Shown: positions 1 through 64,000 of the stretch, piece after piece
Position numbering within the stretch: the first letter of the stretch is position 1
Layout of the letters: every line of letters starts with the position of its first letter
NCBI GenBank assembly: GCA_030651475.1
Contig: JAUSEW010000027.1
Span: 109,614 to 173,613 of the forward strand
From: Candidatus Levyibacteriota bacterium
GTDB taxonomy: Bacteria > Patescibacteriota > Microgenomatia > Levybacterales > UBA12049
DNA length: 64,000 nucleotides
Reading direction: 5' to 3'
Program-made: the position numbers and the translations under genes
The notes under the pieces: generated by a model
The model's database searches: none
Seen by the model: only the letters and a program-made list of their open reading frames with translations
Told to the model about the DNA's origin: nothing

Positions 1-544
1 AATAAAGCTTGATTCAAAAGGGCCTTTATTGGCAGACACACCTCAAAGAGTAGGGAAAAACGGCAAACTCTTCAAAATGTATAAATTCCGCTCAATGGTT
101 GAAAATGCCCATGAGATACTGCACGACAACCCGAAATATATGAAACTATTTTCTTTGTACAAAAAAGGAAGCTACAAGTTGAAAAATGATCCGAGAATAA
201 CCGGAGTGGGACATTTTATCCGTAAGTATTCTTTAGATGAAATTCCCCAATTTGTTAATATTCTAAAAGGGGAGATGAGCATAGTTGGGCCAAGAGCATA
301 TTATCCTGACGAGTTAAGGGAACAACAAGGAGAATATCCTCATACGAAGGATTACGTAAAGGTAGTGATTTCGGTCAGGCCGGGAGTAACAGGGCACTGG
401 CAGGTTTCTGGCAGAAGTGAAATTAATTTCGACAAAAGAATTAAAATGGATGCGGAATATGTTAAAAAACGATCTATTCTCTATAACCTTTGGATTATGC
501 TGCAAACTCCATGGGCGATGATTTCCGGTAAAGGCGCCCTCTAA
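1..544 (+). CDS. Polyprenyl glycosylphosphotransferase (WbaP/PglC-type bacterial sugar transferase), C-terminal part; 5' end lies outside the window
   Basis: The ORF runs open to the window edge. The conserved C-terminal motifs of the bacterial sugar transferase family are present: KMYKFRSM and DEIPQFVNILKGEMSIVGPRA. Confidence 0.8.
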   Translation, partial: IKLDSKGPLLADTPQRVGKNGKLFKMYKFRSMVENAHEILHDNPKYMKLFSLYKKGSYKLKNDPRITGVGHFIRKYSLDEIPQFVNILKGEMSIVGPRAYYPDELREQQGEYPHTKDYVKVVISVRPGVTGHWQVSGRSEINFDKRIKMDAEYVKKRSILYNLWIMLQTPWAMISGKGAL

Positions 545-566
545 GCCCCTTTTTCAACACAAGGTA

Positions 567-596
567 TTGACATACGCAAAGCCCATACGATAGAGT
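567..596 (+). promoter_or_regulatory. Putative sigma70-like promoter for the 603 gene (TTGACA, 18-nt spacer, TAGAGT)
   Basis: TTGACA at 567-572 and TAGAGT at 591-596, just upstream of the ATG at 603. Found by eye only. Confidence 0.3.
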
Positions 597-602
597 TAAT
601 AT

Positions 603-2579
603 ATGGAAGGATTTGAGAAAATAGATTTTGGAGTGGAGAAAGCCGCAGTCGATACTTCAGGAGCAAATATCAAGCAAGAAACCGCTATCAATAATAGCAA
701 AAGAAAGTTATCTCCGATTTTAATTGCATTACTAATAGTAGTGGCTTTGGCTGTATTTGGTTTTTTTGCAATATTTCTTCCGGCAAGACCGATAATAGTT
801 TCTGCCCAGCAAACATATTCCCAGGCCAAGCTTACGCTGGACGCTGTTAAAAAACAAAACATTACTTTGGCATCCGATGAATTGAATAAAACTAAAAAAG
901 ATTTAGCAATTACGTCTGAAAAACTAAATTCCATAAGCTTTGTTAGGTTTATTCCAATTGTAAATTGGTATTACAACGATGTCTCTCATATTCTGAAAGC
1001 CGCATCTTATGGTGTTGATGGCGCAAGAGTTTTAATTGATTCAGTAGAGCCTTACAGCGATGTTTTAGGACTTAAAGGACAAGGCAGTTTTGTTGGGGGA
1101 ACAGCATCGCAGCGTATAGAAACCGCAGTCAGAACAATGGGAACGATAACGCCTCACATAGATGAAATAGTCAAATCTTTAGAACTTGCTCAAAAAGAAA
1201 TAGACATGATAGATCCCAATCATTATCCTGCTATTTTTGGCGGAAGTAAAATCAAACAACAATTGGCAAGTATCAAAAGCACAACCAGTCAGGCTGTAAG
1301 TTTTGTTAACGAAGCACGGCCTCTGGTTAAGATTTTGCCAAACCTTCTTGGGGAGCCTACAGACAAAAAATACTTAATCTTATTTCAAAATGACGGTGAG
1401 CTTCGTCCTACCGGAGGCTTCATTACGGCATATTCTGTTTTTAGACTATCTAAAGGCGTTATTCATGTGGACAGATCGGATGATATCTATACTCTTGATG
1501 CTGGAGCTCCGAAGCCAAAAGCTCCTGCTCCAATTCTTAAATATCTTGCTAACGTAACTACATTTAACTTACGCGACACAAATCTTTCTCCTGATTTCAT
1601 AGAGTCAATGAATACATTTAATTCTATATATGAGAAAACTTCAGGAAGAATTAGCGTTGACGGCATTATCGCCATAGATACGCATGTGCTCGTATCGGTG
1701 CTTAAGATATTAGATGATGAAATTACGGTTGACGGTATACGTTTTACAACCAAAAACGATGCCAGATGCGATTGTCCTCAAGTTATTTATCAGCTGGAAA
1801 GTCTTATTAGTACGCCCAGAAGTTTAGATTTAAGAATAACTCCTCTTGCAACTGCTCAAGCCGTAAGAAAAGACATTTTGGGCTCCCTTTTATATGCTCT
1901 TATGGATAAAGCTTTTAAGTCTTCACCTAAGCTTTATTGGGGACCGCTTTTCCAAAATTTGTTAACCCAAGCCAACCAAAAACATGTTCTATTTTACTTA
2001 TATAATAAAGATGCTCAAACAGGAATAGACGCTCTGAATGTAGCCGGCAGAATAAAATCTGTTGATGGAGATTATCTTCATATAAATGAGGCCAACTTCG
2101 GAGGAGCCAAAGCTAATCTTTTCGTTGAGGAATCTGTAGATCAAAAAATAGATATTTCTGGGACAGGGGTTATTACAAAAACTGTTACCATTAATTACAA
2201 AAATCCTCATCCTCCTTCAGATTGTAATCTTGAAAGAGGAGCATTATGTCTGAATGCAGTGTTGAGAGATTGGATTAGAGTTTATGTTCCGAAAGGAAGC
2301 CAGCTCGTAGCTAATCAAGGTTCGGAAGTTAAAGTAACTTCTTACGAAGAATTAGGAAAAACCGTATTTGAAGGATTTTTAACCGTTCGGCCATTGGGTA
2401 CAGCAACGTACAAACTTACATATACTTTGCCATTTAAACTTGCCAACGGATCACCTTTGCCTTTGCTTATTCAGAAACAGCCGGGTACGGATAAAAACGA
2501 ATACACGATAAGCGTAAACGGTAAGCAAATAGATAAGTTCAATCTATTGACGGATAAGACTCTTAATCTAAGCTTATAA
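603..2579 (+). CDS. Membrane-anchored DUF4012-like protein (N-terminal TM helix, large extracytoplasmic domain)
   Basis: 658-aa ORF with one hydrophobic helix near the N-terminus. The motif QNDGELRPTGGFITAYSV resembles the DUF4012 signature. It lies next to a sugar transferase gene. Confidence 0.5.
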   Translation: MEGFEKIDFGVEKAAVDTSGANIKQETAINNSKRKLSPILIALLIVVALAVFGFFAIFLPARPIIVSAQQTYSQAKLTLDAVKKQNITLASDELNKTKKDLAITSEKLNSISFVRFIPIVNWYYNDVSHILKAASYGVDGARVLIDSVEPYSDVLGLKGQGSFVGGTASQRIETAVRTMGTITPHIDEIVKSLELAQKEIDMIDPNHYPAIFGGSKIKQQLASIKSTTSQAVSFVNEARPLVKILPNLLGEPTDKKYLILFQNDGELRPTGGFITAYSVFRLSKGVIHVDRSDDIYTLDAGAPKPKAPAPILKYLANVTTFNLRDTNLSPDFIESMNTFNSIYEKTSGRISVDGIIAIDTHVLVSVLKILDDEITVDGIRFTTKNDARCDCPQVIYQLESLISTPRSLDLRITPLATAQAVRKDILGSLLYALMDKAFKSSPKLYWGPLFQNLLTQANQKHVLFYLYNKDAQTGIDALNVAGRIKSVDGDYLHINEANFGGAKANLFVEESVDQKIDISGTGVITKTVTINYKNPHPPSDCNLERGALCLNAVLRDWIRVYVPKGSQLVANQGSEVKVTSYEELGKTVFEGFLTVRPLGTATYKLTYTLPFKLANGSPLPLLIQKQPGTDKNEYTISVNGKQIDKFNLLTDKTLNLSL

Positions 2580-2581
2580 TC

Positions 2582-3127
2582 ATGAGGTTACACAAAATAG
2601 AAGGTTTTGTTATTAAAAGAAACAATTTTAACGAAGCCGATAGAATTCTGACCGTATTTACCAAACAATCAGGTAAAGTTAAAATTAAAGCAGCAGGTGT
2701 CAGGCGAATTGCCAGCCGCAGATCTCCCCACGTAGAGCTTTTAAATTTATCTCTGCTTACTGTTTATCAAGGCAGGAATATTCCTACGCTTATAGAAGCA
2801 GAAACCATAGAAAGCTTTTCCGATATTAAAAAAAATCTTAAAAAAGTGGGTTTTGCCTATCATATTTGTGAATTGATAGATAAACTTTGCGCGGAGAATC
2901 AGGAGAATAGAGCAGTTTTTAATCTTCTGATGGACATTCTTACGAAACTTGCCAAAGAAGATAATATAGAAGCCACTATTGATAAATTTGAAATTAATTT
3001 GTTAAGTTTGTTGGGATTTTATACGTCTTCGCAATCCCTTATTCCTTCGTTTAATATATCGTCTTTCATAGAAAACATTACGGAAAGAAAACTTAAGAGC
3101 AGGCAATTCTTATCTAAATTTCTGTAA
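2582..3127 (+). CDS. recO: DNA repair protein RecO (short form)
   Basis: The N-terminal OB-fold pattern GFVIKRNNFNEADRILTVFTKQSGKVKIKAAGVRR matches the RecO N-terminus. Confidence 0.65.
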   Translation: MRLHKIEGFVIKRNNFNEADRILTVFTKQSGKVKIKAAGVRRIASRRSPHVELLNLSLLTVYQGRNIPTLIEAETIESFSDIKKNLKKVGFAYHICELIDKLCAENQENRAVFNLLMDILTKLAKEDNIEATIDKFEINLLSLLGFYTSSQSLIPSFNISSFIENITERKLKSRQFLSKFL

Positions 3128-3180
3128 ATTAATCTCCCCTTTTATCGTAACCTCAAAGCTCATAGTGAAATCTTAAACGG

Positions 3181-3196
3181 AAGGGATTATAATAAA
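3181..3196 (+). repeat. 16-bp direct repeat AAGGGATTATAATAAA, copy 1 (contains TATAAT)
   Basis: Identical 16-mer at 3181-3196 and 3576-3591. It contains a consensus -10 hexamer. Confidence 0.75.
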
Positions 3197-3220
3197 AAGA
3201 AATAAAAGCAACAATTCAAA

Positions 3221-3460
3221 ATGCAAAAACCAGCAAAAACAATCATTCTTTTCAATCAGCAAAAAATCCGCCGTTACTGGGATGATGAGAAGGAATTATG
3301 GTATTTCTCTGTTGTTGACGTTATTGCGGCTCTTACAGGTAGCGTTGACCCCTTTGCGTATTGGAGAAAGTTAAAAGAAAGACTTAAGGATGAGGGTGGA
3401 GATGAAACCGTGACAAAATGTCACGCTTTGAAAATGCAAGTAAGCGACGGAAAATTTTAA
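3221..3460 (+). CDS. Bro-N/DinD-like domain protein, truncated (79 aa); possible gene remnant
   Basis: The motif WYFSVVDVIAALTGS..YWRKLKERL matches the Bro-N type. The ORF is far shorter than full-length family members and is followed by about 220 bp of non-coding AT-rich DNA. Confidence 0.4.
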   Translation: MQKPAKTIILFNQQKIRRYWDDEKELWYFSVVDVIAALTGSVDPFAYWRKLKERLKDEGGDETVTKCHALKMQVSDGKF

Positions 3461-3575
3461 ATTCCCTGAAAGAAAAATCAAAAAACTGAAATAACATTAT
3501 AGTAGCTTTCCAAAAAGTGATTTTGGAACAAGCCAATTGCAAAAAAGGTTAAAGGGAAAGTGAAAGAAGAAGGGA

Positions 3576-3591
3576 AAGGGATTATAATAAA
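3576..3591 (+). repeat. 16-bp direct repeat AAGGGATTATAATAAA, copy 2; promoter-like element upstream of the methyltransferase operon
   Basis: Exact copy of the 3181-3196 sequence, about 90 nt upstream of the ATG at 3684. Confidence 0.75.
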
Positions 3592-3683
3592 TATTAATAT
3601 ACGCTATATTTTCTCTTAGGTTTTTATGTATAATTGCTATAGCTATAAAATAGTTAAGATAAGCATCCTGCTTATGTAATTTT

Positions 3684-4523
3684 ATGCAAAATATAATTCC
3701 AATAGGACAAAACAAGGTAATTAATGGATTAGAAGCTAAAAAACCATATTTCAAAAGTGATAATATTCTTATTTATAAAGACGATATTTTGAAAATTGCC
3801 TCTATTCCTGAAAATTCTGTAGATTTGATCGTAACTTCACCGCCTTATAATGTTAATATTCATTACAATTCCCATGTTGACAATTTGACTTATGAGGATT
3901 ATTTGGAATTTACCCAAAAATGGATTAAGAAATGTTTTGATTTAGCAAAAACTGAAGGACGGTTTTTGTTAAACATTCCGCTTGATAAAAATAAAGGCGG
4001 ACAAAAATCAGTTGGAGCAGACATTACACAAATCGCAAAAAATGTTGGCTGGAAATATCACTCAACAATTATTTGGAACGAAGGAAATATATCTCGTCGT
4101 ACTGCTTGGGGTTCATTTATGTCTGCTTCTGCTCCTTATGTTATTGCTCCGGTGGAATTGATTTTGGTTTTATACAAAGACAGCTGGAAGAAGACAGGTG
4201 CGAGTAGGAAAAATGACATTACAAAGCAGGAATTTATGGATTGGACAAACGGAATGTGGACATTTCCTGGCCAAAGTAGAAAAGGAGCAGGCGGTCATCC
4301 CGCACCATTTCCGATTGAATTACCAAGACGGTGTATAAAATTATTTAGCTTTGTCGGTGAAACGGTTTTGGATCCATTTCTAGGAAGCGGAACAACACTT
4401 ATCGCCTCATATCTACATAATAGAAAAGGAATAGGGATTGATATTGATAAAAATTATTGCGATTTGGCAATTAAGCGCTTACAAGTGGAAGCGAAAATAA
4501 ATCAATCAAGTTTGCTAAACTAA
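3684..4523 (+). CDS. DNA methyltransferase, beta-class N4-cytosine/N6-adenine type (SPPY motif IV ahead of the SAM-binding motif)
   Basis: LIVTSPPYNV is the catalytic motif. The SAM-binding region DPFLGSGTTLIAS lies near the C-terminus, which is the circularly permuted beta-class order. Confidence 0.85.
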   Translation: MQNIIPIGQNKVINGLEAKKPYFKSDNILIYKDDILKIASIPENSVDLIVTSPPYNVNIHYNSHVDNLTYEDYLEFTQKWIKKCFDLAKTEGRFLLNIPLDKNKGGQKSVGADITQIAKNVGWKYHSTIIWNEGNISRRTAWGSFMSASAPYVIAPVELILVLYKDSWKKTGASRKNDITKQEFMDWTNGMWTFPGQSRKGAGGHPAPFPIELPRRCIKLFSFVGETVLDPFLGSGTTLIASYLHNRKGIGIDIDKNYCDLAIKRLQVEAKINQSSLLN

Positions 4524-4528
4524 TAATT

Positions 4529-5125
4529 ATGAAGAAAGACAAAAACAACAATATAGTTCAGGAAGATCTTGTAATTGAGTTTTTTAAGAAAAACCCAAAT
4601 AGGGACATAAAACATCCCGAAGTGGTTGATTGGGTTGTATCAGCATATAGAGATAGAACGGGTAATGTGTTTCGTGATCCCGATAGGGCAATTCGTAAAT
4701 TGTCCCAAAGCGGATTTTTAATAAAAATAGCCAAAGGAATTTATAGATATGATCCCAAAAAGGCATATAAACGCGAACTTCAAGATTTTACTGTTGCTCA
4801 AAAACAGACAATTCTAGAAAGAGATGGTTACAAGTGCGTTATATGCGGAAGAGGTAAGAAAGATGGCGTTGATTTACACGTTGACCATATTAAGCCAAAA
4901 GATTTTGGCGGTGAAGCAACAATAGAAAACGGTCAAACTTTATGTTCGCAACATAATTTTATAAAAAAGAATTTGAAGCAAACAGAAACAGGCAAGAAGA
5001 TGTTTATTCGTCTTTATGAATTGGCAAAAAGTGAAAAGAACGAGGAATTAAAAAAGTTTTGCGCAGATGTTCTTGAAACCTACGAAAAACACAATATAAA
5101 TGGGCATATTATCTGGGAAAAATAA
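4529..5125 (+). CDS. HNH endonuclease (candidate restriction endonuclease partner of the methyltransferase)
   Basis: CVICGRGKKDGVDLHVDHIKPKDFGG....CSQHN is an HNH/zinc-finger nuclease motif. It starts 5 nt after the methyltransferase stop. Confidence 0.8.
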   Translation: MKKDKNNNIVQEDLVIEFFKKNPNRDIKHPEVVDWVVSAYRDRTGNVFRDPDRAIRKLSQSGFLIKIAKGIYRYDPKKAYKRELQDFTVAQKQTILERDGYKCVICGRGKKDGVDLHVDHIKPKDFGGEATIENGQTLCSQHNFIKKNLKQTETGKKMFIRLYELAKSEKNEELKKFCADVLETYEKHNINGHIIWEK

Positions 5126-5131
5126 TTACCT

Positions 5132-5518
5132 ATGAATCCTTCCAGAGAACATCAAGATTTAATTAAGGCCCTTAAAAACCATTTTATACAAAGATTGGGC
5201 TTTACTATATTAAGCGTTGATCTTCCTGAATCTTTAGATAAGCCTTTTCAAATTGGCAGACACAGTCCCGATATTATCGCTAAGGATCAATTTGGAATTA
5301 TACAAATTGGAGAGGCTAAGGTAGGAGACAACATATCTTCTCCTGAGTCTGAAGAACAATTTAAGGATTTCTCTAATCAAGTAATGAGGGGAACAAATGT
5401 TCCAGTTCCGTTGCATATAATAATTTTTCAAAAAGATTATAATACTTTATTAACAAAATTAACAACAGTTGGTCTAAGTCAAAAAATAGGTACGAAAATT
5501 GTAATATGGACAATATAG
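5132..5518 (+). CDS. Hypothetical small protein with a possible PD-(D/E)xK nuclease-like motif (SPD...GEAK)
   Basis: 128-aa ORF packed tightly between the HNH and PIN genes. HSPDIIAKDQFGIIQIGEAKVG fits a [S/P]D-x(n)-E-x-K pattern. The fold assignment is speculative. Confidence 0.45.
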   Translation: MNPSREHQDLIKALKNHFIQRLGFTILSVDLPESLDKPFQIGRHSPDIIAKDQFGIIQIGEAKVGDNISSPESEEQFKDFSNQVMRGTNVPVPLHIIIFQKDYNTLLTKLTTVGLSQKIGTKIVIWTI

Positions 5519-6126
5519 CTTCCGATCAAAAGGCTAAAATAGCTGAAACAAAAGAGGCAATAGAAGATAGGCCTGTTGTGAAGGAACCCCCTAGTGGTCC
5601 AAAAATACTCCTAGAGTCATCTTTTATTTTGGCAATACTGAATCAAGTGGATCCAAATAACAAAACTGCTAGTGCAATATTAGGTTTTCTTACGCCTTTT
5701 AACTGCAGATTTCATATTCCATTATTAGTTTCGGCTGAAGTTTTATCAAAAGTCGTACAAAGAGAAAAGGGCGTAGCGGCAGGAATAAAACTCTTTGAGT
5801 CTTTTATGAAAAGACTACCAGGGACACTTTTAACAGGAGCTACGCCCGATTTCGATGATATCGTCAGTCGATATAAAATGTTTGGCAGAAAAGACATAAA
5901 AAATTTACAAGGCAACGATTTCATAATAGTTACAGAAGGAATAATTTCTGGTTCTGTTATTTTAACTTGTGACCATGAAATGTATAAAAGAGTTAAGAAT
6001 TACCATGAAGACATATATTTTGTTGCCACAGACTCTGATAAATATGAGGATGATGCTGCTAAATTAATTAGTAGATTTCTCAAATTATCTGCTGCTCCAG
6101 TCGGTAGCAAACAGGGGGTTAAATAA
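5506..6126 (+). CDS. PIN-domain protein (VapC-like nuclease fold) with an N-terminal extension
   Basis: Four PIN-type acidic positions are recognisable: ILLESSFILA, LLVSAEVLSKV, PDFDDIVS and ILTCDHEMYK. It overlaps the upstream gene by 13 nt. Confidence 0.55.
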   Translation: MDNIASDQKAKIAETKEAIEDRPVVKEPPSGPKILLESSFILAILNQVDPNNKTASAILGFLTPFNCRFHIPLLVSAEVLSKVVQREKGVAAGIKLFESFMKRLPGTLLTGATPDFDDIVSRYKMFGRKDIKNLQGNDFIIVTEGIISGSVILTCDHEMYKRVKNYHEDIYFVATDSDKYEDDAAKLISRFLKLSAAPVGSKQGVK

Positions 6127-6151
6127 TAGATAGGGCGCATGCGTTACGTAT

Positions 6152-6178
6152 ACACCTCGAAGGTGTAAGGCTATTTTC
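6152..6178 (+). terminator. Possible intrinsic terminator (ACACCT-CGA-AGGTGT hairpin then TATTTTC)
   Basis: A 6-bp stem with a 3-nt loop sits 26 nt after the PIN gene stop. A U-rich tract follows after 5 nt. Weak. Confidence 0.3.
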
Positions 6179-6356
6179 AAGAGAAGAAATAGACAAAATA
6201 GGACGACTTTATTAGCAAGGAGTTTTTGCTGCTATTGAATTATTTATTTATGGCTTCTTTTCTGCTATTATAGATTTGTGGATAACCTGATGGAAAAGAT
6301 TGTTTCTCTTTGCAAACGCCGAGCCGCCAAAGGCGAGCCTCGCCTTATTATTCAAT

Positions 6357-7712
6357 ATGGATCAAAAAAATAATAAACAAAACTTAATGGATAAAATTAC
6401 AGCTTTATGTAAGAGGCGGGGTTTTATTTATCCCGGAAGTGAAATCTACGGAGGATTGCAAGGCACTTGGGATTACGGGCCCCTTGGTACGCTTCTGAAA
6501 AAGAATCTAAAAGATATTTGGTGGAAAGACGCAGTTGAGAAAAGAGACGACATGGTGGGAGTTGACGCCGCAATTATGATGCATCCAAAAGCTTGGGAAG
6601 CTTCAGGACATGTGGAAGCATTTACAGATCCTTTGGTTGAATGCAAGATATGCCACGAACGTTTTAGAGCTGATGAGAAAGAAAAAGTTCTTGAGCATAT
6701 CAAAACCCATGATGGGAAAAAAGTTGACTGGACTAATCCGCAAAAGTTTAATTTATTGGTAAAAGCATATTTAGGAGTAATTGAAGGTAAGCAGTCGGAA
6801 TTATATCTGCGGGGAGAAATTACAAACGGAGCACAAGTGAATTTCAGAAATGTTTTAGATTCTACCAGAATAAAAATTCCTTTTGGTATAGCGCAAATAG
6901 GTAAAGCCTTTAGAAATGAAATAACGCCGGGGAATTTTACTTTTAGAAGCAGGGAGTTTGAGCAAATGGAAACCCAATATTACATAAAGCCCGACAAAAA
7001 AGAAGGAGAAAAATGGTTTGAATACTGGAAAGATAACAGAATGAATTTCTATCTTTCTTTGGGAATAAAAAAAGAAAACTTAAGATTTAGAGAACATAGG
7101 GAAGAAGAAAAAGCGCATTATGCGATAGCAGCAACAGATATAGAATATAACGCTCCGTTTGGGTGGTCGGAATTTATGGGCATACATAATAGGGGTGACT
7201 GGGATTTGTCAAGACACCAGAAATATTCGGGACAGAAAATGACATATAAAGATGAAGTAGCTGGAGAAGAATATGTTCCATGGGACATAGAAACATCAGC
7301 AGGAGTTGACAGATCAATATTATTTTTGCTAATTGATTCGTATGAAGAGGATGATCCTTCGACAGGCTCAGGACAAGGGAAGAGAGTGGTTTTGAAGCTT
7401 AATCCCAAGCTTGCTCCGTATAAAGCTGCGGTTTTTCCTCTTCTTGCCAATAAAGAAGATCTTGTAAAAACCGCCAAAGATGTTTATTATAGTCTCAAGA
7501 AAGATATCAATGGAATGGTTGCTTTTGACGCCAGGGGAAATATCGGAAAACGCTATTATTCCCAAGATGAAATCGGTACGCCATATTGCATAACAGTTGA
7601 TTTTCAAACACTTGAAGACGAAACAGTTACGGTTAGGAATAGAGATACGATGAAACAGGAAAGAATAAAAATAGAAAAACTCGCAGAATTCTTAAATCCA
7701 AAAATAGATTAA
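6357..7712 (+). CDS. glyQS: Glycine--tRNA ligase (class II, alpha2 GlyQS type)
   Basis: ITALCKRRGFIYPGSEIYGGLQGTWDYGPLG and downstream class II motifs. The start is taken at the ATG at 6357 inside the longer ORF. Confidence 0.9.
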   Translation: MDQKNNKQNLMDKITALCKRRGFIYPGSEIYGGLQGTWDYGPLGTLLKKNLKDIWWKDAVEKRDDMVGVDAAIMMHPKAWEASGHVEAFTDPLVECKICHERFRADEKEKVLEHIKTHDGKKVDWTNPQKFNLLVKAYLGVIEGKQSELYLRGEITNGAQVNFRNVLDSTRIKIPFGIAQIGKAFRNEITPGNFTFRSREFEQMETQYYIKPDKKEGEKWFEYWKDNRMNFYLSLGIKKENLRFREHREEEKAHYAIAATDIEYNAPFGWSEFMGIHNRGDWDLSRHQKYSGQKMTYKDEVAGEEYVPWDIETSAGVDRSILFLLIDSYEEDDPSTGSGQGKRVVLKLNPKLAPYKAAVFPLLANKEDLVKTAKDVYYSLKKDINGMVAFDARGNIGKRYYSQDEIGTPYCITVDFQTLEDETVTVRNRDTMKQERIKIEKLAEFLNPKID

Positions 7713-7721
7713 GAGTTTATA

Positions 7722-8033
7722 ATGAATATGGAAACCGCAAGGCGTCGTATACAGTTGGTTGTTTCAATAAATGGGACCAAAAGGACTGAACTTACAGGGA
7801 AAGGTTTGATGGTACAGGAGCTAGTTAGGATAGATTACTCTTTAAGAAAGCATGAAAGGCCATCGGTATCTTTTAAAATGTCGGATGACATGGTTCGTGC
7901 ATATTCCGAGAGAAGGGATGAATTGTATAAGCTTCTTGGATTACCCGAGAATCAAATTACCAGAGCAAAAATAATAGATGGTTACAGCGGAAAACTTTGG
8001 GAAATCGGTCATCCCCATTGGCATTTCAAATAA
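7722..8033 (+). CDS. Hypothetical protein (103 aa)
   Basis: ORF only. No recognisable motif. Confidence 0.35.
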   Translation: MNMETARRRIQLVVSINGTKRTELTGKGLMVQELVRIDYSLRKHERPSVSFKMSDDMVRAYSERRDELYKLLGLPENQITRAKIIDGYSGKLWEIGHPHWHFK

Positions 8034-8091
8034 AAATTATAAATATTTCCTTATTGACAAAATTATTGAAATTAGTACAATTATTACATAA

Positions 8092-8562
8092 GTGAAGAAT
8101 AAGAAGCTTATTGTTGTTCTGGGAGTTTCAATAGTGTTGGTTTTGGCTGGGGGAGGATATTTCCTGCTTTCAGGCAAGAATACAGCTCCTGCGCCAACTA
8201 CGAGTGCTACGTCACAGGTTCAGGACGTTTCGGAACAAGCTATTCCTACTCTTACTCCTTCGGATCTTGGTCTTTCTCTTACGGCCAACAGCAATACTAC
8301 CAAAGTCACAATGGTCCTAACCAAGACAAGCGATGTATCCACGATTGACTACGAACTTTCTTATACTGCAAAAGGAGACATTCCAAGGGGAATTATAGGC
8401 CAGGTTATTGTTAAGCCAGGTAAGTCTGTCAGTCAGGAAATTACACTTGGAACTTGCTCTGACGTTTGTCATTACGATCAAGATGTTACAGGAATTAATC
8501 TTGTTTTGAAGATTACGAAAACTAACGGTAAAACATATCAAGTAGAAAAAAGCCTCGACTAA
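8092..8562 (+). CDS. Hypothetical secreted/membrane-anchored protein (GTG start, N-terminal hydrophobic helix, Ser/Thr-rich linker)
   Basis: KLIVVLGVSIVLVLAGGGYFLL is a hydrophobic anchor or signal. A low-complexity linker and a beta-rich domain follow. Confidence 0.45.
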   Translation: MKNKKLIVVLGVSIVLVLAGGGYFLLSGKNTAPAPTTSATSQVQDVSEQAIPTLTPSDLGLSLTANSNTTKVTMVLTKTSDVSTIDYELSYTAKGDIPRGIIGQVIVKPGKSVSQEITLGTCSDVCHYDQDVTGINLVLKITKTNGKTYQVEKSLD

Positions 8563-8649
8563 CTTCATTTTATCTTTTTACCCCAGGCAAGTTTATATGG
8601 GTAGAGCCTCAACCATTAGTCGACACTAACGCGAGCCTATTTTGCTCTC

Positions 8650-8716
8650 TTGACAAGTGGGAAAAAGGAGTTCAAAATGGATTAAAGTGGGAAAAAGTGG
8701 GACAAAGTGGGACACA
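8650..8716 (+). promoter_or_regulatory. mraZ promoter/operator: TTGACA -35-like hexamer plus four GTGGG direct repeats on a 10-bp period (MraZ-box array)
   Basis: TTGACA at 8650-8655. GTGGG at 8657, 8687, 8697 and 8707, the last three in perfect 10-bp register (GTGGGAAAAA GTGGGACAAA GTGGGACACA), immediately 5' of the mraZ ATG at 8736. Confidence 0.55.
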
Positions 8717-8735
8717 AGGAAGGCAGGCGGAAAAT

Positions 8736-9182
8736 ATGCTCATAGGACAATATGAAGGAAAACTTGGAGAAAAAAATAGACTCGCATTTCCAAAAAGGCT
8801 TAGGGAGCTTTTGGGGAATAAATTAATTATTACATTAGGTTATGAAAACTCGCTTATTATCGTCTCGGAAGAAGGCTGGCAGGCATTGCTTGAAGGAACA
8901 GAGGGTAAGCCTTTTATTCAAAGGAGCGCAAGAGAGACTCAGCGATTCTTGCTCGGAGGAGCCAGTTTCGTTGAACTTGACGGTAAAGGAAGGTTTATTA
9001 TACCTAACTATCTTAGAGAATTTGCAAAAATTGAAAGCGAGGTCGTATTCCTAGGTTTGTCCAGATACGTAGAGCTGTGGGGAAAAGAAAATTGGGGCGT
9101 ATACAAAAAGAACCTTGAAAAAAACATAGATAAAATTTCGGCAAAGCTTATTGAAAATAGCAAAAAAGGTGAAAATGGATAG
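8736..9182 (+). CDS. mraZ: Transcriptional regulator MraZ
   Basis: MLIGQYEGKLGEKNRLAFPKRLRELLG and a duplicated MraZ-type fold. It is the first gene of the dcw cluster. Confidence 0.9.
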   Translation: MLIGQYEGKLGEKNRLAFPKRLRELLGNKLIITLGYENSLIIVSEEGWQALLEGTEGKPFIQRSARETQRFLLGGASFVELDGKGRFIIPNYLREFAKIESEVVFLGLSRYVELWGKENWGVYKKNLEKNIDKISAKLIENSKKGENG

Positions 9183-10074
9183 CTTTCATACGAGCGTACT
9201 TTTAAAAGAAATTATAAGCGGTTTAAATGTTCAAAAAAACAAGAACTATATTGACGCAACAATTGGAGGGGGAGGACATAGCTTTGAGATTTTGAGATTG
9301 GGTGGAATTGTTTTGGGAATTGACTGTGATAAAGACGCGATAGATTATGTAGGGGAAAATTGGAAATTAGAAAGCAAAAGATGCGGGATCCCGGAGAAAA
9401 ATTTGATTTTGGTAAAAGGAAACTTTAGGGATTTGGATAAAATTGCACATTTAAATAATTTTGACAAAATTTCGGGAATAATTTTTGACTTGGGGGTAAG
9501 CAGCCACCAGTTGGGAGCTGCACAAAGAGGTTTTAGTTTTCAAAAAGAGGGCCCATTGGATATGCGGATGGACCAAGATCTAAATCTTACAGCTAAAGAT
9601 TTTATTTACGCATTAACGAAAGGAGAATTATATGAATTATTTACTAAGCTGGGTGAAGAAAGCAATGCTAGGGAGTTTTCTAACCTTATTGTTATGGCCC
9701 GTGGAGTAAAACCGATTGAAACGACAAGAGATTTGGCGATGATCTTTGAAAAAATTCCCTCAAGAAGAGTTTGGGGAATTAACAGAGCAACGAAAATATT
9801 TCAGGCGTTGCGTATAGCTGTAAACGATGAGCTAAACGCTATCAGAGAAGCATTGCCCAAAGCAGTAAATATGCTTGAGGACGAGGGAAGAATTTTGGTA
9901 ATTTCGTTTCATTCGCTGGAAGATAGAATTGTAAAAAGAGCTTTTCTAGAATTTGAAGAAAAAAATATGGGAAAAATAATTACAAAAAAACCTATAACTC
10001 CGACAAAAGAAGAATTAGGAATAAATAGAAGAAGCCGGAGTGCCAAACTTAGAATTTTCGAAAGGAATATATGA
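9175..10074 (+). CDS. rsmH: 16S rRNA (cytosine1402-N4)-methyltransferase RsmH (MraW)
   Basis: MDSFHTSVLLKEI...YIDATIGGGGHS and DLGVSSHQL are RsmH motifs. Confidence 0.9.
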   Translation: MDSFHTSVLLKEIISGLNVQKNKNYIDATIGGGGHSFEILRLGGIVLGIDCDKDAIDYVGENWKLESKRCGIPEKNLILVKGNFRDLDKIAHLNNFDKISGIIFDLGVSSHQLGAAQRGFSFQKEGPLDMRMDQDLNLTAKDFIYALTKGELYELFTKLGEESNAREFSNLIVMARGVKPIETTRDLAMIFEKIPSRRVWGINRATKIFQALRIAVNDELNAIREALPKAVNMLEDEGRILVISFHSLEDRIVKRAFLEFEEKNMGKIITKKPITPTKEELGINRRSRSAKLRIFERNI

Positions 10075-10355
10075 AAAGATTTAAATTACTTATAACATTT
10101 TTGGTTTTGGTAATAGTTTTCTTATCAATCGTTCAGGTTGTTGTATCCAACAGGCTGTCAACGACAGGTCCGCTTTTTAGCAAGATAGAAGAGGAAACGA
10201 ATTTCTATAAAAGAGAGAATTTACTTCTTTCGGAACGGCTTTTAACGTCGTCATCTCTTAATAATATAGCGTTAAAAGCAGAAGCTTTAGGCTTCATAGA
10301 AGGAAAAACCAAGTTTATCGTTACAGCATCATTGCCATTGGCTCTTAGACAATAA
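10071..10355 (+). CDS. ftsL: FtsL-like cell division protein (small single-TM protein)
   Basis: 94 aa with an N-terminal TM helix. The assignment is positional, between rsmH and ftsI. Confidence 0.45.
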   Translation: MKRFKLLITFLVLVIVFLSIVQVVVSNRLSTTGPLFSKIEEETNFYKRENLLLSERLLTSSSLNNIALKAEALGFIEGKTKFIVTASLPLALRQ

Positions 10356-12034
10356 TGACTTGGCGATACCGTTTTATTTTTGCAATTTTTCTTTTCTTCT
10401 TCGGTTTAATAATTATCAGGTTGTTTTACTGGCAAGTTGTCAAAGCTCAAGAATTATCTGTTCTTGCGGAATATCAGTACAGCGGTATAGTGAAAATGCT
10501 GCCTAATCGTGGAGAAATACAGACATCCGATGACTTTCCAATAGCTGCCAATAAAGTTTCCTATCTTGTGTTTGTAAATCCTAAAGCAATAAAGGATAAA
10601 AGGAATATTACAAACGAGATATCTCCAATAATTAACGTAGATAAAGCTTCCATAAGTGCGTTTCTATCTTTTGATAAAGTTTGGGTTTCTTTGAAATCGG
10701 GCATTGACGATAAAACAAAAAAAAGTATTGAGGCATTGAATTTTACCGGAATTGGATTTGAGCAGCAATCTTCCCGTTTTTATCCGGAAGCATCTTTAGC
10801 AGCTCACCTTCTTGGATTTGTTGGAAAAAACGAAGCAGGAGGAGATAAAGGATATTTTGGACTTGAAGGATATTATGACAGACTTTTAAGAGGTAAGGAA
10901 GGATATGCGGTTCAGATACAAGATGCTTTAGGAAGGCCGATTTTGTCCAGAATGTCAGGAAATTTAGTTAAGGTTGACGGAAGCAGCATCAAGCTTAGCA
11001 TAGATAGGTCAATACAGTTTCTGGCAGAGCAAAAATTAAAAGAAGGCATAGAGATGTATGGAGCAAGCGGGGGAATGGTAGGGATTATGGATCCAAAAAC
11101 AGGAGGAATGCTTGCCATGGCTTCTTTCCCATCGTTTACACCTCAAGATTATCAAAAGTATTCGGAGGATTTGTACAAAAACCCTTTTATTACAAATACC
11201 TATGAACCGGGATCTACTTTTAAGCCTATGGTTATGTCGGCAGCTTTAGAAGAGGGACTGGTTAAACCGGATACGAAGTGTCCAGCCTGCAATGGGCCGG
11301 TTTCGGTCGGAGGATATGATCTGCACACATGGAATGATAAGTATTATAAGGACACTAATATGATTGACGTAATAAAACACTCCGACAATACGGGAATGGT
11401 TTTCGTGGCGCAGAAACTTGGAGTAGATAAGATGATTGATTATCTTACGAAGTTTGGTATAGGAAGTCTGACAAATATTGACCTTCAGGGTGAGGTATCG
11501 CCGAGTCTTAAAGCAAGAAACGCTTGGTATGCGGTTGATCTTGCTACAACAGGGTTTGGGCAGGGTATATCGGTGACGCCTATAGGGCTTTTGGATGCTT
11601 TTTCAGCAATTGCCAACGGAGGTAAACGTGTGGAGCCTCACGTGGTATCTCAAGTTCAATCTCCTGATGGAAAAATATCTAAAATACTTCCAAAAACCGT
11701 AGATACCCCTATTTCGGGAAAAACTGCCAAAATTATGACGGAAATGTTAGTTAATGCAGTTAATAATGGGGAGGCTTCGTGGGCGCGTCTTAAGGGGTAT
11801 AGAATCGCCGGAAAAACAGGTACGGCTTCAATTCCTGTCAAAGGCCACTACGATCCTACGAAAACTATAACTTCATTTATTGGTTTCGCGCCGGCAAATG
11901 ATCCTAAATTTGTCATGTTGGTTATTTTGGATAAGCCGACAACATCCATTTACGGAGCGGAAACAGCAGCTCCGGTATTTTTCGATATCGCAAAAGACCT
12001 CTTACTCTATTACGGCGTTCCCCCCAGCGAATAG
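10355..12034 (+). CDS. ftsI: Peptidoglycan D,D-transpeptidase FtsI (class B penicillin-binding protein)
   Basis: N-terminal TM helix. SxxK is present as GSTFKP, SxN as HSDNTG and KTG as AGKTGTA. Confidence 0.85.
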   Translation: MTWRYRFIFAIFLFFFGLIIIRLFYWQVVKAQELSVLAEYQYSGIVKMLPNRGEIQTSDDFPIAANKVSYLVFVNPKAIKDKRNITNEISPIINVDKASISAFLSFDKVWVSLKSGIDDKTKKSIEALNFTGIGFEQQSSRFYPEASLAAHLLGFVGKNEAGGDKGYFGLEGYYDRLLRGKEGYAVQIQDALGRPILSRMSGNLVKVDGSSIKLSIDRSIQFLAEQKLKEGIEMYGASGGMVGIMDPKTGGMLAMASFPSFTPQDYQKYSEDLYKNPFITNTYEPGSTFKPMVMSAALEEGLVKPDTKCPACNGPVSVGGYDLHTWNDKYYKDTNMIDVIKHSDNTGMVFVAQKLGVDKMIDYLTKFGIGSLTNIDLQGEVSPSLKARNAWYAVDLATTGFGQGISVTPIGLLDAFSAIANGGKRVEPHVVSQVQSPDGKISKILPKTVDTPISGKTAKIMTEMLVNAVNNGEASWARLKGYRIAGKTGTASIPVKGHYDPTKTITSFIGFAPANDPKFVMLVILDKPTTSIYGAETAAPVFFDIAKDLLLYYGVPPSE

Positions 12035-12058
12035 TTTATGGTACAATAAGTTTATAAA

Positions 12059-12490
12059 ATGGCAGAAGCTCAAAGTCCTGATGGCCAAGCAAGTAGAGAA
12101 CCAGTAGAGAAATCTCTAGCGCATGTTTCGGATGCAGATATTATTGGAGAATTATCAAGAAGACTTCATGCCAATCCTCAATTAGATCCTACTGTCTTAA
12201 AAAGTTTCGATGAAGTTACGGCAAAAATAAAGGAAGGATTAAAACCAGGAGAGCCTAAAGCAGATTTAAAACCCACTACGGAGCCAGGCAACGTAGAGGC
12301 TCAAGCTACATCCGAGTCGGAAGGAAAAAAATGGGCAAAAATTATACGAGAAAAAGGCGCAGGTGGCCTGTTGCAGGGAAAGTTCAAAAACAGCTGGGGT
12401 TATTATGATGAAAGTGGTATTTTTCATGGCATTGAGCCAATCGGGCAGAGCAGTTCGGAAACAGCAATAGGCTACACAAGCGCCGGGTAG
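12059..12490 (+). CDS. Hypothetical low-complexity protein inserted in the dcw cluster
   Basis: ORF only. Acidic and Pro/Lys-rich, no TM helix. Confidence 0.35.
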   Translation: MAEAQSPDGQASREPVEKSLAHVSDADIIGELSRRLHANPQLDPTVLKSFDEVTAKIKEGLKPGEPKADLKPTTEPGNVEAQATSESEGKKWAKIIREKGAGGLLQGKFKNSWGYYDESGIFHGIEPIGQSSSETAIGYTSAG

Positions 12491-12628
12491 TTTGGGAAGC
12501 CTGAAATTCCCATAGGAAGCGAGTCGATAATAACATATTCAAGAGCTACTTTCTATAACGATACTGCAGGATCCCCACCTCAAGATACCTCTTCAAATTT
12601 TTTGGTCGTTGGGGATACAGGAAACAGT

Positions 12629-13063
12629 ATGGAAAACAGGAATCGTTTTAAGGGTTGGAAAACGTTTAGATATTTAACTTGGTACGACATTAGTCAAGCT
12701 GGAGGTCAAAATCCTCCCGATTTTAAATTTTTAGATTTTAATTTTACATTACCTCCAGAGGAATCTTCTCAATTTAGTGAGGCTATAAATAGGAGTCCTG
12801 ACTTAGTTGAAGATGCATTTCAGAATGTTTACCCTGGCCTTTTCGGAGAAAAAGGAATTAAGCGTCTTATCGTTAAGAAATTGACTATCACTGATAATAT
12901 AATTACCAAAAAAATTGAAGACCGCGAACGAAATGAGTTTTACAGAAAACAGGATCCGAAAGAAAATAGGCCAAAAGCCTACAATACAGTTCTAGAATCA
13001 GCTAGGACTCGGGAGGTAGATTTTTCGAAACCTGTTGGCGAGATTGTTCCGCAAACCCCATAG
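12629..13063 (+). CDS. Hypothetical protein (start taken at the ATG at 12629; the ORF track begins at TTG 12602)
   Basis: ORF only. Confidence 0.35.
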   Translation: MENRNRFKGWKTFRYLTWYDISQAGGQNPPDFKFLDFNFTLPPEESSQFSEAINRSPDLVEDAFQNVYPGLFGEKGIKRLIVKKLTITDNIITKKIEDRERNEFYRKQDPKENRPKAYNTVLESARTREVDFSKPVGEIVPQTP

Positions 13064-13113
13064 CGCATGCTTAAGGATTGGAGAAGAAGAGGAAGAAGCT
13101 GTATAATAGGTGA

Positions 13114-14301
13114 ATGTGGCAAGATTTAAAAAATATTTATCATCTCCTCGTAGCTTTTTTGGCTAATATTTATTATGGTTTCCCTTCCAGAAAATTCATT
13201 GTAATTGGAGTAACCGGAACAGACGGGAAAACCACTACAACAAGTCTAATTTATCATATACTTCGTACTGCCGGAAAAAAAGCTTTGATGATAAGTTCCG
13301 TAGGCGCAATTATTGACGGTAAAGAATATGATGTTGGTTTTCATGTCACAACTCCATCTTCTTTTGCCTTGCAGAAATTTTTAAAACAAGCTGCGGACGC
13401 AGGACTAAAGTATTTGGTTCTTGAAACAACTTCGCATGCTTTGGACCAATACAGGGTTTTTGGAATACATTTCAATGTTGGCGTTTTAACCAACATTACC
13501 CATGAACATTTGGATTACCATAAAACGTATGACGAATACGTTAAAACAAAGGCAAAACTTTTAAATATGAGTAAAGTTGCAATTGTAAATAGAGACGATA
13601 AGTCATTCGTTTTGCTAAGTTCAAAGTTCAAAGTTAAAAGTTCAAAGTTAAAAACGTATGGAATGGGTAAGAATGCAGATGTAAATCCGTATAATTTCCC
13701 TTTTTCAACAACTCTTTTTGGAGAGTTTAATAAATATAATATTTTGGCTGCGGTTTCCGTATGTAAAGCTTTAGATATTGAAAACAGCAAGATTAGAAAT
13801 GGTATAAAAAGTTTTAAACCCCCTAAGGGCAGGGAAGATATAGTTTATAAAAATAGCTTTTCGGTGATGATAGATTTTGCCCATACGCCTAATGCCTTTG
13901 AAGTGGTTTTGAAGGATTTGCGTGCCAATATCAAAGGCAGAATTATTCATGTTTTTGGTTCTGCAGGATCAAGAGATGCAACAAAACGTCCTTTAATGGG
14001 AAAAATATCTTCAAAATATGCGGATATACTTATTTTAACAGCAGAAGATCCAAGGAGAGAGCCAGTTGAAAAAATTATAAATGAGATTGCGTCAGGAATT
14101 ACAGACGCAAAGGAGGTTCTAAGAATTTATGATAGAAAAAAAGCAATTTTTGAAGCCATTAAAATGGCGAAAAAGGGAGATTTTGTTTTAGTAACAGGTA
14201 AAAGCCATGAAAAATCCATGAATTACGGACATAGTGAACAGCCGTGGGACGAATACGAAACAGTAAAGAGCGCTTTGGAAAATATTAAACATGAAAATTA
14301 A
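13114..14301 (+). CDS. murE: Mur ligase family protein, most likely MurE (UDP-MurNAc-L-Ala-D-Glu--diamino acid ligase); short form
   Basis: P-loop IGVTGTDGKTTTT. DFAHTPNAFE resembles the MurE DxAHTP motif. It sits ahead of murC in the cluster. Confidence 0.6.
   Translation: MWQDLKNIYHLLVAFLANIYYGFPSRKFIVIGVTGTDGKTTTTSLIYHILRTAGKKALMISSVGAIIDGKEYDVGFHVTTPSSFALQKFLKQAADAGLKYLVLETTSHALDQYRVFGIHFNVGVLTNITHEHLDYHKTYDEYVKTKAKLLNMSKVAIVNRDDKSFVLLSSKFKVKSSKLKTYGMGKNADVNPYNFPFSTTLFGEFNKYNILAAVSVCKALDIENSKIRNGIKSFKPPKGREDIVYKNSFSVMIDFAHTPNAFEVVLKDLRANIKGRIIHVFGSAGSRDATKRPLMGKISSKYADILILTAEDPRREPVEKIINEIASGITDAKEVLRIYDRKKAIFEAIKMAKKGDFVLVTGKSHEKSMNYGHSEQPWDEYETVKSALENIKHEN
13617..13651 (+). repeat. Five tandem copies of the heptamer AAGTT(C/A)A inside the murE-like coding sequence
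   Basis: AAGTTCA AAGTTCA AAGTTAA AAGTTCA AAGTTAA, in frame, encoding SSKFKVKSSKLK. Confidence 0.8.
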
Positions 14302-15709
14302 TTCAATTCATTTCGTCGGAATAAAAGGTGTCGGAATGACGCCTTTGGCAGTTATTGCAAAAGAGGCGGGTATGAAAGTTTCCGGTTCGGATATCGGAGA
14401 AACTTTTATTACGGATGAAATTTTAAAAAAGGCAAAAATTATTCCCCTTGTTGGTTTTTCTAAAAATCATATAGGAAATCCCGATCTCGTCATAACAACA
14501 GGCGCACATGGAGGATTCACTAACGTAGAGGTAATTGAAGCAAAGAAAAAAGAGATAAAAGTTATTACGCAGGGTGAAGCTGTAGGAATTTTCATGAAAG
14601 GTAAAATTTTCGGAAGAGAACAAATTGGCATTTCCGTGACAGGAACTCATGGTAAAACTACGACAACAGCTATAATTGCGACAATCCTTAAAGGATGCTA
14701 TCTTGATCCGTCATTCTTAATTGGTACCGGAAACGTCTTGTCGCTTGGTTCTTCCGGGCATTTCGGGCAAGGGAAATATTTCATTGCGGAAGCGGATGAG
14801 TATATGACAGAACCTGTTTTTGATAAAACCATAAAATTTTTATGGCAGTATCCCAAAATCGCAATTTTTACAAACATAGAATTTGATCATCCTGACGCAT
14901 ATAAATCTCTAGATGATGTAAAAAAGGCATTTCTTAAATTCGCCAATCAGTTATCAGAAGATGCAGTTTTAATTGCATGCCAAGATAACGAAAATGTTGC
15001 GGAAGTTTTGAAATCATATAGCGGCAGAAGAATTACTTATGGATTTTCCAAAGAAACTGATTTCGTAATTGAAAATGTTAAATCGAAAAATGGGAAATTA
15101 GAATTTGATTTAACAGGTAAAGGAAAAAGCTTAGGTAAATTTAAGCTTAATGTTTTTGGCAAGCATAACGCTCTAAATGCAACTGCTGCAATTATAGCAA
15201 GTCTCGAAGCAGGACTTCCAATAGGCGCAATAAAAAAAGCACTTTTGTTATTCGTTGGTACGAAAAGAAGATCGGAATATATTGGGAAACTTTCAACCGG
15301 AGCTATGGTTTTTGATGATTATGCCCATCACCCTACGGAAATTAGAAATACCTTATCCGCTTTCAGAAACTCGTTTCCACGCAATAAGATAGTTTGTATT
15401 TTCCAGCCGCATACTTATTCTAGAACAAAATCACTGTTCGAACAATTTATACACTCTTTTAACGATGCAGATATTGTCGTGTTAACCAATATCTATGCAT
15501 CGCTTAGAGAACAGCCTGATTCGACTGTTTCATCAGAGATGCTAGCAGAAAAGATGAGTAGATTTAAAAAAAATGTAATTTTTTTACCAAAACTTAGCGA
15601 TGTGGTAAAATATATATCTCAAAAGCAGTTTGGCAGAGATACTATAATTATCACAATGGGAGCGGGAGACGTGTATAGAATGAACGAAAGATTAAATATT
15701 AAAGATTGA
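14291..15709 (+). CDS. murC: UDP-N-acetylmuramate--L-alanine ligase MurC
   Basis: The N-terminus HFVGIKGVGMTPLAVIAKEAGMKVSGSD is MurC-type. P-loop VTGTHGKTTTT. Confidence 0.8.
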   Translation: MKINSIHFVGIKGVGMTPLAVIAKEAGMKVSGSDIGETFITDEILKKAKIIPLVGFSKNHIGNPDLVITTGAHGGFTNVEVIEAKKKEIKVITQGEAVGIFMKGKIFGREQIGISVTGTHGKTTTTAIIATILKGCYLDPSFLIGTGNVLSLGSSGHFGQGKYFIAEADEYMTEPVFDKTIKFLWQYPKIAIFTNIEFDHPDAYKSLDDVKKAFLKFANQLSEDAVLIACQDNENVAEVLKSYSGRRITYGFSKETDFVIENVKSKNGKLEFDLTGKGKSLGKFKLNVFGKHNALNATAAIIASLEAGLPIGAIKKALLLFVGTKRRSEYIGKLSTGAMVFDDYAHHPTEIRNTLSAFRNSFPRNKIVCIFQPHTYSRTKSLFEQFIHSFNDADIVVLTNIYASLREQPDSTVSSEMLAEKMSRFKKNVIFLPKLSDVVKYISQKQFGRDTIIITMGAGDVYRMNERLNIKD

Positions 15710-15717
15710 AGATTATT

Positions 15718-17058
15718 ATGGAAAAGCTAATTGTGAATGGAGGAAAAGCATTGAAGGGAAATGTTGTAGTGTCGGGAGCAAAAAACGTTGCCCTCAAGAC
15801 TCTTGTCGCAGCTTGTCTTACGGAGGAGGAGGTAGTGATAAGGAATATTCCGCTAGTCTCCGATTTCATGGTAATGCTTGATATCATAAGGGAACTTGGT
15901 GGAGAAGTTAAGATAAAAGATCATGAGGTAAGAATAAGGGTAAGAAAATTAAAAAAAAACAAAATCACTCTTGATGAAGCCGCGAAGATTAGGACTTCGG
16001 CTATGTTTATGGCACCTCTTCTTGCTAGAAACGGACAAGCTGTTATACCAAACCCTGGAGGATGCAGAATTGGAGCACGCCCAATCGACAGAACCATTAA
16101 AGGCATAGAGGCGCTTGGTGTAATAGCAAAATACAATACAAAAGACGGATATTTTTATCTAAAAATAGATAAAGATAAAGAAAAAAAATGGAAAAAAGTA
16201 ATTCATAAATTTGATAAGAGTACTCATACCGGTACGGAGACAATGATTCTGGCCTCGGTTCTTTTTAATGGAGAGGTAACTCTCCTTAACGCGGCAGAAG
16301 AGCCGGAGATAGATGAACTTATCAGCCTTTTGGTGCAAATGGGTGCAAAGATTGTAAGAAGCGGGAAAAGAGAAATAACCATAGATGGTGTTTCCAAACT
16401 TAATGGTACAACTTTCGTGGTGGGTCCTGACCGAAACGAAGTCGTAACATTCGCTATTGCGGGAATATTAACAAAAGGAGATGTTTTTATTGAAAATGCC
16501 CATAAGGTTGATTTGGGGATATTCATAGATAGAATGGAAGAAATAGGAGCAGGTGTGGAGATGAAAAAAAACGGTATAAGATTCTATTACAAAGGGTCTT
16601 TTAAAAATAGCGATATGGAAACATCTTTTTACCCGGGATTTATGACAGACTGGCAGGGTCCTTGGGCAGTTCTTATGACTCAAGCTGAAGGAAAATCTAC
16701 AATTCACGAAACAGTATATGAAAGCAGATTCGGTTATGTGAAGGAACTTAAAAAAATGGGCGCCCAAATATCTTTTTTTGATCCTGTCATTAAAAATCCT
16801 GAAGAAATTTATAATTTTAATCTTTCCGACAATAACCCCGATTATTTTCATGCAATAAAGATTATTGGCCCCACCAAGCTTCATAATGCTGTTGTTGAAA
16901 TATCGGATTTAAGAGCAGGCGCAACTCTTGTCTTGGCGGCTTTATTAGCAGATGGGGAAAGCGTTGTTTTCGGCGTAGAACATTTAGACAGAGGATACGA
17001 AAAGTTTGAAGAAAGACTTAGCGGTTTAGGAGCGAATATAAAAAGACTAAAGGAATAA
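15718..17058 (+). CDS. murA: UDP-N-acetylglucosamine 1-carboxyvinyltransferase MurA
   Basis: MEKLIVNGGKALKGNVVVSGAKNVALK is the MurA N-terminus. Full-length EPT fold with a small Lys-rich insertion. Confidence 0.9.
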   Translation: MEKLIVNGGKALKGNVVVSGAKNVALKTLVAACLTEEEVVIRNIPLVSDFMVMLDIIRELGGEVKIKDHEVRIRVRKLKKNKITLDEAAKIRTSAMFMAPLLARNGQAVIPNPGGCRIGARPIDRTIKGIEALGVIAKYNTKDGYFYLKIDKDKEKKWKKVIHKFDKSTHTGTETMILASVLFNGEVTLLNAAEEPEIDELISLLVQMGAKIVRSGKREITIDGVSKLNGTTFVVGPDRNEVVTFAIAGILTKGDVFIENAHKVDLGIFIDRMEEIGAGVEMKKNGIRFYYKGSFKNSDMETSFYPGFMTDWQGPWAVLMTQAEGKSTIHETVYESRFGYVKELKKMGAQISFFDPVIKNPEEIYNFNLSDNNPDYFHAIKIIGPTKLHNAVVEISDLRAGATLVLAALLADGESVVFGVEHLDRGYEKFEERLSGLGANIKRLKE

Positions 17059-17062
17059 ATAT

Positions 17063-18871
17063 ATGCAAGCAGTAATTTTGGCAGCAGGACAATCCAGCAG
17101 AATGTATCCGTTCGAAAACGAAATTCATAAATCCATGATTAGAATCATGGGAAAACCAATTCTTTATTACACAATAGAGGCACTTAAAAGATCAAAGATT
17201 TTTGATTTGATAATTGTTACAAGTGGAAAAAGTAAAACGGAGCAGTATTTTGGAGACGGAAAGAAATTGGGAGTATCGATTCAATACGTTTTTCAGGAAA
17301 AACCTGAAGGAGCAGGAGATGCTTTACTTCTTGCCGGTAAATATATAACCGGTGATTTTTTTCTTCTTAATGCATCTCACGTTGAAATTGATACGCTTAC
17401 GGAAGATTTGTTAAACGCGAAAGATAAAGATACCCAAGCAGTTCTTCTTGCAAGGAAAAAAACAACTGGCGTTATTCAGGGAGTTCTCAAATTTAAAGGC
17501 AGAAAAGTAGAGGAGATAGTTGAAAAACCAAAAATTGGAGAAGAGCCATCAAGTATGTGTGTTGTCGGCGTATATCTTTTCGAGAAAGAGTTTTTAAAAG
17601 CTCTTAATAATACGCCAAAAGAACATTATCAGCTTGAAAAGGCAATTTCCTCTTACGCCAAAAATAATTCCGTTGTGTTTTTGAAAACGTCAAAGGAAAC
17701 GGTTACGTTGAGATATCCATGGGATCTTTTGGGGATAAAAAATTACCTGTTTAAAAGCCTAAGAAGATCCATAAGCGTAAAATCAAAGATTGCAAAAACA
17801 GCAGAAATTATCGGAGAAGTTATGATTCAGGATAACGTAATTATAATGGAAGGAGTCCGCATAAAGGGACCGTGTTTTATCGGAAAAGGTACGGTAGTTG
17901 GAAATAATGCTTTGTTACGGAATGGAGTTAATATTGGAGAAAATTGTTTGGTAGGCAGTTTTATGGAAGTAAAAAACACTATTATTATGGATGAGTCAAC
18001 AACTCATTCGGGTTTTATTGGCGACTCGGTTATCGGTGAGAAGTGTAAGATAGCAGCGCAGTTTTGTACAGGAAACGTGAGGCTTGATAGAGGCATAATA
18101 AAAACTGTTGTTAAGGGAGAAAGCATAGAGACAGGAGTTAAGTTCCTTGGAGTATTTGTTGGAGCGGGATCAAATATCGGAATTAAAGTTTCCGCAATGC
18201 CCGGAATTATCATTGGAAGAAATGCAACCATTGGTCCTTCAACCGTAGTAATGAAGAATGTCCCAAGCGATACTAAATATTATACAAAATTTCAGGAAAT
18301 TATAAGCAAGAAAAATGTCCTTCAGCAAGTCTTCGACTCCGAGGTCTTCGACCGTGAGGCTCAGACCGAATCGGCTCAGACTCGAGGAGCTCAGGATTTT
18401 CAGAAATCAATAGTTCTTTTCGATATTGACTACACGCTTTTCGATACTCGCAAATTTAAGGATTCACAGCTTCAAGATTATAATATTTATGAAGAAGTTA
18501 TGGGGATATTAATGCAGCTTTCGGGTTTAGTCAATTTAGGAATTTTTTCTAAAGGAGAAACTGATTTTCAAAAAACCAAACTGGAAAAAACAGGAATGAT
18601 GCAGTTTTTTAAAGAAAATAATGTTCATATCTTTAACGACAAAGACGCCAATTTGATAAATGTTTTAGAAAAATACAAAGATTCTAAGCTGTTTCTTGTT
18701 GATGATAAATTGGGCATATTGTATTCTGCCAAAAAACATATGCCACAAGTTTTTACCATTTGGGTCAAAAGAGGTCCATTTGCCAAAGCTCAAAAGCCAA
18801 TTGAAGGATTTTCGCCCGATGAGCAAGTTGAAAATCTCTCAGAAATTGTTAGAATAGTAAGGTCAAATTAG
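17063..18871 (+). CDS. GlmU-like sugar-1-phosphate nucleotidyltransferase with a left-handed beta-helix, fused to a C-terminal HAD-superfamily hydrolase/phosphomutase-like domain
   Basis: N-terminus MQAVILAAGQSSRMYP is a nucleotidyltransferase motif. Hexapeptide repeats sit in the middle (IGEKCKIAAQF..VGAGSNIG). The C-terminal HAD motifs are DIDYTLFD (DxDxT) and LVDDK. Confidence 0.7.
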   Translation: MQAVILAAGQSSRMYPFENEIHKSMIRIMGKPILYYTIEALKRSKIFDLIIVTSGKSKTEQYFGDGKKLGVSIQYVFQEKPEGAGDALLLAGKYITGDFFLLNASHVEIDTLTEDLLNAKDKDTQAVLLARKKTTGVIQGVLKFKGRKVEEIVEKPKIGEEPSSMCVVGVYLFEKEFLKALNNTPKEHYQLEKAISSYAKNNSVVFLKTSKETVTLRYPWDLLGIKNYLFKSLRRSISVKSKIAKTAEIIGEVMIQDNVIIMEGVRIKGPCFIGKGTVVGNNALLRNGVNIGENCLVGSFMEVKNTIIMDESTTHSGFIGDSVIGEKCKIAAQFCTGNVRLDRGIIKTVVKGESIETGVKFLGVFVGAGSNIGIKVSAMPGIIIGRNATIGPSTVVMKNVPSDTKYYTKFQEIISKKNVLQQVFDSEVFDREAQTESAQTRGAQDFQKSIVLFDIDYTLFDTRKFKDSQLQDYNIYEEVMGILMQLSGLVNLGIFSKGETDFQKTKLEKTGMMQFFKENNVHIFNDKDANLINVLEKYKDSKLFLVDDKLGILYSAKKHMPQVFTIWVKRGPFAKAQKPIEGFSPDEQVENLSEIVRIVRSN

Positions 18872-18876
18872 AAATT

Positions 18877-20640
18877 ATGTGTGGAATATTTGGATACGTT
18901 GGGAATAAAAATGACGCTGCAGATATTGTCCTTGAGGGATTAAAGCTGTTGGAATACAGAGGTTATGACTCATGGGGAGTGGCGGTAAAAGTTCGGAAAA
19001 AGCTTTCGGTAGATAAGCATATAGGCAAAATAGGAGATGCGCAAGTAAACCTTCCTCAAAGCGTTTTGGGAATTGGACACACAAGGTGGGCAACTCATGG
19101 CGGAGTAACTGCTGCTAATGCCCATCCCCATATGGATTGCACGAAAACAATAGCAGTTGTCCATAATGGAATTGTTGAAAATTTTCAGGAATTAAAAACA
19201 GAACTTATTGAAAAAGGTCATAAATTTATTTCGGAAACAGATACAGAAATTATCCCTCATTTGATAGAAGAAAATCTGAAAAAAGAAGGTTTTGCTTCGT
19301 CTGTCAGAGATGCCTTCAATAGCCTTAAGGGTCTAAATGCAGTAGTTGTAGCGTATGCTCCATCTAGAGAAATAGTTGCGGCAAAAACAGGATCGCCTTT
19401 GGTTGTAGGTATTGGCAAAAATGAATTATTTGTTGCATCGGATGCATCAGCAATAGTTAAACATACAAAAAAAGTTATTTTTCTTGAAGATAATCAAATG
19501 GTTATTTTGGGAAAAAGATTAAAGCTAATAAATCTACCTGGAGGTAAAGAAATAAAACCAACAATAAATAAAATTAACTGGAAATTTGAGCATGGAGAAA
19601 AAGGGAAATTTAAACACTTTTTACTTAAAGAAATTAATGATCAGCGCACCACAATTATAGACGCTGTTACGCAGAACGAAAAAAAATTGTTCGAGTTTGC
19701 AAACCTTATTAGGAATTCGTTTGATACCTATATCTCTGGTTGTGGGACAGCGGGGCATGCTTGTAGAATGGCAACGTATATATTCTCAACTATTGCAAAA
19801 AAACATATAAATTTCGCTATTGGATCAGAATTTTCATATTATGAAGATTTTTTAACAGATAAGTCATTATTAATTGTCGCATCGCAAAGCGGAGAGACAA
19901 TAGATCTGGTAGAGGCAGTAAGCGCTGCAAGACGGCACAAAAGTAAAGTAACGGCATTGGTAAATGTGATTGGTTCAACGTTATATAGGCAATGTGATCT
20001 TGTACTTCCCTTGCGAGCCGGAGTTGAGAGATGTGTATTGTCTACAAAATCCTTTACCAGTAAGCTTGCAATTTTCTATCTTTTGGCGTTCATATTAAAA
20101 GGTGAATATAGCGAGGGTAGAAAAAAAATAATAAAAACAGCACGAGCCGTAGGAGAGCTTTTGGATGACAAAGAATTTAATCAGCAATTAAAGAATGTTG
20201 CAGATGAAATCTATAAAACAAAAGATATATATATTCTTGGTCGTGGTTTTAGCTTTCCTTTGGCATTGGAAGCTGCGCATAAAATTAAAGAAGCAAGTTA
20301 TATACATGCGGAAGGATTTGCTGGGGGTGAGCCAAAACATTGCGAAATCTCTCTTGTTTCAGAAGGTACTCCAACAATTGTTTTTGTACCAAATGATGAA
20401 ACTAAATCAGCAATAATTAGCAATGCAACAGAATTTAAGGCACGAGGTGCATATATTATTGGCATTGGGCCTGAGAAGCAAGCGGTTTTCGACGAATGGA
20501 TTCAAGTTCCCGATCTGGGAGTGACATCATCTATTATTAATATAATTCCCGCTCAACTATTAGCTTACTATTTAGCTTTAAAGAAGGGTAACGATCCAGA
20601 CAAGCCAAGGAATTTAGCCAAAAGTGTTACTGTGAAATAA
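18877..20640 (+). CDS. glmS: Glutamine--fructose-6-phosphate aminotransferase GlmS
   Basis: MCGIFGYVG gives the N-terminal nucleophile Cys. Two SIS domains follow. Confidence 0.9.
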   Translation: MCGIFGYVGNKNDAADIVLEGLKLLEYRGYDSWGVAVKVRKKLSVDKHIGKIGDAQVNLPQSVLGIGHTRWATHGGVTAANAHPHMDCTKTIAVVHNGIVENFQELKTELIEKGHKFISETDTEIIPHLIEENLKKEGFASSVRDAFNSLKGLNAVVVAYAPSREIVAAKTGSPLVVGIGKNELFVASDASAIVKHTKKVIFLEDNQMVILGKRLKLINLPGGKEIKPTINKINWKFEHGEKGKFKHFLLKEINDQRTTIIDAVTQNEKKLFEFANLIRNSFDTYISGCGTAGHACRMATYIFSTIAKKHINFAIGSEFSYYEDFLTDKSLLIVASQSGETIDLVEAVSAARRHKSKVTALVNVIGSTLYRQCDLVLPLRAGVERCVLSTKSFTSKLAIFYLLAFILKGEYSEGRKKIIKTARAVGELLDDKEFNQQLKNVADEIYKTKDIYILGRGFSFPLALEAAHKIKEASYIHAEGFAGGEPKHCEISLVSEGTPTIVFVPNDETKSAIISNATEFKARGAYIIGIGPEKQAVFDEWIQVPDLGVTSSIINIIPAQLLAYYLALKKGNDPDKPRNLAKSVTVK

Positions 20641-23600
20641 TACCCTTATCGATTAGCTGATATACAATCGTTTTACATTCATCATCCGTGAGAGCATACT
20701 TGTCCAATACAGTTATTCTCCCTTTATTATTTGATACCCTTTTTGCATGGCTCAAGATATTTATAAGTTGAGGAATAGTTAATTTTAGTCGGGTTAAATT
20801 TAAATCAATTCCCGCTTCGTTAATAGTATGTGCTATATGTGTGGTGTCTTTTTGCTGTAAATGTGTCATAATCAATGTGCCCAATGCCATCACTTCTCCA
20901 TGACGAACCTTATCTGGAAATAATTCTAAAGCAGCCGTGCTAAAAATTTTCTCGGAACCACTCGCTGGATGAGAACCGATACCTCTTACGAGAGTACAGT
21001 ATGAAAGCCATGTAAGAGACTTTGCTAATTCTTCTATAGATTGAGTATAAATAAAATTATCCGTAGCGCTTATCGATTTTAAAAGCGATAACGCTCTAGC
21101 TTCAATGGCGCTGCTGTATCTTGTTTGACCATTCAGACTTGCTGTTTTCCAGTCTTCCAAAGCAGAGGCAACAGCTATTATATCTCCATATCCCAATCTA
21201 TTCAAATCTTGATCCTGTTTAGATAGGAATGTCGTATCTATCATAACAAAATCTGGTAAACGTCCAGTAATAGTAGCATCTACCCCAACTGTTTTTAGAA
21301 CTCCTAATGGATGTATGTAGGGAGAGGAGAAGGTGTTGGTTGATAATATTGTAGGAATCAATACCATTAGGCAATTTTTATTATATGCGGCGTATTTTGT
21401 TAAGTCCATCACGGTTCCACTGCCCAAACCGACTATAATCTTCTCATCGTTTGTCAGTACTTTTTCCAAATCTTCTTTTTTGGGTTCATGAGCAATAAAT
21501 ATACACTTTTCCTTTATTGCTTGAGCAATATTGGGATAATTTTCCTCAACTTTTCTGAAAGCATCTTGGTCTGTTACTACTCTAAATTCAACGCCATCAA
21601 CTAATATTTTTTCTAAAACTCTTTGTATCCCATTTTCACTAATCGCAATATTGCTAGATATTCTATCTGCAAAATGTTCCCACGAAAATAAATCATCGAC
21701 TCTATGATTATGTTGAATATCTAATTCTAGACAAACTGTTTCGATAAATTCTATTTCATCCTCAATAGTCTTAGTTAATTCTTCGAGCTTGGGTAATGTT
21801 TCTCTCATTGCGTCTCGAGTTGTCTCTAAAATGTTTTCACCTTGACCATATAAAGATAGATGATTTTGAATAAATGTAAATAAAATTTTGTTTATTTTCT
21901 TTAAAGACGCATCGTAAGTTGCTTGTAGATGATATTTTCCTTCACGTACAATAATTGTAGGTTTTGTTTTCAATAGACTTGTCATTTTGTGTATAATTTC
22001 AGGCATTTTAGTTAAGTGAAGATATGCCATATTACTGTCAAAATCTTCAAGTTTTTTGTTTTCTTTATATGCAATATTTAGGGCGTCTGCTAATTTTCCT
22101 ACTTTTGGATCTGCAAATTGATAGTCTTGAGGATCTGTAGTGCAATTAAAATAAGGAGGAAGTAGCCCCTTTTGTTGTAAGCGGTATTTGTCTGTGGTCC
22201 CTGGGAATATATCTAATTTTTGTACCATTACTGAAAAATTGTATAATTCATCTGAGTCTTTAAGGAATTGAAAATTTTGAGATGCGTCCTCGACGGTCAT
22301 AAGTGGATGCCAAGCGATAAAGCCAAGTTGCAAGGATACCCCTTCTTCTCTAGCTCTTTGAACGAATTTTTTGTAATTGTCTGCCTGAGAAAATTTATTC
22401 ATAGTGTTAAGCATTCCTTGACTGGCAGATTCAAATCCAACAAAAGCCATTATCATCCCGTTTTGGTGTAGCTTTCTAAACAATCTGTCTCCCTCTTCGT
22501 TTAGCGGAATACTGTCAGGCCGAAGAAGAGGGCGAAATTGCATATTCAGGTCTCTTTGTTCAAGCTCATCACAGAAAGCACTTATTCTTTCTAATCCATC
22601 TCTGCCTGGTTTGATAAAAATATCATCATTAAAGTAGACTGTTTCTACTCCGTATTTTTTTAAATATTCCATTTCGTCAACAATTTGACGAACATGACGA
22701 GGATTGTAACGCCGATCATATAATTTTACGCTTGTGCAAAATGAGCAGTTACCGATACATCCTTCGCTCGTACTCATTCTAGCGGTTTTAGGGCTTTTTA
22801 CTAGAACATTTTTGGGGTATGTATCGTTAAGCTGGACGTGTTGGATTTGAGGAAACTTAGATAGGGGTATTGCGCGCCATGCATTTACAATTTTGTTTGG
22901 CTTTAAACCATTGTGCGTCACTATGTCAGGAATATCATTTAGGGATTTGCCTCTACGTAAAGCATCTATCAGGAGTGGAAACGATAAATCCCCTTTTCCA
23001 ACGATTACGGCATCAACATTCTTAAAATCTGGTTGTTCAAATATCCTCTCATCTTGAACTGCTAATGATATATGATGACCTCCCATAACCACAAACGTAT
23101 CGGGATTTATATCCTTGCTTGCTTGGGCTACTTTCAGTCCATCTCTAACGGTCATTGCAGTTGCGTTTATGCCAACCACACGTGTTTTGGAGGAGGCAAT
23201 GTGTTCGGCTATATCTTCAAGACTTAAGTTTTTCTGTTCGGCATTCAATATGGTTGTTCCGTAGCCTGCTTGACTTAAGGCTACATAAAGTTCTTCAAAG
23301 CCAAGATACTCTTTTCCTGCTTGAGATAGTACGCTTGCTCTTTTTTCAAAAGTTCTTGGGAAAACGAGAGCAACAGGATACTCTGCTTTTGGCGTTGCAT
23401 CATCGGGTTTTCTGTTTACGTATTCCATCACGGAATTATAAGGATCAAATAGTTGCCATTCTTCTGTAATACCTGAATAAACACGTAGAATGTCTTTTGT
23501 TCTACGCCATGTAGGAAAGGTCGCGTCTAAATGAGCAACATACCTCCTACACAAAAGTTCCCTAGTGGAGCGTTGGGCAATGGCTGTAGGAAGTTTTGCC

Positions 23601-23800
23601 TGTAAGCTTTGTACCAGTACGTCAAAATCTATTTCCTTGACCCTTTTTGTATTAGTTGTTAAGTTTTCTAAAATTTTCGATACATAACTATCGGGACACA
23701 ATAAACGTAGATTGCCATAAGGAAATTCAATATTATGCTTGGATAAAGCTTCTTTAGGGTAAAAAGTTTCATGTTCACCCTTTTCTTTTCCTACTGCCAT
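20627..23800 (-). CDS. Fusion protein: N-terminal extension, cobalamin-binding-domain radical SAM enzyme (class B type), and a C-terminal DHQS / glycerol(-1-phosphate) dehydrogenase / Fe-ADH-superfamily domain
   Basis: B12-binding-like VVGINATAMTVRDGL...VVMGGHH. Radical-SAM cluster CIGNCSFC (CxxxCxxC). C-terminal IIVGLGSGTVMDLTKYAA (GGGSxxDxxK-type), LIPTILSTNTFSSP and RHGEVMALG are typical of the DHQS/GlyDH/G1PDH fold. Single uninterrupted 1057-aa ORF. Confidence 0.7.
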   Translation of the reverse strand: MAVGKEKGEHETFYPKEALSKHNIEFPYGNLRLLCPDSYVSKILENLTTNTKRVKEIDFDVLVQSLQAKLPTAIAQRSTRELLCRRYVAHLDATFPTWRRTKDILRVYSGITEEWQLFDPYNSVMEYVNRKPDDATPKAEYPVALVFPRTFEKRASVLSQAGKEYLGFEELYVALSQAGYGTTILNAEQKNLSLEDIAEHIASSKTRVVGINATAMTVRDGLKVAQASKDINPDTFVVMGGHHISLAVQDERIFEQPDFKNVDAVIVGKGDLSFPLLIDALRRGKSLNDIPDIVTHNGLKPNKIVNAWRAIPLSKFPQIQHVQLNDTYPKNVLVKSPKTARMSTSEGCIGNCSFCTSVKLYDRRYNPRHVRQIVDEMEYLKKYGVETVYFNDDIFIKPGRDGLERISAFCDELEQRDLNMQFRPLLRPDSIPLNEEGDRLFRKLHQNGMIMAFVGFESASQGMLNTMNKFSQADNYKKFVQRAREEGVSLQLGFIAWHPLMTVEDASQNFQFLKDSDELYNFSVMVQKLDIFPGTTDKYRLQQKGLLPPYFNCTTDPQDYQFADPKVGKLADALNIAYKENKKLEDFDSNMAYLHLTKMPEIIHKMTSLLKTKPTIIVREGKYHLQATYDASLKKINKILFTFIQNHLSLYGQGENILETTRDAMRETLPKLEELTKTIEDEIEFIETVCLELDIQHNHRVDDLFSWEHFADRISSNIAISENGIQRVLEKILVDGVEFRVVTDQDAFRKVEENYPNIAQAIKEKCIFIAHEPKKEDLEKVLTNDEKIIVGLGSGTVMDLTKYAAYNKNCLMVLIPTILSTNTFSSPYIHPLGVLKTVGVDATITGRLPDFVMIDTTFLSKQDQDLNRLGYGDIIAVASALEDWKTASLNGQTRYSSAIEARALSLLKSISATDNFIYTQSIEELAKSLTWLSYCTLVRGIGSHPASGSEKIFSTAALELFPDKVRHGEVMALGTLIMTHLQQKDTTHIAHTINEAGIDLNLTRLKLTIPQLINILSHAKRVSNNKGRITVLDKYALTDDECKTIVYQLIDKGIISQ

Positions 23801-23866
23801 ATATTGATTCTTTTATCTTTTAAGGCTAGTATTCTATACGCGTATCATACAGCTTTGTGATTTAAT

Positions 23867-23882
23867 GTCAAGAATTCTTGAC
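23867..23882. promoter_or_regulatory. Perfect 16-bp palindrome GTCAAGAATTCTTGAC in the divergent intergenic region
   Basis: Seen directly. It lies between the radical-SAM fusion gene (minus strand) and mraY (plus strand). Confidence 0.4.
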
Positions 23883-23966
23883 GAATCTTATATTTAGCTC
23901 AAAAGTTTTTATTCCATATCATTTGAAAACTCGCAAAATCCGTGACGGTGAAGTAGCCTCTTTTAT

Positions 23967-23995
23967 TTGTATATCGCTTCGTAGGATAGTATAAT
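23967..23995 (+). promoter_or_regulatory. Putative mraY promoter: TTGTAT, 17-nt spacer, TATAAT, ending 8 nt before the start codon (near-leaderless)
   Basis: TTGTAT at 23967-23972 and TATAAT at 23990-23995. ATG at 24004. Confidence 0.45.
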
Positions 23996-24003
23996 AGATA
24001 GTC

Positions 24004-25014
24004 ATGGCGCAACTTTTGGGCTTAACGCTTCTTTCTTTTTTCATAACAGGTATTCTGCTTATTCCTTTTATAGATTTTCTATACAAAATAAAACTTCGCC
24101 GTCAGAAGCAAAAAACTAAAGATCTTTTTAATAAGTCCACTCCGATTTTTGACAAATTCAATAATTGGAAAGTGGGAACTCCGTTTGGGGGAGGAATACT
24201 AATCATAGCTGTGGCATCAATGCTTACGCTATGGGCATACGGGATATTGAAAATAAGCGTAAAGCCGTGGGAAGTTTTCGTAATTCTGTTTACATTTGTT
24301 GGTTTTGGGCTTTTGGGACTTTTAGATGATGCGAAAAAGTTAAATCCGGGGAAAGAATTTTTCTTTTTTGGGCTTAGGTTCAGGCATAAGTTTATACTGC
24401 AGTGGGTTTTGGCTTTTATCGTGGCGGCAGTTTTATATAGACAGCTTGGTTATACTTTTATTTTCATACGGGGAGTCGGCTTAACAAGTATGGGATTTTT
24501 GTATATTCCTTTTGCCGCTTTTGTCATAGTTTCTTTCGCAAATGCCTTCAATATTGCAGACGGATTAGACGGATTGGCTACTGGTCTTTTCTTAATATCG
24601 CTTGTTGCTTTTCTGGCTATTTCTGCCAACCAATTGGATAATTCGCTTGGAGCTTTTATTGCAATACTTATGGGAAGCGTAGCGGCATTTTTGTACTTCA
24701 ATATATACAAAGCCAGAATATGGCTTGGGGACGTAGGATCTTTATCTTTGGGTGCGACTTTGGGAGTGATAGGTCTTCTTACAGGGAAAATCATAGCGGT
24801 TGCGTTTATCGGAGGAGTATTCATTATAGAAATAGGATCATCTCTTATCCAGATTCTTTCCAGAAAATTTTTTGGGAAAAAAGTTTTTCCGGTTGCGCCC
24901 CTCCATTTATATTTATTAAGAAAAGGATGGGATGAGCCAAAAATTGTAATGAGAGCTTGGCTTGCGGGATTTTTCTTTGCAATCTTAGGACTTTATATAG
25001 CCTTCATAAAATGA
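24004..25014 (+). CDS. mraY: Phospho-N-acetylmuramoyl-pentapeptide transferase MraY
   Basis: NAFNIADGLDGLATG and a polytopic membrane topology. Confidence 0.9.
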   Translation: MAQLLGLTLLSFFITGILLIPFIDFLYKIKLRRQKQKTKDLFNKSTPIFDKFNNWKVGTPFGGGILIIAVASMLTLWAYGILKISVKPWEVFVILFTFVGFGLLGLLDDAKKLNPGKEFFFFGLRFRHKFILQWVLAFIVAAVLYRQLGYTFIFIRGVGLTSMGFLYIPFAAFVIVSFANAFNIADGLDGLATGLFLISLVAFLAISANQLDNSLGAFIAILMGSVAAFLYFNIYKARIWLGDVGSLSLGATLGVIGLLTGKIIAVAFIGGVFIIEIGSSLIQILSRKFFGKKVFPVAPLHLYLLRKGWDEPKIVMRAWLAGFFFAILGLYIAFIK

Positions 25015-25037
25015 TATTTATTTATCTTTCCTAATGT

Positions 25038-26111
25038 ATGAAAAGGATAGATGTTTTTCTTCTTGGAATAGTTTCAATATTAGTCTTATTTGGACTATTT
25101 ATGATTTACGATGCGTCCTCATATGTTGCATTTAGAGATTTTGGGGATAAATACCATTACATAAAAGACCAATTTTTTTGGGGAGCATTAGGGTTCTTGG
25201 GATTAATTTTCTTTACGCTTTTCGATTATCGTAAATTATATAACCTTGCTTTGCCTTTGCTGGTAATTTCAATAATTCTCCTTATTTTAGTTTTTATGCC
25301 TGGCATTGGAGTATATGTTTTGGGAGCGCATCGATGGATCAATCTAGGCATTTTCACCCTTCAGCCTGCAGAATTCGTTAAGCTTGCTCTGGCGATTTAT
25401 CTTGCGGCTTGGTTTTCCAATAAAGAAAAGGGCAGATTTACGGCATTTTTATTTCTTATTGGGTTAGTTTTAGTTCTTGTTGCTCTTCAGCCGGATATGG
25501 GTACTGGTATTGTAATACTAACAGAAGCTCTCGTTATTTATTTTTTGTCGGGCGGAAACATATTTTATTATGTAGTTTTAATTCCTGTATTAACAGCAAT
25601 AGGGTTTATATTTGCAAAAATTGAACCATACAGAGCAAGACGTCTTGAGACATTTTTAAGCCTGGATAAATCTCTTGATTCATCTTCTTATCACGTAAGA
25701 CAGATACTTATAGCTTTAGGGTCAGGAGGCATAATGGGAGTCGGGCTTGGCAATTCCTTGCAGAAATATGCATATCTTCCGGAAACAACTACAGATTCGA
25801 TATTCGCAATTATAGCAGAGGAGTTAGGGTTTTTTGGAGCAGGAATTGTTATTGTTATATTTGCTTTAGTCACTTGGAGAGGCATACATATTGCATTAAG
25901 GGCAAAGGATAATTTTGGCAAACTTTTGGCAGGCGGAATTACAACATTTTTGGCAATACAGGCAATTATAAATTTTGCGGCTCAAACAGCGCTTTTGCCT
26001 TTAACGGGAATTCCCCTTCCTTTTATCTCCTATGGAGGATCTGCTCTTATAGTTGATCTCTGCGCGGTTGGCATGCTTTTAAATATTTCTAAACAGGGGA
26101 GCAATACATGA
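25038..26111 (+). CDS. ftsW: SEDS-family peptidoglycan glycosyltransferase FtsW
   Basis: SEDS motifs LGSGGIMGVGLG and PETTTDSIFAIIAEELGF. It lies between mraY and murG. Confidence 0.85.
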   Translation: MKRIDVFLLGIVSILVLFGLFMIYDASSYVAFRDFGDKYHYIKDQFFWGALGFLGLIFFTLFDYRKLYNLALPLLVISIILLILVFMPGIGVYVLGAHRWINLGIFTLQPAEFVKLALAIYLAAWFSNKEKGRFTAFLFLIGLVLVLVALQPDMGTGIVILTEALVIYFLSGGNIFYYVVLIPVLTAIGFIFAKIEPYRARRLETFLSLDKSLDSSSYHVRQILIALGSGGIMGVGLGNSLQKYAYLPETTTDSIFAIIAEELGFFGAGIVIVIFALVTWRGIHIALRAKDNFGKLLAGGITTFLAIQAIINFAAQTALLPLTGIPLPFISYGGSALIVDLCAVGMLLNISKQGSNT

Positions 26112-27241
26112 AGGTTGTAGTAATAGGCGGACATTTGTCGCCGGCTTTATCCGTAATAGAAAAACTTCCAAAAACGGATAGGGTTCTTTTTATCGGAAGA
26201 AAATATGTTTTTGAAGGAGACAAAGCGTTGTCTTTGGAGTATAAAACTATTCAATCTCTTAAAATTCCTTTTGTTAATCTTACTACGGGAAGATTTCAGC
26301 GTAAATTTACAGAATACACAATTCCTTCTTTGTTAAAACTGCCGTATGGTTTTATGCAAGCAATATTTGCTCTTATAAAATTTCAGCCGGATGTGGTCTT
26401 AAGCTTTGGCGGATACTTATCTTTTCCGGTTGTTCTTTCGGCATTCTTATTAAGAATTCCTATTGTTATTCATGAGCAGACTTTAGAAGCAGGTCTTGCA
26501 AATAAAATACTTTCCATCTTCGCAAGCAAGATTTGTATCTCATGGGAAACCTCTAGAAAATTTTTTCCTAAAGACAAAGTTGTGCTTACGGGAAACCCGG
26601 TGCGTCAATTTTCAATTTTCAATTTTTCCCGCGCGACGGGATCCCGATTCGCGGGACAATTTTCAATTCCCGAAAATGGATTTCCGATTATTTATATTAC
26701 CGGGGGAAGTTCGGGATCGCATTTTATTAATACTCTGATTGAAAGCAACTTAACGAAAATTTTAGAAAAATTTAATATTATTCACCAGACAGGCGAAAGT
26801 TTCAAGTACGAAGATTTTAATAGGCTGGAAAAAATTAAAGCGTTGTTACCGAACGAATTGCAATCAAGGTATACATTAACTACATTTATTGACCCGTCAC
26901 TAGTTGGGGGTATTTTAAAAAAAGCGGATATTGTAATTAGCAGATCCGGTATGAATACAGTAACGGAACTTATTTTTTTTGGCGTTCCTTCTCTTTTAAT
27001 TCCGCTGCCTTTTTCCCAAAGACAAGAGCAGCTAAAAAATGCATTATTCCTTAGGACAAAAGGGTGCGCGGAAATATTTGAGCAAAAAGATGATAGAAAC
27101 ATTTTTCTCTCAAAATTATTTGATATGTTTGAGAATATAAATAAGTATAAGGAAAATTTGCGGAAAATTTCTTCACTTACGAATATTGATGCTGCCAAGA
27201 AAATAATTGATGTTTTGGAATATGCCAAAAAGAAGAAATAA
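26108..27241 (+). CDS. murG: Undecaprenyldiphospho-muramoylpentapeptide beta-N-acetylglucosaminyltransferase MurG
   Basis: GT28 architecture. N-terminus VVIGGHLSPAL. ITGGSSGS in the C-domain. Confidence 0.8.
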   Translation: MKVVVIGGHLSPALSVIEKLPKTDRVLFIGRKYVFEGDKALSLEYKTIQSLKIPFVNLTTGRFQRKFTEYTIPSLLKLPYGFMQAIFALIKFQPDVVLSFGGYLSFPVVLSAFLLRIPIVIHEQTLEAGLANKILSIFASKICISWETSRKFFPKDKVVLTGNPVRQFSIFNFSRATGSRFAGQFSIPENGFPIIYITGGSSGSHFINTLIESNLTKILEKFNIIHQTGESFKYEDFNRLEKIKALLPNELQSRYTLTTFIDPSLVGGILKKADIVISRSGMNTVTELIFFGVPSLLIPLPFSQRQEQLKNALFLRTKGCAEIFEQKDDRNIFLSKLFDMFENINKYKENLRKISSLTNIDAAKKIIDVLEYAKKKK

Positions 27242-27602
27242 GAATTTATTTCCTGTTCTTATTCCTATTAGCATGATAGCAATATTAATTTGCGGATTTT
27301 TGTATATTTATCTTTTCAAAAAACCAATAATAATAAGCCCTATCGGTACGAAGAATAGCGTATCAAGTGAAATAGTACGAAAATTACTTTTGGAAGCAAA
27401 AATTCCATTTTCCGAAATTTCAATTGCCACAGACTCTTCTTATTTGGTAAGACTTAACGACGGAAGTGAGGTGTTTTTGTCTCCGAAAGACACAAGCTTA
27501 AGAATACAGTCTTTACAAGCCCTACTAAAACAGTTTACAATAGAAGGGCAAAAATTTAAACGCGTAGATTTTAGGTTCGAGAAACCGACAATTATATTTT
27601 AG
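27207..27602 (+). CDS. Minimal FtsQ/DivIB-like protein (single TM helix plus a small POTRA-like domain)
   Basis: Assigned by position between murG and ftsA, plus a TM helix. Confidence 0.35.
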   Translation: MMFWNMPKRRNKNLFPVLIPISMIAILICGFLYIYLFKKPIIISPIGTKNSVSSEIVRKLLLEAKIPFSEISIATDSSYLVRLNDGSEVFLSPKDTSLRIQSLQALLKQFTIEGQKFKRVDFRFEKPTIIF

Positions 27603-27604
27603 AT

Positions 27605-28897
27605 ATGACAGACGGAAAAATCGTAGTAGGAGTTGATATTGGTTCCTCAAAAATAGTTACTCTAATAACAAGAGTTGACGAAGAAGCAGTAAATGTAATG
27701 GGCGTTTCTGAAGTTCAGTCAAACGGCGTTAAAAAAGGTCAAATCGTAGACATCAAGGCTGCAGTAGAATGCATCAATAATTCTTTGGATAGCGCAGAGA
27801 GAATGGCAGGATCTTCGGTGTCTCACATAGTTGCTTCAATTGGAGGGAATCACATTGAATCTTTGAACTCAAAAGGCGTAGTGGCTGTTTCCATGCCTGA
27901 CCAAGAAATAACGCAGGGAGATATGCTAAGAGTGATTGATGCTGCAAAAGCAGTCTCACTGCCCTCTACTCGAGAAATAATCCATGTTCTGCCGAGAGCC
28001 TATACGGTAGACGGTCAGGAAGGAATAAAAGATCCAATTGGTATGACAGGAGTAAGGCTTGAAGTTGACACTCATATTATTTCCGCAAACGGAATTTCCC
28101 TAAGAAATTTGGAAAAAGCTTTTTCGGAAGTTGGAATTGATGTTGACGCGGTGGTTTTCAGCGGTTACGCTTCAAGTCTTGCGGTTTTGTCTGACACAGA
28201 AAAAGAACTTGGTGTCGTAATGGTTGATATCGGAGCGGGAACGACTGATATATCAATATACATAGAGGGGTCGGTTGCGTTTTCTTCGGTTTTGCCAATT
28301 GGAGCAAAACATATTACGAATGATTTGGCAATAGGACTAAGAATTTCGCTGGAGAGCGCTGAAAAAATAAAATTATTCCTATCGTCTCCTTCCGAAAACC
28401 CAATAAAAATTGACGATTTGGGAGAAATGCAGTCGATAGGAAGAAAGAATCCTGACGAAATAGACTTAAATTCCCTAAATCTTCCCGAAGATCTTAGGAA
28501 AGTTTCACAAAAAACTTTGATAGACGGAATAATCAGACCAAGGCTTAATGAGCTTTTTACTATGGTAGGACTTGAGCTTAAAAGAAGCGGATACGGCGGT
28601 CAGACTCCTTCGGGTTTGGTAGTGACAGGCGGAGGCGCAAGGACAATTGGGATTGCAATTTCCGCAAAAAGAACTTTGGCAATGCCTGTAAGAATCGGAA
28701 TACCGATGAAGATAAAAGGACTTATAGATGAAATACAGGATACTCCTTTTTCAACGGTTGTTGGCCTGGCTATGTATGGCGCTACAATGGAAGAGAATGA
28801 GTCATTGCCTTTCGGAATTAATCTGCATCTTCCGAACATAAAATTTTCGGGATTATTATCTAAGGCAGTTGGATTTGTCAAATCCTTCATGCCCTAG
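27605..28897 (+). CDS. ftsA: Cell division protein FtsA
   Basis: Actin-fold motifs VGVDIGSSKIV and VVMVDIGAGTTD. Confidence 0.9.
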   Translation: MTDGKIVVGVDIGSSKIVTLITRVDEEAVNVMGVSEVQSNGVKKGQIVDIKAAVECINNSLDSAERMAGSSVSHIVASIGGNHIESLNSKGVVAVSMPDQEITQGDMLRVIDAAKAVSLPSTREIIHVLPRAYTVDGQEGIKDPIGMTGVRLEVDTHIISANGISLRNLEKAFSEVGIDVDAVVFSGYASSLAVLSDTEKELGVVMVDIGAGTTDISIYIEGSVAFSSVLPIGAKHITNDLAIGLRISLESAEKIKLFLSSPSENPIKIDDLGEMQSIGRKNPDEIDLNSLNLPEDLRKVSQKTLIDGIIRPRLNELFTMVGLELKRSGYGGQTPSGLVVTGGGARTIGIAISAKRTLAMPVRIGIPMKIKGLIDEIQDTPFSTVVGLAMYGATMEENESLPFGINLHLPNIKFSGLLSKAVGFVKSFMP

Positions 28898-28940
28898 GTG
28901 TTGCAAAAACAATTTTGATGTGTTAGTATTTTGTTGATTT

Positions 28941-30044
28941 ATGTTGATAAAGCCGCAAACAGCAAATTTCGCGAAGATAAGAGTTATGGGAATTGGCGGA
29001 GGTGGAGTAAACGCTTTAAATTCCATGATCTCCCAATCCCAGATACAAGGAGTAGATTTTGTTGCGGTTAATACGGATGCCCAAGCGCTTCTTCTTGCTC
29101 AAGCGGCGACAAAACTTCAAATAGGAGAAAATCTTACCAAAGGATTAGGCAGCGGAGGAAATCCTGAAGTAGGAAGACAGGCGGCGGAAGAATCTTACGA
29201 GAAAATAAAAGAGATGATAGACGGATCGGATATGATTTTCTTGGCAGCCGGAATGGGCGGAGGAACAGGGACAGGAGCAACACCTATCATTGCCAAAGCA
29301 GCCAAAGAAGTTGGAGCTTTGACAGTAGCGGTAGCAACCAAACCATTTTTATTTGAAGGAACGCGCAGGATGGTAGCGGCAGAAGAAGGATTGGAAGAAT
29401 TAAAAGATAAAGTAGATACCCTTATTGTTATTCCCAATCAAAGAATATTGGACGTAGTTGACAGAAAATTAACGCTTCTTGAGGCATTTAGGGTGGCAGA
29501 TTCTGTTCTAACCCAAGGAGTTCAGGGAATTTCAGACCTTATAACAATTCCAGGACTTATCAATGTAGATTTTGCTGATGTGAAGGCGATAATGTCTTCT
29601 GCTGGTTCAGCTCTTATGGGTATTGGGACAGGGGTTGGCGAGAACAGAGCGCAGACTGCGGCAAGAATGGCAATTGCATCTCCGCTTCTGGAAATTACTA
29701 TGGAGGGAGCAAGGGGAGTTCTTTTTAATATAACCGGCGGACCTGATCTTACAATGAGCGAGGTTGATGAAGCAGCCAAAATTATTTCTTCATCGGCTGA
29801 TCCGGATGCAAATATTATTTTCGGAGCAACTATTGACGAAACGATGCATGATCAGATAAGAATCACTGTTGTTGCAACCGGTTTTGACCAGACTCGTCAG
29901 ACTCTTAAAGAATTTGTGAGCCCAAGGCCTGCAAATAAAGAAACTCTAAAAATGGAAACTCCCAAACCCGAAGTAGAAAAAGAACCGGAAAATAAAGAAG
30001 ACGAAATTTGGGACATTCCCGCCTTCCTTCGCCAACGAAATTAG
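28941..30044 (+). CDS. ftsZ: Cell division GTPase FtsZ
   Basis: Tubulin signature GGGTGTGA and NTDAQAL. Confidence 0.9.
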
Positions 30045-30091
30045 CGAAGTTCGGCGAGGCAAGCCCGCATTTCTAAGGCAGAGGAATTAAT

Positions 30092-30304
30092 ATGGGAAAA
30101 GAAAATCGCACAGACTCTCCAGCTCAAATTATAAATGCGTTTAAAAAAGCGGGAATTAAATGTACGCGAATAACAATTAATCTTAATCCTCAAGGAAAAA
30201 AAGATGTAAGAGATTATGTAATGCGAATTGAAGAGGCTCATAGGAAAGCAGCAGAAAGCGAACTCATTTTTCCTAGCTATTTAGTTTCAAATTCCCAGCC
30301 TTAA
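30092..30304 (+). CDS. Hypothetical small protein (70 aa)
   Basis: ORF only. Confidence 0.3.
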   Translation: MGKENRTDSPAQIINAFKKAGIKCTRITINLNPQGKKDVRDYVMRIEEAHRKAAESELIFPSYLVSNSQP

Positions 30305-30452
30305 AATTCCCAATCCATTATTTTAATCGGCCGCTTTTTAATAAATTAGCTTCAGAAGAAAACCTATCTTATAAATTCTCACCTTCTCTTCTTTAATGCC
30401 AGCAATTGGGCTAATTTGTTTGTTTATCGTGATATGAAGTGCTAGAATCTGT

Positions 30453-31139
30453 ATGGATATGCCAGAAGTAATTAACAGACCACAGCAAGAATTACTTATT
30501 GCTGAAAGATTGAAAGCTCAATGGAGTACGCTTGTCAAATCAGCTGGAGGTAAATTATCTTTGCTAGATAGTGAATTTTCAAAAATGGTTCGGGAATACC
30601 AATCCGGAGGGAGGGTTTATCATAACCTTTTCCATATAGGGAAAGTTGATGAAGTACTCAATAGATATCGCCATCTTGCTCGCAATTTTGTTGCTCTAAA
30701 ATTTGCAGGAGACGGGCATGATGTAATTTATATTCCTGGTTCTAAAACGAATGAAGAAGATAGCGCTAGCCATATAAGAGGGGTGATGACTAAATTGGGA
30801 ATGCCAGCTTCTATAGTTACGGAAACAGAAAGAATAATTCTTATAACAAAAGATCATAAAACTACAGATGACGATATTGACGGAAAACTTATGATAGATG
30901 CAGATTTTGTGATTTTCGCTTCTCCCGAAGTGGAATATGATGCATATGCGAGAGGAATTTGGCAAGAATATGTAGATTCTGGAAAAGTTTCAAAAGATGC
31001 GTTTAGAGAGGGACGAGAGAAGCTTGTTAGGAATTGGCTTAAAAGAGATAGACTATTTTTGATAGACGAAATCCAAAAAGAGTCTGGGTTTTTAGCGAGA
31101 AAAAATCTCGAAAGAGAGCTTATACTTCTTACTTCTTAA
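30453..31139 (+). CDS. Hypothetical protein, possibly an HD-domain phosphohydrolase-like protein
   Basis: YHNLFHIG ... GDGHDVIY suggests an H...HD metal-binding arrangement. Weak. Confidence 0.35.
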   Translation: MDMPEVINRPQQELLIAERLKAQWSTLVKSAGGKLSLLDSEFSKMVREYQSGGRVYHNLFHIGKVDEVLNRYRHLARNFVALKFAGDGHDVIYIPGSKTNEEDSASHIRGVMTKLGMPASIVTETERIILITKDHKTTDDDIDGKLMIDADFVIFASPEVEYDAYARGIWQEYVDSGKVSKDAFREGREKLVRNWLKRDRLFLIDEIQKESGFLARKNLERELILLTS

Positions 31140-31193
31140 TCGTCATAAGTTTTTTAATCGTCATTTTTAAGAAATTAGCGTTGAGTTATAACT

Positions 31194-31712
31194 TTATTTT
31201 ACTTCGTAAGAGTGAACTTTTACAGGTATCCCTTTTGTTTTTGCCTTGTCTATGGTGTCTTGGACTGCAGGGCTATTATTTACCTGAAAAGCTACTAATT
31301 CATCAGAAGCATTCACGATTTCGGAGTTTCTTTCAAAGTAAGTTTTTTCATTAACTTCTGTATTTGTCGGATTTTCTATCAACCCATGTGGGTTTAGATT
31401 TTTGAGCGTAATGAGTTGTGAAATTAAATCTTCTGCTTGTTGTTCTGTTATAGCTTTTTCCTGTGCCCTTTTACGATAGTGGGTAGCATAAATGTCAAGA
31501 GTGGTGGGAAGAAAAACTTTTATTTGTTGGTGTCGATTTAGCTTTAAAACTTCATCCGTTGCTTGATAATCTACATTTAGGGCTCCTCCCGATATAATGC
31601 CAGCTCCTTCAAGGATGATGTGCCTTACAGTTTCCCTGACATCTTGTTCTATCTCTGGAGTTGTTGTTCTCCAGCTTCCGCTTATTCCAATCCATCTATT
31701 AACACCAGCCAT
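31194..31712 (-). CDS. SLOG-type (DprA/LOG-like Rossmann) nucleotide-binding domain protein
   Basis: GISGSWR and IISGGALNVD resemble the DprA/SLOG GSR...SGGAxGVD core. Confidence 0.4.
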   Translation of the reverse strand: MAGVNRWIGISGSWRTTTPEIEQDVRETVRHIILEGAGIISGGALNVDYQATDEVLKLNRHQQIKVFLPTTLDIYATHYRKRAQEKAITEQQAEDLISQLITLKNLNPHGLIENPTNTEVNEKTYFERNSEIVNASDELVAFQVNNSPAVQDTIDKAKTKGIPVKVHSYEVK

Positions 31713-31825
31713 ATATAAATTATATCAAAAAGCTGTTAACTTTGTTCTGTATTGTTGTTAAATTCTCCTTGAAGATTTTAAAATGTAATTTTTTAATTGG
31801 GCGATCTTTTAGGCAGATATATTTA

Positions 31826-32887
31826 CTATTGCTTCAGCTTTTTCAACAAAGAGTCGTCTTCGCCAGTGTCAGATTCGGGGAATATTAAAGGGTGTTCTTT
31901 ATCAAATATTCCCAAAGAACTTTTTTTCCTAATTCTAAAATGCCGGTAAAAAGCTAGACCCAAAATAGCAAGAATAATTATTGCTCCTATGGCAATTATT
32001 CTAATTTTTGTTTCATTTAAAGATTTTACAAGCGGTTTACTTTTGGCAGGAATTGCAGTTGGTAAAACAAGAGTGGAGACTTGAGTCGGAGCGGCGGAAA
32101 CAGTACTTGCAATTGTAGGCGAGAGCTGAAAAGCGATTGTCGGAGTTGGAGTAGAAACAGTAATGGTTTTTATTTTTGTTAATGTTGTTGCGGATAACTC
32201 ATTGGAATTGTTTCCGGGCATGCAGCCGTTTACGGCTTTAATTATAAAATAATATTTTGTGTTGGGAGATAGAGAATCGATAGTAAAAGCGGTCGTGTCG
32301 CGTCCTCCTATGCGCGGATTCCCATATTGATATTGTCCTGAAGACACGCCATAAGCAACCAGGTAATGCGAAACAGGATCCAAAGATTTAGTCCAGGTCA
32401 GCATAATTTGAGTATTCCCGATTGTTTTAGCAGAAGTTAGTTGGGGAGTACTGCCTGGTGAAGGATTTGTGCAGGTAGATTGTACGCCCGAGGTTGGATT
32501 AAAAACTACCGTTCCGAGTCCATTGAAAGGAGTGTTGGTTGTAGTGTCTATAATATCAAGGCTGTAGGTTCCGGGATAGAGGGATGTAATTGTAAAAGTG
32601 GCACGACCTGCACCATCAGTGGTAGTGGATGTCGGGATTATTACTGCGGAACCGTCATTGGGGTCTTTTAGGGTTACAGTGTCTTCTACTACCGGATTTC
32701 CCGATGTATCTTTCAAAATTACGGTTACAGTAACTTTGGTTTGTCCGTCTGCCGGTACTGCCGAACTTACGCTTAGGCTGGAATGGGCAAGATCAGGAGG
32801 GGCTTTGGCAAATACAGGAGTAGCGAAAGAAAAACAAAGAACTAAGAGTACAAGAGCAGACAATAAATTTATTATTGTTTTTGGCAT
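31826..32887 (-). CDS. Cell-surface protein: signal peptide, Thr/Ser-rich Ig/FN3-like repeats, C-terminal TM anchor
   Basis: Signal peptide LLSALVLLVLCFSFATPVFA. FN3-like TKYYFIIKAVNG. C-terminal helix IIAIGAIIILAILGLAFY followed by a basic tail. Confidence 0.6.
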   Translation of the reverse strand: MPKTIINLLSALVLLVLCFSFATPVFAKAPPDLAHSSLSVSSAVPADGQTKVTVTVILKDTSGNPVVEDTVTLKDPNDGSAVIIPTSTTTDGAGRATFTITSLYPGTYSLDIIDTTTNTPFNGLGTVVFNPTSGVQSTCTNPSPGSTPQLTSAKTIGNTQIMLTWTKSLDPVSHYLVAYGVSSGQYQYGNPRIGGRDTTAFTIDSLSPNTKYYFIIKAVNGCMPGNNSNELSATTLTKIKTITVSTPTPTIAFQLSPTIASTVSAAPTQVSTLVLPTAIPAKSKPLVKSLNETKIRIIAIGAIIILAILGLAFYRHFRIRKKSSLGIFDKEHPLIFPESDTGEDDSLLKKLKQ

Positions 32888-32986
32888 AACAATTATATTC
32901 TACCTTATTTTTCTTAAGGGTTTAAGAAAAGAAGCTTTTCAATCAGGTGGTTTTTAAAAGTAGCTTTAAAAGTAGAGATGATTTAG

Positions 32987-34780
32987 TTATTTTCTTTGAT
33001 AATCTATTATAAATGTCTCGCAGAATTGTTTTTTTGTTAATTTCTCTACCGAAAAATCCTGCACGGTCAAATGAGAAATATATGGTTTCAATTCGTAAGG
33101 GGAGCAGAGGACATCTTGGTAAATAGAGTAGATGGTACCGGAATCGGATAGTTGTGCAATAGTCAGCAGTTGATTGCTGTCTTTAAAAAGTTGGCAATTT
33201 CCTGCTCCCGGGTCAAAAATGTAGGTAGTATTTTTATCAAGAGTTTTTGTGTCGGTACAAGTACGAAATGAGGCAAACTCAAAGGCGTAAGTGTGGCGCA
33301 AAAAGTCATTACGGAAATGCGAAGCTGTTTCTCTATTATAGCTGTTAGAATAAAAAATAAAATCTTTATACAATATTTTTGGTGCTTCTACGACTACGGT
33401 AATAGGTTTTTTTTCTTCATTAGCTAAGGCAACATAGCGGGCAACCACACGAGCACTAAATGCTGTGCCTTCCGAAGCGTAGATTGGTTGGATAAAGAAA
33501 TAAGTATAGAGAAAATTTCCGACAAATATCGTATATATGCCGGCAATAATGATTGTTCCTGGAATAAGAATATTCCCCTTCTTTAAAAGCATAAGCGAAT
33601 ACCAGATACCTGTGCCGATAATAATATGAAAAAAAGGAATATATAAAGACGCGCGCATAGCATATGATGTCTCTACACTGCTAATTATGGAGGGAAGCGG
33701 CGCCAGTAACAGTATCAGGATGAGGAATAGCCACAGTTTTCTTTTATAGGCAAATAAATAGCAAAATCCCAAGATAAAAAAGAGAAGGTCGGCATAATAA
33801 AAGTATCCATGATTGTAAATATGAAAGCGCAAAGTTTTTTCGTTATCAATAAATAAATTCTGTAAAGAGAACGCACCGTAATATTTAGCAATACTATCCT
33901 TTAATATGGCCACCGCTTTGTTGGATACTATTTCTTTAAACGGATTTTGTATAGCGAGCTGCCGTTCGGTATTCACCTGTTTATTAATAGCTGCGGAAGA
34001 GACAAATGATAGCTCTCCAAGCCTGTTTGCGGTATTTTGATATTTTAGGGCAAAAAGAAATCCTGCTAGTAACGCAATGCATGCAAGAAATAAAACAACA
34101 TATTGTTTGGTATATTTCCTATTGTGTATTTGACTCCAAGTATAAAGAGATATGATAAATAGATAAGGCAGGAGGAGAATTTTGTACGCCATGTATGTAT
34201 AAAAACCAAGAGCAAGCGGTATAAATGTCCATAATATTTTCCATCGTGTTGTCTTTAACAAAATAAAAAAGCCAAACGTATAGAAGAACACTGCTAATGA
34301 TGCTTCGAATGCAGATCTTCCAAAAAATATATTCCATGGACTAAAACAGGCGACAAGCCCCACCAGAAAAGCCGGACCTTTTCCCAGTAGCCGTAAGACG
34401 ATAAAAAATAAAATAACGACTAAGAAAGAATTTATAATGGCGTGAAATATATGAGCAGAAAAAAGCGATGACGGAAGTATTCCTAGTATCGGCGCCATCA
34501 GCGTGTAGGGAATTTCCGCTTGCGCCGGTTCATCGGGAATAGGAGCAAATGAGAGGGGATTCCATTGTCCGCTTACATCATGGCCAGTAAGAAACACAGC
34601 GCGCGCGTTCAGCACAAAAATCATATTGTCATTGACAATGCCAACTGGGAATTTGTCTAGCCAGAATGTCCTAAAAAAGAGAGCGATGAAGAACAAGAGG
34701 ATAGCGAGGAAGACCGGTTTACAGATGAAAGCTTTATACGACATTGCAATTATTCTTTCAGATAATAAATTTAATGTCAA
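32987..34780 (-). CDS. GT-C fold polytopic membrane glycosyltransferase (ArnT/PMT-like)
   Basis: Ten or more predicted TM helices in the N-terminal half and a soluble C-terminal domain. It is divergently paired with a polyprenyl-phosphate sugar synthase. Confidence 0.5.
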   Translation of the reverse strand: MTLNLLSERIIAMSYKAFICKPVFLAILLFFIALFFRTFWLDKFPVGIVNDNMIFVLNARAVFLTGHDVSGQWNPLSFAPIPDEPAQAEIPYTLMAPILGILPSSLFSAHIFHAIINSFLVVILFFIVLRLLGKGPAFLVGLVACFSPWNIFFGRSAFEASLAVFFYTFGFFILLKTTRWKILWTFIPLALGFYTYMAYKILLLPYLFIISLYTWSQIHNRKYTKQYVVLFLACIALLAGFLFALKYQNTANRLGELSFVSSAAINKQVNTERQLAIQNPFKEIVSNKAVAILKDSIAKYYGAFSLQNLFIDNEKTLRFHIYNHGYFYYADLLFFILGFCYLFAYKRKLWLFLILILLLAPLPSIISSVETSYAMRASLYIPFFHIIIGTGIWYSLMLLKKGNILIPGTIIIAGIYTIFVGNFLYTYFFIQPIYASEGTAFSARVVARYVALANEEKKPITVVVEAPKILYKDFIFYSNSYNRETASHFRNDFLRHTYAFEFASFRTCTDTKTLDKNTTYIFDPGAGNCQLFKDSNQLLTIAQLSDSGTIYSIYQDVLCSPYELKPYISHLTVQDFSVEKLTKKQFCETFIIDYQRK

Positions 34781-34811
34781 CAGTGCATATTTATGCTAAA
34801 ATCAAATAAAG

Positions 34812-35537
34812 ATGAGAAAGAAAATAATTGTGGTTATGCCGGCATATAACGCTGAAAGGACACTTGCAGCTGTCTATAGAAAAATTCCTTCAGGTATAGT
34901 AGATAAAGTGATACTTACCGACGATGGCTCTTCCGATCAGACTGTGACGGTTGCCAAAAAATTAGGTATTGAAACAATCGTGCACGACAAAAATCTTGGT
35001 TACGGCGGTAATCAAAAAACGTGCTATATGGAAGCGTTAAAACTGGGAGTAGATTATATTATTATGCTGCATCCTGATGGGCAGTATGACGGAACGGATT
35101 TGCCTCTGTTCGTAGACGCTCTCTTAAAAGGACAATCGGATCTTGTTTTGGGATCGCGATTTTTAGGTAAACAACATAAAACACCATTTTATAAAGCTAT
35201 TTCCATTCAATTTTTGACAAAACTTTTTAATCTGGTACTTCGAACAGACTTGACGGAAGTAAATACAGGTTATAGAGGTTTTAGTAGGAAATTTTTAGAG
35301 ACTGTGCCATTTTCTGCCAATGGAAATGGCTATATTTTTGACCCGCAGATAATTATCCAAGCAGTATATTTTGGTTTTCGTATGCAGGAAGTACCCGTAA
35401 CAAAGGATTATTTTAAAGAAGCCAGTTCTCCGAATTTCAGTCAATCCGTCCGCCATGGCATAGAAAACATACAACTATTAATTCAGTATCTTCTCCATAG
35501 ATCTGGCATAAAAAAAGCAGATTTTTTAATTGGGTGA
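34812..35537 (+). CDS. GT2 polyprenyl-phosphate glycosyltransferase (DPM1/GtrB/ArnC-like)
   Basis: VVMPAYNAERTL and LTDDGSSDQT form the GT2 DxD region. About 240 aa, typical size for GtrB/ArnC enzymes. Confidence 0.75.
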   Translation: MRKKIIVVMPAYNAERTLAAVYRKIPSGIVDKVILTDDGSSDQTVTVAKKLGIETIVHDKNLGYGGNQKTCYMEALKLGVDYIIMLHPDGQYDGTDLPLFVDALLKGQSDLVLGSRFLGKQHKTPFYKAISIQFLTKLFNLVLRTDLTEVNTGYRGFSRKFLETVPFSANGNGYIFDPQIIIQAVYFGFRMQEVPVTKDYFKEASSPNFSQSVRHGIENIQLLIQYLLHRSGIKKADFLIG

Positions 35538-35588
35538 TTTTGAGACAGGGGAATTAATTTACTCCGTTGCGAATTTTTTTGCTTTTTT

Positions 35589-36197
35589 CTAGGCAGAAAC
35601 ACTAAGCGGCTCACGGCCTTCTTCCCTAGAAAGTGTTACAGGAGAAGCTTTAGGAAAATATTTCATCCTGATTGGTGCTTCGCTTATACTAGAATTAGTA
35701 GATTGCGGTAAGCTTTCTAGGGATTTTTTAACGAGAGATAACAAATTCTTAGCCACGTCTATCTGTTCAGCAGTTGCTTTTTCTCCCAACGCGTTTTCGA
35801 TTCTTTCAGTTCCAATAAAAACTATAATTTTCTCTTTGCTTTGATTGGTACCACCAACAACCATACGTCGAATACTAAAACCTCTTGGCTCAATGTTGGA
35901 GTCTGGTCCTGGACATAACTCTTCCACAACCCGAAACAACATCTTCTCGCTTCCTATGCCTTTTTCTATGAGTGGAGTTGCCAAGCAAGTTACGTAGTCT
36001 AGCCTATATTTAGTATCTTCATCAGAATTTCCTGTTGTCTCTATTTTTCTTTGTTTCCCAAACTCCTTAATTACGTCGTGTGCTTCTCTGCGTAGCAGTT
36101 CTTCGCCATGTGGTATTTCGGCAGGAGACCCTTGTTTTTGTTCACTTGGTGGAGTTATTAACGAAAATACCTCTTCGTTTGGGAAATGTGCGTCCAT
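35589..36197 (-). CDS. Hypothetical protein
   Basis: ORF only. Confidence 0.35.
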   Translation of the reverse strand: MDAHFPNEEVFSLITPPSEQKQGSPAEIPHGEELLRREAHDVIKEFGKQRKIETTGNSDEDTKYRLDYVTCLATPLIEKGIGSEKMLFRVVEELCPGPDSNIEPRGFSIRRMVVGGTNQSKEKIIVFIGTERIENALGEKATAEQIDVAKNLLSLVKKSLESLPQSTNSSISEAPIRMKYFPKASPVTLSREEGREPLSVSA

Positions 36198-36276
36198 TAA
36201 TATTTTATATCAAAAGGTACGTATGTTGTCAAGCGATCGCAATAGTCCATTGACAAGGGTTTGGTAAAGCAGGACA

Positions 36277-36849
36277 ATGTTATGTATGGGAATTCTGCGG
36301 AAAATTTACTCATTTTTGCTTGATGCAGTACAGACATTTCTTCTTGCCGCTGCATTTTTTCTGGTTATTTACGTATTTTTATTCAGGCCATTTCAGGTTA
36401 ACGGAGATTCAATGTTTCCTAATTTCAAAGACCAAGAGTATGTGCTTACCAATATTATCCAGCTTCGTTTTCAAGAACCAAAATTAGGAGATGTAATTGT
36501 TTTTAAAGCTCCGCCCGATCCGGAAAAAGACTATATAAAAAGAGTTATCGGTGTGCCTGGAGATAGGGTAATGGTTAGAGATGGTAATGTTTATGTGAAC
36601 GGAAAAATGCTGGATGAAAGTTCTTATCTTAAGCCGACTGTGAGAACTTATGCGGGGTCATTTCTTAAGGAGGGAGAAGAAGTAACTGTTCCTCAAGGAA
36701 GTTTCCTGGCATTTGGAGATAATAGGCCATACAGTTCGGATTCAAGGGAATGGGGATGGGTACCAAAGGATTTAATAATTGGACATTCATTTTTCGCTTA
36801 CTGGCCTCCTCCGCTTGCAGGGCTTATTAAAAATCCTTATTCAAACTAA
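36277..36849 (+). CDS. lepB: Signal peptidase I
   Basis: GDSMFPNF carries the catalytic Ser. KRVIGVPGD carries the Lys. GDNRPYSSDSREWGWV. Confidence 0.85.
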   Translation: MLCMGILRKIYSFLLDAVQTFLLAAAFFLVIYVFLFRPFQVNGDSMFPNFKDQEYVLTNIIQLRFQEPKLGDVIVFKAPPDPEKDYIKRVIGVPGDRVMVRDGNVYVNGKMLDESSYLKPTVRTYAGSFLKEGEEVTVPQGSFLAFGDNRPYSSDSREWGWVPKDLIIGHSFFAYWPPPLAGLIKNPYSN

Positions 36850-36855
36850 GGAGTA

Positions 36856-37680
36856 CTATTTGGAGAGGATATCGGCAATTTCTTTTATTTTTGGTCCGGT
36901 AACTTCAACATCTCCCCGAACTACAATAACCATTCTTGCCAGAGATCTCGATTGGTAAATGCTGACTTTATCAAGATTATGCTTTTTTTCTACATTTTTT
37001 GCCATTTCATCCAGTTCGGGAACCCAAAGCCTATCGTGTCTGGCTCTTGGTTCTTTTTTTTGGACATCGCCTTTAATTTTCCTTGCAGCTTCTTCCGTTT
37101 CCCTGACAGTAATATTCTCACGGAGTATTTGTTTGAACAGATCAAGCATTAATTTCGGATCGCCTAAAGATATAAGAGGTCTGACGTGTCCTTCAGTGAT
37201 GACTCCGGCAACTAAAGCATCCTTTATCGCATCCGGCAAAGATAATAATCTCATTGTGTTAGAAACTGTTGGCGCGCTTTTTCCTACTCTTTTTGCCACT
37301 TCATTGGTTCCAAGACCGAATTCATCAATCAATCTTCTGTAAGCAAGAGCTCTTTCTATTGGATTTAAATCTTCCCGCTGTACGTTTTCAACAATTGACA
37401 TCTCAAGCATCCCCTGGGGTGTTGTTTCTTTTATAACTACAGGTACTTTGACAAGACCCAAAAGTTTGGATGCTCTCCAGCGTCTTTCTCCTGCAATAAT
37501 TTGATAGCCTGCAGGAGTTTTGGCAACAACTAGGGGTTCCAATACACCATGTTCCCTTATTGATTCCATTAATTCGTTCAGAGATTGGGGAGTGATTACG
37601 CCTCTTGGCTGAAGAGGATTAGACTGAAGAACACTTACTTCTAATTCAAATACTCTTTCTTCCTGCTTCTGGTTATCCAT
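36856..37680 (-). CDS. parB: Chromosome partitioning protein ParB/Spo0J
   Basis: ParB box GERRWRAS, LEPLVV and an HTH region. Confidence 0.85.
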   Translation of the reverse strand: MDNQKQEERVFELEVSVLQSNPLQPRGVITPQSLNELMESIREHGVLEPLVVAKTPAGYQIIAGERRWRASKLLGLVKVPVVIKETTPQGMLEMSIVENVQREDLNPIERALAYRRLIDEFGLGTNEVAKRVGKSAPTVSNTMRLLSLPDAIKDALVAGVITEGHVRPLISLGDPKLMLDLFKQILRENITVRETEEAARKIKGDVQKKEPRARHDRLWVPELDEMAKNVEKKHNLDKVSIYQSRSLARMVIVVRGDVEVTGPKIKEIADILSK

Positions 37681-37690
37681 AAAATATAAC

Positions 37691-37942
37691 TTACGAATTT
37701 ATAATCTCTACAATTTTCTTGCCCCTCAATGTCCTGAAATTAACAACACCTTCTTTGATTGCAAATAAAGTAAAATCATTCCCCATAGAAACACCATATC
37801 CCGGAAAAAACTTTGTGCCTTTTTGCCTTACTATAATATTGCCGGCAATAGCCTTCTGCCCGCCGTAAACCTTCACGCCTAAACGTTTTGCTATCGAGTC
37901 TCTATTGCCTTTTGTCGCTCCCTGCGCTTTTGTATGTGCCAT
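37691..37942 (-). CDS. rpmA: 50S ribosomal protein L27
   Basis: [16 protein letters not shown]. The start is taken at the internal ATG of the longer ORF. Confidence 0.9.
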
Positions 37943-38045
37943 ATAGTAAATTAAAAATTTAAAATGAAAAGTTAAAAATAATTCTTGTGAAAATCCACTC
38001 AATGTTACTTTAAATTTTCACGCAAGTCAAGAGGTTCAAAGTATA

Positions 38046-38366
38046 TCAGCTGCCAAATGCGATATCGTCTATTTGAACTTTGCTTAAGCTTTGTCTATGT
38101 CCGGTAACTCTTCTGTAGCGTACTTTTGCTTTAAATTTAGATACTCTTATCTTTTCTCCCCTGATGTTGTCCAGGACTGTTGCTTTGACTTTGGCGCCTT
38201 TAACTTTCGGAGTACCTATTTTAGTATCCGTATCGGAAACAGTTAAAAGAACATCTTCTATAGTGAATTTGTCTTTTGGTTTAAGATCTAGTCGTTCTGT
38301 TTCGATTATGTCTCCGGCTTTTACCGTATATTGTTTGCCGGCTAGTTTGATAACAGCGTATTTCAT
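38046..38366 (-). CDS. rplU: 50S ribosomal protein L21
   Basis: MKYAVIKLAGKQYTVKAGD. Confidence 0.9.
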   Translation of the reverse strand: MKYAVIKLAGKQYTVKAGDIIETERLDLKPKDKFTIEDVLLTVSDTDTKIGTPKVKGAKVKATVLDNIRGEKIRVSKFKAKVRYRRVTGHRQSLSKVQIDDIAFGS

Positions 38367-38391
38367 TTAGAACTCTATTATAGCAAACTAT

Positions 38392-39471
38392 CTACTTAAT
38401 TTCTAGGACATTATCTTCATCAGACTTTCTGCTTATCGAAGACACAAGTCCAAGCAAAATAAAGCTGGAGAGAAGAGAACTTCCTCCATAAGAAACAAAA
38501 GGAAGAGTTATGCCGACGATAGGGAGAATTCCTATATTCATCCCTATGTTTACGAAAGCCTGAAGAAGGATAATTGAGAAAGCAGAAATAGCAAAGATTT
38601 TGGGAAATGTTTCCTGAGAATTGGAAAATATCTTAAATATTCTGAAAAGAAGAAACGCGAAGCACAAAATTACAATAAGACTGCCTACGAAGCCTAGTTC
38701 TTCGGACAAGGTTGCAAATATAAAATCAGTGTGGCGTTCCGGCAGAAATCTTAATGCAGATTGAGTTCCTTGACCTAAACCTTTTCCAAAAAACATTCCC
38801 GAACCAACAGCGATGACTGATTGGATAGCGTTATATGAAAAACCAAGAGGATCTTGCGGGTTAAGGAATGTAATAATCCGCTGTTTTTGATAGTCATGCA
38901 GAAATCTCCAAATAAGAGGAGAAAGTAGTCCTAAGGGTACGCCAAACGCCAAAAAGAAACGGATAGGGATTCCAAAAACAATAAGAGTTAAAACTGCAAC
39001 AGAAATATATATAAGAGCATTGCCAAGATCGGGCTGTATAAAAATTAATAAAGATATAGGAGTAAGAAAAATAAAAGCCAGGAGAATCGTTTTAAAAGAA
39101 TAATTTTCACGTGAAGAAAGAAACGAAGCGAAAGAAACTAAAAGAAAAGGTTTGAGGATTTCGGAAAACTGAATTCTTATTCCCCAAATTTCAACCCATC
39201 TGACAGATCCTCTTGTTGCGGCGCCTAAAACCAAAACTAAGATAAGTAAAACCAGAGACGTAATATAAATGGGAAAAGAGTAGAGTTTAATTATTCTGTA
39301 GTTTACTTGGGAGAAAAATAAAAAGGTGAAAAGAGAGATGATAAGGAAAATAAGCTGGCTTCGGAATAAAGAGAAGCTAATTGAGAAAAGCGTAGTTAAG
39401 CTTAGGAGTACCAATACGAAAACTGGCAGTATCAAAGTCCAGTCTAAATCCAAAAGGGTTCTTTTTGTCAT
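38392..39471 (-). CDS. SEDS-family protein (RodA/FtsW paralog)
   Basis: SEDS motifs PERHTDFIFATLSEELGF and GKGLGQG. Second SEDS gene in the window. Confidence 0.75.
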   Translation of the reverse strand: MTKRTLLDLDWTLILPVFVLVLLSLTTLFSISFSLFRSQLIFLIISLFTFLFFSQVNYRIIKLYSFPIYITSLVLLILVLVLGAATRGSVRWVEIWGIRIQFSEILKPFLLVSFASFLSSRENYSFKTILLAFIFLTPISLLIFIQPDLGNALIYISVAVLTLIVFGIPIRFFLAFGVPLGLLSPLIWRFLHDYQKQRIITFLNPQDPLGFSYNAIQSVIAVGSGMFFGKGLGQGTQSALRFLPERHTDFIFATLSEELGFVGSLIVILCFAFLLFRIFKIFSNSQETFPKIFAISAFSIILLQAFVNIGMNIGILPIVGITLPFVSYGGSSLLSSFILLGLVSSISRKSDEDNVLEIK

Positions 39472-42320
39472 ACGCGGTCAACGATAAATTTTGGCCCTTT
39501 TTTAAGATTCCTTATTAAAGTCTTTTTCTTGATAAGACCTTCAAAAGGTAAAGGCCAATCTGGCAATGTAACGTTTATGTTGTCATTAAGCTCTGTTTCG
39601 AGTCTCTTTCTTTCTTCCTGAATTTGCCTTATTATATCCCTAGCCTCCATCTCTTCCTGCAGGTCTTTAGTTATATTCGTATCAAATTCAACAAATAGCT
39701 CTCCTTTATTTTTTTCAAAAACAACCTTCTTAACATTTAGTTCATCTTTAATTAGGTCTATTAGTTCTTCATCGATTGAAAATTTAGAATTGAAAATTGA
39801 AAATTTAGCAAGCGGTTGCCTTACTTTGATATCCAATTCTTTTCGTTTTGCATGTCCTAATTCAACAATAGTCCTAACGAAAGACATATCGTCTATTAAT
39901 TTTTTATCTAGCAAACTTTCATCTTTCAACGGATAATTTTGCAAATGAACTGATTCCTCTCCTGTTAAATTAATAAACATTTCGTCGGAGATAAAAGGAA
40001 CGAACGGAGCAAGCAGTTTGCAAAGCGTTAGTAAAACTTTATACATTGTGGATAAAGCAATATTCCTTTCATTGCTATCCGAGGTAGTGCCAACACGGTT
40101 TCTGGAACGTCTTACGTACCAAGTTGAAAAATCATTTATTACGAAGTCTTGAATAGCTCGGGACGAAATCATTGCGTCGTATTTTTCTAAAGACTTATTC
40201 GTTACATCTATAACTTGATTTAGTTTCGCCAAAATCCATAGGTCTAAAGGTTTTAATGTTCCTACTTTAGTATTAGGATTCCACTTGGAAAAATTTACAT
40301 AATCAACAAAAAACTTATATGAATTCCAAAGAATTAGGTAGAATTTTCTTTTAGTTTCGCTTGCAGCTTTATATCCAAAATTTAAATTATTTTCTGGGTT
40401 TGCAGTTGCAAACATCCACCTCATAACATCTGATCCTAAATTTTGCGCTCCTTCATTGAATTCAACCGCATTGCCTTTTGATTTATGCATTTCTTCGCCT
40501 TTTTCATCTCTCACGGATGCAAATCCTAGAACGGTTGCAAAAGGATTTGTATTTTTCAAGGCAGTGCTCATAGCTATCAAGGAGTAAAACCAATTTTTAA
40601 ACTGTCCGGGAAAACTTTCGGTTATGAAATCTGCTGGAAACCAATCTTCAGGCAATGTAGAAAAAGGTACAATACCTGCATCCAGCCATGGATTGCCAAC
40701 GTCCGGTACTCTTTGCATAATCTCACCGCATTTTTCGCATTTCAATTTGACCTCATCTATCCATGGTCTGTGAGGGCTATTCCCATCGAATATATCCCAT
40801 CCTTTGACTGCTTTTTCCCTTAATTCGTTTTTTCCTCCAATTACCTCAAAATGCTTACGCTTAATACATTCCCAAATGGGCAGCGCAAGTCCCCAATATC
40901 TTTTCTTGCTGATAAGCCAATCGTGCATATTTTTTAACCAGTCCAGCTCTCTTTCTTTTCCCCAAGAAGGAATCCAGTTAATTTTTTTCACTACTTCAGC
41001 CATCTGCTCTCTGTAAGTTCTACCCGATTTATCTTTTTTATCCATAGCTATATACCATTCATCAACAACTCTCCAAACTAATTCCGTCTTACATCTCCAG
41101 CAAGTGGGGTATCGATGGGTAATTCTTTCAGTTTCAAAGAAATATTTACCGTCCTCATACGATTTAAGATAATCAATTATTAATTCAGGATGCTTCTTGG
41201 CATTTTTCCCTGCAAATTCACCCATACCTGCAACATAAGATGCATCTTCTTCAATAGAGGCAATAACTGGTAGATTATTTTCTTTCCCAAGTTTAAAATC
41301 TTCTTCTCCTGCTCCCGGAGCAACATGTAACAATCCTGTTCCTTCAGTTTCCGTGACAATATCTCCACCGTCAATAATTCGATGAACATAGTTACCTAAT
41401 GTTTTTTTAACCAAAGGGATTTCATCGAAAGGCGCAACATACTCCCAACCTATCAGCTCTTTCCCTAATTTCTTAGCAAATATCTCATCTTTCTTTTCTT
41501 TAATTAACCATCTTTTTTCCATAAGCCAAAGCTTTTCGCCATTGGAGCTTTTTGTAAGAACATATTGCTCTTTAGGATTTACAGCGATTGCAACATTTGA
41601 GGGAATTGTCCAGGGTGTTGTTGTCCAAACCAATAAATATTCGTTTGCTTTATTCTTTATAGGAAGTTTAAAATAAACAGTTTCGTGTGTTATCTCTTTA
41701 TATTCTTCAGTAAGGATTTCATGTTGGGAAATTGCCGTACCGCATCTCGGGCACCATGGTACAGTATCATGGCCTTTATATAGCCATCCTTTTTCGTTAA
41801 CAACTTTTATAAAATTCCAAATAGCGTAGTTATTTTCATCGGAAGAAGTATGGTAAGAATTATCCCAATCCATAAAATATCCAAGCCGCTTGCTTTGCTC
41901 TGTTTGAATAGCGGAAAATTTTTTGACGCGTTCTTTGCAAAGATTAATAAATTTTTCAATGCTTTCGAATTTATTTCCAGAAACAAGATTCTCAATGTCT
42001 TTTTTATTTCTTAAGCTTAATTCTTTCTCCACTTCCACCTCAACCCACAAGCCTTGTTCGTCAAAACCGTTCTGAAACCTTTGTTTTCTTCCTTTCATAT
42101 TCCAAAATCTTTGCCATAAGTCTTTGTATGTTCTTCCCCATGCATGGTGAACAGCCATGGGGTTATTTGCGGTTATCGGACCATCCAAGAAAGAAAACTT
42201 CTGTTTTGAAGAAGTGTTTTTGTGTAAATATTTGTCGACTATTCCTTTTTGCTGCCACCTAGCTAACAATTCTTCTTCAAGTTTTGGAAAATCTATTTGC
42301 GAAGAAACAGGTTTGAACAT
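39468..42320 (-). CDS. ileS: Isoleucine--tRNA ligase (eukaryote/archaeal-like type)
   Basis: Class I synthetase. The editing-domain signature TTTPWTIPSN, the KMSKS variant MHKSKGN, WD..GL after the HIGH region and a Cys4 zinc-binding site are present. Confidence 0.75.
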   Translation of the reverse strand: MFKPVSSQIDFPKLEEELLARWQQKGIVDKYLHKNTSSKQKFSFLDGPITANNPMAVHHAWGRTYKDLWQRFWNMKGRKQRFQNGFDEQGLWVEVEVEKELSLRNKKDIENLVSGNKFESIEKFINLCKERVKKFSAIQTEQSKRLGYFMDWDNSYHTSSDENNYAIWNFIKVVNEKGWLYKGHDTVPWCPRCGTAISQHEILTEEYKEITHETVYFKLPIKNKANEYLLVWTTTPWTIPSNVAIAVNPKEQYVLTKSSNGEKLWLMEKRWLIKEKKDEIFAKKLGKELIGWEYVAPFDEIPLVKKTLGNYVHRIIDGGDIVTETEGTGLLHVAPGAGEEDFKLGKENNLPVIASIEEDASYVAGMGEFAGKNAKKHPELIIDYLKSYEDGKYFFETERITHRYPTCWRCKTELVWRVVDEWYIAMDKKDKSGRTYREQMAEVVKKINWIPSWGKERELDWLKNMHDWLISKKRYWGLALPIWECIKRKHFEVIGGKNELREKAVKGWDIFDGNSPHRPWIDEVKLKCEKCGEIMQRVPDVGNPWLDAGIVPFSTLPEDWFPADFITESFPGQFKNWFYSLIAMSTALKNTNPFATVLGFASVRDEKGEEMHKSKGNAVEFNEGAQNLGSDVMRWMFATANPENNLNFGYKAASETKRKFYLILWNSYKFFVDYVNFSKWNPNTKVGTLKPLDLWILAKLNQVIDVTNKSLEKYDAMISSRAIQDFVINDFSTWYVRRSRNRVGTTSDSNERNIALSTMYKVLLTLCKLLAPFVPFISDEMFINLTGEESVHLQNYPLKDESLLDKKLIDDMSFVRTIVELGHAKRKELDIKVRQPLAKFSIFNSKFSIDEELIDLIKDELNVKKVVFEKNKGELFVEFDTNITKDLQEEMEARDIIRQIQEERKRLETELNDNINVTLPDWPLPFEGLIKKKTLIRNLKKGPKFIVDRV

Positions 42321-42340
42321 ATTATTAATTCTATCTGATT

Positions 42341-42349
42341 TGGTATAAT
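42341..42349 (+). promoter_or_regulatory. Extended -10 element TGGTATAAT upstream of tRNA-Val
   Basis: TATAAT at 42344-42349, 8 nt before tRNA position 1. There is no good -35. Confidence 0.4.
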
Positions 42350-42357
42350 TAACGCAA

Positions 42358-42429
42358 GGACGCGTAGCTCAGCGGTAGAGTGCTTCATTCACATTGAAGA
42401 AGTCAGAGGTTCGAATCCTCTCGCGTCCA
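42358..42429 (+). tRNA. tRNA-Val (anticodon CAC)
   Basis: Hand-folded cloverleaf. Acceptor stem GGACGCG/CGCGTCC. T-loop TTCGAAT. Anticodon loop TTCACAT. 72 nt, CCA not encoded. Confidence 0.8.
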
Positions 42430-42430
42430 C

Positions 42431-43480
42431 ATGAATATTCTTTTTTTATCCCGACTTTTTTATCCCCATATTGGCGGAGTTGAGAAGCATGTCCTAGAGA
42501 TAAGCAGAGAGCTTATGAAAAAAGGACATAGGATAATTGTCATAACGGAACAGCATGATAAAAATTTAAAGCTTGAAGAGGAAATAGAAGGAATAGAGGT
42601 ATACAGAATTCCCGTTGGCAAAGACAGTTTTTTTAAAAAATTTAGAATATGGCGGCAGCTATGGGAATTCAGAAAACTTATAAAAAATGCGGATATAGTT
42701 CATTGCCACGATGTATTTTTTTGGTATCTCCCTTTTAGACTTTTATATCCGAGAAAACCTGTCTATACAACATTTCATGGTTATGAAACTTATCCTATTC
42801 CCAAAAAAGCAATTCTCGTTAGGAAGATTTCCGAAATTTTATCTCGGGGAAATATATGCATAGGTCAATTTATGAAGAAATGGTATGGGACAAAACCTAC
42901 GTATGTATCGTATGGAGGCGCTAAGGTAAGCGAAAAGCGACCCTTCGGTTTCGCTCAGGGCGGGCAAGTGAAAAGCGAAAAGCAGGTAGAGCGATCGGCG
43001 GTTTTTGTAGGAAGATTGGACGAGCAGACGGGTTTCTTAACTTATCTTGAGGCGGTAAAAAAGATAAAGAAAAAATTTCCAGATTTTAAATTTACCGTAT
43101 TTGGAGACGGCAAGTTTAATAATAAGATTGGTAAGGATATCGACTTCAGAGGTTTCGTAGGAAATTATGAAAAAGAATTGCCAAAATTTAATTTTGTTTT
43201 CGCATCTCGCTATCTGTCAATTCTTGAAGCAATGGCTGCGAAAAGATTGGTATTTGCAGTTTACGATAATCCCGTTAAGGAAGACTATCTAAAGATGTCG
43301 CCATTTGCCAAATATATTATTATTGCGAATTCTGCAGATGAAATTGTTCAAAAAGTAGTTTATTTTTTAGAAAATCCCAAAGAAGAGGAATTAATAGGTA
43401 AAGCTTTTGAATGGGCAAAAAAGCAATCCTGGGAAAATCTATCCAATACATACATAAATCTTTGGCAACGAAATAAATAG
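42431..43480 (+). CDS. GT4-family glycosyltransferase (with a short GC-rich in-frame insertion)
   Basis: N-terminus MNILFLSRLFYPHIGGVEKHV is GT4-like. A two-Rossmann-domain layout is likely. Confidence 0.65.
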   Translation: MNILFLSRLFYPHIGGVEKHVLEISRELMKKGHRIIVITEQHDKNLKLEEEIEGIEVYRIPVGKDSFFKKFRIWRQLWEFRKLIKNADIVHCHDVFFWYLPFRLLYPRKPVYTTFHGYETYPIPKKAILVRKISEILSRGNICIGQFMKKWYGTKPTYVSYGGAKVSEKRPFGFAQGGQVKSEKQVERSAVFVGRLDEQTGFLTYLEAVKKIKKKFPDFKFTVFGDGKFNNKIGKDIDFRGFVGNYEKELPKFNFVFASRYLSILEAMAAKRLVFAVYDNPVKEDYLKMSPFAKYIIIANSADEIVQKVVYFLENPKEEELIGKAFEWAKKQSWENLSNTYINLWQRNK

Positions 43481-43486
43481 AAAGAG

Positions 43487-44509
43487 TTATATCTCATACA
43501 AGGCTTCAAAAAACAGTCTTTGAATGGGGTGAGGATGTTGATAAATAGTGTGCCAATTTTTTGGAATAGGGTATTCGTCTTCTCTTATGTAGGAATTGTC
43601 CTTTGCGTACGATCTTATCCATTGCTTGTTATAAAAATAGCCATTAGTTAAGCGGTTAATCTGCTTAATGTAATTGCTTATTTGTTTTCGTGTCATTTCA
43701 TGCAATGTGCTTATTGAGATCGTAAGATTAAAATACTTTTTGGGTAAATATTCTATTTGATGGGCCATAATAAACCTAATCCGCGCGGCTTCAAATTCTT
43801 CCTTTATCTCTTCAAATGACGAAAAAGGTCTAAAAAAGAATATCTTTTCTTTGGGGAACACTTTTGATAAATACTCCTGTGATATAAGAAGAGCAGGCGG
43901 AATGTCGATAATACAATAGGAAGTTTTTGACAATGTATTTAGAAATATGTATGCCAACCTTCCGTATCCTGCACCTAGTTCAGCAATATTTTTTAACTTT
44001 AGCAAATTAATATTTTCGGATATGCTATAAAATTCATGTACGGAATTGCATAGGTCTTGAGAGATAGATTTGTTTTTATAATTAATAATAAAAGGGTTTC
44101 CGATGAGCGGTTCTTCGATGCGATCTAAAAGTTTCAATTTATCTTTGCGATAAACATAGTCATTTAAAAAAGCGACATATATTTTATATATGAAAGCAGA
44201 AATATAGTTAAAAGACGTGACATATGAACGGATTTTAGATCGAGGATTTAAAAACCGGCTGTTAAAAATCGGGGCGAAATTTCCCTTCATAAGCTCTGAA
44301 AGTATTGGAGATAATTGGTGTCTAATAATCATCAAGATTTTCCAATTAAAGTAGTGTACCGTAACTGATCTTTTGAAATTGTCAAAACCGGCATGCATCA
44401 ACTGTTTGTTGTGTATTTTATTTAATTTTTTCCAAAATTCCGAAGGGTAATAGATTCGAGGAGCTTTTTTGATTTCGTTAATCATCTCTTTTAATTGCGT
44501 ATTATTCAT
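43487..44509 (-). CDS. Class I SAM-dependent methyltransferase (putative sugar O-methyltransferase)
   Basis: Gly-rich SAM motif IAELGAGYGRLAYIF. Confidence 0.55.
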   Translation of the reverse strand: MNNTQLKEMINEIKKAPRIYYPSEFWKKLNKIHNKQLMHAGFDNFKRSVTVHYFNWKILMIIRHQLSPILSELMKGNFAPIFNSRFLNPRSKIRSYVTSFNYISAFIYKIYVAFLNDYVYRKDKLKLLDRIEEPLIGNPFIINYKNKSISQDLCNSVHEFYSISENINLLKLKNIAELGAGYGRLAYIFLNTLSKTSYCIIDIPPALLISQEYLSKVFPKEKIFFFRPFSSFEEIKEEFEAARIRFIMAHQIEYLPKKYFNLTISISTLHEMTRKQISNYIKQINRLTNGYFYNKQWIRSYAKDNSYIREDEYPIPKNWHTIYQHPHPIQRLFFEALYEI

Positions 44510-46254
44510 ATAAGCTTAAGAAAAATATTTTTAATCTGTTTTGATAAAAATATTAAAATAAGAGCAACGAAGGCAAAAATACTTACAAGCATCGAGAAAA
44601 TCCTGATTCTCGTATTGGTAAAAACTACATCCACCTCATGCGATCCCTGGTTTAGACTGAAAGTTATAATACCGGGATAAGAAGAATTATTAAAGCTAAA
44701 TGGATAAGGATTGCCATTTACTTTTACAATCCAGTTTGGGAAATATAAGGTATTCTCTTTTATAAACGCTGTTTTGGATATAACATTTATTAAATATGCG
44801 TGCTTCACCGAATTTCTCGACAGTTCTTGGATATCTGCTTTTCCTTGTCTAACCTCAATATGGGGTACTGTTCTCTGATTGGATTTGAAATTATTGGAAT
44901 TGACCCATATTGTAGTTCCTTGTCCAACCTTAGCTATGCTACTGGGCAATTCGTATAGAATAGAAGAATCAGTTAATAGAGGTAAGGTTTTCCTATTTCC
45001 CCAATTTAAAATAGTTGTTGATATCGCAATTAGACACAGAACGACAACAAGCCATTTTTGAGTGATAGTCTTTGTAACTACACCAGCGATTATAGAGATG
45101 AAAAATGTAATTGGCAAAAGCAGTCTATAGGAATATTGGAAACCTTTTAGCAATAAAACATTCGTCCATATTATCTTTGAGAACGATTGGGTCATGAAAA
45201 GGAGTATGAAAAGAGAAATAATAGATATCAAATATACTATTTTTTCCTTCAGCGAAATCTTATTCTTGAAAAATAAAATAATAGACAATATAACAATGAA
45301 CAATTGGATATATCCTAATAAGAAAGACAATTCACCATTGGGTCCTTGGAATAGAAATCCCCATCTCCATGGGGAATAAAAAAGCTGATTTAACGATATG
45401 AACGATACAGCTCCCGTTGTTAATAAATTTGTATATTTAGCTTCGAAAATAACAGGTATCCAGTAAAACGAAGACAACAACAGACCCATGGCAAGAGAAA
45501 GAATATAAAAAAATATATATTTAATTTTTTTTCTATTGCCCTCAAACCAGAGATATAGGCAGTAAGTAATAATAAACGGAAACGATATAAGCGATATAGC
45601 TTGGTGGGAAAGTATGAGAAGCGAAATGCTTAGTGCAGACAAAAAAAACCATAGATATTTCATATCGTGAGACATTTTTCTTATGGCAAAAAAACAAAAC
45701 GGAAGGATAGCAAACGCAATGATCTCTCCGATAGCTGCCCTAAAATGTAAATCAACAAGGTGATATGGAGAAAAAAGATAAATTATTGCCGCCGCAAATG
45801 CCGAAAATTTATTTCTGAACTCTTCTTTTATAAAAAGATACATAGTGACGCCTGAAGCAATAAATGAAAAAGCAAGGATGAGCTTTAGGCTATTGATAAA
45901 GCTAAATCCTATAAAATGAAAGAATGACGCTAAATAATAAGGAAGAGGATAAGCAAAAATAAAAAGAGGATATCCATAGCCGTAAATAATTTGACTGCTC
46001 CATCGTGGGATAAAATTACCGTCTTTTAGGGATTCGTAAAAGGACATGGCAAATCCAGTATGAATAGTTAAATCCGAACTTTCGTACGTCCCTTTCCTTA
46101 GTATGCTTACCAGAGGCAATATGGAAATTAAAATTAGGAGGAATAATAAATTAATATTTCTTTTTGGGTAAACATATCTATAGATTATTATCCCGACGAT
46201 AAGGGTAATTGAAAATATCAAGTTAATTACGACCATTCTATAGGGTTCAATCAT
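44506..46254 (-). CDS. Polytopic membrane protein, GT-C-like glycosyltransferase candidate (paralog A)
   Basis: About 12 predicted TM helices plus a C-terminal soluble domain. Strongly similar to the adjacent 46259-48001 product. Confidence 0.5.
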   Translation of the reverse strand: MIEPYRMVVINLIFSITLIVGIIIYRYVYPKRNINLLFLLILISILPLVSILRKGTYESSDLTIHTGFAMSFYESLKDGNFIPRWSSQIIYGYGYPLFIFAYPLPYYLASFFHFIGFSFINSLKLILAFSFIASGVTMYLFIKEEFRNKFSAFAAAIIYLFSPYHLVDLHFRAAIGEIIAFAILPFCFFAIRKMSHDMKYLWFFLSALSISLLILSHQAISLISFPFIITYCLYLWFEGNRKKIKYIFFYILSLAMGLLLSSFYWIPVIFEAKYTNLLTTGAVSFISLNQLFYSPWRWGFLFQGPNGELSFLLGYIQLFIVILSIILFFKNKISLKEKIVYLISIISLFILLFMTQSFSKIIWTNVLLLKGFQYSYRLLLPITFFISIIAGVVTKTITQKWLVVVLCLIAISTTILNWGNRKTLPLLTDSSILYELPSSIAKVGQGTTIWVNSNNFKSNQRTVPHIEVRQGKADIQELSRNSVKHAYLINVISKTAFIKENTLYFPNWIVKVNGNPYPFSFNNSSYPGIITFSLNQGSHEVDVVFTNTRIRIFSMLVSIFAFVALILIFLSKQIKNIFLKLI

Positions 46255-46258
46255 ATGT

Positions 46259-48001
46259 TTAATTTTTTCTAGAATTAACAGTTAGATATATAATTTGCAG
46301 TAATAGTACTGTTATTATAGATGATAAGGAGAAGATGCTTATTAACTGGGAAATCGTTCTAATTTTGGTATTTTGGAATTTCAACTCTGCCTTATATATA
46401 CCACGATTTAATTTAAAGGTGATAACTCCCATGTATTTGGGATTTTTGAATTCGATTGGATGAGGGGAATTGTCTATAAACAATTCCCAGTTTGGGAAAT
46501 ATAAAGTGTTTTCTTTAATTATCACATCTGTTTTAGCATCAATTAGATATTCATGATCCGTTGGGTTTCTGTGGATTTGCTTGATTTCGGCTTTGCCCTT
46601 TATTGTTTCTATTGGTAATTTAGGTATATCTTTCAAAACAATATGATTTAAATTAGGATAAACTTTTTTATATATCGGGTCTAATGGGTCATAATATTCT
46701 GTATATAGCGTCTCGTAGCCCGCTCGGTTTATTTTTTGTTCAGGTACAGTTTTTCTGTTCCCCCAGTTGAGAATTGTTGAAAAAATTGTAAAAATACAGA
46801 TAATAAATACTATTTTTTTATTTAATTTTTTTGCAGTAATTGCTGCTATCGCTGATAATATAAAAGCAATGGGAACCAATAACCTCCATGCAAATTGAAA
46901 GTTATTAAGGTACGAAAAAGTTTCCCATATTTTTTTGGATTCTGATTGCGTCATGAAGGCTAGTATGAAAAAAGAAATTTGAAAAAATAGGAGAAACAAT
47001 CTTTCTCTTTTATTTCTAATTTTTTTAATTAGTAAAATTGATATAGCTAGTAGTAATAGCTGTGTATAGCCTAAAAGATAATACGTTTCCCCGTGGTGGC
47101 CTTGAAACAATAATCCGAACATAGTAGGAGAGTAAAAAAGTTCCCATAGTGATAAAAATCCAGTTGTAGGCAATGTAAAGGAATACAAAGTATATTGCAC
47201 TTCGAATTTTGCTGGTATCCAATAAAATGAAGATACTAACAATCCAAGAATTATAGAGCTAAGCCAATAAAGAAGGTCAATTTTTCTTTTATTTTTCTTT
47301 TTTACCCAAATAATAAAAGTATAAATGGCAACCAGATGAAGCGTGATTAGCGAGGTTGATAAATGTGACAACATTAGAAAAGCAAAGCTTATGGCTCCCA
47401 AAATTAAAAATTTATATTTTCTCGTTTCGATAATCTTTTTGGAAAATAGGAAAATTAATGGTATAAAAGCAAAAGATAAAGTTTCTCCAACAGATGCTCT
47501 AAAATGCATATCTACTAAATGATAAGGAGCAAAGAGATATACAAGTGATGCTAAAAATCCGGGAATTTTACCAAATTCTTCCTTTGCCCATAAATACATT
47601 GTAATCCCAGAGACTATATAGGCTGATATGAAAACTAATTTCATACTATTGAGGAAAGAAAATCCTATAAAGTGAAAAAGTGAGGCAAGATAAAATGGTA
47701 AGGGATACAAAAATATAAAAACTGGAGTTCCGTAACCAACATTCGTCCATTGTGGAAACAAATTTCCAGCTTGTAAATTTTCATAGAAAGACATGGCATA
47801 ATGAGCATGTAGAGTTAAATCTCCGCTCTCATAAGTTCCCTTTCTAAGGATGCTTATGAGAGGAAGTAGGGAGATTAAAATTAAGAGGAATAATGGATTA
47901 ATATTACGTTTTGGATAGATATACTTATAGATTAATACTCCGGAGAATAATGAAATTGAAGCAATTAAATTTACTACAACCATTCTATATACATCTATCA
48001 T
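46259..48001 (-). CDS. Polytopic membrane protein, GT-C-like glycosyltransferase candidate (paralog B)
   Basis: The N-terminus MIDVYRMVVVNLIASISL...RKGTYESGDL aligns with paralog A. Confidence 0.5.
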   Translation of the reverse strand: MIDVYRMVVVNLIASISLFSGVLIYKYIYPKRNINPLFLLILISLLPLISILRKGTYESGDLTLHAHYAMSFYENLQAGNLFPQWTNVGYGTPVFIFLYPLPFYLASLFHFIGFSFLNSMKLVFISAYIVSGITMYLWAKEEFGKIPGFLASLVYLFAPYHLVDMHFRASVGETLSFAFIPLIFLFSKKIIETRKYKFLILGAISFAFLMLSHLSTSLITLHLVAIYTFIIWVKKKNKRKIDLLYWLSSIILGLLVSSFYWIPAKFEVQYTLYSFTLPTTGFLSLWELFYSPTMFGLLFQGHHGETYYLLGYTQLLLLAISILLIKKIRNKRERLFLLFFQISFFILAFMTQSESKKIWETFSYLNNFQFAWRLLVPIAFILSAIAAITAKKLNKKIVFIICIFTIFSTILNWGNRKTVPEQKINRAGYETLYTEYYDPLDPIYKKVYPNLNHIVLKDIPKLPIETIKGKAEIKQIHRNPTDHEYLIDAKTDVIIKENTLYFPNWELFIDNSPHPIEFKNPKYMGVITFKLNRGIYKAELKFQNTKIRTISQLISIFSLSSIITVLLLQIIYLTVNSRKN

Positions 48002-48897
48002 AAGAATTTTATTTTATTGAGCGTTCCTTTTAGGTATCTTAAAAACTCTACAATCATAAATAAGACGAGTCTTGCTAAAATTCCTGCATAAACAACTAAG
48101 TTTATTAAAAAAAAGTTTTGATTTGAATAATGCTTGTTGTAATACAAAAATATTCCTTTATGGAAAAGAAATAATGCTCTTAGTCTAAATTTACTTGTCG
48201 TTCCTCCATGCATATGTTTTACTTGAATTTTTGGAAAATAATATACGTCCCACCCTGCTTTTATCGCCCTATAGCAATAATCTGTGTCTTCGCAGTAGAT
48301 AAAAAACTGTTCATCTAAATAGCCTATTTCCTCAATGAGACTTTTTCTTATCAGCATAAATGCTCCAAGACCTCCAACCTTTGCGGGTTCGTTGTCAGAA
48401 AGATAAGTCATATAATAATTTATAGATTTGATTTTCGGAAATAATTTATATAAACCAAATGGCTGGAAAAATGAGTTTTTCAAAGTAGGTATAGCATGCT
48501 TACAGGGAAGATCCGAAGATCCGTCATGTCTTATAATTTTGCAGCCGCAAATGCCAACGTTTCGATTGTTGTTCATAAAATCTATTAGTAGGTTTATCGA
48601 TGTGTCTTTCGTAAAGTTTACGTCGGAATTTAATTGAAGAATATATCTTCCCTTGGCGAGCTTTGTTCCAATATTACAGCTCTTGCTATATCCTAAATTT
48701 TTAATATTTCTTATTGCTTTGATTTTAGGAAAATATTTATTGATTATTTCTACAGAGTTGTCTGTAGACCCGTCATCTACGACAATAATCTCAAAAGAAA
48801 TATTCCTAGTGTTTCTATAAATAGAAGAAAGTGTATTTTTCAGTATTTTACTGGTGTTATAGTTACAGATGACTATTGATATGTCTGGAAGTTTCAT
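47998..48897 (-). CDS. GT2-family glycosyltransferase
   Basis: ISIVICNYNT and VVDDGSTDNS give the GT2 DxD region. Confidence 0.8.
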   Translation of the reverse strand: MKLPDISIVICNYNTSKILKNTLSSIYRNTRNISFEIIVVDDGSTDNSVEIINKYFPKIKAIRNIKNLGYSKSCNIGTKLAKGRYILQLNSDVNFTKDTSINLLIDFMNNNRNVGICGCKIIRHDGSSDLPCKHAIPTLKNSFFQPFGLYKLFPKIKSINYYMTYLSDNEPAKVGGLGAFMLIRKSLIEEIGYLDEQFFIYCEDTDYCYRAIKAGWDVYYFPKIQVKHMHGGTTSKFRLRALFLFHKGIFLYYNKHYSNQNFFLINLVVYAGILARLVLFMIVEFLRYLKGTLNKIKFL

Positions 48898-48987
48898 TCT
48901 ATGTACTGCATTTTAGCATTTCTTTGTTAAAAACGAAACTAAATTGAAAATGAGGTTAAATATAGAATTTTATGGTAGAATTGTTAG

Positions 48988-50247
48988 GTGTTAACGACAG
49001 TAAATAATTTAATAGAAATAAAAAAATGCAGAATATGTGAGGGAGCAGAGCTATTCGATGTGATTGATTTAGGCGATCAGCCGATTCCAAACGGTTTTTT
49101 GTCGAAAAAAGATCTTACGAAGAAAGAACCAAGATACCCCCTTATTGTTTGTTTTTGCAGCAATTGCTCATTGCTTCAGTTAAGATATTTAGTTAATCCC
49201 GAAGTTATGTTTAAGAATTACCTATACATACCGTCTTCTTCCAAGACAAGGGTTGAGCATTTTCGAAAACTTGCAGAAAGCATGAACTCAATTATTAAAT
49301 TAGATGATAAATCCCTAGTGATTGACATAGGAAGTAACGATGGGAGTTTGCTTATATGTTTTAGAAACTTAGGGGTAAGAGTTTTGGGAATAGATCCTGC
49401 GGAAAATCTGGTTAAAATAGCAGCTCTTAATGGGATTGAAACGATTAGGGGATATTTCGACTCTAAACTGGCATTAAAGACTGCAAGGAGATATGGAAAA
49501 GCAAAAATAATTCTGTCCACAAACACAATAGCTCATATCCCAAACCTTCATGAAGCATTAAAGGGAGTGAGTGTATTAATGGGAAAAGAAGGAATATTTG
49601 TAATGCAATTTCCATACGTTATGGATCTGCTCGATAAGAATCTTTTTGACACCATTTATCACGAGCATCTTTCGTATTTTTCTTTAAAATCTTTATTAAA
49701 GCTATCGGAAAAATCCGAGCTGGAAATATTTGATATAGAAAGAAATGACTTGGATGGTGGAGCAATAAGAGTATTTTGGAAAAGAAAGGCAGGGACACTA
49801 AATAAAGTTAATAAAAAAAACATAAACAGAATTCTTGAGGAAGAAAAGAAGTATGGTTTGTATGAAAAAAAAACGTATAGTAAATTTGCAGATAGAATAA
49901 AAACACTGAAAATTACCTTTTTGCAAAAGATTAGCGATCTTAAGAAAAATAAAAAGAAAATTGTCGGTTATGGAGCAGCAGCCAAAGCTAATGTTTTGTT
50001 GAATTATTTTGGGCTTGATACAAAAACCATAGATTATATCGTAGATTCCACTCCGTATAAGCAAGGGCTTTTTACTCCGGGTACACATATACCAATTTAT
50101 TCTGAAGATAAAATTTACAATACTATCCCTGATTACGTTTTGATTTTCGCTTGGAATTTCAGCAAAGAAATTATTCAAAAAAACAAGAAATATAAGGATA
50201 ATGGTGGAAAATTTATCCTTGCTGAGCCCAAACTGCAAATCATTTAG
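48988..50247 (+). CDS. NDP-sugar C-methyltransferase-like enzyme (Cys4 zinc-ribbon, SAM methyltransferase core, C-methyltransferase C-terminal domain)
   Basis: CRICEGA...CFCSNCS forms a Cys4 site. LVIDIGSNDGSLL is the SAM site. The C-terminal domain carries VGYGAAAKAN. Confidence 0.6.
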   Translation: MLTTVNNLIEIKKCRICEGAELFDVIDLGDQPIPNGFLSKKDLTKKEPRYPLIVCFCSNCSLLQLRYLVNPEVMFKNYLYIPSSSKTRVEHFRKLAESMNSIIKLDDKSLVIDIGSNDGSLLICFRNLGVRVLGIDPAENLVKIAALNGIETIRGYFDSKLALKTARRYGKAKIILSTNTIAHIPNLHEALKGVSVLMGKEGIFVMQFPYVMDLLDKNLFDTIYHEHLSYFSLKSLLKLSEKSELEIFDIERNDLDGGAIRVFWKRKAGTLNKVNKKNINRILEEEKKYGLYEKKTYSKFADRIKTLKITFLQKISDLKKNKKKIVGYGAAAKANVLLNYFGLDTKTIDYIVDSTPYKQGLFTPGTHIPIYSEDKIYNTIPDYVLIFAWNFSKEIIQKNKKYKDNGGKFILAEPKLQII

Positions 50248-50252
50248 AAGGT

Positions 50253-51176
50253 ATGAAGATTTCATTTATCGCAACAGTTTTGAATGAAGAGAATAATATT
50301 GAGAAATTTTTATATTCAGTTGTTGTTCAATCTCGTAAGGCAGATCAAATTATTATTGTTGATGGTGGTTCCACCGATCGTACTGTTTCTCGAATCTCCA
50401 GCTTCGGCACCAAAATTAAATTAATAATTAAAAAAGGCAATAGATCCATTGGAAGAAATGAGGCGATAAGACAAGCTACGGGAGATATTATCGTTTGTTC
50501 TGACGCAGGCTGCATATTGGATAAAAATTGGATTAAAGGAATTACGGAGCCATTTAGGGAGCAGGATGTAGATGTTGTTGCGGGTTACTATAGAGGAGAA
50601 CCTAAAAATTCTTTTGAGAAATGTATAATTCCCTATTTCTTAGTCATGGAAGATCGAGTAGATCCGAATAATTTTCTCCCGGCAACAAGGTCAATGGCTT
50701 TCAAGAAATCAATTTGGGAAAGGGTTGGAGGATTTCCTGAAAAATTTAGCAATAACGAAGATTATATATTTGCAAGAAACCTTAAAAGAATAAAAGCAAA
50801 AATCGTTTTTGAGAAAGATGCGATAGCTTATTGGTTACCGAAAGAAAATCTTAAAGAAGTACTTATCTCTTTCTATCGTTTTGCAAAAGGCGATACGGAG
50901 TCAGGAATTTTCAGACCCAAGGTAATCATCCTTTTTATGCGTTATTTTATCGGGTTAATTCTCCTATTTACTTTTGTAGTATTAAAAATATACATAATAT
51001 TCAATACATTATACTTAATACTTATTTTATATATTCTTTGGTCAATATTTAAAAATTATAAATACGTAAGGAGATTAGAAGCGCTATATTACTTGCCTTT
51101 AATTCAAATAAGCAGCGATCTGGCAATCATAATTGGGACTGCTGTCGGTTTACTTCGTCGTAAGAAAGCTAGTTAA
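50253..51176 (+). CDS. GT2-family glycosyltransferase with C-terminal TM helices
   Basis: ISFIATVLNEENNI and IIVDGGSTDRT. Confidence 0.75.
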   Translation: MKISFIATVLNEENNIEKFLYSVVVQSRKADQIIIVDGGSTDRTVSRISSFGTKIKLIIKKGNRSIGRNEAIRQATGDIIVCSDAGCILDKNWIKGITEPFREQDVDVVAGYYRGEPKNSFEKCIIPYFLVMEDRVDPNNFLPATRSMAFKKSIWERVGGFPEKFSNNEDYIFARNLKRIKAKIVFEKDAIAYWLPKENLKEVLISFYRFAKGDTESGIFRPKVIILFMRYFIGLILLFTFVVLKIYIIFNTLYLILILYILWSIFKNYKYVRRLEALYYLPLIQISSDLAIIIGTAVGLLRRKKAS

Positions 51177-51179
51177 ATT

Positions 51180-52835
51180 ATGGACAATAAATTAGTTTCT
51201 CTTAAAAATATTTGCTTGTCCCCTCTTTTCGTAGGAATAATATTTTTTTTATCACTACAGCTTCAATTGTTCAATTTAGATATAGGCTTTAGGGATGAAG
51301 GTTATTTGTTAAATAATGCCCAAAGAATAAATAATGGCGAAATGCCCTACGTAGATTTCTTCTTAGCTATTACACCGGGAACTTACTACATTCAAGCTTT
51401 TGTTATGAAAATATTTGGTAACTATATTATTACAGACAGAATTCTTTACATACTGTGCGTTATCTTAATTTTAATATTAAGTTCAAGGCTGTTTAAATTT
51501 ACATCATATTTAAACTACATATTTTTAATATCTTTAGGAATCATATATGCTGGTAAGCTATCGTTTGCATCCTACAACATTGAAGCTCTAGTTTTTATTA
51601 TAATTTCACTTTTACTATTTAATAAATTGATAAGTAATGATAGGGAACACAAATATTCATTTCTAATTGGATTAATGAACTCTATCGTTTTTATTTTCAA
51701 ACAAAGCTATGGCGGAGTATTCTTTCTTACGCTTTTAATTTTGATAACATTTTTTACAAAACGCAGATATTTGGCCAAAAACATTTTTTTATATTTATTA
51801 GGGGGCTTAATAGTGCCCGCTATTTTTTCATTATTCTTTTATTTAAACGGTTCCCTATATAAATTAGTTAATGCCATATTTTATTCTGCATTGTCTGTAA
51901 AAAACGATCGATTGCCATTTATTTTAACATCACTTTTATTTATTGCATTTTTTGCGTTTGTTTTTAATTTTGCTAAAAAGTTTTCTTTGAAAAGAATAAT
52001 TTTATCAGTATGTCTTTTTTTACTCTTTCTTGCCTTATATATCTTAATATCTCCAGGCAGAATGCATTACATATATGGTTTTTATAAAGATACCTCGGTG
52101 TATTATTTCTTGATTTTTCTTACAGCGCCAATAATTTTAATTAATTTATTTTTTAAATCAAATAGTAAGCAAGAAAGATATCTGGTGATTATATCTATCG
52201 AAGCGCTAGGCCTGTTTTTGGCAAGTGCTTTTTCAGGCAGAGATTATGCGACAGTGGTGGTAACGGCTCCTTTATATATACCGCTTTTTTTCTACGCTTT
52301 AGTAATTATATGCAAAAAATTTAGGTTACCTACAAATAACATCTTAATAACGTTATTATTAGCATTATTTATATTTCCATCCATCTCCTATCTAGCTAAG
52401 ACTTATGGAAAATTGTACGGAATAGGATATGATAAGGAAATTTATGTCAATTTGAATATAAAGCAAGCAAAATATATTAATATTCCGATAAGTCAAAAAA
52501 ATGATTTGGAACCATTAATTGATTACGTAAAAAAAGTATCGTTGAATAATGGTAAATTACTCTGTTTTCCATATTGTCCACTTCTAAATTTTTTGACTGA
52601 CAGGGATAACGCATCATATTTTAATTTTTTCTATAAATTTAGACCAGGCGATCAAAACAAGGTCATAGTGGATATTGGTAATAATAAAAATATAATTATT
52701 CTAATACAAAAAATGGGAGAAATAGAAAAAGAAGCGAATTACGAAGACGAAAAACTTAGTGTTTTAAAAACATTTATTCAAACGAATTACAAGCCAACTA
52801 AAACCACGCAGAATTTTTATATTTACAAAAATTAA
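51180..52835 (+). CDS. Polytopic membrane protein, GT-C-like (DE motif in the first loop)
   Basis: Many TM helices. RDEGY sits in the first extracytoplasmic loop. Confidence 0.5.
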   Translation: MDNKLVSLKNICLSPLFVGIIFFLSLQLQLFNLDIGFRDEGYLLNNAQRINNGEMPYVDFFLAITPGTYYIQAFVMKIFGNYIITDRILYILCVILILILSSRLFKFTSYLNYIFLISLGIIYAGKLSFASYNIEALVFIIISLLLFNKLISNDREHKYSFLIGLMNSIVFIFKQSYGGVFFLTLLILITFFTKRRYLAKNIFLYLLGGLIVPAIFSLFFYLNGSLYKLVNAIFYSALSVKNDRLPFILTSLLFIAFFAFVFNFAKKFSLKRIILSVCLFLLFLALYILISPGRMHYIYGFYKDTSVYYFLIFLTAPIILINLFFKSNSKQERYLVIISIEALGLFLASAFSGRDYATVVVTAPLYIPLFFYALVIICKKFRLPTNNILITLLLALFIFPSISYLAKTYGKLYGIGYDKEIYVNLNIKQAKYINIPISQKNDLEPLIDYVKKVSLNNGKLLCFPYCPLLNFLTDRDNASYFNFFYKFRPGDQNKVIVDIGNNKNIIILIQKMGEIEKEANYEDEKLSVLKTFIQTNYKPTKTTQNFYIYKN

Positions 52836-52841
52836 AGCAGT

Positions 52842-53243
52842 ATGAATAAAAAGAATCTTAACAAACTTTTTAATATTTATTTAGCTTTGTTGTCTTTAGT
52901 ATTGCTTAATAGTTTATTCCCTCATGCTCTGCCTACGCATAAAATAATTTATTTTTTTACGATATTAATAATTTTAGCGCCTATGTTTTTACTTCTGATT
53001 AACCTTCTGAATCTAAAAGGTTTTATAAAGTTTGTTATTTATTTGGGACTATTTGATCTAACCTTATTCTTATCTTTCAGATTCCTGAGGACATTATTTC
53101 CACTGCCGGAAATTTTGGGCAATAAAATAATAGGATATGCGCAGTATTTTGGCTATCCTATTTATTTCGACAATCTAGTTTTTATTATCCTATTTTTTAT
53201 TCCTGCTTTGATTTTCCTAATTTTATTTAATAAGAAAAGATGA
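52842..53243 (+). CDS. Small membrane protein (4 TM helices)
   Basis: ORF and hydrophobicity only. Confidence 0.4.
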   Translation: MNKKNLNKLFNIYLALLSLVLLNSLFPHALPTHKIIYFFTILIILAPMFLLLINLLNLKGFIKFVIYLGLFDLTLFLSFRFLRTLFPLPEILGNKIIGYAQYFGYPIYFDNLVFIILFFIPALIFLILFNKKR

Positions 53244-55231
53244 AATTGCCATTAACCATTAAAAAATTTAATTTGGATACAGTATTGGTTTTCGTGTTGA
53301 CCTTAGCTATTTCAATTAAGGATTTTTTGTTTTCTTGTGTCAGTTTCTCGCAATTCAGCTTTGATTATCAAATACCATTAAGTTGGTACTTTGCAGCTTC
53401 AAAAAATCTTTTGCCATACAGAGATATTTATTATCCCTATGGCATAATGTTTTATTTTAGAGATCATAATATTGTTTTAAGTTTGTTTTACTTAATTTTA
53501 ATGCCCGTTTTGTTTACAGGTATTTTTATTCTTTTTATGAAGCTATGGGGAAATAGGGTATTTGCATATATTTCTTTTATTTCACTTTTTATATTTATAG
53601 CGAAATTTTCAGGATGGGAAAATTTTAATAGATATGGAATTATTCTTCTCTTGACATTAATTTTTTCTTTTATATTTGCAAAAAAAGAATGTGTGGGAAA
53701 AAAGATGATATTTACGATGGGATTCATAACAGGTGTCATTTTCTCGCTCGTAAACGATCAGGGAATATATGTATTAGCGGTATTCATATTATTCCTAGCG
53801 ACTGATTCATTAATTAGACACAGTATAAGCAAATTGTTTAATTTAGGCTATTGTTTCCTATTGGTGAGACAAATGCTTGTTTTTTTTATCGGTTTAGTCT
53901 TAGGCATAAGTCCCTATGTGTATTTTTTGATTGCAAATAAAGCGGTTTTGGGTTTTATTAATTACCTAAAAAGCTTACTGGATTTTTCACTTTATGCAAA
54001 GACTCCGTTCATTCCTTTTTCTATGACATCGGATAATATATTTACATTTCTTATTTTATCATCAACAATTCTTCTTCTCGTAATTAAATTAGCATCATTT
54101 AGAAAAATTTCTTCACTAGCTTCTTATATGGAGATAGGTATTGTCTTTGTAATTCTTTTATTGGAGCAAAAGAGCTTTATTCGTTCCATAAGCACACAAA
54201 TTACTTTTATCAGTTTCTTATTATTTCTAATCCTATTTTATGAAATATGTTTAGTTCTAATCAGATGCGAGATAAAATATTACAAAATTGTAATTTATTA
54301 TATTTTACTTTGTTTAGTAATTTTATTTGCCTTGAGCTTACATCCAATGAGTTTCTATACAGAAATCAATTATGCGTATAAAGGAATAAGCATAGATAAG
54401 GAGTGTCTTAAGACAAATTTGGTTTTTTTATCTAGCAAAGATGAAAAGTATATTCTAGCAAAAGAAACAATAAGGAAAGATGCACGTTCAAGTACTAAAA
54501 TTTTTGATTATCTAAGCGATCCAATTTTTTATCCGTTATTTAATCAGAATCCTCCCTTTTATTTTACGATATTTGAGGCAACTCCCGAATATGCCCAAAA
54601 TAGGAATATAGAATATATAAAAAAGAATAAAATAAATTATGTCATTTACAATACGGATGTCGTAAGATTGCAGGATGGCGTTCCTGACTATGCAAGACAA
54701 AACAAATTATTTAAGTTTATCCTAAATAACTTTTCAGTTTATGATAAAGTTGATAATTTTATTATTTTCAAAAGAACAGCCAATGGCGTTTGGGAAAATG
54801 ACAATTTAGATAAAATTCCAAGCTTCAGGCAATACATTCTTAATGTTAATTTAGAATCTATTCCTAAGTCAGAGGGTATTTACAAAAGTAAAACAATTAA
54901 TAAATTGAAGCAAATAGCTTCCTCAAATTCCATAAATGAGATTAATAACTTTTTTACTAAAAATAATATCAGTTCGGATGATAAGATTTTGGTTCTAACG
55001 CCAGATTCGAATATAAGTACTAAAAAAACGGAAATAATAATAACTACAAACGATTTAGAGACAACGGCAATTATTTTTAATAAGTGTGATGCTAATGATC
55101 AATGCATAATTAATCTTTCAAATGTGCCTCTTTTTTATAAAAATAGAACTATAAAAAAGATAGAAATAGATAAAAATTTCAGCGGAAATATAAAGATATT
55201 GAATGGTAATTCGCCAAATAGTTTATGGTAA
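53240..55231 (+). CDS. Polytopic membrane protein with a C-terminal soluble domain
   Basis: ORF and hydrophobicity only. Confidence 0.45.
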   Translation: MKLPLTIKKFNLDTVLVFVLTLAISIKDFLFSCVSFSQFSFDYQIPLSWYFAASKNLLPYRDIYYPYGIMFYFRDHNIVLSLFYLILMPVLFTGIFILFMKLWGNRVFAYISFISLFIFIAKFSGWENFNRYGIILLLTLIFSFIFAKKECVGKKMIFTMGFITGVIFSLVNDQGIYVLAVFILFLATDSLIRHSISKLFNLGYCFLLVRQMLVFFIGLVLGISPYVYFLIANKAVLGFINYLKSLLDFSLYAKTPFIPFSMTSDNIFTFLILSSTILLLVIKLASFRKISSLASYMEIGIVFVILLLEQKSFIRSISTQITFISFLLFLILFYEICLVLIRCEIKYYKIVIYYILLCLVILFALSLHPMSFYTEINYAYKGISIDKECLKTNLVFLSSKDEKYILAKETIRKDARSSTKIFDYLSDPIFYPLFNQNPPFYFTIFEATPEYAQNRNIEYIKKNKINYVIYNTDVVRLQDGVPDYARQNKLFKFILNNFSVYDKVDNFIIFKRTANGVWENDNLDKIPSFRQYILNVNLESIPKSEGIYKSKTINKLKQIASSNSINEINNFFTKNNISSDDKILVLTPDSNISTKKTEIIITTNDLETTAIIFNKCDANDQCIINLSNVPLFYKNRTIKKIEIDKNFSGNIKILNGNSPNSLW

Positions 55232-56880
55232 TTTTAAAATTTAAAAAGAAGCTGTTAGATATTTACTTAAGTTTTACTAATTGGATATTGGAAAACAAAT
55301 TTCTCTTTTGTGTTTTAATAGTTTATGCAATATCAATGCTAACTGTTATCGATTGGGGCATACCGGGGATAGATCACCCATTTAATTATCAAATGGATGA
55401 ATGGCATCAACTTCAAGCGATAAAGACGACGTTTAAAGACTTTTCCGCAAATGTTCCGGGATCTGCTCATGGAACCATGTTGCATTTTATCCTATCAGGA
55501 CTATATCTTGCTCCATTTTATCTAGCTAAAATAATTAACCCTTTTACCATCAAGTCTTCCGTTGAATTCTTGCAGGTCCAGCAAAAACTTTTTGAAATTC
55601 TAAGATTAAATACTCTTATTTTTGGCTTGCTTTCTATATTTTTTATCGCAAAGGTTGCAAGGGAGCATCTCAAAATGAATCAAAATATAGTAATAATTTT
55701 GTTTGCGGTTACTCCTTTATGGATGTCTCTTAGCAATTACTTTAAGTACGATATTGCACTAGTATTTTGGATAATTATATCCTTGCATTATTTGTTAAAA
55801 TTCGGATCAAAACCGACGTTGCAAAATTATTTACTTGCCGGAGTTTTTTGCTCCCTGGCCGTTGCTACTAAAATTAGCGCTTTGCCACTACTTATTCCCT
55901 ATATTCTTTCCTTCTTCTGGTTTAACAAAAAATTGAAGTTAACGGGACTTTTAATTGGATTATTAATTTTCTTTATAATTTTCATTTTTTTGGGTATTCC
56001 GGATTTGATATTAGGGAAAGGTAATTGGAGTGAATTTCTATATTCAAATTTGACTTCCAGTTCAAGCGCATATGGCAATCTCCTGACAGGGTTTAATAGC
56101 TGGTGGCAATATATACTGCTCAAAATCTTTCCTATGGATTTTGGTTATGGATTTTTTATCATATTTGTAATTGGAATACTCTATTGGATAATTTTATTCC
56201 TGAAGAGGGTTTTCAATAAGAGACAATATTTATATAAAAATGAATTTTTTTTGCTATTTTGTTTTTTGTTATTTTTACTCAGTATAATTCCCTTAAAGCT
56301 TGGAGCTAATGGCAATAGACTGTTGGTTTTGTTGCCCTTTTTCGCTCTTCTTTCGGGTGCCTTTTTGCAAAGAATAAAAAACACTTTAATCAATTATAAA
56401 TCAATATTAACCACGCTATTCATGCTAATTTTTACAATCCAATTCTATCAGTCAATAATAACGGTTTACGTTAAATGGTTGCCGGATGTAAGACAGATAT
56501 CTTCTCAATGGATAGAAAAAAATATAGAAAAGGGTACATTAATCGGCATAGAAAATATTCCCATATATCAATTGTTACCAGATATTGTCGTTAAGGATTT
56601 TTATTCAAAAGACAGAAGTTATGACTATCAAATAATTGATGCATCAAGTAAGACTATCCCGTCACTAGTAATTGTGACAGGTAAAGAGCTTGATCTTAAT
56701 TATCTTAAAGTATCAGCTAAAAAACGATTACTAAGAAGATTGATGGAAGAAGAATATAAGCAGATAATGGAATTTTATCCGCCTAAAATTTTATACTTAT
56801 TCGCAGGAAATGAACTGAATTATTCTATTTCAGGTTTAGCTCCAATATCTACGATATCGATATTTAAAAAAGATAAATGA
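55225..56880 (+). CDS. ArnT/PMT-like GT-C glycosyltransferase
   Basis: The DE motif QMDEWHQL sits in the first loop. Many TM helices. Confidence 0.55.
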   Translation: MVILKFKKKLLDIYLSFTNWILENKFLFCVLIVYAISMLTVIDWGIPGIDHPFNYQMDEWHQLQAIKTTFKDFSANVPGSAHGTMLHFILSGLYLAPFYLAKIINPFTIKSSVEFLQVQQKLFEILRLNTLIFGLLSIFFIAKVAREHLKMNQNIVIILFAVTPLWMSLSNYFKYDIALVFWIIISLHYLLKFGSKPTLQNYLLAGVFCSLAVATKISALPLLIPYILSFFWFNKKLKLTGLLIGLLIFFIIFIFLGIPDLILGKGNWSEFLYSNLTSSSSAYGNLLTGFNSWWQYILLKIFPMDFGYGFFIIFVIGILYWIILFLKRVFNKRQYLYKNEFFLLFCFLLFLLSIIPLKLGANGNRLLVLLPFFALLSGAFLQRIKNTLINYKSILTTLFMLIFTIQFYQSIITVYVKWLPDVRQISSQWIEKNIEKGTLIGIENIPIYQLLPDIVVKDFYSKDRSYDYQIIDASSKTIPSLVIVTGKELDLNYLKVSAKKRLLRRLMEEEYKQIMEFYPPKILYLFAGNELNYSISGLAPISTISIFKKDK

Positions 56881-56915
56881 ACATTATTAGCCATAAGGAT
56901 ATATAATTGTAAAAT

Positions 56916-58154
56916 ATGGGGTATTCGAAGCAAGCTATTATCGGAATTTCATGGATTGGGGCTTTTAGGGTGTTTTCCAGATTGATAGCCTTTTTAAGAG
57001 TTGTTGTTTTAGCCAGACTGCTTGTTCCTTCGCAGTTCGGTGTGTTTGGTATTGTTACGATGGCTCTTGCCCTTTTGGAAATATTGACAGAGACTGGGAT
57101 AAACATATTTCTAGTGCAAGAAAAAAAAGGTATAGATTCATATATAAACGATGCTTGGTTTGTATCTATAGTTAGGGGGTTATTAATTACTATTTTTATA
57201 ATTTTAACGGCTCCTTTTGTTGTTTCATTTTTTAAAATTCCTCAATCTTATGGTCTTATGCTGTTAATTAGCGTAGTTCCCCTCATAAGGGGATTTATAA
57301 ATCCGTCAATAGTTAAATATCAAAAAAATTTGCAATTTAATAAAGAATTTTTTTTGAGAACAGCAATATTCTGTTTTGATTCGCTGGTTGCGATTGTAGT
57401 GTCTTTGATTACTCGAAGCGCCATAGGTTTAGTTTTTGGGCTGATAGCAGGATCTATTCTTGAAGTAATTTTGTCGTTTATATTAATCAAACCTACGCCA
57501 CGCATACAATTTAATCTTCAAAAAATTAGCAAGATATTTCATAGGGGTAAGTGGGTAACATTATATGGAATTTTAAATTTCGCTGCTTCAAAAGGGGACA
57601 GTATCATTATAGGAAGAGCGCTTGGGTCAGGTCCACTAGGAATTTACCAAATGGGATACACGATTTCTACAATGCCGGTTAGCGAGGTATCAGATGTAGT
57701 AAATAAGGTAACGTTTCCTGTCTATTCAAAAATATCGGAGGACGTTGTTAGATTGAAGAAGGGGTTTATAAAGACCATTTTGTTTGTTTCTGCTATTTCC
57801 GTCTTGGTGGGTACAGTGATATTTTTCTTTCCAAAAGAATTATTCGTTTTGATATTTGGTCAGAAATGGGCAGATACAATGATTGTATTGAAACCGCTAG
57901 CGGCATATGGAGTTGTCAGAGCGATTACAGGTACTACTTCCTCATTGTTTTTATCGCTAGGAAAACAGAATTACGTTGCGGGAATAACGTCTATAAGATT
58001 TCTTGCGTTAATTATTACAATTGTACCCTTAACTCTTGCATATGGCATAGTAGGTTCTAGTATTTCAGTTCTCTTGTCCGGAATTGCAGAATTGCCGTTG
58101 GTTATTTATTACATGGTATCTATATTTAAGTCAAATAACAAGGAGATAGGATAG
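56916..58154 (+). CDS. Wzx-type polysaccharide flippase (MOP superfamily)
   Basis: About 12 TM helices. The pattern IAFLRVVVLARLL is Wzx-like. Confidence 0.7.
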   Translation: MGYSKQAIIGISWIGAFRVFSRLIAFLRVVVLARLLVPSQFGVFGIVTMALALLEILTETGINIFLVQEKKGIDSYINDAWFVSIVRGLLITIFIILTAPFVVSFFKIPQSYGLMLLISVVPLIRGFINPSIVKYQKNLQFNKEFFLRTAIFCFDSLVAIVVSLITRSAIGLVFGLIAGSILEVILSFILIKPTPRIQFNLQKISKIFHRGKWVTLYGILNFAASKGDSIIIGRALGSGPLGIYQMGYTISTMPVSEVSDVVNKVTFPVYSKISEDVVRLKKGFIKTILFVSAISVLVGTVIFFFPKELFVLIFGQKWADTMIVLKPLAAYGVVRAITGTTSSLFLSLGKQNYVAGITSIRFLALIITIVPLTLAYGIVGSSISVLLSGIAELPLVIYYMVSIFKSNNKEIG

Positions 58155-59260
58155 TGAAAATTGCAGTATTCCATGAACTATCTTTTGGAGGGGCAAAAAG
58201 AGCATGCTACGAGCTTAGCAAAAAGCTTAGTAAAAAGTTTAATGTTGACCTGTATTATGTTGATATAGAGAAAGATAAGGAAGTAAAAAAGTATTTTCGA
58301 AATGTATATTATTATAATTTTTTGCCAAAACACTGGATAGGAAATGATTGGAAGAGCAGGTTGTATAAGGATACAATTGAGCTGTTTAATCTATATAAAC
58401 TTCACAAGAGAATAGCAAAGGATATATCTTTAAGAAGATACGATTGTGTTATTGTCCATCCATCAAGATATACTCAAGCCCCCTTCATCCTTAGATTTTT
58501 GGTTTGTCCCACTATATATTTTTGTCAGGAGCCATTAAGGATTGTTTACGATAAACACATAAATCAAATGCCATCTATGTCTTTTTACGAAAAATTATAC
58601 GAAGCTATCAATAGAAAGATACGTAAGATAATTGACAAGTCAAATATTGGAAAAGCAGACATGATTTTAGTTAATTCTCTCTTTTCAGAAGACTGGGTAA
58701 GAGCTTCTTACGATTTACAATCAGAAATTTGTTATTTAGGAGTGGATGAAGAAAAGTTTAAACCGCTTAATCTTAAAAAGGAATACGATTTGCTTTTTTT
58801 TGGGAGCAAGAATAAGCTTGGTGGCTATGATTTATTAAATGAAGCCGTAAGGTTATTTAAGATAGAGCCAATAATAAAAATAATAATAAAAGACTTAGGC
58901 GAAAAGGATAGGGTATCGGACAAAGAACTTGTCAGAGAGTATAATAAGTCAAAAATAATTTTGGCGTTAAGCCGCAATGAACCATTTGGCTTGACTGTCT
59001 TGGAAGCAATGGCAAGCGGTGTGCCCGTTATAGCTATTAACGAAGGAGGTTTTGCTGAATCAGTTGTGGATGGAAAAACAGGATTATTGGTAAGTAGGAA
59101 TGCCATAAGTTTACGTGATGCAATTAGGAGTCTTCTTAGCGACAACAACTTAAGATTAAGTATGGGAAATCAAGCAAGAGAAAATATTGCGTTAAATTGG
59201 ACATGGGAAAAAAGCGTTGAAAAATTAGAGGAATATATAAAAATATTAACTAAAAAATGA
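58154..59260 (+). CDS. GT4-family glycosyltransferase
   Basis: EPFGLTVLEAMASGVPVIA is the GT4 E-x7-E region. Confidence 0.8.
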   Translation: MKIAVFHELSFGGAKRACYELSKKLSKKFNVDLYYVDIEKDKEVKKYFRNVYYYNFLPKHWIGNDWKSRLYKDTIELFNLYKLHKRIAKDISLRRYDCVIVHPSRYTQAPFILRFLVCPTIYFCQEPLRIVYDKHINQMPSMSFYEKLYEAINRKIRKIIDKSNIGKADMILVNSLFSEDWVRASYDLQSEICYLGVDEEKFKPLNLKKEYDLLFFGSKNKLGGYDLLNEAVRLFKIEPIIKIIIKDLGEKDRVSDKELVREYNKSKIILALSRNEPFGLTVLEAMASGVPVIAINEGGFAESVVDGKTGLLVSRNAISLRDAIRSLLSDNNLRLSMGNQARENIALNWTWEKSVEKLEEYIKILTKK

Positions 59261-61485
59261 AAATAAAACTATCGGTCATTTACGTTTATTACAACACGCC
59301 AGAGGAATTAAGCGCATCCATTAAATCTTTGGAGCAAGCCTGCGCAGAAATATCCTACGAAGTGGTCATTGTAGACAATAATTCCCCAAAAAGCATTACC
59401 GAAGAGATCTACAATAGGCCTAATTTAAGAATCATTAAGAATAAAGTTAATTGCGGATATGGCAAAGGATTAAATCAGGGTGCCAGCGTAGCGAAAGGGG
59501 AATATCTGCTTTTGGCAAATCCAGATGTGAAGTTTGCGGCAAATTCGATAAAATATCTTTTAGGCAAAATGGAAAGCAATTCAAAGATTGGAGTAATTGC
59601 CCCTCAATTAATAGGCGAGAAGGAAAATATTCTGCAAAGTATTAGCGGTATGCCTTACTTGTCCCAGAGTTTATTTGCATTTTCATTTTTAGGTAAAATA
59701 TGGCGCAAAAATCCGTTTTCTGCCAAATATCACAATATAAATCTTGATAGGAACAAAGAACAGGAAGTAGATGTGGTTGGTGGAGCATGCATGATGGTTA
59801 AGAAATCTATATTCGATAAAGTTGGTGGCTTCGATGAAAGATTTTTTATGTATTTCGAAGAGGCTGACTTTTGTTTCCGAATAAAAAAAATGGGATATAA
59901 AATATTATATTTTCCGAAAACAAAAGCAACACATTCAGTAGGGAGAAGTACGCAAGATAAGGCGTGGATAGAAAAAACATTTGAACAAAGCAGATTCAAG
60001 TTTTTTAAAAAATATCACGGTTTAATCCCTGCCTTATTGGGAGAGTTCGCTTTGAGATTTTTTAAACCGGCAAATATTTTATTACTAACGATATTAGCTC
60101 TTTCCGCTTTTCTGAATTTATATAAATTAAATGAGCAAATGATTTTTATAGGTGATCAGGGATGGTTTTACTTATCGGCAAGAGACATGATTTTATCGGG
60201 CAACATTCCCCTGGTTGGAATTACGTCCAGTCATACTTGGCTGCATCAAGGGCCATTGTGGACATATTTACTTGCTTTAATATTATGGATCTCTAGTTAC
60301 AATCCTCTTTCCGGGGGCTATTTTACGGCTCTATTGGGCGTAATTACCGTAGTTTTCGTATACAAGCTAGGAAAGGAAATGTTTTCAAAAAGAGTAGGCT
60401 TAATTTCTGCTTTATTATATGCAACATCCCCGTTGATTATTATTAATTCTCAAATGCCATACCATACGAGTCCAATTCCCTTACTAACTCTGGGTTTAAT
60501 TAATTCAGTTTTTAAATGGATAAAAGGAGATGTACGCTTTTTTCCCATAACTATTCTTTTTATGGCATTATTATATAATTTTGAGCTTGCAACGCAGATA
60601 TTCTGGTTTCCAACTGGGTTTATTTTTATCGTAGGCTTTATGGGAAAAAAACAATGGGCTAAAGCTGTGTTGAGAACAGGAATTTTACTTACATCTTTAG
60701 CTCTTTTTATCTTGCCGATGATTCCAATTCTTATTTATGATATTAATCATAAATTTGCGCAAACTTTAAAATTTTTCATATGGATACAGTATAGAACATT
60801 TAGTCAGTTATTGAATTTTAAAAATACATTCCTATTAAGCAAATCGCAAGAGTTCTTCTCTTCTATGATTAATTTCTTTTCAGTTAATTATCAGCAACTT
60901 ATTTTTGCACAAAGTAATTTAGTATCATTACTTATTTTATCTTTAAGTATTGTAGGTATAACGTTTTATTTATTAAAGAATAGAAATGTAAACAATCTTT
61001 TTTCTCCAATCAGCCTATTAATAATATTTATTATTATTCCTTCAGTGGGATTTTTTCTTAACATGACGGCTTCAGGTGCATATCTTCCTATATTTTTCCC
61101 GAGTGTAATTATTATTACGGCGTGGATGCTTGATGGAATAATGCATAGGAAATATTTGTTTTTTCCTATTTTGGTTTTAGTTTTTTATATTGCAGCGTTA
61201 AACACTTTGTTCGTTTTAGATAAGGCTAAAAGTAAACCTGCTTATGGTATTTATTTTTCGGAGAGGTTAAATGCTGTAAAAACAATATTGAAAGAAACCA
61301 ATGGGGAAGATTATGGAATAAAAGGAAATGGTTCCGGAAGTCAGTTTGAAAGCTTTACGATGAATTATGAATATCTTACCTGGTGGTTGGGTAAGCCTCC
61401 ATCAAAAAATTCAGCAAAAAATCTATTCATAATCAGCGAGAGTAAAGATGGGATTGTTGTAGATAAAAAAATAATTAATAAATAA
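59257..61485 (+). CDS. Fusion of an N-terminal GT2 glycosyltransferase with a C-terminal polytopic (GT-C-like) membrane domain
   Basis: SVIYVYYNT and VVIVDNNSP give the GT2 region. About 11 TM helices follow from roughly residue 270. Confidence 0.65.
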   Translation: MKIKLSVIYVYYNTPEELSASIKSLEQACAEISYEVVIVDNNSPKSITEEIYNRPNLRIIKNKVNCGYGKGLNQGASVAKGEYLLLANPDVKFAANSIKYLLGKMESNSKIGVIAPQLIGEKENILQSISGMPYLSQSLFAFSFLGKIWRKNPFSAKYHNINLDRNKEQEVDVVGGACMMVKKSIFDKVGGFDERFFMYFEEADFCFRIKKMGYKILYFPKTKATHSVGRSTQDKAWIEKTFEQSRFKFFKKYHGLIPALLGEFALRFFKPANILLLTILALSAFLNLYKLNEQMIFIGDQGWFYLSARDMILSGNIPLVGITSSHTWLHQGPLWTYLLALILWISSYNPLSGGYFTALLGVITVVFVYKLGKEMFSKRVGLISALLYATSPLIIINSQMPYHTSPIPLLTLGLINSVFKWIKGDVRFFPITILFMALLYNFELATQIFWFPTGFIFIVGFMGKKQWAKAVLRTGILLTSLALFILPMIPILIYDINHKFAQTLKFFIWIQYRTFSQLLNFKNTFLLSKSQEFFSSMINFFSVNYQQLIFAQSNLVSLLILSLSIVGITFYLLKNRNVNNLFSPISLLIIFIIIPSVGFFLNMTASGAYLPIFFPSVIIITAWMLDGIMHRKYLFFPILVLVFYIAALNTLFVLDKAKSKPAYGIYFSERLNAVKTILKETNGEDYGIKGNGSGSQFESFTMNYEYLTWWLGKPPSKNSAKNLFIISESKDGIVVDKKIINK

Positions 61486-61486
61486 G

Positions 61487-62239
61487 ATGACAAGCGCAGT
61501 AGTTCTTACTAAAAATGAAGAAAATAACATTATTGATTGTTTGGAATCATTGAGTTGGTGTGATGAGATAATCGTTGTGGATGATTTTTCTCAAGATAGA
61601 ACGATTGAAATTATCAATAGCTTGAAAAATAAAAAAATTGCAGTTTTTAGACACGCTTTAAATGAAAATTATTCCAAACAGCGAAATTTTGGTTTATCGA
61701 AGGCAAAATATGAATGGATATTATTTGTTGACGCAGATGAAAGAATTCCTTTGTCTCTTAGAGACGAAATATTAAAAGCTACAAGCAGAAGAGATAACTA
61801 TGATGGTTATTTTATAAAAAGAAAAGATTTTATATGGGGAAAAGAATTAAGATATGGCGAAACAGGAAATATTAAGCTTTTAAGGTTGGTAAAGAAAGGT
61901 AAGGGAGAATGGAGCGGTCACGTACATGAAAGATGGGAGACGGAAGGAGCAGTCGGGCAACTTAATTTTTCCTTGATGCATTATCCTCACCAAACTATTA
62001 CGGAGTTTCTAAGAGAGATAAATTTTTATACGGAGATAAAGGCAAAAGAATTATTCGATAGTGGTATAAAAACTTCGTGGTTATCGATTATCTTATATCC
62101 GAAAGCTAAATTTATCCTAAATTATTTTTTAAGATTAGGTTTTTTAGACGGCATACAAGGATTAATAGTGGCCATTTTTATGAGTTTTCATTCCTTCCTA
62201 GTTAGGAGTAAGTTATGGAAACTGCGGCAAGAAAAATAG
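61487..62239 (+). CDS. GT2-family glycosyltransferase (WaaE/KdtX-like)
   Basis: AVVLTKNEENNI and IIVVDDFSQDRT. Confidence 0.75.
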   Translation: MTSAVVLTKNEENNIIDCLESLSWCDEIIVVDDFSQDRTIEIINSLKNKKIAVFRHALNENYSKQRNFGLSKAKYEWILFVDADERIPLSLRDEILKATSRRDNYDGYFIKRKDFIWGKELRYGETGNIKLLRLVKKGKGEWSGHVHERWETEGAVGQLNFSLMHYPHQTITEFLREINFYTEIKAKELFDSGIKTSWLSIILYPKAKFILNYFLRLGFLDGIQGLIVAIFMSFHSFLVRSKLWKLRQEK

Positions 62240-63831
62240 CTATTTCTATTATGTTTACAATTGCCGTTTCAATAGGAATCTACTCATATCTTATTTTCAC
62301 TTTGGGACTACTGGGACTTTTGTATAGGGAAAGCGTTATTATTTTTTCGTTATTGTACGCTGCGGTTGTAGTATTAGCTTACAAAAGAAAAATAATTTAT
62401 ACTCTTAAGTTAATCCGTATCGGAAAAACTCCTAACGTAAATTTTGGTTTTGTATTAATTACATTAATTGTTTCTCTTGCACTGGTAAATTTAATAGGAG
62501 CTTTTGGTCCAGAGTTGGGATTTGACGCTTTATGGTACCACCTAACCTTGCCAAAAATTTATCTAGTAAATCATGATATTCTACATATTCCTGGTGGACT
62601 TTTATATTATTCCAGCATGCCAAAACTCACAGAGATGATATATGTCGGAGCGTTATCTTTTGGGAATGAACTAGTAGTAAAATTAGTACATTTTTCGTTT
62701 GGAATAATCTCGCTTATAGCATTGTATAATCTCTCAAGAAATTTTCTCAATAAGACATATTCCCTCATAACGGTTTTGATTTTTTACAGTAATTTAGTGG
62801 TGGCGTGGCAGTCGACAACTGCTTATATTGATCTTGCTAGAACCTTTTTTGAAATAATGGCATTGTTTGGTTTTATCAATTGGTGGAAAAGTAAAAATAA
62901 AAAGTGGCTTATGGAATCAGCTGTAATGATGGGACTTGCAATATCTACGAAGCTTCTTGCGATCGGCTCTTTAATAATATTTTCAGCTTTGATTGCATTA
63001 TTCTTTTTCTACCATAAAAGATCTGCCATAAGTTTTGCTAAAAGCCTATCTGTTTATTGGTTTATTTCTTTACTAATTCCTTTACCATGGTTTGTCTTCT
63101 CGTTTATACATACAGGTAATCCTGTTTACCCCTTTTTTACAAATTTATATAAAATTGGCTTAAACTTGCAATTCATAAATCCCTTTATTCACAGATCGGA
63201 TTCTATTTCGATTGTCTATATTATTATTCCGTTTGTTTTTCCCTTTGTTTTTACTAAATTTAAATCAGGAATGAGAATCGTTTCCTTATATTCGATTTTA
63301 GCATTTGCTATTTGGTATTTAACTCCTAAAACCGATTGGGGAAGATTTATAATGCCATATCTTCCGGCTTTTTCCATAGTCTGTTCTGCCATCATATTAA
63401 CAATAAAAAAATATAACTTCTTGAAAAATCTAGCAATAGGATTGGTCATTTTATCGGCCTTAATTACGATGTTTTATAGATTGGTTGCTAGTGCAAAATA
63501 TATTTCGGTAATTCTAGGAATAGAAACAAAAAATAAGTTCTTAACGGATCACCTCAATTTTTCATTTGGAGATTTTTACGATACTGACGGGTATTTTTCA
63601 AAAAATATAACACGAAATAATAAAGTGCTTTTATACGGATTTCACAATCTATATTATGTAGATTTTCCATTCATAGATTCATCATGGGTTAAAAAGGGAG
63701 ACGTTTTTGATTATATAGCGGTTCAAAATTCAGTGATTCCCAAAAGATTTTCGTATTGGAATCTCGTATACTACAACAAGAAGACCAACGTAAAGCTTTA
63801 TTCTTTAGGGGGGCAAAAATGGGTTTATTGA
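62215..63831 (+). CDS. Polytopic membrane protein, GT-C-like
   Basis: ORF, hydrophobicity and ELGFDALWYH in the first loop. Confidence 0.45.
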   Translation: METAARKIAISIMFTIAVSIGIYSYLIFTLGLLGLLYRESVIIFSLLYAAVVVLAYKRKIIYTLKLIRIGKTPNVNFGFVLITLIVSLALVNLIGAFGPELGFDALWYHLTLPKIYLVNHDILHIPGGLLYYSSMPKLTEMIYVGALSFGNELVVKLVHFSFGIISLIALYNLSRNFLNKTYSLITVLIFYSNLVVAWQSTTAYIDLARTFFEIMALFGFINWWKSKNKKWLMESAVMMGLAISTKLLAIGSLIIFSALIALFFFYHKRSAISFAKSLSVYWFISLLIPLPWFVFSFIHTGNPVYPFFTNLYKIGLNLQFINPFIHRSDSISIVYIIIPFVFPFVFTKFKSGMRIVSLYSILAFAIWYLTPKTDWGRFIMPYLPAFSIVCSAIILTIKKYNFLKNLAIGLVILSALITMFYRLVASAKYISVILGIETKNKFLTDHLNFSFGDFYDTDGYFSKNITRNNKVLLYGFHNLYYVDFPFIDSSWVKKGDVFDYIAVQNSVIPKRFSYWNLVYYNKKTNVKLYSLGGQKWVY

Positions 63832-64000
63832 AAACATTTTTCATTATATTTATTTTTTTTCTGTTTCCTTTGGGAGAAATCGCTAGATATCAATTTGGTA
63901 ACGGTATATCAGTAACTGGTATTGACATAGGAACATTATTATTAATTGTTGTTTGGTTAACGGTAAACATTATTCGTAGGAAAGAAAAGCGAATTCTTAA
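63819..64000 (+). CDS. Membrane protein, N-terminal fragment (continues past the window end)
   Basis: ATG at 63819 followed by two TM helices. The ORF is still open at 64000. Confidence 0.35.
   Translation, partial: MGLLKTFFIIFIFFLFPLGEIARYQFGNGISVTGIDIGTLLLIVVWLTVNIIRRKEKRIL

Follow-up and report, generated by a model that had tools for sequence, protein, structure and literature searches.

A predicted mosaic of type II restriction-modification genes and a candidate anti-phage gene pair in Candidatus Levybacteria

In a contig of Candidatus Levybacteria, recO is followed by four closely spaced plus-strand genes, and these by the gene for glycyl-tRNA synthetase. The first two of the four encode a DNA methyltransferase and an HNH endonuclease. 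The other two encode small proteins, here called A and B, neither of which matches known defence or toxin-antitoxin profiles. The question raised by the block is whether the four genes form one system, as assumed in a preliminary description that treated them as a single cassette, or have been put together from separate parts. All coordinates refer to the window, i.e. the whole 64-kb stretch of DNA that was analysed.

Organization of the locus

The flanking genes had been named recO and glyQS, and domain matches agree, as RecO (RecO_N plus RecO_C, 2582-3127) and class II glycyl-tRNA synthetase (6300/6357-7712) domains were found at the two sides. The four plus-strand genes and their spacings (5, 6 and -13 nt) proved to be exactly as previously given when the ORFs were checked. 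The methyltransferase and HNH genes are separated by 5 nt (TAATT), and the HNH gene and that of protein A by 6 nt (TTACCT); the ORFs of protein A (5132-5518) and protein B (5506-6126), both on the plus strand, share 13 nt.

Two copies of a promoter-like repeat are located on the plus strand at 3164-3216 and 3559-3611. Both contain the arrangement GTGAAA-17 nt-TATAAT (3165-3193 and 3560-3588, respectively), and the exact 11-mer GGGATTATAAT has two sites in the 64 kb, one in each repeat copy, and is found nowhere else. The repeat had been described as duplicated and flanking the cassette; the duplication is real, but both copies lie 5' of the cassette and enclose only a 79-aa ORF (3221-3460, plus strand), copy 1 being just upstream of it. 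Copy 2 is the likely promoter of the four-gene operon. A terminator-like hairpin with a T-run (6151-6176, plus strand, the hairpin itself covering 6151-6167) closes the block, and from the one signal to the other the four genes are probably co-transcribed as a single operon.

The proteins matched by the 79-aa ORF are longer, and it corresponds only to their N-terminal quarter; it is therefore a truncated remnant, about 200 residues being missing. It aligns to positions 4-76 of the 286 of PADLOC PDC-S13 (E 4.9e-29), matches phrog_15286 as well, and shares homology with the N-terminal part of a 287-aa Bro-N protein encoded at another locus, L004 (E 4e-10). The reading of this ORF as the remnant of a Bro-N gene holds as far as the truncated N-terminus of a Bro-N-like gene is concerned; Pfam Bro-N itself (PF02498) was not matched at E <= 0.1.

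The block had also been regarded as an inserted island, a claim to which base composition lends no support. Its GC content (0.339) is unremarkable against the window mean (0.351, sd 0.031) and ranks 92nd among 305 windows of equal size, and insertion inferred from composition was rejected. A search of the 64-kb window for direct or inverted repeats at the borders of the block yielded nothing convincing, and an Rfam scan of the block gave no match. Neither recO nor glyS is present in any of the fetched loci hosting members of the A and B families.

The two gene pairs

The methyltransferase (279 aa; 3684-4523, plus strand) matches N6_N4_Mtase (PF01555, E 1.1e-44) and PADLOC MTase_II (E 3e-96), and carries SPPY (residues 52-55) ahead of FLGSGTT, which lies close to the C-terminus, the motif order of beta-class N6/N4 DNA methyltransferases. 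The HNH protein (198 aa; 4529-5125, plus strand) has a winged-helix-like region at the N-terminus and matches PF01844 (E 1.8e-9). The Calditerrivibrio plasmid pCALNI01 (NC_014749.1) carries adjacent homologues of both (60% and 57% protein identity, respectively) without A-B, which supports the earlier suggestion of a type II restriction-modification system. The adjacency is conserved on a plasmid from another phylum, and the two genes appear to form a conventional and mobile type II pair, the methyltransferase being the modification half and the HNH protein the presumed restriction half. The pair resembles type II systems made of an HNH nuclease and a beta-class N4/N6 methyltransferase in gene adjacency, N6_N4_Mtase domain and SPPY...FxGxG order; it differs in that the HNH protein matches the PADLOC REase_II profile weakly (E 1.4e-5).

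Protein A (128 aa) is predicted to be a stand-alone mini-nuclease of PD-(D/E)xK fold. It features the alpha-beta-beta-beta-alpha-beta core of the superfamily and the catalytic D...(D/E)-x-K signature, D47 and E61 being found in 40/40 sequences and K63 in 35/40, the remaining five having Glu. H7, P46, D47, E61, H95 and W126 are invariant. The window protein has no match in Pfam, NCBIfam, PHROGs or PADLOC; the best curated match among 40 relatives, MmcB-like (E 5e-4, in eight members), is below threshold, and the sequence profile retrieved only non-significant Hjc matches from the PDB (E 0.17). The family is large, counting 667 clusters at 50% identity. Fused forms were considered as a clue to function and set aside, one being a SHOCT fusion and the remaining ones carrying no known domain. 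The protein is compact, fully ordered and apparently catalytic, and unlike type II antitoxins has neither a DNA-binding antitoxin domain nor a disordered tail.

Protein B (206 aa) belongs to the VapC-like PIN-domain proteins, and about 30 residues at its N-terminus form a disordered tail. It fits the PIN fold, the closest PIN structures being RNase toxins, and all of 14 aligned sequences retain its acidic residues E37, E78, D138 and D156. The first of the four is Glu, not Asp, in 14/14 proteins; in an hhalign comparison with a distant homologue matching Pfam PIN, Asp lies opposite E37, and E78, D138 and D156 are conserved. Pfam PIN is weakly matched by 11 of the 14 relatives (PF01850, best E 6.5e-4, below the gathering threshold). 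The window protein is likewise below the threshold for PF01850, its only match being Mut7-C (E 0.0095), and its profile retrieved nothing useful from the PDB. The 13-nt overlap of the two ORFs is conserved, IWT(L/I)* being read over MD(N/T)... All four domain assignments anticipated for the block (methyltransferase, HNH, PD-(D/E)xK fold and PIN fold) thus hold.

The two pairs have different relatives at the DNA level. Positions 3822-5109 align only to the methyltransferase-HNH pair of NC_014749.1 (66% over 1314 nt), and positions 5135-6089 only to the A-B pair of locus L001 (72% over 962 nt). DNA homology splits the block into two independent modules, and the relatives of A-B are differently flanked, so that the notion of one four-gene unit has to be abandoned. 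The cassette is very probably a 2+2 mosaic of two-gene modules with the folds assigned above.

A-B pairs in other loci

The A-B pair was found in 18 distinct loci, in 13 of which a methyltransferase is encoded in the same gene string; A and B are adjacent in every locus having both ends on the contig. The restriction systems alongside are unrelated, and comprise type II systems of several folds, MmeI-like systems and type III systems. Besides type III, the neighbouring restriction genes encode HNH, a PADLOC REase_II family, NmeDI_C, CfrBI in two architectures, a NucS_C-like protein accompanied by Dam, and MmeI-like enzymes. Five type III loci (L001, L004, L025, L027 and L053) share the order Mod-A-B-Res, with genes overlapping or nearly abutting, but are mutually related and so do not represent independent observations. 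In other loci, the pair comes last in a type II operon, being fused to its 3' end. Three further loci encode nucleases of GmrSD, PLD or Mrr type nearby (GmrSD in one), and no recognisable restriction gene was found in L002 and L031 (2/18). Most pairs have no promoter of their own, and are usually located within, or fused to, a restriction operon, from which 0-16 nt separate them. The type III Res retains its own YPDF...ETKG nuclease domain, so protein A supplies no missing one, and the hypothesis that it replaces an absent Res nuclease was rejected.

Closely related pairs are found in different contexts. Those of L026 and L055 share 91% identity over 1021 nt, the homology beginning 12 nt ahead of the A start codon and reaching the last codons of B, and adjoin a methyltransferase plus CfrBI in one case and an MmeI-like enzyme in the other. 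The pairs of L033 and L031 are 96% identical and differ in their upstream cargo; both cassettes are bounded by inverted repeats, which are not present in the window. The pair most closely related to that of the window (69%) belongs to a type III locus.

The distribution of A-B is patchy over phyla, and comprises bacteria of the Candidate Phyla Radiation (CPR) together with a small number of further uncultivated lineages. Chromosomal neighbours vary by lineage (pdxS/T, ligA, pilin genes, uppS and others). Neither protein has matches in phages, plasmids or viral contigs, so nothing points to an origin from phages or plasmids. In a sister lineage, more distant A proteins are paired not with a PIN protein but with a ClpP-like protease (SDH_protease, PF01972), and the 13-nt overlap is the same. 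One of these pairs lies directly 3' of a type ISP restriction gene; the neighbours of the protease-type module gave no PADLOC or Pfam match.

Interpretation and relation to known systems

The block is probably best explained as a composite defence locus in which two independently mobile modules share one operon. The methyltransferase and the HNH protein would carry out ordinary restriction-modification. A and B would form a 'rider' cassette of about 1 kb, in most cases docked at the 3' end or in the interior of unrelated restriction operons, with translation of B plausibly coupled to that of A by the 13-nt overlap. The rider may provide second-line immunity of the toxin-antitoxin or abortive-infection type, co-expressed with restriction. 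An extra module of this sort had been suspected in the last two genes, and is still their best current reading, the mechanism being conjectural.

A-B is probably a restriction-associated defence or addiction module. Protein B would be an RNase effector. Protein A, as the constant partner, would keep B in check or set it off, and what it senses or acts on would plausibly be DNA ends or DNA damage, not any particular restriction enzyme; these specific roles, sensor or restrainer for A and RNase effector for B, are put forward tentatively. In the sister lineage, the ClpP-like serine protease would act as effector in place of the PIN protein. It is conceivable, though rather doubtful, that A and an interchangeable partner, either the PIN nuclease or the ClpP-like protease, make up an unrecognised and widespread immune family docking onto any restriction type. 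In this family, A would act as a minimal PD-(D/E)xK sensor that detects the products of restriction, or its failure, and switches the effector on, and restriction in small-genome bacteria, where CRISPR is rare, would gain a generic second layer.

Alternatively, A-B may be a selfish addiction cassette, made of a VapC-type toxin and an unusual partner, which stabilises defence islands and is uncoupled from restriction. The VapC-like fold of B, the overlapping bicistronic ORFs, typical of vapBC (PMC5499597), the fast shuffling of the pair among contexts and the inverted-repeat-bounded cassettes of L033 and L031 all fit this hypothesis. It is nevertheless unlikely, since the upstream partner is an ordered PD-(D/E)xK enzyme and not a DNA-binding antitoxin, and the promoterless pair is usually found inside or fused to restriction operons at distances of 0-16 nt, in five loci between mod and res. 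Such repeated, precise docking to restriction genes exceeds mere co-residence in islands.

There is little probability that A-B is a DNA-processing helper, i.e. a complex of two nucleases whose task would be to break down restricted DNA, or else to repair or contain the damage of self-restriction. The logic would be comparable to that of RecBCD, which acts after restriction, or of the PIN-fold pro-CRISPR factor PcrIIC1, which boosts Cas9. Against it, the PIN structures closest to B are RNase toxins, a protease in the place of the PIN protein is ill-fitting for DNA degradation, and the type III Res keeps a nuclease domain of its own. PcrIIC1, an accessory of type II-C Cas9, differs from A-B in that it binds a specific Cas9 helix; A-B has no fixed partner enzyme.

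Very improbable is a dedicated defence system integrating all four components. The very tight spacing and the single frame set by promoter-like and terminator-like signals would suit it, but the methyltransferase-HNH pair occurs without A-B on pCALNI01, A-B adjoins at least eight unrelated restriction architectures, none with this HNH protein, and the point where DNA homology is interrupted coincides exactly with the border between the modules, all of which has already largely refuted it. That A and B are housekeeping genes for repair or RNA processing, placed here by chance, is scarcely credible, in spite of the housekeeping nature of recO and glyS and of a composition that is not foreign, given the patchy distribution over phyla, the different chromosomal neighbourhoods in every lineage, the near-identical pairs in different contexts and the consistent linkage to restriction genes.

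The favoured reading, a restriction-associated A-B module, has several implications. A-B is an undescribed pair of small predicted nucleases that, in uncultivated bacteria, mostly accompanies restriction systems with no relationship to one another, which makes it a good candidate for a novel anti-phage accessory. In a published survey, PIN-like proteins were found linked to type I systems only, and none beside type II (PMC5499597); the linkage of A-B to type II systems therefore extends the known picture. CRISPR-Cas is rarely encoded by CPR bacteria (PMC6509639). If the reading is correct, a 1-kb cassette of two enzymes that docks repeatedly onto unrelated restriction operons, with an exchangeable effector, PIN nuclease or protease, would represent a novel type of immunity coupled to restriction. 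Two unannotated protein families gain a structural and contextual assignment, and the cassette is small enough for direct synthesis and testing.

Among known systems, A-B resembles VapBC in the VapC fold of B, whose four canonical positions are all acidic, and in the small upstream gene overlapping the start of B. It differs in the partner, which in the window is a 128-aa PD-(D/E)xK-fold enzyme and not an AbrB, RHH, HTH or PHD antitoxin; A lacks both the DNA-binding domain and the toxin-wrapping disordered tail of upstream VapB-type antitoxins. Further differences are the missing promoter, the extra disordered N-terminal tail of B and the Glu found as first acidic residue.

The restriction-linked anticodon nucleases offer a precedent: the PrrC gene lies inside a type IC locus, and RloC responds to DNA breaks by becoming active (PMC12707154). 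A-B is similarly embedded in, or adjoining, restriction-modification operons, the gene for the putative RNase B being nested in or fused to them, also between modification and restriction genes. A back-up, second-line logic, called upon once restriction has failed or DNA has been broken (PMC12707154), may be common to all. A-B differs in consisting of two proteins, and PADLOC, Pfam and NCBIfam matches to the ABC-ATPase N-domain and HEPN-like C-domain of PrrC and RloC were not found in A or B. As the restriction partners of A-B are so diverse and unrelated, masking by one enzyme through a PrrC-like direct contact is unlikely.

A further precedent, and a likeness, is found in the defence candidates identified by 'guilt by embedding', such as HEC-02 (ATPase plus NERD) and HEC-03 (ATPase plus PIN) (Payne et al., bioRxiv 10.1101/2024.01.29.577857). 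None of the PADLOC models matched A or B. In those candidates, as in A-B, PD-(D/E)xK or VapC-like PIN effectors are nested in larger defence operons; the constant partner is there an ABC ATPase, and here, with no ATPase, the PD-(D/E)xK protein A.

Layout and flanks of the locus

The window belongs to a 252,992-bp contig from a Candidatus Levybacteria (CPR) genome bin. Four plus-strand genes, encoding a methyltransferase (3684-4523), an HNH protein (4529-5125), a 128-aa protein denoted A (5132-5518) and a 206-aa protein denoted B (5506-6126), are separated by gaps of 5 and 6 nt and a 13-nt overlap; the ORF coordinates and spacings of the preliminary description were reproduced exactly. The block is flanked upstream by RecO (2582-3127; RecO_N and RecO_C) and downstream by a class II GlyRS gene, and a hairpin followed by a T-run (6151-6176) is located 3' of B. 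Base composition of the block is neutral on the question of insertion between recO and glyS, and no family was found in an Rfam scan of it. At 181 aa, RecO is short; only profile positions 3-66 of 157 are covered in its RecO_C match, and the usual C-terminal part seems to be absent from the sequence. The mechanical ORF start of GlyRS is TTG 6300, but ATG 6357 (MDQKNNK...) looks more plausible, and would leave a 230-nt intergenic region after B. Elsewhere in the window, the lowest-GC stretch (51180-56880, GC 0.27) encodes several large, strongly hydrophobic membrane proteins in succession, adjoined by glycosyltransferase-like and methyltransferase-like proteins, and has the look of a cell-envelope glycosylation cluster rather than of foreign DNA.

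Two promoter-like sites (3165-3193 and 3560-3588) share a GTGAAA-17 nt-TATAAT core and the exact 11-mer GGGATTATAAT, found nowhere else in the 64 kb. The duplicated repeat described earlier is thus present, but its copies bracket a 79-aa ORF and not the cassette. The similarity of this ORF to ~280-aa proteins is confined to their first quarter; among them are PADLOC PDC-S13 (E 4.9e-29), phrog_15286 and a Bro-N-bearing protein of the comparison locus L004 (E 4e-10). No surviving remainder of the gene was found downstream, and the ORF is best read as the remnant of a Bro-N-like gene. In L004 (9304-12070) a PIF1-family helicase and the full-length Bro-N protein (287 aa) follow a type III Mod-A-B-Res operon; Bro-like genes therefore occur alongside A-B in two unrelated loci.

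A mosaic of two modules

The methyltransferase matches PF01555 (E 1.1e-44) and PADLOC MTase_II (E 3e-96), and the order of its motifs, SPPY then FLGSGTT, marks it as a predicted beta-class N6/N4 enzyme, as anticipated. Profile searches also bore out the HNH assignment (PF01844, E 1.8e-9), along with a weak PADLOC REase_II match and a weakly winged-helix-like N-terminus. The two proteins would form a type II restriction-modification pair, and have homologues (60% and 57% protein identity) in the Calditerrivibrio nitroreducens plasmid pCALNI01; this half of the locus is ordinary. DNA from 3822 to 5109 aligns only to the pCALNI01 pair (66% over 1314 nt), which is not followed by A-B, and DNA from 5135 to 6089 only to the A-B genes of L001, an unrelated metagenomic contig (72% over 962 nt). 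On these alignments, the four-gene cassette is very probably a mosaic of two modules.

The conserved unit is the A-B pair, which rides on restriction systems. In every locus with both ends on the contig, the two genes lie next to each other in this order. A-B loci often have the same 13-nt overlap, in which the codons for the A C-terminus, IWT(L/I)-stop, double in a second frame as the MD(N/T)... start of B; the conserved start-stop overlap suggests that the two may be translationally coupled.

A, which has no match in Pfam, NCBIfam, PHROGs or PADLOC, is predicted to be an ordered PD-(D/E)xK enzyme. P46, D47 and E61 do not vary, and 35 of 40 sequences have K63; the nearest sequence families, all sub-threshold, are MmcB-like, AHJR-like and Hjc. 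A six-homologue profile retrieved 120 clusters from a word-indexed database, all ~128 aa long, unannotated and without a precomputed Pfam domain. Exhaustive search with a 40-sequence profile yielded 667 clusters at 50% identity (146 at E <= 1e-10), almost all stand-alone proteins. Fused forms are rare in the representatives search (P0213, P0256, P0277, P0282, P0293): one features a SHOCT domain in front, and in several ~340-aa proteins the A domain is C-terminal, preceded by ~200 residues lacking known domains.

By sequence B has only a sub-threshold Mut7-C match. The proposed PIN assignment is sustained by weak Pfam PIN matches in 11 of 14 relatives and by hhalign to a distant homologue passing as PIN, the Asp of which lies opposite E37; E78, D138 and D156 are conserved. 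Residues 1-24 have pLDDT < 50, and the N-terminal ~30 residues differ among homologues.

Neighbours, shuffling and a sister module

Contexts were drawn from about 20 distinct loci, a sample and not a census; distinct A-B loci number 18. A methyltransferase lies in the same gene string in 13 of the 18, and in most loci A begins no more than 16 nt after the upstream gene. Besides the methyltransferase and HNH genes of the window, A-B is found with an HTH - REase_II (PADLOC, E 3e-78) - methyltransferase string, a methyltransferase fragment with an NmeDI_C endonuclease, a methyltransferase and a CfrBI-like endonuclease (two different architectures), GmrSD 1.6 kb upstream, a PLD-family nuclease, a weak Mrr-like fusion protein and, in two loci, unknown neighbours. 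Methyltransferase - NucS_C-like protein - Dam genes and, elsewhere, an MmeI-like fused restriction-modification enzyme are found downstream of A-B. In five loci, related to one another, overlapping or near-abutting genes have the type III order Mod-A-B-Res. Here Res proteins retain their own YPDF...ETKG nuclease motif, so that A is an addition, and substitution for a missing Res nuclease is ruled out. In L017 an IS200-like Y1 transposase (2663-3004) lies between the GmrSD gene and A-B.

The closest relative of the window A-B (69%) sits in a type III locus. Between L026 and L055, A-B shows 91% identity across 1021 nt, a stretch that begins 12 nt ahead of the A start codon and ends in the last codons of B; one of these pairs is attached to a methyltransferase and CfrBI, the other to an MmeI-like enzyme. 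Similarly, concatenated A+B proteins of L033 and L031 are 96% identical and the upstream cargo differs. Sequence comparison thus indicates a mobile ~1-kb unit which shuffles quickly. Near-identical A-B beside differing cargo argues against a dedicated protein contact with one particular restriction enzyme, and points instead to a generic link, for example co-expression or a shared signal such as broken DNA. A-B might be a purely selfish addiction cassette; precise, repeated docking to restriction genes speaks against mere co-residence.

In L033 (4911-4966 / 8594-8649), L048 (2536-2595 / 6219-6285), L049 and L050, the entire HTH-MTase-CfrBI-A-B cassette lies between GC-rich inverted repeats of 56-67 nt, which are perfect within L033 and within L048. 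In L031 a smaller cassette, whose cargo before A-B differs, is bounded by diverged repeats (605-660 / 2659-2704) with 87-90% identity to that of L033. A transposon-like or MITE-like carrier is suggested by the repeats; none of the L033/L031 type was found in the window.

More distant A proteins occur in one Jacksonbacteria and one gammaproteobacterial bin and in several metagenomes; their downstream partner is a 330-aa ClpP-like SDH_protease (PF01972), not a PIN protein (L020 3712-5088; L021 7971-9364; L043 7001-8373; L045 7001-8376; L057 6001-6831). The same 13-nt overlap is kept in every intact-protease locus except L020, where a type ISP restriction gene immediately precedes the pair; in other loci the pair comes after a small HTH gene and two small unknown genes. 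Serine recombinase genes are found nearby in L043 and L044. The exchange makes A the constant component and the partner enzyme exchangeable, and speaks against A-B as a DNA-processing aid to restriction. The view that A and B are housekeeping genes is disfavoured by their patchy distribution.

In L045 (10936-14390), 2.5 kb downstream of the A-protease module, an N6_N4 methyltransferase and RE_BsaWI, then a Septu-like AAA_15/AAA_21 ATPase and HNH pair, form a small defence island, as in L046 and L047.

Proposed role and known systems

A and B feature a constant gene order, assignable folds, conserved catalytic residues and operon-like fusion to restriction genes. We infer that A-B is a restriction-coupled module of an accessory or toxin-like kind. 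The window locus would be one transcription unit, in which A-B would act as a second line beside the type II pair; B may be a VapC-type RNase effector, which A restrains or triggers, possibly via DNA ends or damage.

Neither A nor B is covered by a model in PADLOC, Pfam, NCBIfam or PHROGs, and full-text literature searches turned up no description of the pair. According to a survey (PMC5499597), PIN-like proteins are linked to restriction systems of type I alone, with no type II case reported. A-B differs from canonical VapBC in its upstream partner, predicted to be an ordered PD-(D/E)xK enzyme and not a DNA-binding antitoxin. PrrC, encoded inside a type IC locus, fires on inhibition of restriction, and RloC is activated by DNA breaks (PMC12707154); defence genes are also nested inside other defence operons (bioRxiv 10.1101/2024.01.29.577857). 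Having no ABC ATPase or HEPN domain, A-B does not belong to these families; the likeness lies in the logic of a second line, and of nesting, as proposed for A-B.

Follow-up and report, generated by a model that had tools for sequence, protein, structure and literature searches.

Introduction

RNases that are embedded in restriction-modification (R-M) loci and governed by them have a precedent in PrrC and the 'restriction linked orfs' (PMC2610378; PMC12707154), and it is mainly on PrrC and RloC in type I loci that the notion of a suicide or backup effector tied to restriction has until now been based. Both are single proteins that combine an ABC-ATPase with an anticodon nuclease. PIN-like nucleases that are apparently cotranscribed with type I R-M genes, sometimes with no recognisable antitoxin, have also been described (Matelska et al. 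2017, PMC5499597); the cases recounted there are sporadic and not conserved between related species, and none of them is coupled to a type II system. A further parallel is provided by one-neutraliser toxin-antitoxin networks such as Panacea/PanA, in which, at least in the examples given, a small conserved protein is combined with unrelated downstream effector families (PMC10440598).

The immune repertoire of CPR bacteria (Patescibacteria) is poorly characterised, and the two-gene cassette described here, found in a 64-kb window (the whole stretch of DNA that was analysed), bears on that gap. CPR bacteria have small genomes and rely heavily on R-M. As in the loci of PrrC, RloC and the 'restriction linked orfs', a predicted RNase gene lies within an R-M operon, and in type III versions between mod and res, an arrangement suggestive of a backup that disables translation and is tied to restriction (PMC2610378; PMC12707154). 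In contrast to PrrC and RloC, however, the cassette consists of two proteins, A and B, with no sequence or domain relation to those enzymes; B is a PIN domain with a disordered tail and lacks the ABC-ATPase N-domain of PrrC. Furthermore, the R-M neighbours of the cassette are of types II, IIG and III and do not come from one type I family, which makes it unlikely that a single restriction complex silences it directly. It also differs from the type I-coupled PIN cases, as far as these are detailed by Matelska et al. (PMC5499597), in being conserved across many CPR lineages and in always including A.

The resemblance to VapBC lies in the small upstream gene that overlaps a PIN gene, in the fold of B, which is closest to VapC, and in the retention of the four acidic positions. 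Unlike VapB proteins, A has a PD-(D/E)xK fold and is not an RHH, AbrB, PHD or HTH antitoxin; B carries an invariant glutamate at the first acidic site and falls below the Pfam PIN threshold; and the pair sits in R-M operons, probably not as an autonomous autoregulated locus, with the PIN partner exchangeable for a protease. Compared with the Panacea networks as illustrated in PMC10440598, A has a different fold, keeps its catalytic residues and has two clade-bound partner types only.

Organization of the locus

The cassette is the distal (3') half of a four-gene R-M operon and not a free-standing toxin-antitoxin locus (Table 1). The first two genes encode a methyltransferase and an HNH endonuclease, the latter with a weak winged-helix/AbiEi-like region at its N-terminus. 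The spacings of 5 nt (methyltransferase/HNH), 6 nt (HNH/A) and -13 nt (A/B) suggest that the four genes are probably read as one transcript with coupled translation. The initial annotation, made from the DNA alone, had proposed a non-canonical toxin-antitoxin or nuclease module with a 13-nt gene overlap; the overlap is confirmed and its spacing recurs in homologous loci, and of the two proposed identities the non-canonical nuclease module holds. Toxin-antitoxin action is one of several live readings of the pair.

Table 1. Features of the operon and of the A-B cassette in the window
Feature	Position	Strand	Basis
Promoter-like site ahead of the methyltransferase gene (GTGAAA-17-TATAAT)	3560..3588	+	Consensus scan, 10/12 matches
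Type II N6/N4 DNA methyltransferase, operon gene 1	3684..4523	+	Pfam N6_N4_Mtase, E 1e-44; PADLOC MTase_II, E 3e-96
HNH endonuclease, presumed restriction enzyme of the R-M pair	4529..5125	+	Pfam HNH, E 2e-9; PADLOC REase_II, E 1e-5
Gene A, 128 aa, ATG start, minimal PD-(D/E)xK fold	5132..5518	+	AlphaFold, Foldseek, motif conservation
A motif, S45-P46-D47 (D47 at 5270..5272)	5264..5272	+
A motif, E61-A62-K63 (E61 at 5312..5314, K63 at 5318..5320)	5312..5320	+
A/B overlap, 13 nt	5506..5518	+	Sequence
Gene B, 206 aa, ATG start, divergent VapC-like PIN	5506..6126	+	Foldseek, invariant residues, PF01850-passing relatives
B N-terminal tail, residues 1-29, variable, disordered	5506..5592	+	pLDDT < 50 for residues 1-24
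B first acidic residue, E37	5614..5616	+
Terminator-like hairpin with T-rich tail, 25 nt past the B stop codon	6151..6167	+	Pattern scan

The promoter-like site is a likely candidate for the operon promoter, although such sites are no more numerous across the region than expected from shuffled sequence, which makes the call weak evidence. It falls in one copy of a 53-nt direct repeat (D1), the other copy of which is located at 3164-3216. The hairpin past B is likely the operon end, but it is suggestive only, since four terminator-like sites were seen in the region against 2.2 expected. A promoter scan ahead of A gave no strong site. The island carrying the cassette is positioned between recO and glyS, and a search at the locus for repeats flanking the island or the cassette found none; target-site signatures were likewise absent. 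The cassette occurs once in the window. A methyltransferase and HNH pair like that of the window is annotated on the Calditerrivibrio plasmid NC_014749, there without A and B.

The start codon of B is placed inside the conserved C-terminal Ile-Trp codons of A, where ATA TGG ACA also supplies ATG GAC (Met-Asp). The -13 spacing is the modal one both for A-to-PIN junctions (10 of 23) and for junctions of A with the protease partner described below (15 of 20), and nearly all cassettes have either this spacing or a gap of 1-5 nt. The start-codon overlap built into the end of A is thus common to both versions.

Fold and conserved residues of protein A

The AlphaFold model of A is ordered throughout (pLDDT 96) and has an alpha-beta-beta-beta-alpha-beta core, made up of helix 5-22, strands 25-29, 48-51 and 57-62, helix 65-81 and strand 94-98. 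As in the PD-(D/E)xK superfamily, an aspartate starts strand 2 and the (D/E)-x-K element lies on strand 3, the two being supplied by S45-P46-D47 and, 13 residues downstream, E61-A62-K63. The top Foldseek matches among PDB and viral structures all belong to the restriction-endonuclease-like superfamily and include NucS/EndoMS, BstEII, XisH, EcoO109I, Cas4 and VRR-NUC, and MmcB-like repair proteins are also among the fold matches; the similarity to known PD-(D/E)xK nucleases is at the level of the fold (TM 0.4-0.65). The best sequence match in the PDB is the Holliday-junction resolvase Hjc, which aligns the catalytic PD...E-x-K residues at a non-significant E-value of 0.12. Like the minimal nucleases of this superfamily (archaeal Hjc, the C-domain of NucS/EndoMS, XisH, MmcB-like and VRR-NUC proteins), A has about 130 residues, the core fold and the motif on strands 2 and 3; unlike them, it has no curated model and possesses conserved residues of its own, namely an N-terminal NPS-x-EHQ, H44, E75-Q76, H95 and a C-terminal IWTL.

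No model of Pfam, NCBIfam, PADLOC or PHROG matched A at E <= 0.01, and none of the RHH, AbrB, PHD, HTH or other DNA-binding models in Pfam and NCBIfam did so. A single-sequence search returned A alone, as if it were an orphan gene, but look-ups of the context of B homologs followed by a profile search recovered a family that forms 119 homolog clusters at 90% identity and 570 at 50%. Among 119 members P46 and D47 are each found in 118, E61 in 117 and A62 in 116, while position 63 is lysine in 106 and glutamate in 13, glutamate being also frequent there among distant relatives. Replacement of the lysine of the (D/E)xK motif by glutamate is tolerated in BamHI-type sites. Judged from model and motif, A is probably an active small nuclease-fold protein and the constant component of the cassette, and the retention of its catalytic residues is more than a mere antitoxin would need. 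The more distant relatives of A have inconsistent neighbourhoods with no R-M linkage. A-like domains also occur fused to SHOCT, to N-termini that have no assignment and, in one case, in a PKD/lipase protein, all of which are uninformative.

Protein B as a divergent PIN domain

The PIN core of B (residues 30-200, pLDDT about 85-94) is modelled as a three-layer alpha/beta/alpha fold around a parallel beta-sheet. Foldseek matched it to VapC/PIN structures with a probability of 1.0 and E-values down to 6e-5; all 23 matches at E <= 1e-3 are PIN proteins, of which VapC toxins are the closest. All 30 homologs compared keep the acidic residues E37, E78, D138 and D156, which lie where a PIN domain is expected to have them, at the ends of strand 1 and helix 3 and just past strands 3 and 4, the canonical residues being D, E, D and D. 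The first site reads LLE37SSF in B, whereas relatives that pass the Pfam PIN model carry aspartate there (ILLDSSW, ITFDTSF). The first PIN strand begins at residue 30 and residues 1-24 have low model confidence, so that some 30-36 extra residues precede E37; this tail is not conserved among homologs and is often lysine-rich. It is clear that the features read earlier from the two open reading frames, namely an upstream protein that is not VapB-like, its SPD-x13-EAK arrangement, the glutamate at the first acidic site of B and a roughly 35-residue N-terminal extension, are all borne out, and the fold comparison suggested at that stage found a nuclease fold in both proteins.

By sequence models B is remote from the established PIN families. 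It gave no match to PF01850 at E <= 1 and did not reach the curated PIN-clan threshold; its only Pfam match, Mut7-C, is below threshold (16.5 bits against a cut-off of 23.3), and no model of Pfam, NCBIfam, PADLOC or PHROG covers it. Two relatives that lack A (L019 and L020) pass PF01850 with 36.3 and 30.1 bits (cut-off 23.6) and are matched by the B profile (1e-36 and 3e-45), and the PIN assignment by sequence models is therefore transitive. B is predicted to be a VapC-like PIN RNase with glutamate at the first metal-binding position. The L020 relative is solitary and adjoins sufBD in a housekeeping context, so the PIN lineage of B need not be toxic. The long N-terminus of the L019 protein was considered as a fused A domain; on comparison it proved not to be A-like.

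Exchange of the partner and co-evolution with A

In 20 distinct cases A is followed not by a PIN gene but by one encoding an SDH_protease of 327-334 residues (Pfam E 1e-12, above threshold), a ClpP-like serine protease. That this partner might be a divergent PIN protein was rejected, its score with the B profile being below zero. Clustering of A yields two clades of 23 and 20 members that match the partner (PIN or protease) exactly, and in all 43 cases the nearest neighbour of an A protein shares its partner type. Furthermore, identities between A proteins correlate with those between B proteins (r = 0.76, a value reached in none of 2000 permutations). Two partner types, each with its own A clade, point to one ancient swap and not to rampant promiscuity.

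The R-M genes appear to have followed a different course. Methyltransferase and HNH units with 87-95% identity are accompanied by A genes that share only 45-50% and have either partner, and nucleotide similarity between such loci stops at the HNH stop codon. A recombination breakpoint within A was also considered for PIN- and protease-linked loci that share an R-M unit, but none was found, the blastn extension into the gene being conserved sequence only. These comparisons argue that A and its partner evolve together, whereas the R-M units are exchanged independently of them.

Distribution and linkage to restriction-modification genes

A with one or the other partner was found in at least 43 distinct loci of uncultivated CPR bacteria. 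The A-B pair is kept at 45-75% identity in dozens of further genomes in invariant order, A being directly upstream of B in all PIN-linked loci. A recognisable R-M gene lies at most two genes away in 29 of the 38 evaluable non-redundant cassettes, about three quarters; the other nine adjoin unassigned ORFs, which may or may not be restriction enzymes. The linked systems comprise type II (HNH, NmeDI-like and several REase_II models), type IIG fusions, one type I-like methyltransferase and type III. In the type III version the order is Mod-A-B-Res with every junction overlapping, as seen in at least seven distinct loci (including L009, L013, L014, L029 and L085). That A substitutes for a missing nuclease domain of Res was rejected, since type III models cover these Res proteins over their full length and the cassette is found beside complete systems of types II and IIG as well. 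In a single case (L041) A adjoins a type IIG enzyme and the effector is absent.

The flanking genes vary from lineage to lineage and the occurrence is patchy, with six matches among 185,579 species genomes, all of them Patescibacteria. Neither A nor B was found by tblastn in plasmid and phage records, in two scans of viral contigs or in PHROGs. Together with the Calditerrivibrio plasmid, whose R-M pair lacks it, this makes the cassette look like an optional, host-side add-on to R-M. In PADLOC-DB v2 only the flanking R-M genes find a match, while A, B and the protease partner do not, and a keyword search of the literature returned no description of the A-B module or of SDH-type proteases in defence.

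Possible roles of the cassette

An R-M-linked, conserved and partner-swapping cassette looks like an undescribed add-on to R-M and not like an ordinary toxin-antitoxin pair. We tentatively favour an R-M-tethered accessory, in which a nuclease-fold controller or sensor is combined with a swappable RNase or protease effector; the logic is best read as PrrC-like or toxin-antitoxin-like, yet not as that of canonical VapBC. What the analysis shows is the two folds and their motifs, the layout of the operon, the conservation of the cassette, the exchange of the partner, its co-evolution with A and the linkage to R-M; the interaction of A with the effector, the signal and the defensive outcome are what we infer. 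A and the effector gene following it, the PIN RNase here and the ClpP-like SDH-type serine protease in the sister clade, would be made together, and A would bind the effector and hold it in check. A might then sense a signal at the DNA level, which could be the products of restriction, DNA left unprotected or an anti-restriction protein that mimics DNA, upon which the degradative effector would be freed as a second line of defence when restriction is challenged, with growth arrest or abortive infection as the presumed outcome. With R-M partners of such unrelated types, a PrrC-style contact with the restriction enzyme is unlikely, and the linkage to R-M could be purely positional. A purely regulatory role would leave the conserved catalytic residues of A unexplained. 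The nine cassettes with no recognisable R-M neighbour, the solitary L020 relative, the effector-less A of L041 and the missing R-M linkage of the more distant A relatives also weigh against this reading. The reading may be extended, with considerable doubt, to a general guard of restriction attachable to type II, IIG, III and perhaps type I systems, in which A, as a sensor of the DNA state or of anti-restriction, restrains an RNase or protease executioner, abortive infection follows in CPR bacteria when restriction is evaded or inhibited, and the aspartate-to-glutamate change in the PIN domain forms part of the latency.

Among the alternatives, a non-canonical type II toxin-antitoxin addiction module survives best, although we consider it unlikely. 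B or the protease would be the toxin and A an antitoxin of unusual fold, the proximity to R-M reflecting the clustering of defence and selfish genes with no functional coupling. The vapBC-like layout and the VapC-like fold of B fit this explanation, as does the independent recombination of cassettes and R-M units; single neutraliser domains paired with unrelated toxins, and PIN toxin-antitoxin pairs near type I R-M genes, are among the examples reported (PMC10440598; PMC5499597). A pair with no promoter of its own may even be carried along by R-M transcription and make the island more stable. However, A is a compact, ordered enzyme fold with near-invariant catalytic residues and has neither a DNA-binding domain nor a disordered toxin-binding tail. 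The cassette, with no evident promoter, is inserted between mod and res with overlapping junctions, its linkage to R-M is far tighter than the loose clustering in defence islands, and it is present as a single copy in the window, unlike the expanded vapBC families.

It is improbable that the cassette regulates R-M itself, as a device for restriction alleviation or establishment control whose RNase or protease lowers the mRNA or protein of the restriction enzyme when A detects damage to self-DNA or unmethylated host DNA, although this would spare small genomes autoimmunity once R-M has been acquired or DNA repaired. RNase and protease would be interchangeable if their shared task were to destroy one target at the mRNA or protein level, cotranscription with R-M genes of any type suits a generic control device, type I enzymes are established targets of proteolytic alleviation by ClpXP (PMC12707154), and the invariant aspartate-to-glutamate change in A-linked PIN domains could mean an attenuated, specialised RNase. 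The restriction enzymes concerned are nevertheless unrelated (HNH, PD-(D/E)xK, PLD-like, type IIG fusions and Res helicase-nucleases), so that it is difficult to see how a single protease or RNase could be specific for them all; an alleviation module that is dedicated and encoded in the operon has no known precedent, and the R-M pair on the Calditerrivibrio plasmid exists without the cassette.

The roles might also be reversed, A being the harmful part (a DNase toxin or extra restriction nuclease) and the RNase or protease its antidote, acting on the mRNA or protein of A in a toxin-first or type V-like manner; or A might be an endonuclease of the homing type, spreading the cassette to the 3' ends of R-M operons. 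Both versions together have little likelihood in our view. The catalytic residues of A are indeed the best conserved feature of the cassette, A stands partnerless beside R-M genes in L041, and similarity ends abruptly at the many different R-M junctions where cassettes are found. Against this, neither PIN nor ClpP-like proteins are known to act as antitoxins and VapC-like PIN proteins are typically toxins, the insertion contexts have no sequence in common, the cassette and island lack terminal repeats and target-site signatures, and the replacement of lysine by glutamate in 13 of 119 A proteins makes the predicted activity uncertain. A housekeeping pair, in which a small DNA-repair or junction-resolving nuclease and an RNA-processing PIN protein merely adjoin R-M genes, is very improbable, because the weak, non-significant resemblance of A to Hjc, its MmcB-like fold matches and the one A-less PIN relative among housekeeping genes are set against a patchy occurrence limited to Patescibacteria, flanks that differ in every lineage, the island setting between recO and glyS, the replacement of the PIN protein by a protease and the linkage to R-M.

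Should the accessory reading be correct, the concept of a restriction-linked suicide or backup effector would be extended to systems of types II, IIG and III and to a different protein architecture, and the 570 clusters of A would define a previously unmodelled PD-(D/E)xK family that has no Pfam entry. One controller with either an RNase or a protease would furthermore constitute a natural experiment in effector exchange within small defence modules. The cassette is only about 1 kb long and the cognate R-M pair 1.4 kb, a size at which both can easily be tested together in E. coli.

Genomic context of the A-B gene pair

Genes A and B, which the initial annotation had described as an overlapping pair, were confirmed as two plus-strand ORFs at exactly the positions described, with 13 nt in common. 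The start codon of B is made up of the final base of an Ile codon and the opening two bases of a Trp codon of A, the sequence ATA TGG ACA being read as I-W-T in the frame of A and, from ATG GAC, as M-D in that of B. Proteins identical to those of the pair are on public record from a Candidatus Levybacteria (CPR) genome bin, the source of the window. The pair is co-linear with a restriction-modification (R-M) operon: the methyltransferase, HNH endonuclease, A and B genes follow one another on the same strand with intergenic spacings of 5, 6 and -13 nt. The ~3-kb island that comprises a 79-aa fragment and these four genes is flanked by recO on one side and by glyS, encoding glycyl-tRNA synthetase, on the other (window 2582-7712). 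Its G+C content is slightly reduced (0.31-0.34 vs 0.37-0.39 in the flanks), which, together with its position, is consistent with an inserted block; no flanking repeats were found.

Features of the island in the window
Feature	Position	Strand	Details
53-nt direct repeat, first copy	3164-3216		upstream of the 79-aa ORF
79-aa ORF	3221-3460	+	between recO and the methyltransferase gene
53-nt direct repeat, second copy	3559-3611		upstream of the methyltransferase gene
Promoter-like site	3560-3588		upstream of the methyltransferase gene
Type II N6/N4 DNA methyltransferase	3684-4523	+	Pfam E 1e-44; PADLOC MTase_II E 3e-96
HNH endonuclease	4529-5125	+	Pfam HNH E 2e-9; PADLOC REase_II E 1e-5
A	5132-5518	+	ORF, 128 aa
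B	5506-6126	+	ORF, 206 aa
Hairpin with T-rich tail	6151-6167		downstream of B

The 79-aa ORF at the left edge of the island matches phrog_15286, a family of 274-aa phage proteins to which no function is assigned (E 4e-21), over the N-terminal ~76 residues of the family only, and looks like a truncated gene of phage origin. The two copies of the 53-nt repeat are 72% identical and both hold the promoter-like GTGAAA-17-TATAAT. The N-terminal third of the HNH endonuclease gave a weak match to an AbiEi-type winged helix (Pfam AbiEi_4, E 0.0095; several PADLOC AbiEi models at ~1e-3), and this region may be a DNA-recognition domain.

Predicted folds of A and B

A single-sequence search with A returned no match except A itself. 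Context look-ups then demonstrated that an ORF of 127-130 aa, 46-65% identical to A, precedes every B homolog, even where gene callers had overlooked it. A profile search yielded 119 A clusters. With an exhaustive HMM search, 570 clusters were recovered at 50% identity, of which 143 had E <= 1e-10; almost all are proteins of 120-140 aa that stand alone. A has no match among the Pfam, NCBIfam, PADLOC or PHROG models.

Judged from its very confidently predicted structure (pLDDT 96, pTM 0.89), A adopts the PD-(D/E)xK fold and belongs to a family without a curated model. Helix, three strands, helix and strand follow in this order, strand 2 starting with D47 and strand 3 ending with E61-A62-K63. 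The top Foldseek matches are all members of the PD-(D/E)xK superfamily, both in the PDB (NucS/EndoMS, BstEII, XisH, EcoO109I, the Cas4-family ACE1, VRR-NUC and Can2) and among viral models (MmcB-like and PD-(D/E)xK nucleases). As these matches score modestly (E of 2e-3 or higher; TM 0.4-0.65), the predicted fold is clear, yet no close relative is known. At the sequence level only Hjc resolvase bears a resemblance, with the catalytic motifs in register and a non-significant E of 0.12. D47 is conserved in 118 and E61 in 117 of the 119 members, and position 63 is occupied by K in 106 and by E in 13. The resulting E-x-E reading is frequent among distant A relatives, and is an arrangement also seen in BamHI-type sites.

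For B, 30 clusters of homologs with 43-75% identity were recovered, every one from a CPR lineage or a metagenome. Its core, residues 30-200, is confidently modelled, while the N-terminus is disordered (pLDDT <50 at residues 1-24). With Foldseek, structures of VapC and other PIN proteins were matched at a probability of 1.0, and all 23 matches at E <= 1e-3 are PIN proteins. None of the PIN-clan HMMs passed its threshold with the window B, the Mut7-C match being sub-threshold; relatives of B do reach a curated threshold. Two divergent relatives without an A gene, L019 and L020, match the B profile (1e-36 and 3e-45) and score above the threshold of Pfam PF01850, thereby linking the B family by sequence to canonical PIN proteins. 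Its modelled fold and acidic residues place B in the PIN/VapC superfamily as a divergent member.

The glutamate noted earlier at the first acidic position of the PIN protein is real: it is found in 30/30 A-linked B proteins (LLESSF), whereas L019 and L020 carry the canonical Asp (ILLDSSW and ITFDTSF), which indicates that the residue is homologous to the catalytic Asp and confined to the A-linked clade. The remaining acidic set consists of E78, D138 and D156. The proposal of a non-canonical toxin-antitoxin (TA) or nuclease module stands in part: Foldseek assigns A to PD-(D/E)xK and B to PIN, two nuclease folds with intact motifs, but the pair is not isolated, sitting with methyltransferase and HNH genes.

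A conserved cassette with an exchangeable second gene

The gene downstream of A in 20 distinct loci encodes not a PIN protein but a conserved protein of 327-334 aa, which passes Pfam SDH_protease (ClpP-like serine proteinase; E 1e-12) and has the motifs IHSPGG and MAKSAAT. It was considered as a possible B relative and proved unrelated. The -13 overlap is modal for both partners (10/23 PIN and 15/20 protease junctions), which argues that the partner start codon is built into the conserved C-terminus of A.

The first gene of this conserved cassette co-evolves with the second. Clustering of A sequences by three linkage methods split PIN-linked from protease-linked members perfectly (23 vs 20), the nearest neighbour of each A has the same partner type (43/43), and the pairwise identities of A sequences track those of B sequences (r = 0.76, a value reached by 0/2000 permutations). 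The R-M units, in contrast, are shuffled relative to the A genes. Homologs of the window methyltransferase and HNH endonuclease with 87-95% protein identity lie upstream of A genes that are just 45-50% identical; beside these units the partner is PIN in the window and L033 and protease in L056 and L058. Nucleotide similarity to the window (~81%) ends with the stop codon of the HNH gene, 7 nt ahead of the A ATG. The flanks of the unit (window 3744-5125) are otherwise unrelated among these four metagenomic loci, which suggests that it spread horizontally among CPR genomes recently.

Linkage to restriction-modification genes

The 87 loci gathered were dereplicated to 58 distinct A genes, and three loci were fetched later. 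Flanking sequence was sufficient for 38 cassettes: in 29 of these a methyltransferase or restriction enzyme can be recognised at most two genes away, and in one more at a distance of 3.5 kb. The attachment is recurrent and independent of R-M type: it involves type II pairs (with an HNH enzyme, an NmeDI-like enzyme or members of several PADLOC REase_II families), type IIG fusions 1008-1084 aa long, a single type I-like methyltransferase and type III systems arranged as Mod-A-B-Res with all junctions overlapping (L009, L013, L014, L029, L085 and others). The remaining cassettes follow an ORF of 200-330 aa or 819 aa with no assigned family, which could encode an unrecognised restriction enzyme. 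The sole example beyond CPR, in an Omnitrophica bin, is located downstream of a PLD-family nuclease gene, and in L041 A lies beside the gene of a type IIG enzyme and lacks an effector gene. The cassette is optional and host-borne: a Calditerrivibrio plasmid has the same R-M pair as the window without any A-B, and A and B were absent from 2.9 million viral contigs, phage records and plasmid records.

Possible role and relation to known systems

No description of the cassette was found in the searchable literature or PADLOC, and its pattern is clean and conserved. The closest published observation is in Matelska et al. (PMC5499597, section 17), where some PIN genes are noted as seemingly sharing a transcript with type I R-M subunits, in arrangements that were not conserved and of which, in that section, none was seen with type II. 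The cassette differs from those cases in each of these respects, and also brings in A and the protease as an alternative partner. When tested, A showed no antitoxin-type feature, and the pair is consequently not VapBC in the strict sense.

We infer a restriction-linked accessory or TA-like effector module. Our preferred, tentative reading is an accessory tethered to R-M systems, in which A, the constant component, may act as controller or sensor, and the PIN protein or protease would be released as a degradative effector once restriction is challenged. The outcome would be a second-line or abortive device, similar in logic to PrrC within its type I locus (PMC2610378; PMC12707154). As the R-M types are unrelated, direct contact with the restriction enzyme seems less likely as the trigger than a DNA-level or anti-restriction signal.

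A plain but non-canonical TA addiction pair hitchhiking on R-M operons is an unlikely alternative to such an accessory. It is improbable that the cassette is a regulator lowering restriction-enzyme mRNA or protein, that is, a device for restriction alleviation. Less probable still is A as a toxic or mobile nuclease with its partner as antidote, and a housekeeping pair is very improbable.

Other neighbourhoods of A and B relatives

In L011 (1720-6383), an A-B cassette lies between an upstream 819-aa protein with no family match and a downstream DUF2130 protein, and the neighbourhood may represent an R-M system, or a defence system of another kind, that has gone unrecognised. In place of an R-M gene product, a 548-aa protein precedes A in L060 (28-1674), where the contig stops before the partner gene; its matches are to a NACHT-related model and to retron-type RT-protease models, in the latter case over their protease portion. 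The stand-alone B-lineage PIN of L020 (7959-8495), which has Asp at the canonical site and an N-terminal tail rich in Lys, starts 2 nt downstream of sufBD; the surrounding dnaG-rpoD-sufBD block is of housekeeping type, and no adjoining gene is antitoxin-like.

Distant A relatives are without R-M linkage. One of them, in L076 (1595-5604), adjoins genes in divergent orientation that encode an AAA_13 ATPase (E 4e-126), of the family including PrrC/RloC-type ATPases, and an ImmA/IrrE-type Peptidase_M78, and this is a further conflict-type neighbourhood. The exhaustive HMM search also retrieved P0270, a secreted-looking protein of 1251 aa with PKD and lipase/esterase domains, whose two A-like repeats both lack the PD motif, apparently an unexpected, non-catalytic use of the A fold.

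Follow-up and report, generated by a model that had tools for sequence, protein, structure and literature searches.

The present analysis concerns a single Candidatus Levybacteria gene whose product consists of three modules, an archaeal-type GlmU, a flexible linker and a catalytically complete, cap-less domain of the HAD superfamily. Among Levybacteria the gene for this HAD always has UDP-GlcNAc genes as its neighbours, to which it is fused or translationally coupled. The domain is probably an active enzyme functionally coupled to UDP-GlcNAc synthesis, and a more specific reading, which we hold only tentatively, is that it carries out the phosphoryl transfer from GlcN-6-P to GlcN-1-P in a mutase-like manner, usually the job of GlmM. 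The gene lies on the forward strand of the window, by which we mean the whole 64-kb stretch of DNA that was analysed, and its open reading frame runs from an ATG through 602 codons to a stop (Table 1). The protein is 100% identical to MDO8621245.1 in NCBI, from a Candidatus Levybacteria MAG with a contig of 252,992 bp. Neither GlmU-HAD fusions nor glmM in Patescibacteria were found in the full-text literature searched.

Table 1. Positions in the window of the fused gene, its domains and motifs, and the two flanking genes
Feature	Position	Strand	Basis
murA (uses UDP-GlcNAc)	15706..17058	+	Pfam EPSP_synthase 1.6e-77; ends 4 nt upstream of fused gene
Fused gene, archaeal-type GlmU + linker + HAD domain	17063..18871	+	ORF list and translation
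Sugar-1-phosphate nucleotidyltransferase domain, aa 1-230	17063..17752	+	Pfam NTP_transferase, ST0452 alignment
Left-handed beta-helix acetyltransferase domain, aa 231-407	17753..18283	+	Hexapep/LbH, Arch_glmU, ST0452 alignment
Disordered linker, aa 408-446 (~39 aa)	18284..18400	+	AF2 pLDDT ~30; DNA comparison with L001, L007, L008
Cap-less (C0) HAD-fold phosphotransferase domain, aa 447-602	18401..18868	+	AF2, Foldseek, 2p11 match
HAD motif I DIDYT, aa 454-458 (D454 nucleophile, D456 general acid/base, T458)	18422..18436	+	Invariant in 30/30 orthologues
HAD motif II GIFSKG (S496)	18539..18556	+	G493, S496, G498 invariant
HAD motif III lysine K527, within NDKD aa 525-528	18641..18643	+	Invariant
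HAD motif IV D547-D548 (Mg2+ ligands), within LVDDK aa 545-549	18701..18706	+	Invariant
glmS (makes GlcN-6-P)	18877..20640	+	Pfam GATase and 2 SIS; starts 5 nt downstream of fused gene

The original prediction had described the first 400 or so residues as GlmU-like, and a nucleotidyltransferase and a beta-helix were indeed recovered over aa 1-407, but they are of the archaeal ST0452 type and not of the bacterial GlmU type. With the NCBIfam model TIGR03992 (Arch_glmU), whose cutoff is 292.1 bits, the protein scored 297.9, aa 1-396 corresponding to model positions 1-393, and Pfam matched NTP_transferase at aa 3-202 together with Hexapep and LbH. ST0452 from Sulfolobus tokodaii (PDB 2ggo, 5z09) aligned end to end with aa 1-400 (E 1.6e-44), sharing its nucleotidyltransferase loop and beta-helix as well as the acetyltransferase-site His and Asn. 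Both activities are predicted from the residues retained. The glycine-rich loop AAGQSSR occupies aa 7-13 and is accompanied by K23, and across 30 orthologues A8, G9, S11, R13, P16 and K23 of the nucleotidyltransferase and H315, N338, R340 and D342 of the acetyltransferase were invariant; H315 and N338 pair in the alignment with H308 and N331 of ST0452, which we take to be the catalytic residues of its acetyltransferase site. There are differences as well, in that Y311 of ST0452 is F318 here, that ST0452 stops after the beta-helix where the fused protein adds a 39-aa linker and the HAD domain, and that the host of the fused protein is, unlike that of ST0452, a bacterium with a dcw cluster.

The C-terminal part had been predicted to span some 180 residues carrying HAD motifs I and IV; the motifs are present, but the domain is shorter, about 156 aa, lacks a cap and is carried on a disordered linker. 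Conservation was scored in 30 orthologues with 42-87% identity, and motifs I-IV were invariant in all of them, so that on careful alignment D454, the catalytic nucleophile, and the three other motifs all stand. The basic residues K466, K506, K569 and R570 were likewise invariant, and among 84 related loci motifs I-IV were present in almost all, with DIDYT or a close variant in nearly all. The AF2 model of the domain was confident (pLDDT 92.7, pTM 0.88), and the top 50 PDB matches from Foldseek were almost all HAD-fold with probability 1.00, the best being 2p11 (E 4.5e-10), which phmmer also matched at E 4e-7. Assignment to the HAD superfamily is therefore far beyond chance, and phosphoryl-transfer activity, dependent on Mg2+ and proceeding by way of an aspartyl-phosphate, is predicted. 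What makes the domain unusual is the absence of a C1 cap together with scores below Pfam thresholds. The spacing from motif I to motif II is 42 residues, compared with 103-110 in capped orthologues and 2p11, and the alignment shows a clean 65-residue deletion where the C1 cap would sit; the cap is missing also in roughly 70% of the HAD orthologues, while about a quarter have a normal one. Pfam HAD_2 gave 12.6 bits against a gathering threshold of 23.8, and PF00702 was matched at E<0.01 in just 7 of 19 orthologous HAD domains, a shortfall of the models that does not touch what defines the fold.

The best match of the domain in both sequence and fold, 2p11, is BXE_B1342 of Burkholderia xenovorans, a protein of unknown function. 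It shares the VDDKL.IL and S.G...FQ..K motifs and a C-terminal segment after strand 5, and a family profile that included capped orthologues matched its residues 13-220 over the full length at E 8.4e-15, but identity is just ~22% and 2p11 has the C1 cap that the domain in the window is without. The next-best profile and fold matches, NANP/HDHD4, YfnB/YjjG and phosphoglycolate phosphatase, were weak (E ~1e-5) and covered the core only; these enzymes all have caps and show no linkage to GlmU. A kinship to beta-phosphoglucomutase, at which the original prediction had hinted, was not borne out, since the nearest solved structure is the uncharacterised 2p11, followed by sugar-phosphate phosphatases, and no beta-PGM model matched among NCBIfam families at E<=10.

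Most Levybacteria carry the HAD as a separate gene overlapping the upstream stop codon by 4-8 nt, and the fusion occurs in at least five separate clades with unrelated linkers, the fused architecture being found in 65 of the best 120 homologues. The fusion is real, and the window carries one of several independent fusions. That it is instead an assembly or frameshift artefact joining overlapping genes, as might be suspected from the 85%-identical relative L001, in which there are two genes with an 8-nt overlap, or that the HAD is a decaying remnant, can be practically dismissed, given that what joins the two parts is no single-base shift but an insert that keeps the frame, is locally repetitive, has 46% GC and is missing from that relative, that the same junction peptide NVLR.AQD.QKP is common to the independent assemblies L007 and L008, that fused orthologues recur across clades, and that every catalytic HAD residue is invariant. 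The gene is split in many relatives, but in none of them is the HAD part unlinked. The full-length AF2 model (pTM 0.67) has a disordered linker and an undefined interface between the HAD and the beta-helix, and therefore supports no conclusion on channelling.

Gene order around the HAD was strongly conserved. The fused gene had been reported as adjacent to glmS, as it is, with a gap of 5 nt, and among the 84 related loci murA was upstream of the HAD in 77 and glmS no more than 350 nt downstream in 58. In all 84 the HAD gene directly followed UDP-GlcNAc genes, including those in which a GNAT stands in place of the beta-helix, and GlmU homologues picked irrespective of the HAD also had the HAD gene next. 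Most often the genes run murA, uridylyltransferase, acetyltransferase, HAD and glmS. The upstream partners themselves vary, being Arch_glmU, a bacterial-type uridylyltransferase with GNAT, a uridylyltransferase with a stand-alone beta-helix, or a uridylyltransferase alone. The GNAT partner gave weak, non-top PDB matches (E ~0.02) to GNA1, the GlcN-6-P acetyltransferase. This conserved context strengthens, in our judgement, the earlier suggestion that the domain may supply or regulate a phosphosugar step.

The absence of glmM from the cluster, also part of the original prediction, was confirmed: the phosphoserine-loop motif [ST]-A-S-H-N-P did not occur in any of the six frames of the window, and tblastn with E. 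coli GlmM gave a best E of 2.6 there. E. coli GlmM likewise found no alpha-D-phosphohexomutase in the 84 related loci, which comprise 1.34 Mb of largely syntenic flanks, although this is weak evidence for absence from the whole genome, the chance expectation being about 1.5 hits even for a gene located elsewhere. Pfam identified no sugar kinase or mutase among the 40 ORFs of the window, and no anomeric sugar kinase recurred in the clusters of related loci. In loci without an adjacent glmS, clustering of the genes 3' of the HAD returned only mraY, ftsW, murG, ftsQ/ftsA, a CofD/YvcK-like gene, a hydrolase and a Mur ligase. On the Pfam survey and the downstream-gene clustering, the idea of a kinase or mutase hidden in the cluster was rejected. 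With neither a phosphoserine loop nor a GlmM match, the HAD is not a GlmM and is at most an analogue; the likeness to GlmM consists only of the proposed role and the slot between glmU and glmS, and the fold is unrelated.

Under the mutase reading, the GlmS product GlcN-6-P would be converted at the HAD step to GlcN-1-P, the substrate of GlmU. D454 would carry the aspartyl-phosphate, D456 would act as acid/base and Mg2+ would be held on D547/D548, with the phosphoenzyme and GlcN-6-P giving free enzyme and GlcN-1,6-bisphosphate, and then phosphoenzyme and GlcN-1-P. GlmU, whether tethered or co-translated, would then acetylate and uridylylate the latter, and MurA would use the product. Several patterns are consistent with this. 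The domain appears catalytically competent, with its invariant motifs and confident fold model; its linkage by short overlap or repeated fusion persists, and it is kept while partner enzymes are swapped; the order murA, nucleotidyltransferase, acetyltransferase, HAD and glmS is the exact reverse of the pathway if the HAD is the GlmM step; and that step is the sole enzymatic one without a gene in the cluster, to which the mutase and kinase searches above may be added. HAD-fold hexose phosphomutases provide a precedent in beta-PGM and in eukaryotic PMM/HAD5 (PMC8808168). These belong to the same superfamily, and their DxD motif, with an acid/base at Asp+2, performs the chemistry the proposed step needs (HAD5 being the Plasmodium enzyme). 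In capped orthologues of the window's HAD the cap is of the C1 class, as it is in beta-PGM, but beta-PGM acts on beta-anomers and no specific sequence kinship to the cap-less domain was detected.

The missing cap is also a difficulty for a mutase. To our knowledge all HAD mutases need a cap enclosing the bisphosphate intermediate, and the characterised cap-less HADs that we know of are phosphatases, whereas the domain in the window and most of its orthologues are cap-less. In profile searches the closest enzymes of characterised function were phosphatases such as NANP, and the operons of the 2p11 family, which adjoin hexose-phosphate and PPP genes and not GlmU, and so link it to hexose-phosphate metabolism and not to hexosamine, contain a canonical PGM_PMM mutase gene as well. 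Hydrolysis is what the majority of HAD enzymes carry out, and nearly all bacteria that make peptidoglycan have GlmM. The wider proposition, that Levybacteria have lost the canonical GlmM and that a small, often cap-less HAD fused or coupled to GlmU makes the 1-phosphate from GlcN-6-P (or GlcNAc-6-P), is one we regard as possible but on the unlikely side.

An alternative explanation could be that the HAD is a plain phosphatase on a hexosamine phosphate (GlcN-6-P, GlcNAc-6-P or GlcN-1,6-bisphosphate), serving either as a valve for the GlmS product (overflow or homeostasis) or as half of a phosphatase and kinase bypass of the mutase, as happens with MupP/AmgK or GmhB/HddA in the making of other nucleotide sugars. 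We consider this possible but on the unlikely side. Hydrolysis is the default HAD chemistry, and the nearest characterised relatives include, besides phosphoglycolate phosphatases and YfnB, NANP, which dephosphorylates a sugar phosphate in a nucleotide-sugar pathway, just ahead of a nucleotidyltransferase step. The embedding of the 2p11 family in hexose-6-phosphate/PPP operons would fit as well, as would the absence of a GlcN-6-P-sensing glmS ribozyme, Rfam over the window giving a single tRNA only. MupP, a HAD 6-phosphatase feeding a uridylyltransferase, is a precedent (PMC5371407); both GmhB and MupP are encoded with and feed an NTP-transferase, as the HAD in the window may, and GmhB is essentially cap-less and among the fold matches (3l8e). 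However, neither shows close sequence kinship, and both need a partner anomeric kinase, which was seen neither in the window nor recurrently in the clusters. It would moreover be futile to hydrolyse an intermediate of its own pathway while coupled stoichiometrically or fused to GlmU, an arrangement conserved in every architecture.

It is improbable that the HAD is an inorganic pyrophosphatase clearing the PPi of the uridylyltransferase and so pulling UDP-GlcNAc formation forward. HAD-type pyrophosphatases are known, among them BT2127 and, in an operon shared with an enzyme that releases PPi, PpaX of B. subtilis; in the remotest relatives (L067, L075, L081) the HAD comes right after a uridylyltransferase-only gene; and the invariant K466, K506, K569 and R570 could bind a second phosphate. 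Against this, in the common architectures an acetyltransferase sits between the nucleotidyltransferase and the HAD, where glmU is split (L006) it is the beta-helix half that keeps the HAD, the cell needs a general PPase anyway, and NCBIfam, Foldseek and profile comparisons gave no specific similarity to known HAD pyrophosphatases. A still weaker candidate, put forward by analogy with Ser/Thr phosphorylation control of GlmU, GlmS and GlmR in Gram-positive bacteria, is a cap-less protein phosphatase or other regulator of one of these; cap-less HADs often take macromolecular substrates and five loci have a CofD/YvcK (GlmR-like) gene after the HAD, but the normal cap in about a quarter of orthologues is of the small-molecule kind, no kinase is linked and the HAD is kept where GNAT replaces the beta-helix, so that this role is very improbable.

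Peptidoglycan cannot be made without UDP-GlcNAc synthesis by GlmS, GlmM and GlmU, a pathway that is regarded as invariant in bacteria. In Levybacteria, an order-level lineage of Patescibacteria, the pathway has been reshuffled, GlmU being archaeal-type or replaced by a uridylyltransferase and GNAT, and through this reshuffling one unannotated HAD enzyme, from a divergent cap-less family largely missed by current Pfam models, keeps the slot of the mutase step. If it is a phosphatase or a pyrophosphatase, it would still add a new, conserved accessory to the synthesis of cell-wall precursors. If it is a mutase, it would be a new solution to an essential step and would put right those entries that read "missing" or "hypothetical" in the metabolic reconstructions made for these uncultured bacteria. 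If GlmM has in addition been lost, this would be a non-orthologous replacement of a cell-wall enzyme that is essential and near-universal, the HAD would be the first hexosamine phosphomutase with this fold, and the fused polypeptide would carry three consecutive steps of UDP-GlcNAc synthesis.

The analysis establishes an intact HAD active site that is tethered, or translationally coupled, to hexosamine-1-phosphate enzymes. The open reading frame proposed for the fused gene is real, and its product has the same sequence as MDO8621245.1 at NCBI, a protein encoded on a 252,992 bp contig of a metagenome-assembled genome of Candidatus Levybacteria (Patescibacteria/CPR) and annotated solely as 'sugar phosphate nucleotidyltransferase'. 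The gene sits on the + strand of a bacterial division/cell-wall (dcw) cluster ordered mraZ, rsmH, small ORF, ftsI, two Mur ligases, murA, fused gene, glmS, mraY, ftsW, murG, ftsA, ftsZ, and the proposed adjacency to glmS was borne out. The interval between glmS and mraY holds other genes in relatives, e.g. an NAGPA-domain gene in contigs that encode protein P0197.

Coordinates of features in the window and in related loci from other genomes (L-numbers)
Sequence	Feature	Positions	Strand	Remarks
Window	N6/N4 DNA methylase gene, then HNH endonuclease gene	3684-5125	+	Upstream of dcw cluster; likely a restriction-modification or mobile pair
Window	ORF, 143 aa	12059-12490	+	In dcw cluster, between ftsI and first Mur ligase; no match in Pfam
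Window	ORF, 153 aa	12602-13063	+	As preceding ORF
Window	murA	15706-17058	+	4 nt gap to fused gene
Window	Fused gene	17063-18871	+	ATG start; 602 aa
Window	Linker-coding segment	18284-18400		46% GC (whole gene 36%); short direct repeats GTCTTCGAC (twice) and GGCTCAGAC (twice)
Window	glmS	18877-20640	+	5 nt gap from fused gene
Window	ORF, 1057 aa	20627-23800	-	B12-binding, radical SAM and Fe-ADH_2 (iron alcohol dehydrogenase-like) domains; inserted between glmS and mraY
Window	Low-GC region	44000-64000		28-33% GC (rest of window ~37%); many glycosyltransferases, PMT_2/YfhO/PTPS-related membrane proteins, a C-methyltransferase; probably a surface-glycan island
L006	glmU split by PhoU_div + PHO4 phosphate-transporter pair	1352-5164
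L009	Uridylyltransferase, GNAT replacing beta-helix, then HAD and glmS	8810-10471		Also e.g. L017, L022, L029
L090	gnd-zwf-HAD-tal-pgi-DUF2090-PGM-tkt	3583-12071		Polaromonas sp. C04

The original prediction called the N-terminal part GlmU-like, and its nucleotidyltransferase (Pfam NTP_transferase, aa 3-202) and hexapeptide repeats were recovered, although the type is archaeal: aa 1-396 scored 297.9 bits against NCBIfam TIGR03992 Arch_glmU, just over the 292.1 cutoff, whereas the bacterial GlmU models of NCBIfam scored far under their own cutoffs. This part aligns end to end with Sulfolobus tokodaii ST0452 (PDB 5z09/2ggo; E 1.6e-44), and the glycine-rich loop, R13 and K23, together with beta-helix residues H315, N338, R340 and D342, are invariant in 30 orthologues. 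Because of this score, alignment and residue conservation, the region is predicted to act as an archaeal-type bifunctional sugar-1-phosphate nucleotidyltransferase/acetyltransferase.

The C-terminal part is unambiguously a HAD-fold domain, as had been claimed. A phmmer search matched it to 2p11, the PDB structure of an uncharacterised HAD hydrolase (E 4e-7), and the family profile matched 2p11 over its full length (E 8.4e-15), with N-acylneuraminate-9-phosphatase next at ~2e-5. The AlphaFold2 model of aa 440-602 had a pLDDT of 92.7, and nearly all of its best 50 Foldseek matches were HAD-fold proteins, each at probability 1.00. Loss of the catalytic Asp nucleophile had been named as a finding that would count against the claim; D454 is retained, since none of the four motifs (D454-x-D456-x-T458, S496, K527 and D547-D548) varies across 30 orthologues with 42-87% identity; K466, Q503, K506 and R570 are likewise invariant. 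Curated models barely detect the domain: Pfam HAD_2 gave 12.6 bits (below its cutoff of 23.8), NCBIfam gave partial matches alone (YjjG/CTE7, ~1e-5), and PF00702 was found at E<0.01 in 7 of 19 orthologous domains. Stand-alone forms are named 'hypothetical protein' or, generically, 'FMN phosphatase YigB (HAD superfamily)' in databases. One representative protein, P0356 (296 aa), has the HAD domain's C-terminal half alone, behind what resembles an intein/homing-endonuclease remnant and a ribonucleotide-reductase-like 'GCGEQPLL' motif; it may be a chimeric gene call or a misassembly.

Motifs I and II are 42 residues apart in the window's domain, which leaves no cap, as against 103-110 residues in about a quarter of orthologues and in 2p11, where a C1 cap is present. 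In alignment A3 the difference comes down to the loss of 65 residues, which cleanly removes the helical C1 cap right behind the conserved 'FK.S' flap. The domain has every structural and catalytic hallmark of the superfamily, yet it is without the cap that its nearest relatives have and lies under curated thresholds.

A HAD-profile scan of species-representative genomes gave 79 loci, titled mostly Levybacteria or generic Patescibacteria, with about two dozen 'uncultured Gammaproteobacteria' that we took as placeholder titles; 84 were classified, including seven from other sources. In every one the HAD gene directly follows a UDP-GlcNAc-pathway gene, and the partner varies. It is Arch_glmU in architecture A (32 loci split, 9 fused); a bacterial-type GlmU uridylyltransferase domain (244 aa; 210 bits to GlmU models) with a GNAT acetyltransferase (145 aa) in B (~17 loci, e.g. 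L009); the same uridylyltransferase with a stand-alone beta-helix protein in C (~12); both this uridylyltransferase and Arch_glmU in D (5); and the uridylyltransferase alone in E (3). The GNAT of architecture B resembles GNA1, the GlcN-6-P acetyltransferase of eukaryotes, only weakly (E about 0.02). Bacterial-type domain and full Arch_glmU occur together in L047, L077-L079 and L084, and protein P0096 (671 aa) has two nucleotidyltransferase domains because the two are fused in one protein. In L006 the nucleotidyltransferase and beta-helix are separate genes, and the HAD, here capped, stays with the beta-helix half (4-nt overlap), a CofD/YvcK (GlmR-like) gene coming next. Upstream is murA in 77 of 84 loci, and glmS lies within 350 nt downstream in 58, CofD/YvcK-like or mraY, ftsW, murG coming next elsewhere. 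The HAD also follows two GlmU homologues chosen blind to it. Since partners vary while the HAD remains, it is the constant element of a module with otherwise interchangeable parts.

The usual order is murA, nucleotidyltransferase, acetyltransferase, HAD, glmS, and the pathway runs GlmS, mutase, acetyltransferase, uridylyltransferase, MurA, so that gene order is the reverse of pathway order if the HAD takes the mutase step, the sole step without a gene in the cluster. The predicted absence of glmM was upheld: no frame of the 64-kb window contains a phosphoserine-loop motif, and E. coli GlmM gave a best tblastn E of 2.6 against it. No GlmM homologue was found in the 84 loci (1.34 Mb), a weak negative with ~1.5 chance hits expected for genomes of ~0.8-1 Mb and flanks largely syntenic. 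The window has no glmS ribozyme, and Pfam found no sugar kinase among its ORFs.

The HAD domain is not a GlmM and is not recognisable as a beta-PGM. We tentatively propose that it is a GlmM analogue, in which D454~P would pass phosphoryl on a hexosamine phosphate and the resulting GlcN-1-P would be supplied to the adjacent acetyltransferase. Conserved gene context and the absence of a mutase gene from the cluster favour this, and HAD-fold hexose mutases exist, beta-PGM among them. PMM/HAD5 is another (PMC8808168). Against a mutase, the nearest characterised relatives by family profile are phosphatases, and the 2p11 family lies in operons for hexose-phosphate metabolism alongside a gene for a canonical PGM_PMM mutase, as in Polaromonas (Paraburkholderia has gnd-HAD). 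The cap is also missing; those cap-less HADs that have been characterised are, to our knowledge, hydrolases, and the HAD mutases known so far require a cap. An alternative explanation, possible if somewhat doubtful, is a hexosamine-phosphate phosphatase that serves either as an overflow valve or as one of the two partners in a phosphatase/kinase bypass such as MupP/AmgK/MurU (PMC5371407). It is improbable that the domain is a pyrophosphatase that draws the uridylyltransferase reaction forward, and very unlikely that it is a protein phosphatase or other regulator.

That the fusion is an artefact is scarcely credible, as the window shares with L007 and L008, from independent assemblies, a short in-frame insert at the junction that gives the linker ...NVLR.AQD.QKP.... 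At this place the window is about 60 nt longer, with local repeats, and the direct repeats suggest that the linker may have grown by local duplication; linkers of other fused clades are unrelated. In the full-length model (pLDDT 87.5, pTM 0.67) both modules are well folded, a disordered stretch (aa 408-446, pLDDT about 30) connects them, and no defined HAD/beta-helix interface is seen. A gene split in relatives with the HAD unlinked was the other finding named as counting against the claim; the gene is split in many, but the HAD is never unlinked. In L001 (85% identical), glmU (419 aa) and the HAD gene (160 aa) overlap by 8 nt with stop and start within ATGAATAA, and in other split relatives the overlap is 4 nt. 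When 80 HAD domains were placed in a rough neighbour-joining tree, the fused forms were spread over no fewer than five distinct clades. They account for 65 of the best 120 homologues, but for just 8 of the 79 genomes that represent species. The fusion is genuine, has arisen repeatedly and is easy in evolutionary terms.

In L090 the 2p11-family HAD lies in a pentose-phosphate operon at a position often taken by the 6-phosphogluconolactonase gene, which may offer a lead to the function of 2p11, a structural-genomics protein. The literature searched contained no description of a glmU-HAD fusion or a conserved glmU-HAD-glmS module. Both modules come from known superfamilies, the N-terminal one belonging to Arch_glmU; the folds are ordinary, and the gene context is what is notable.
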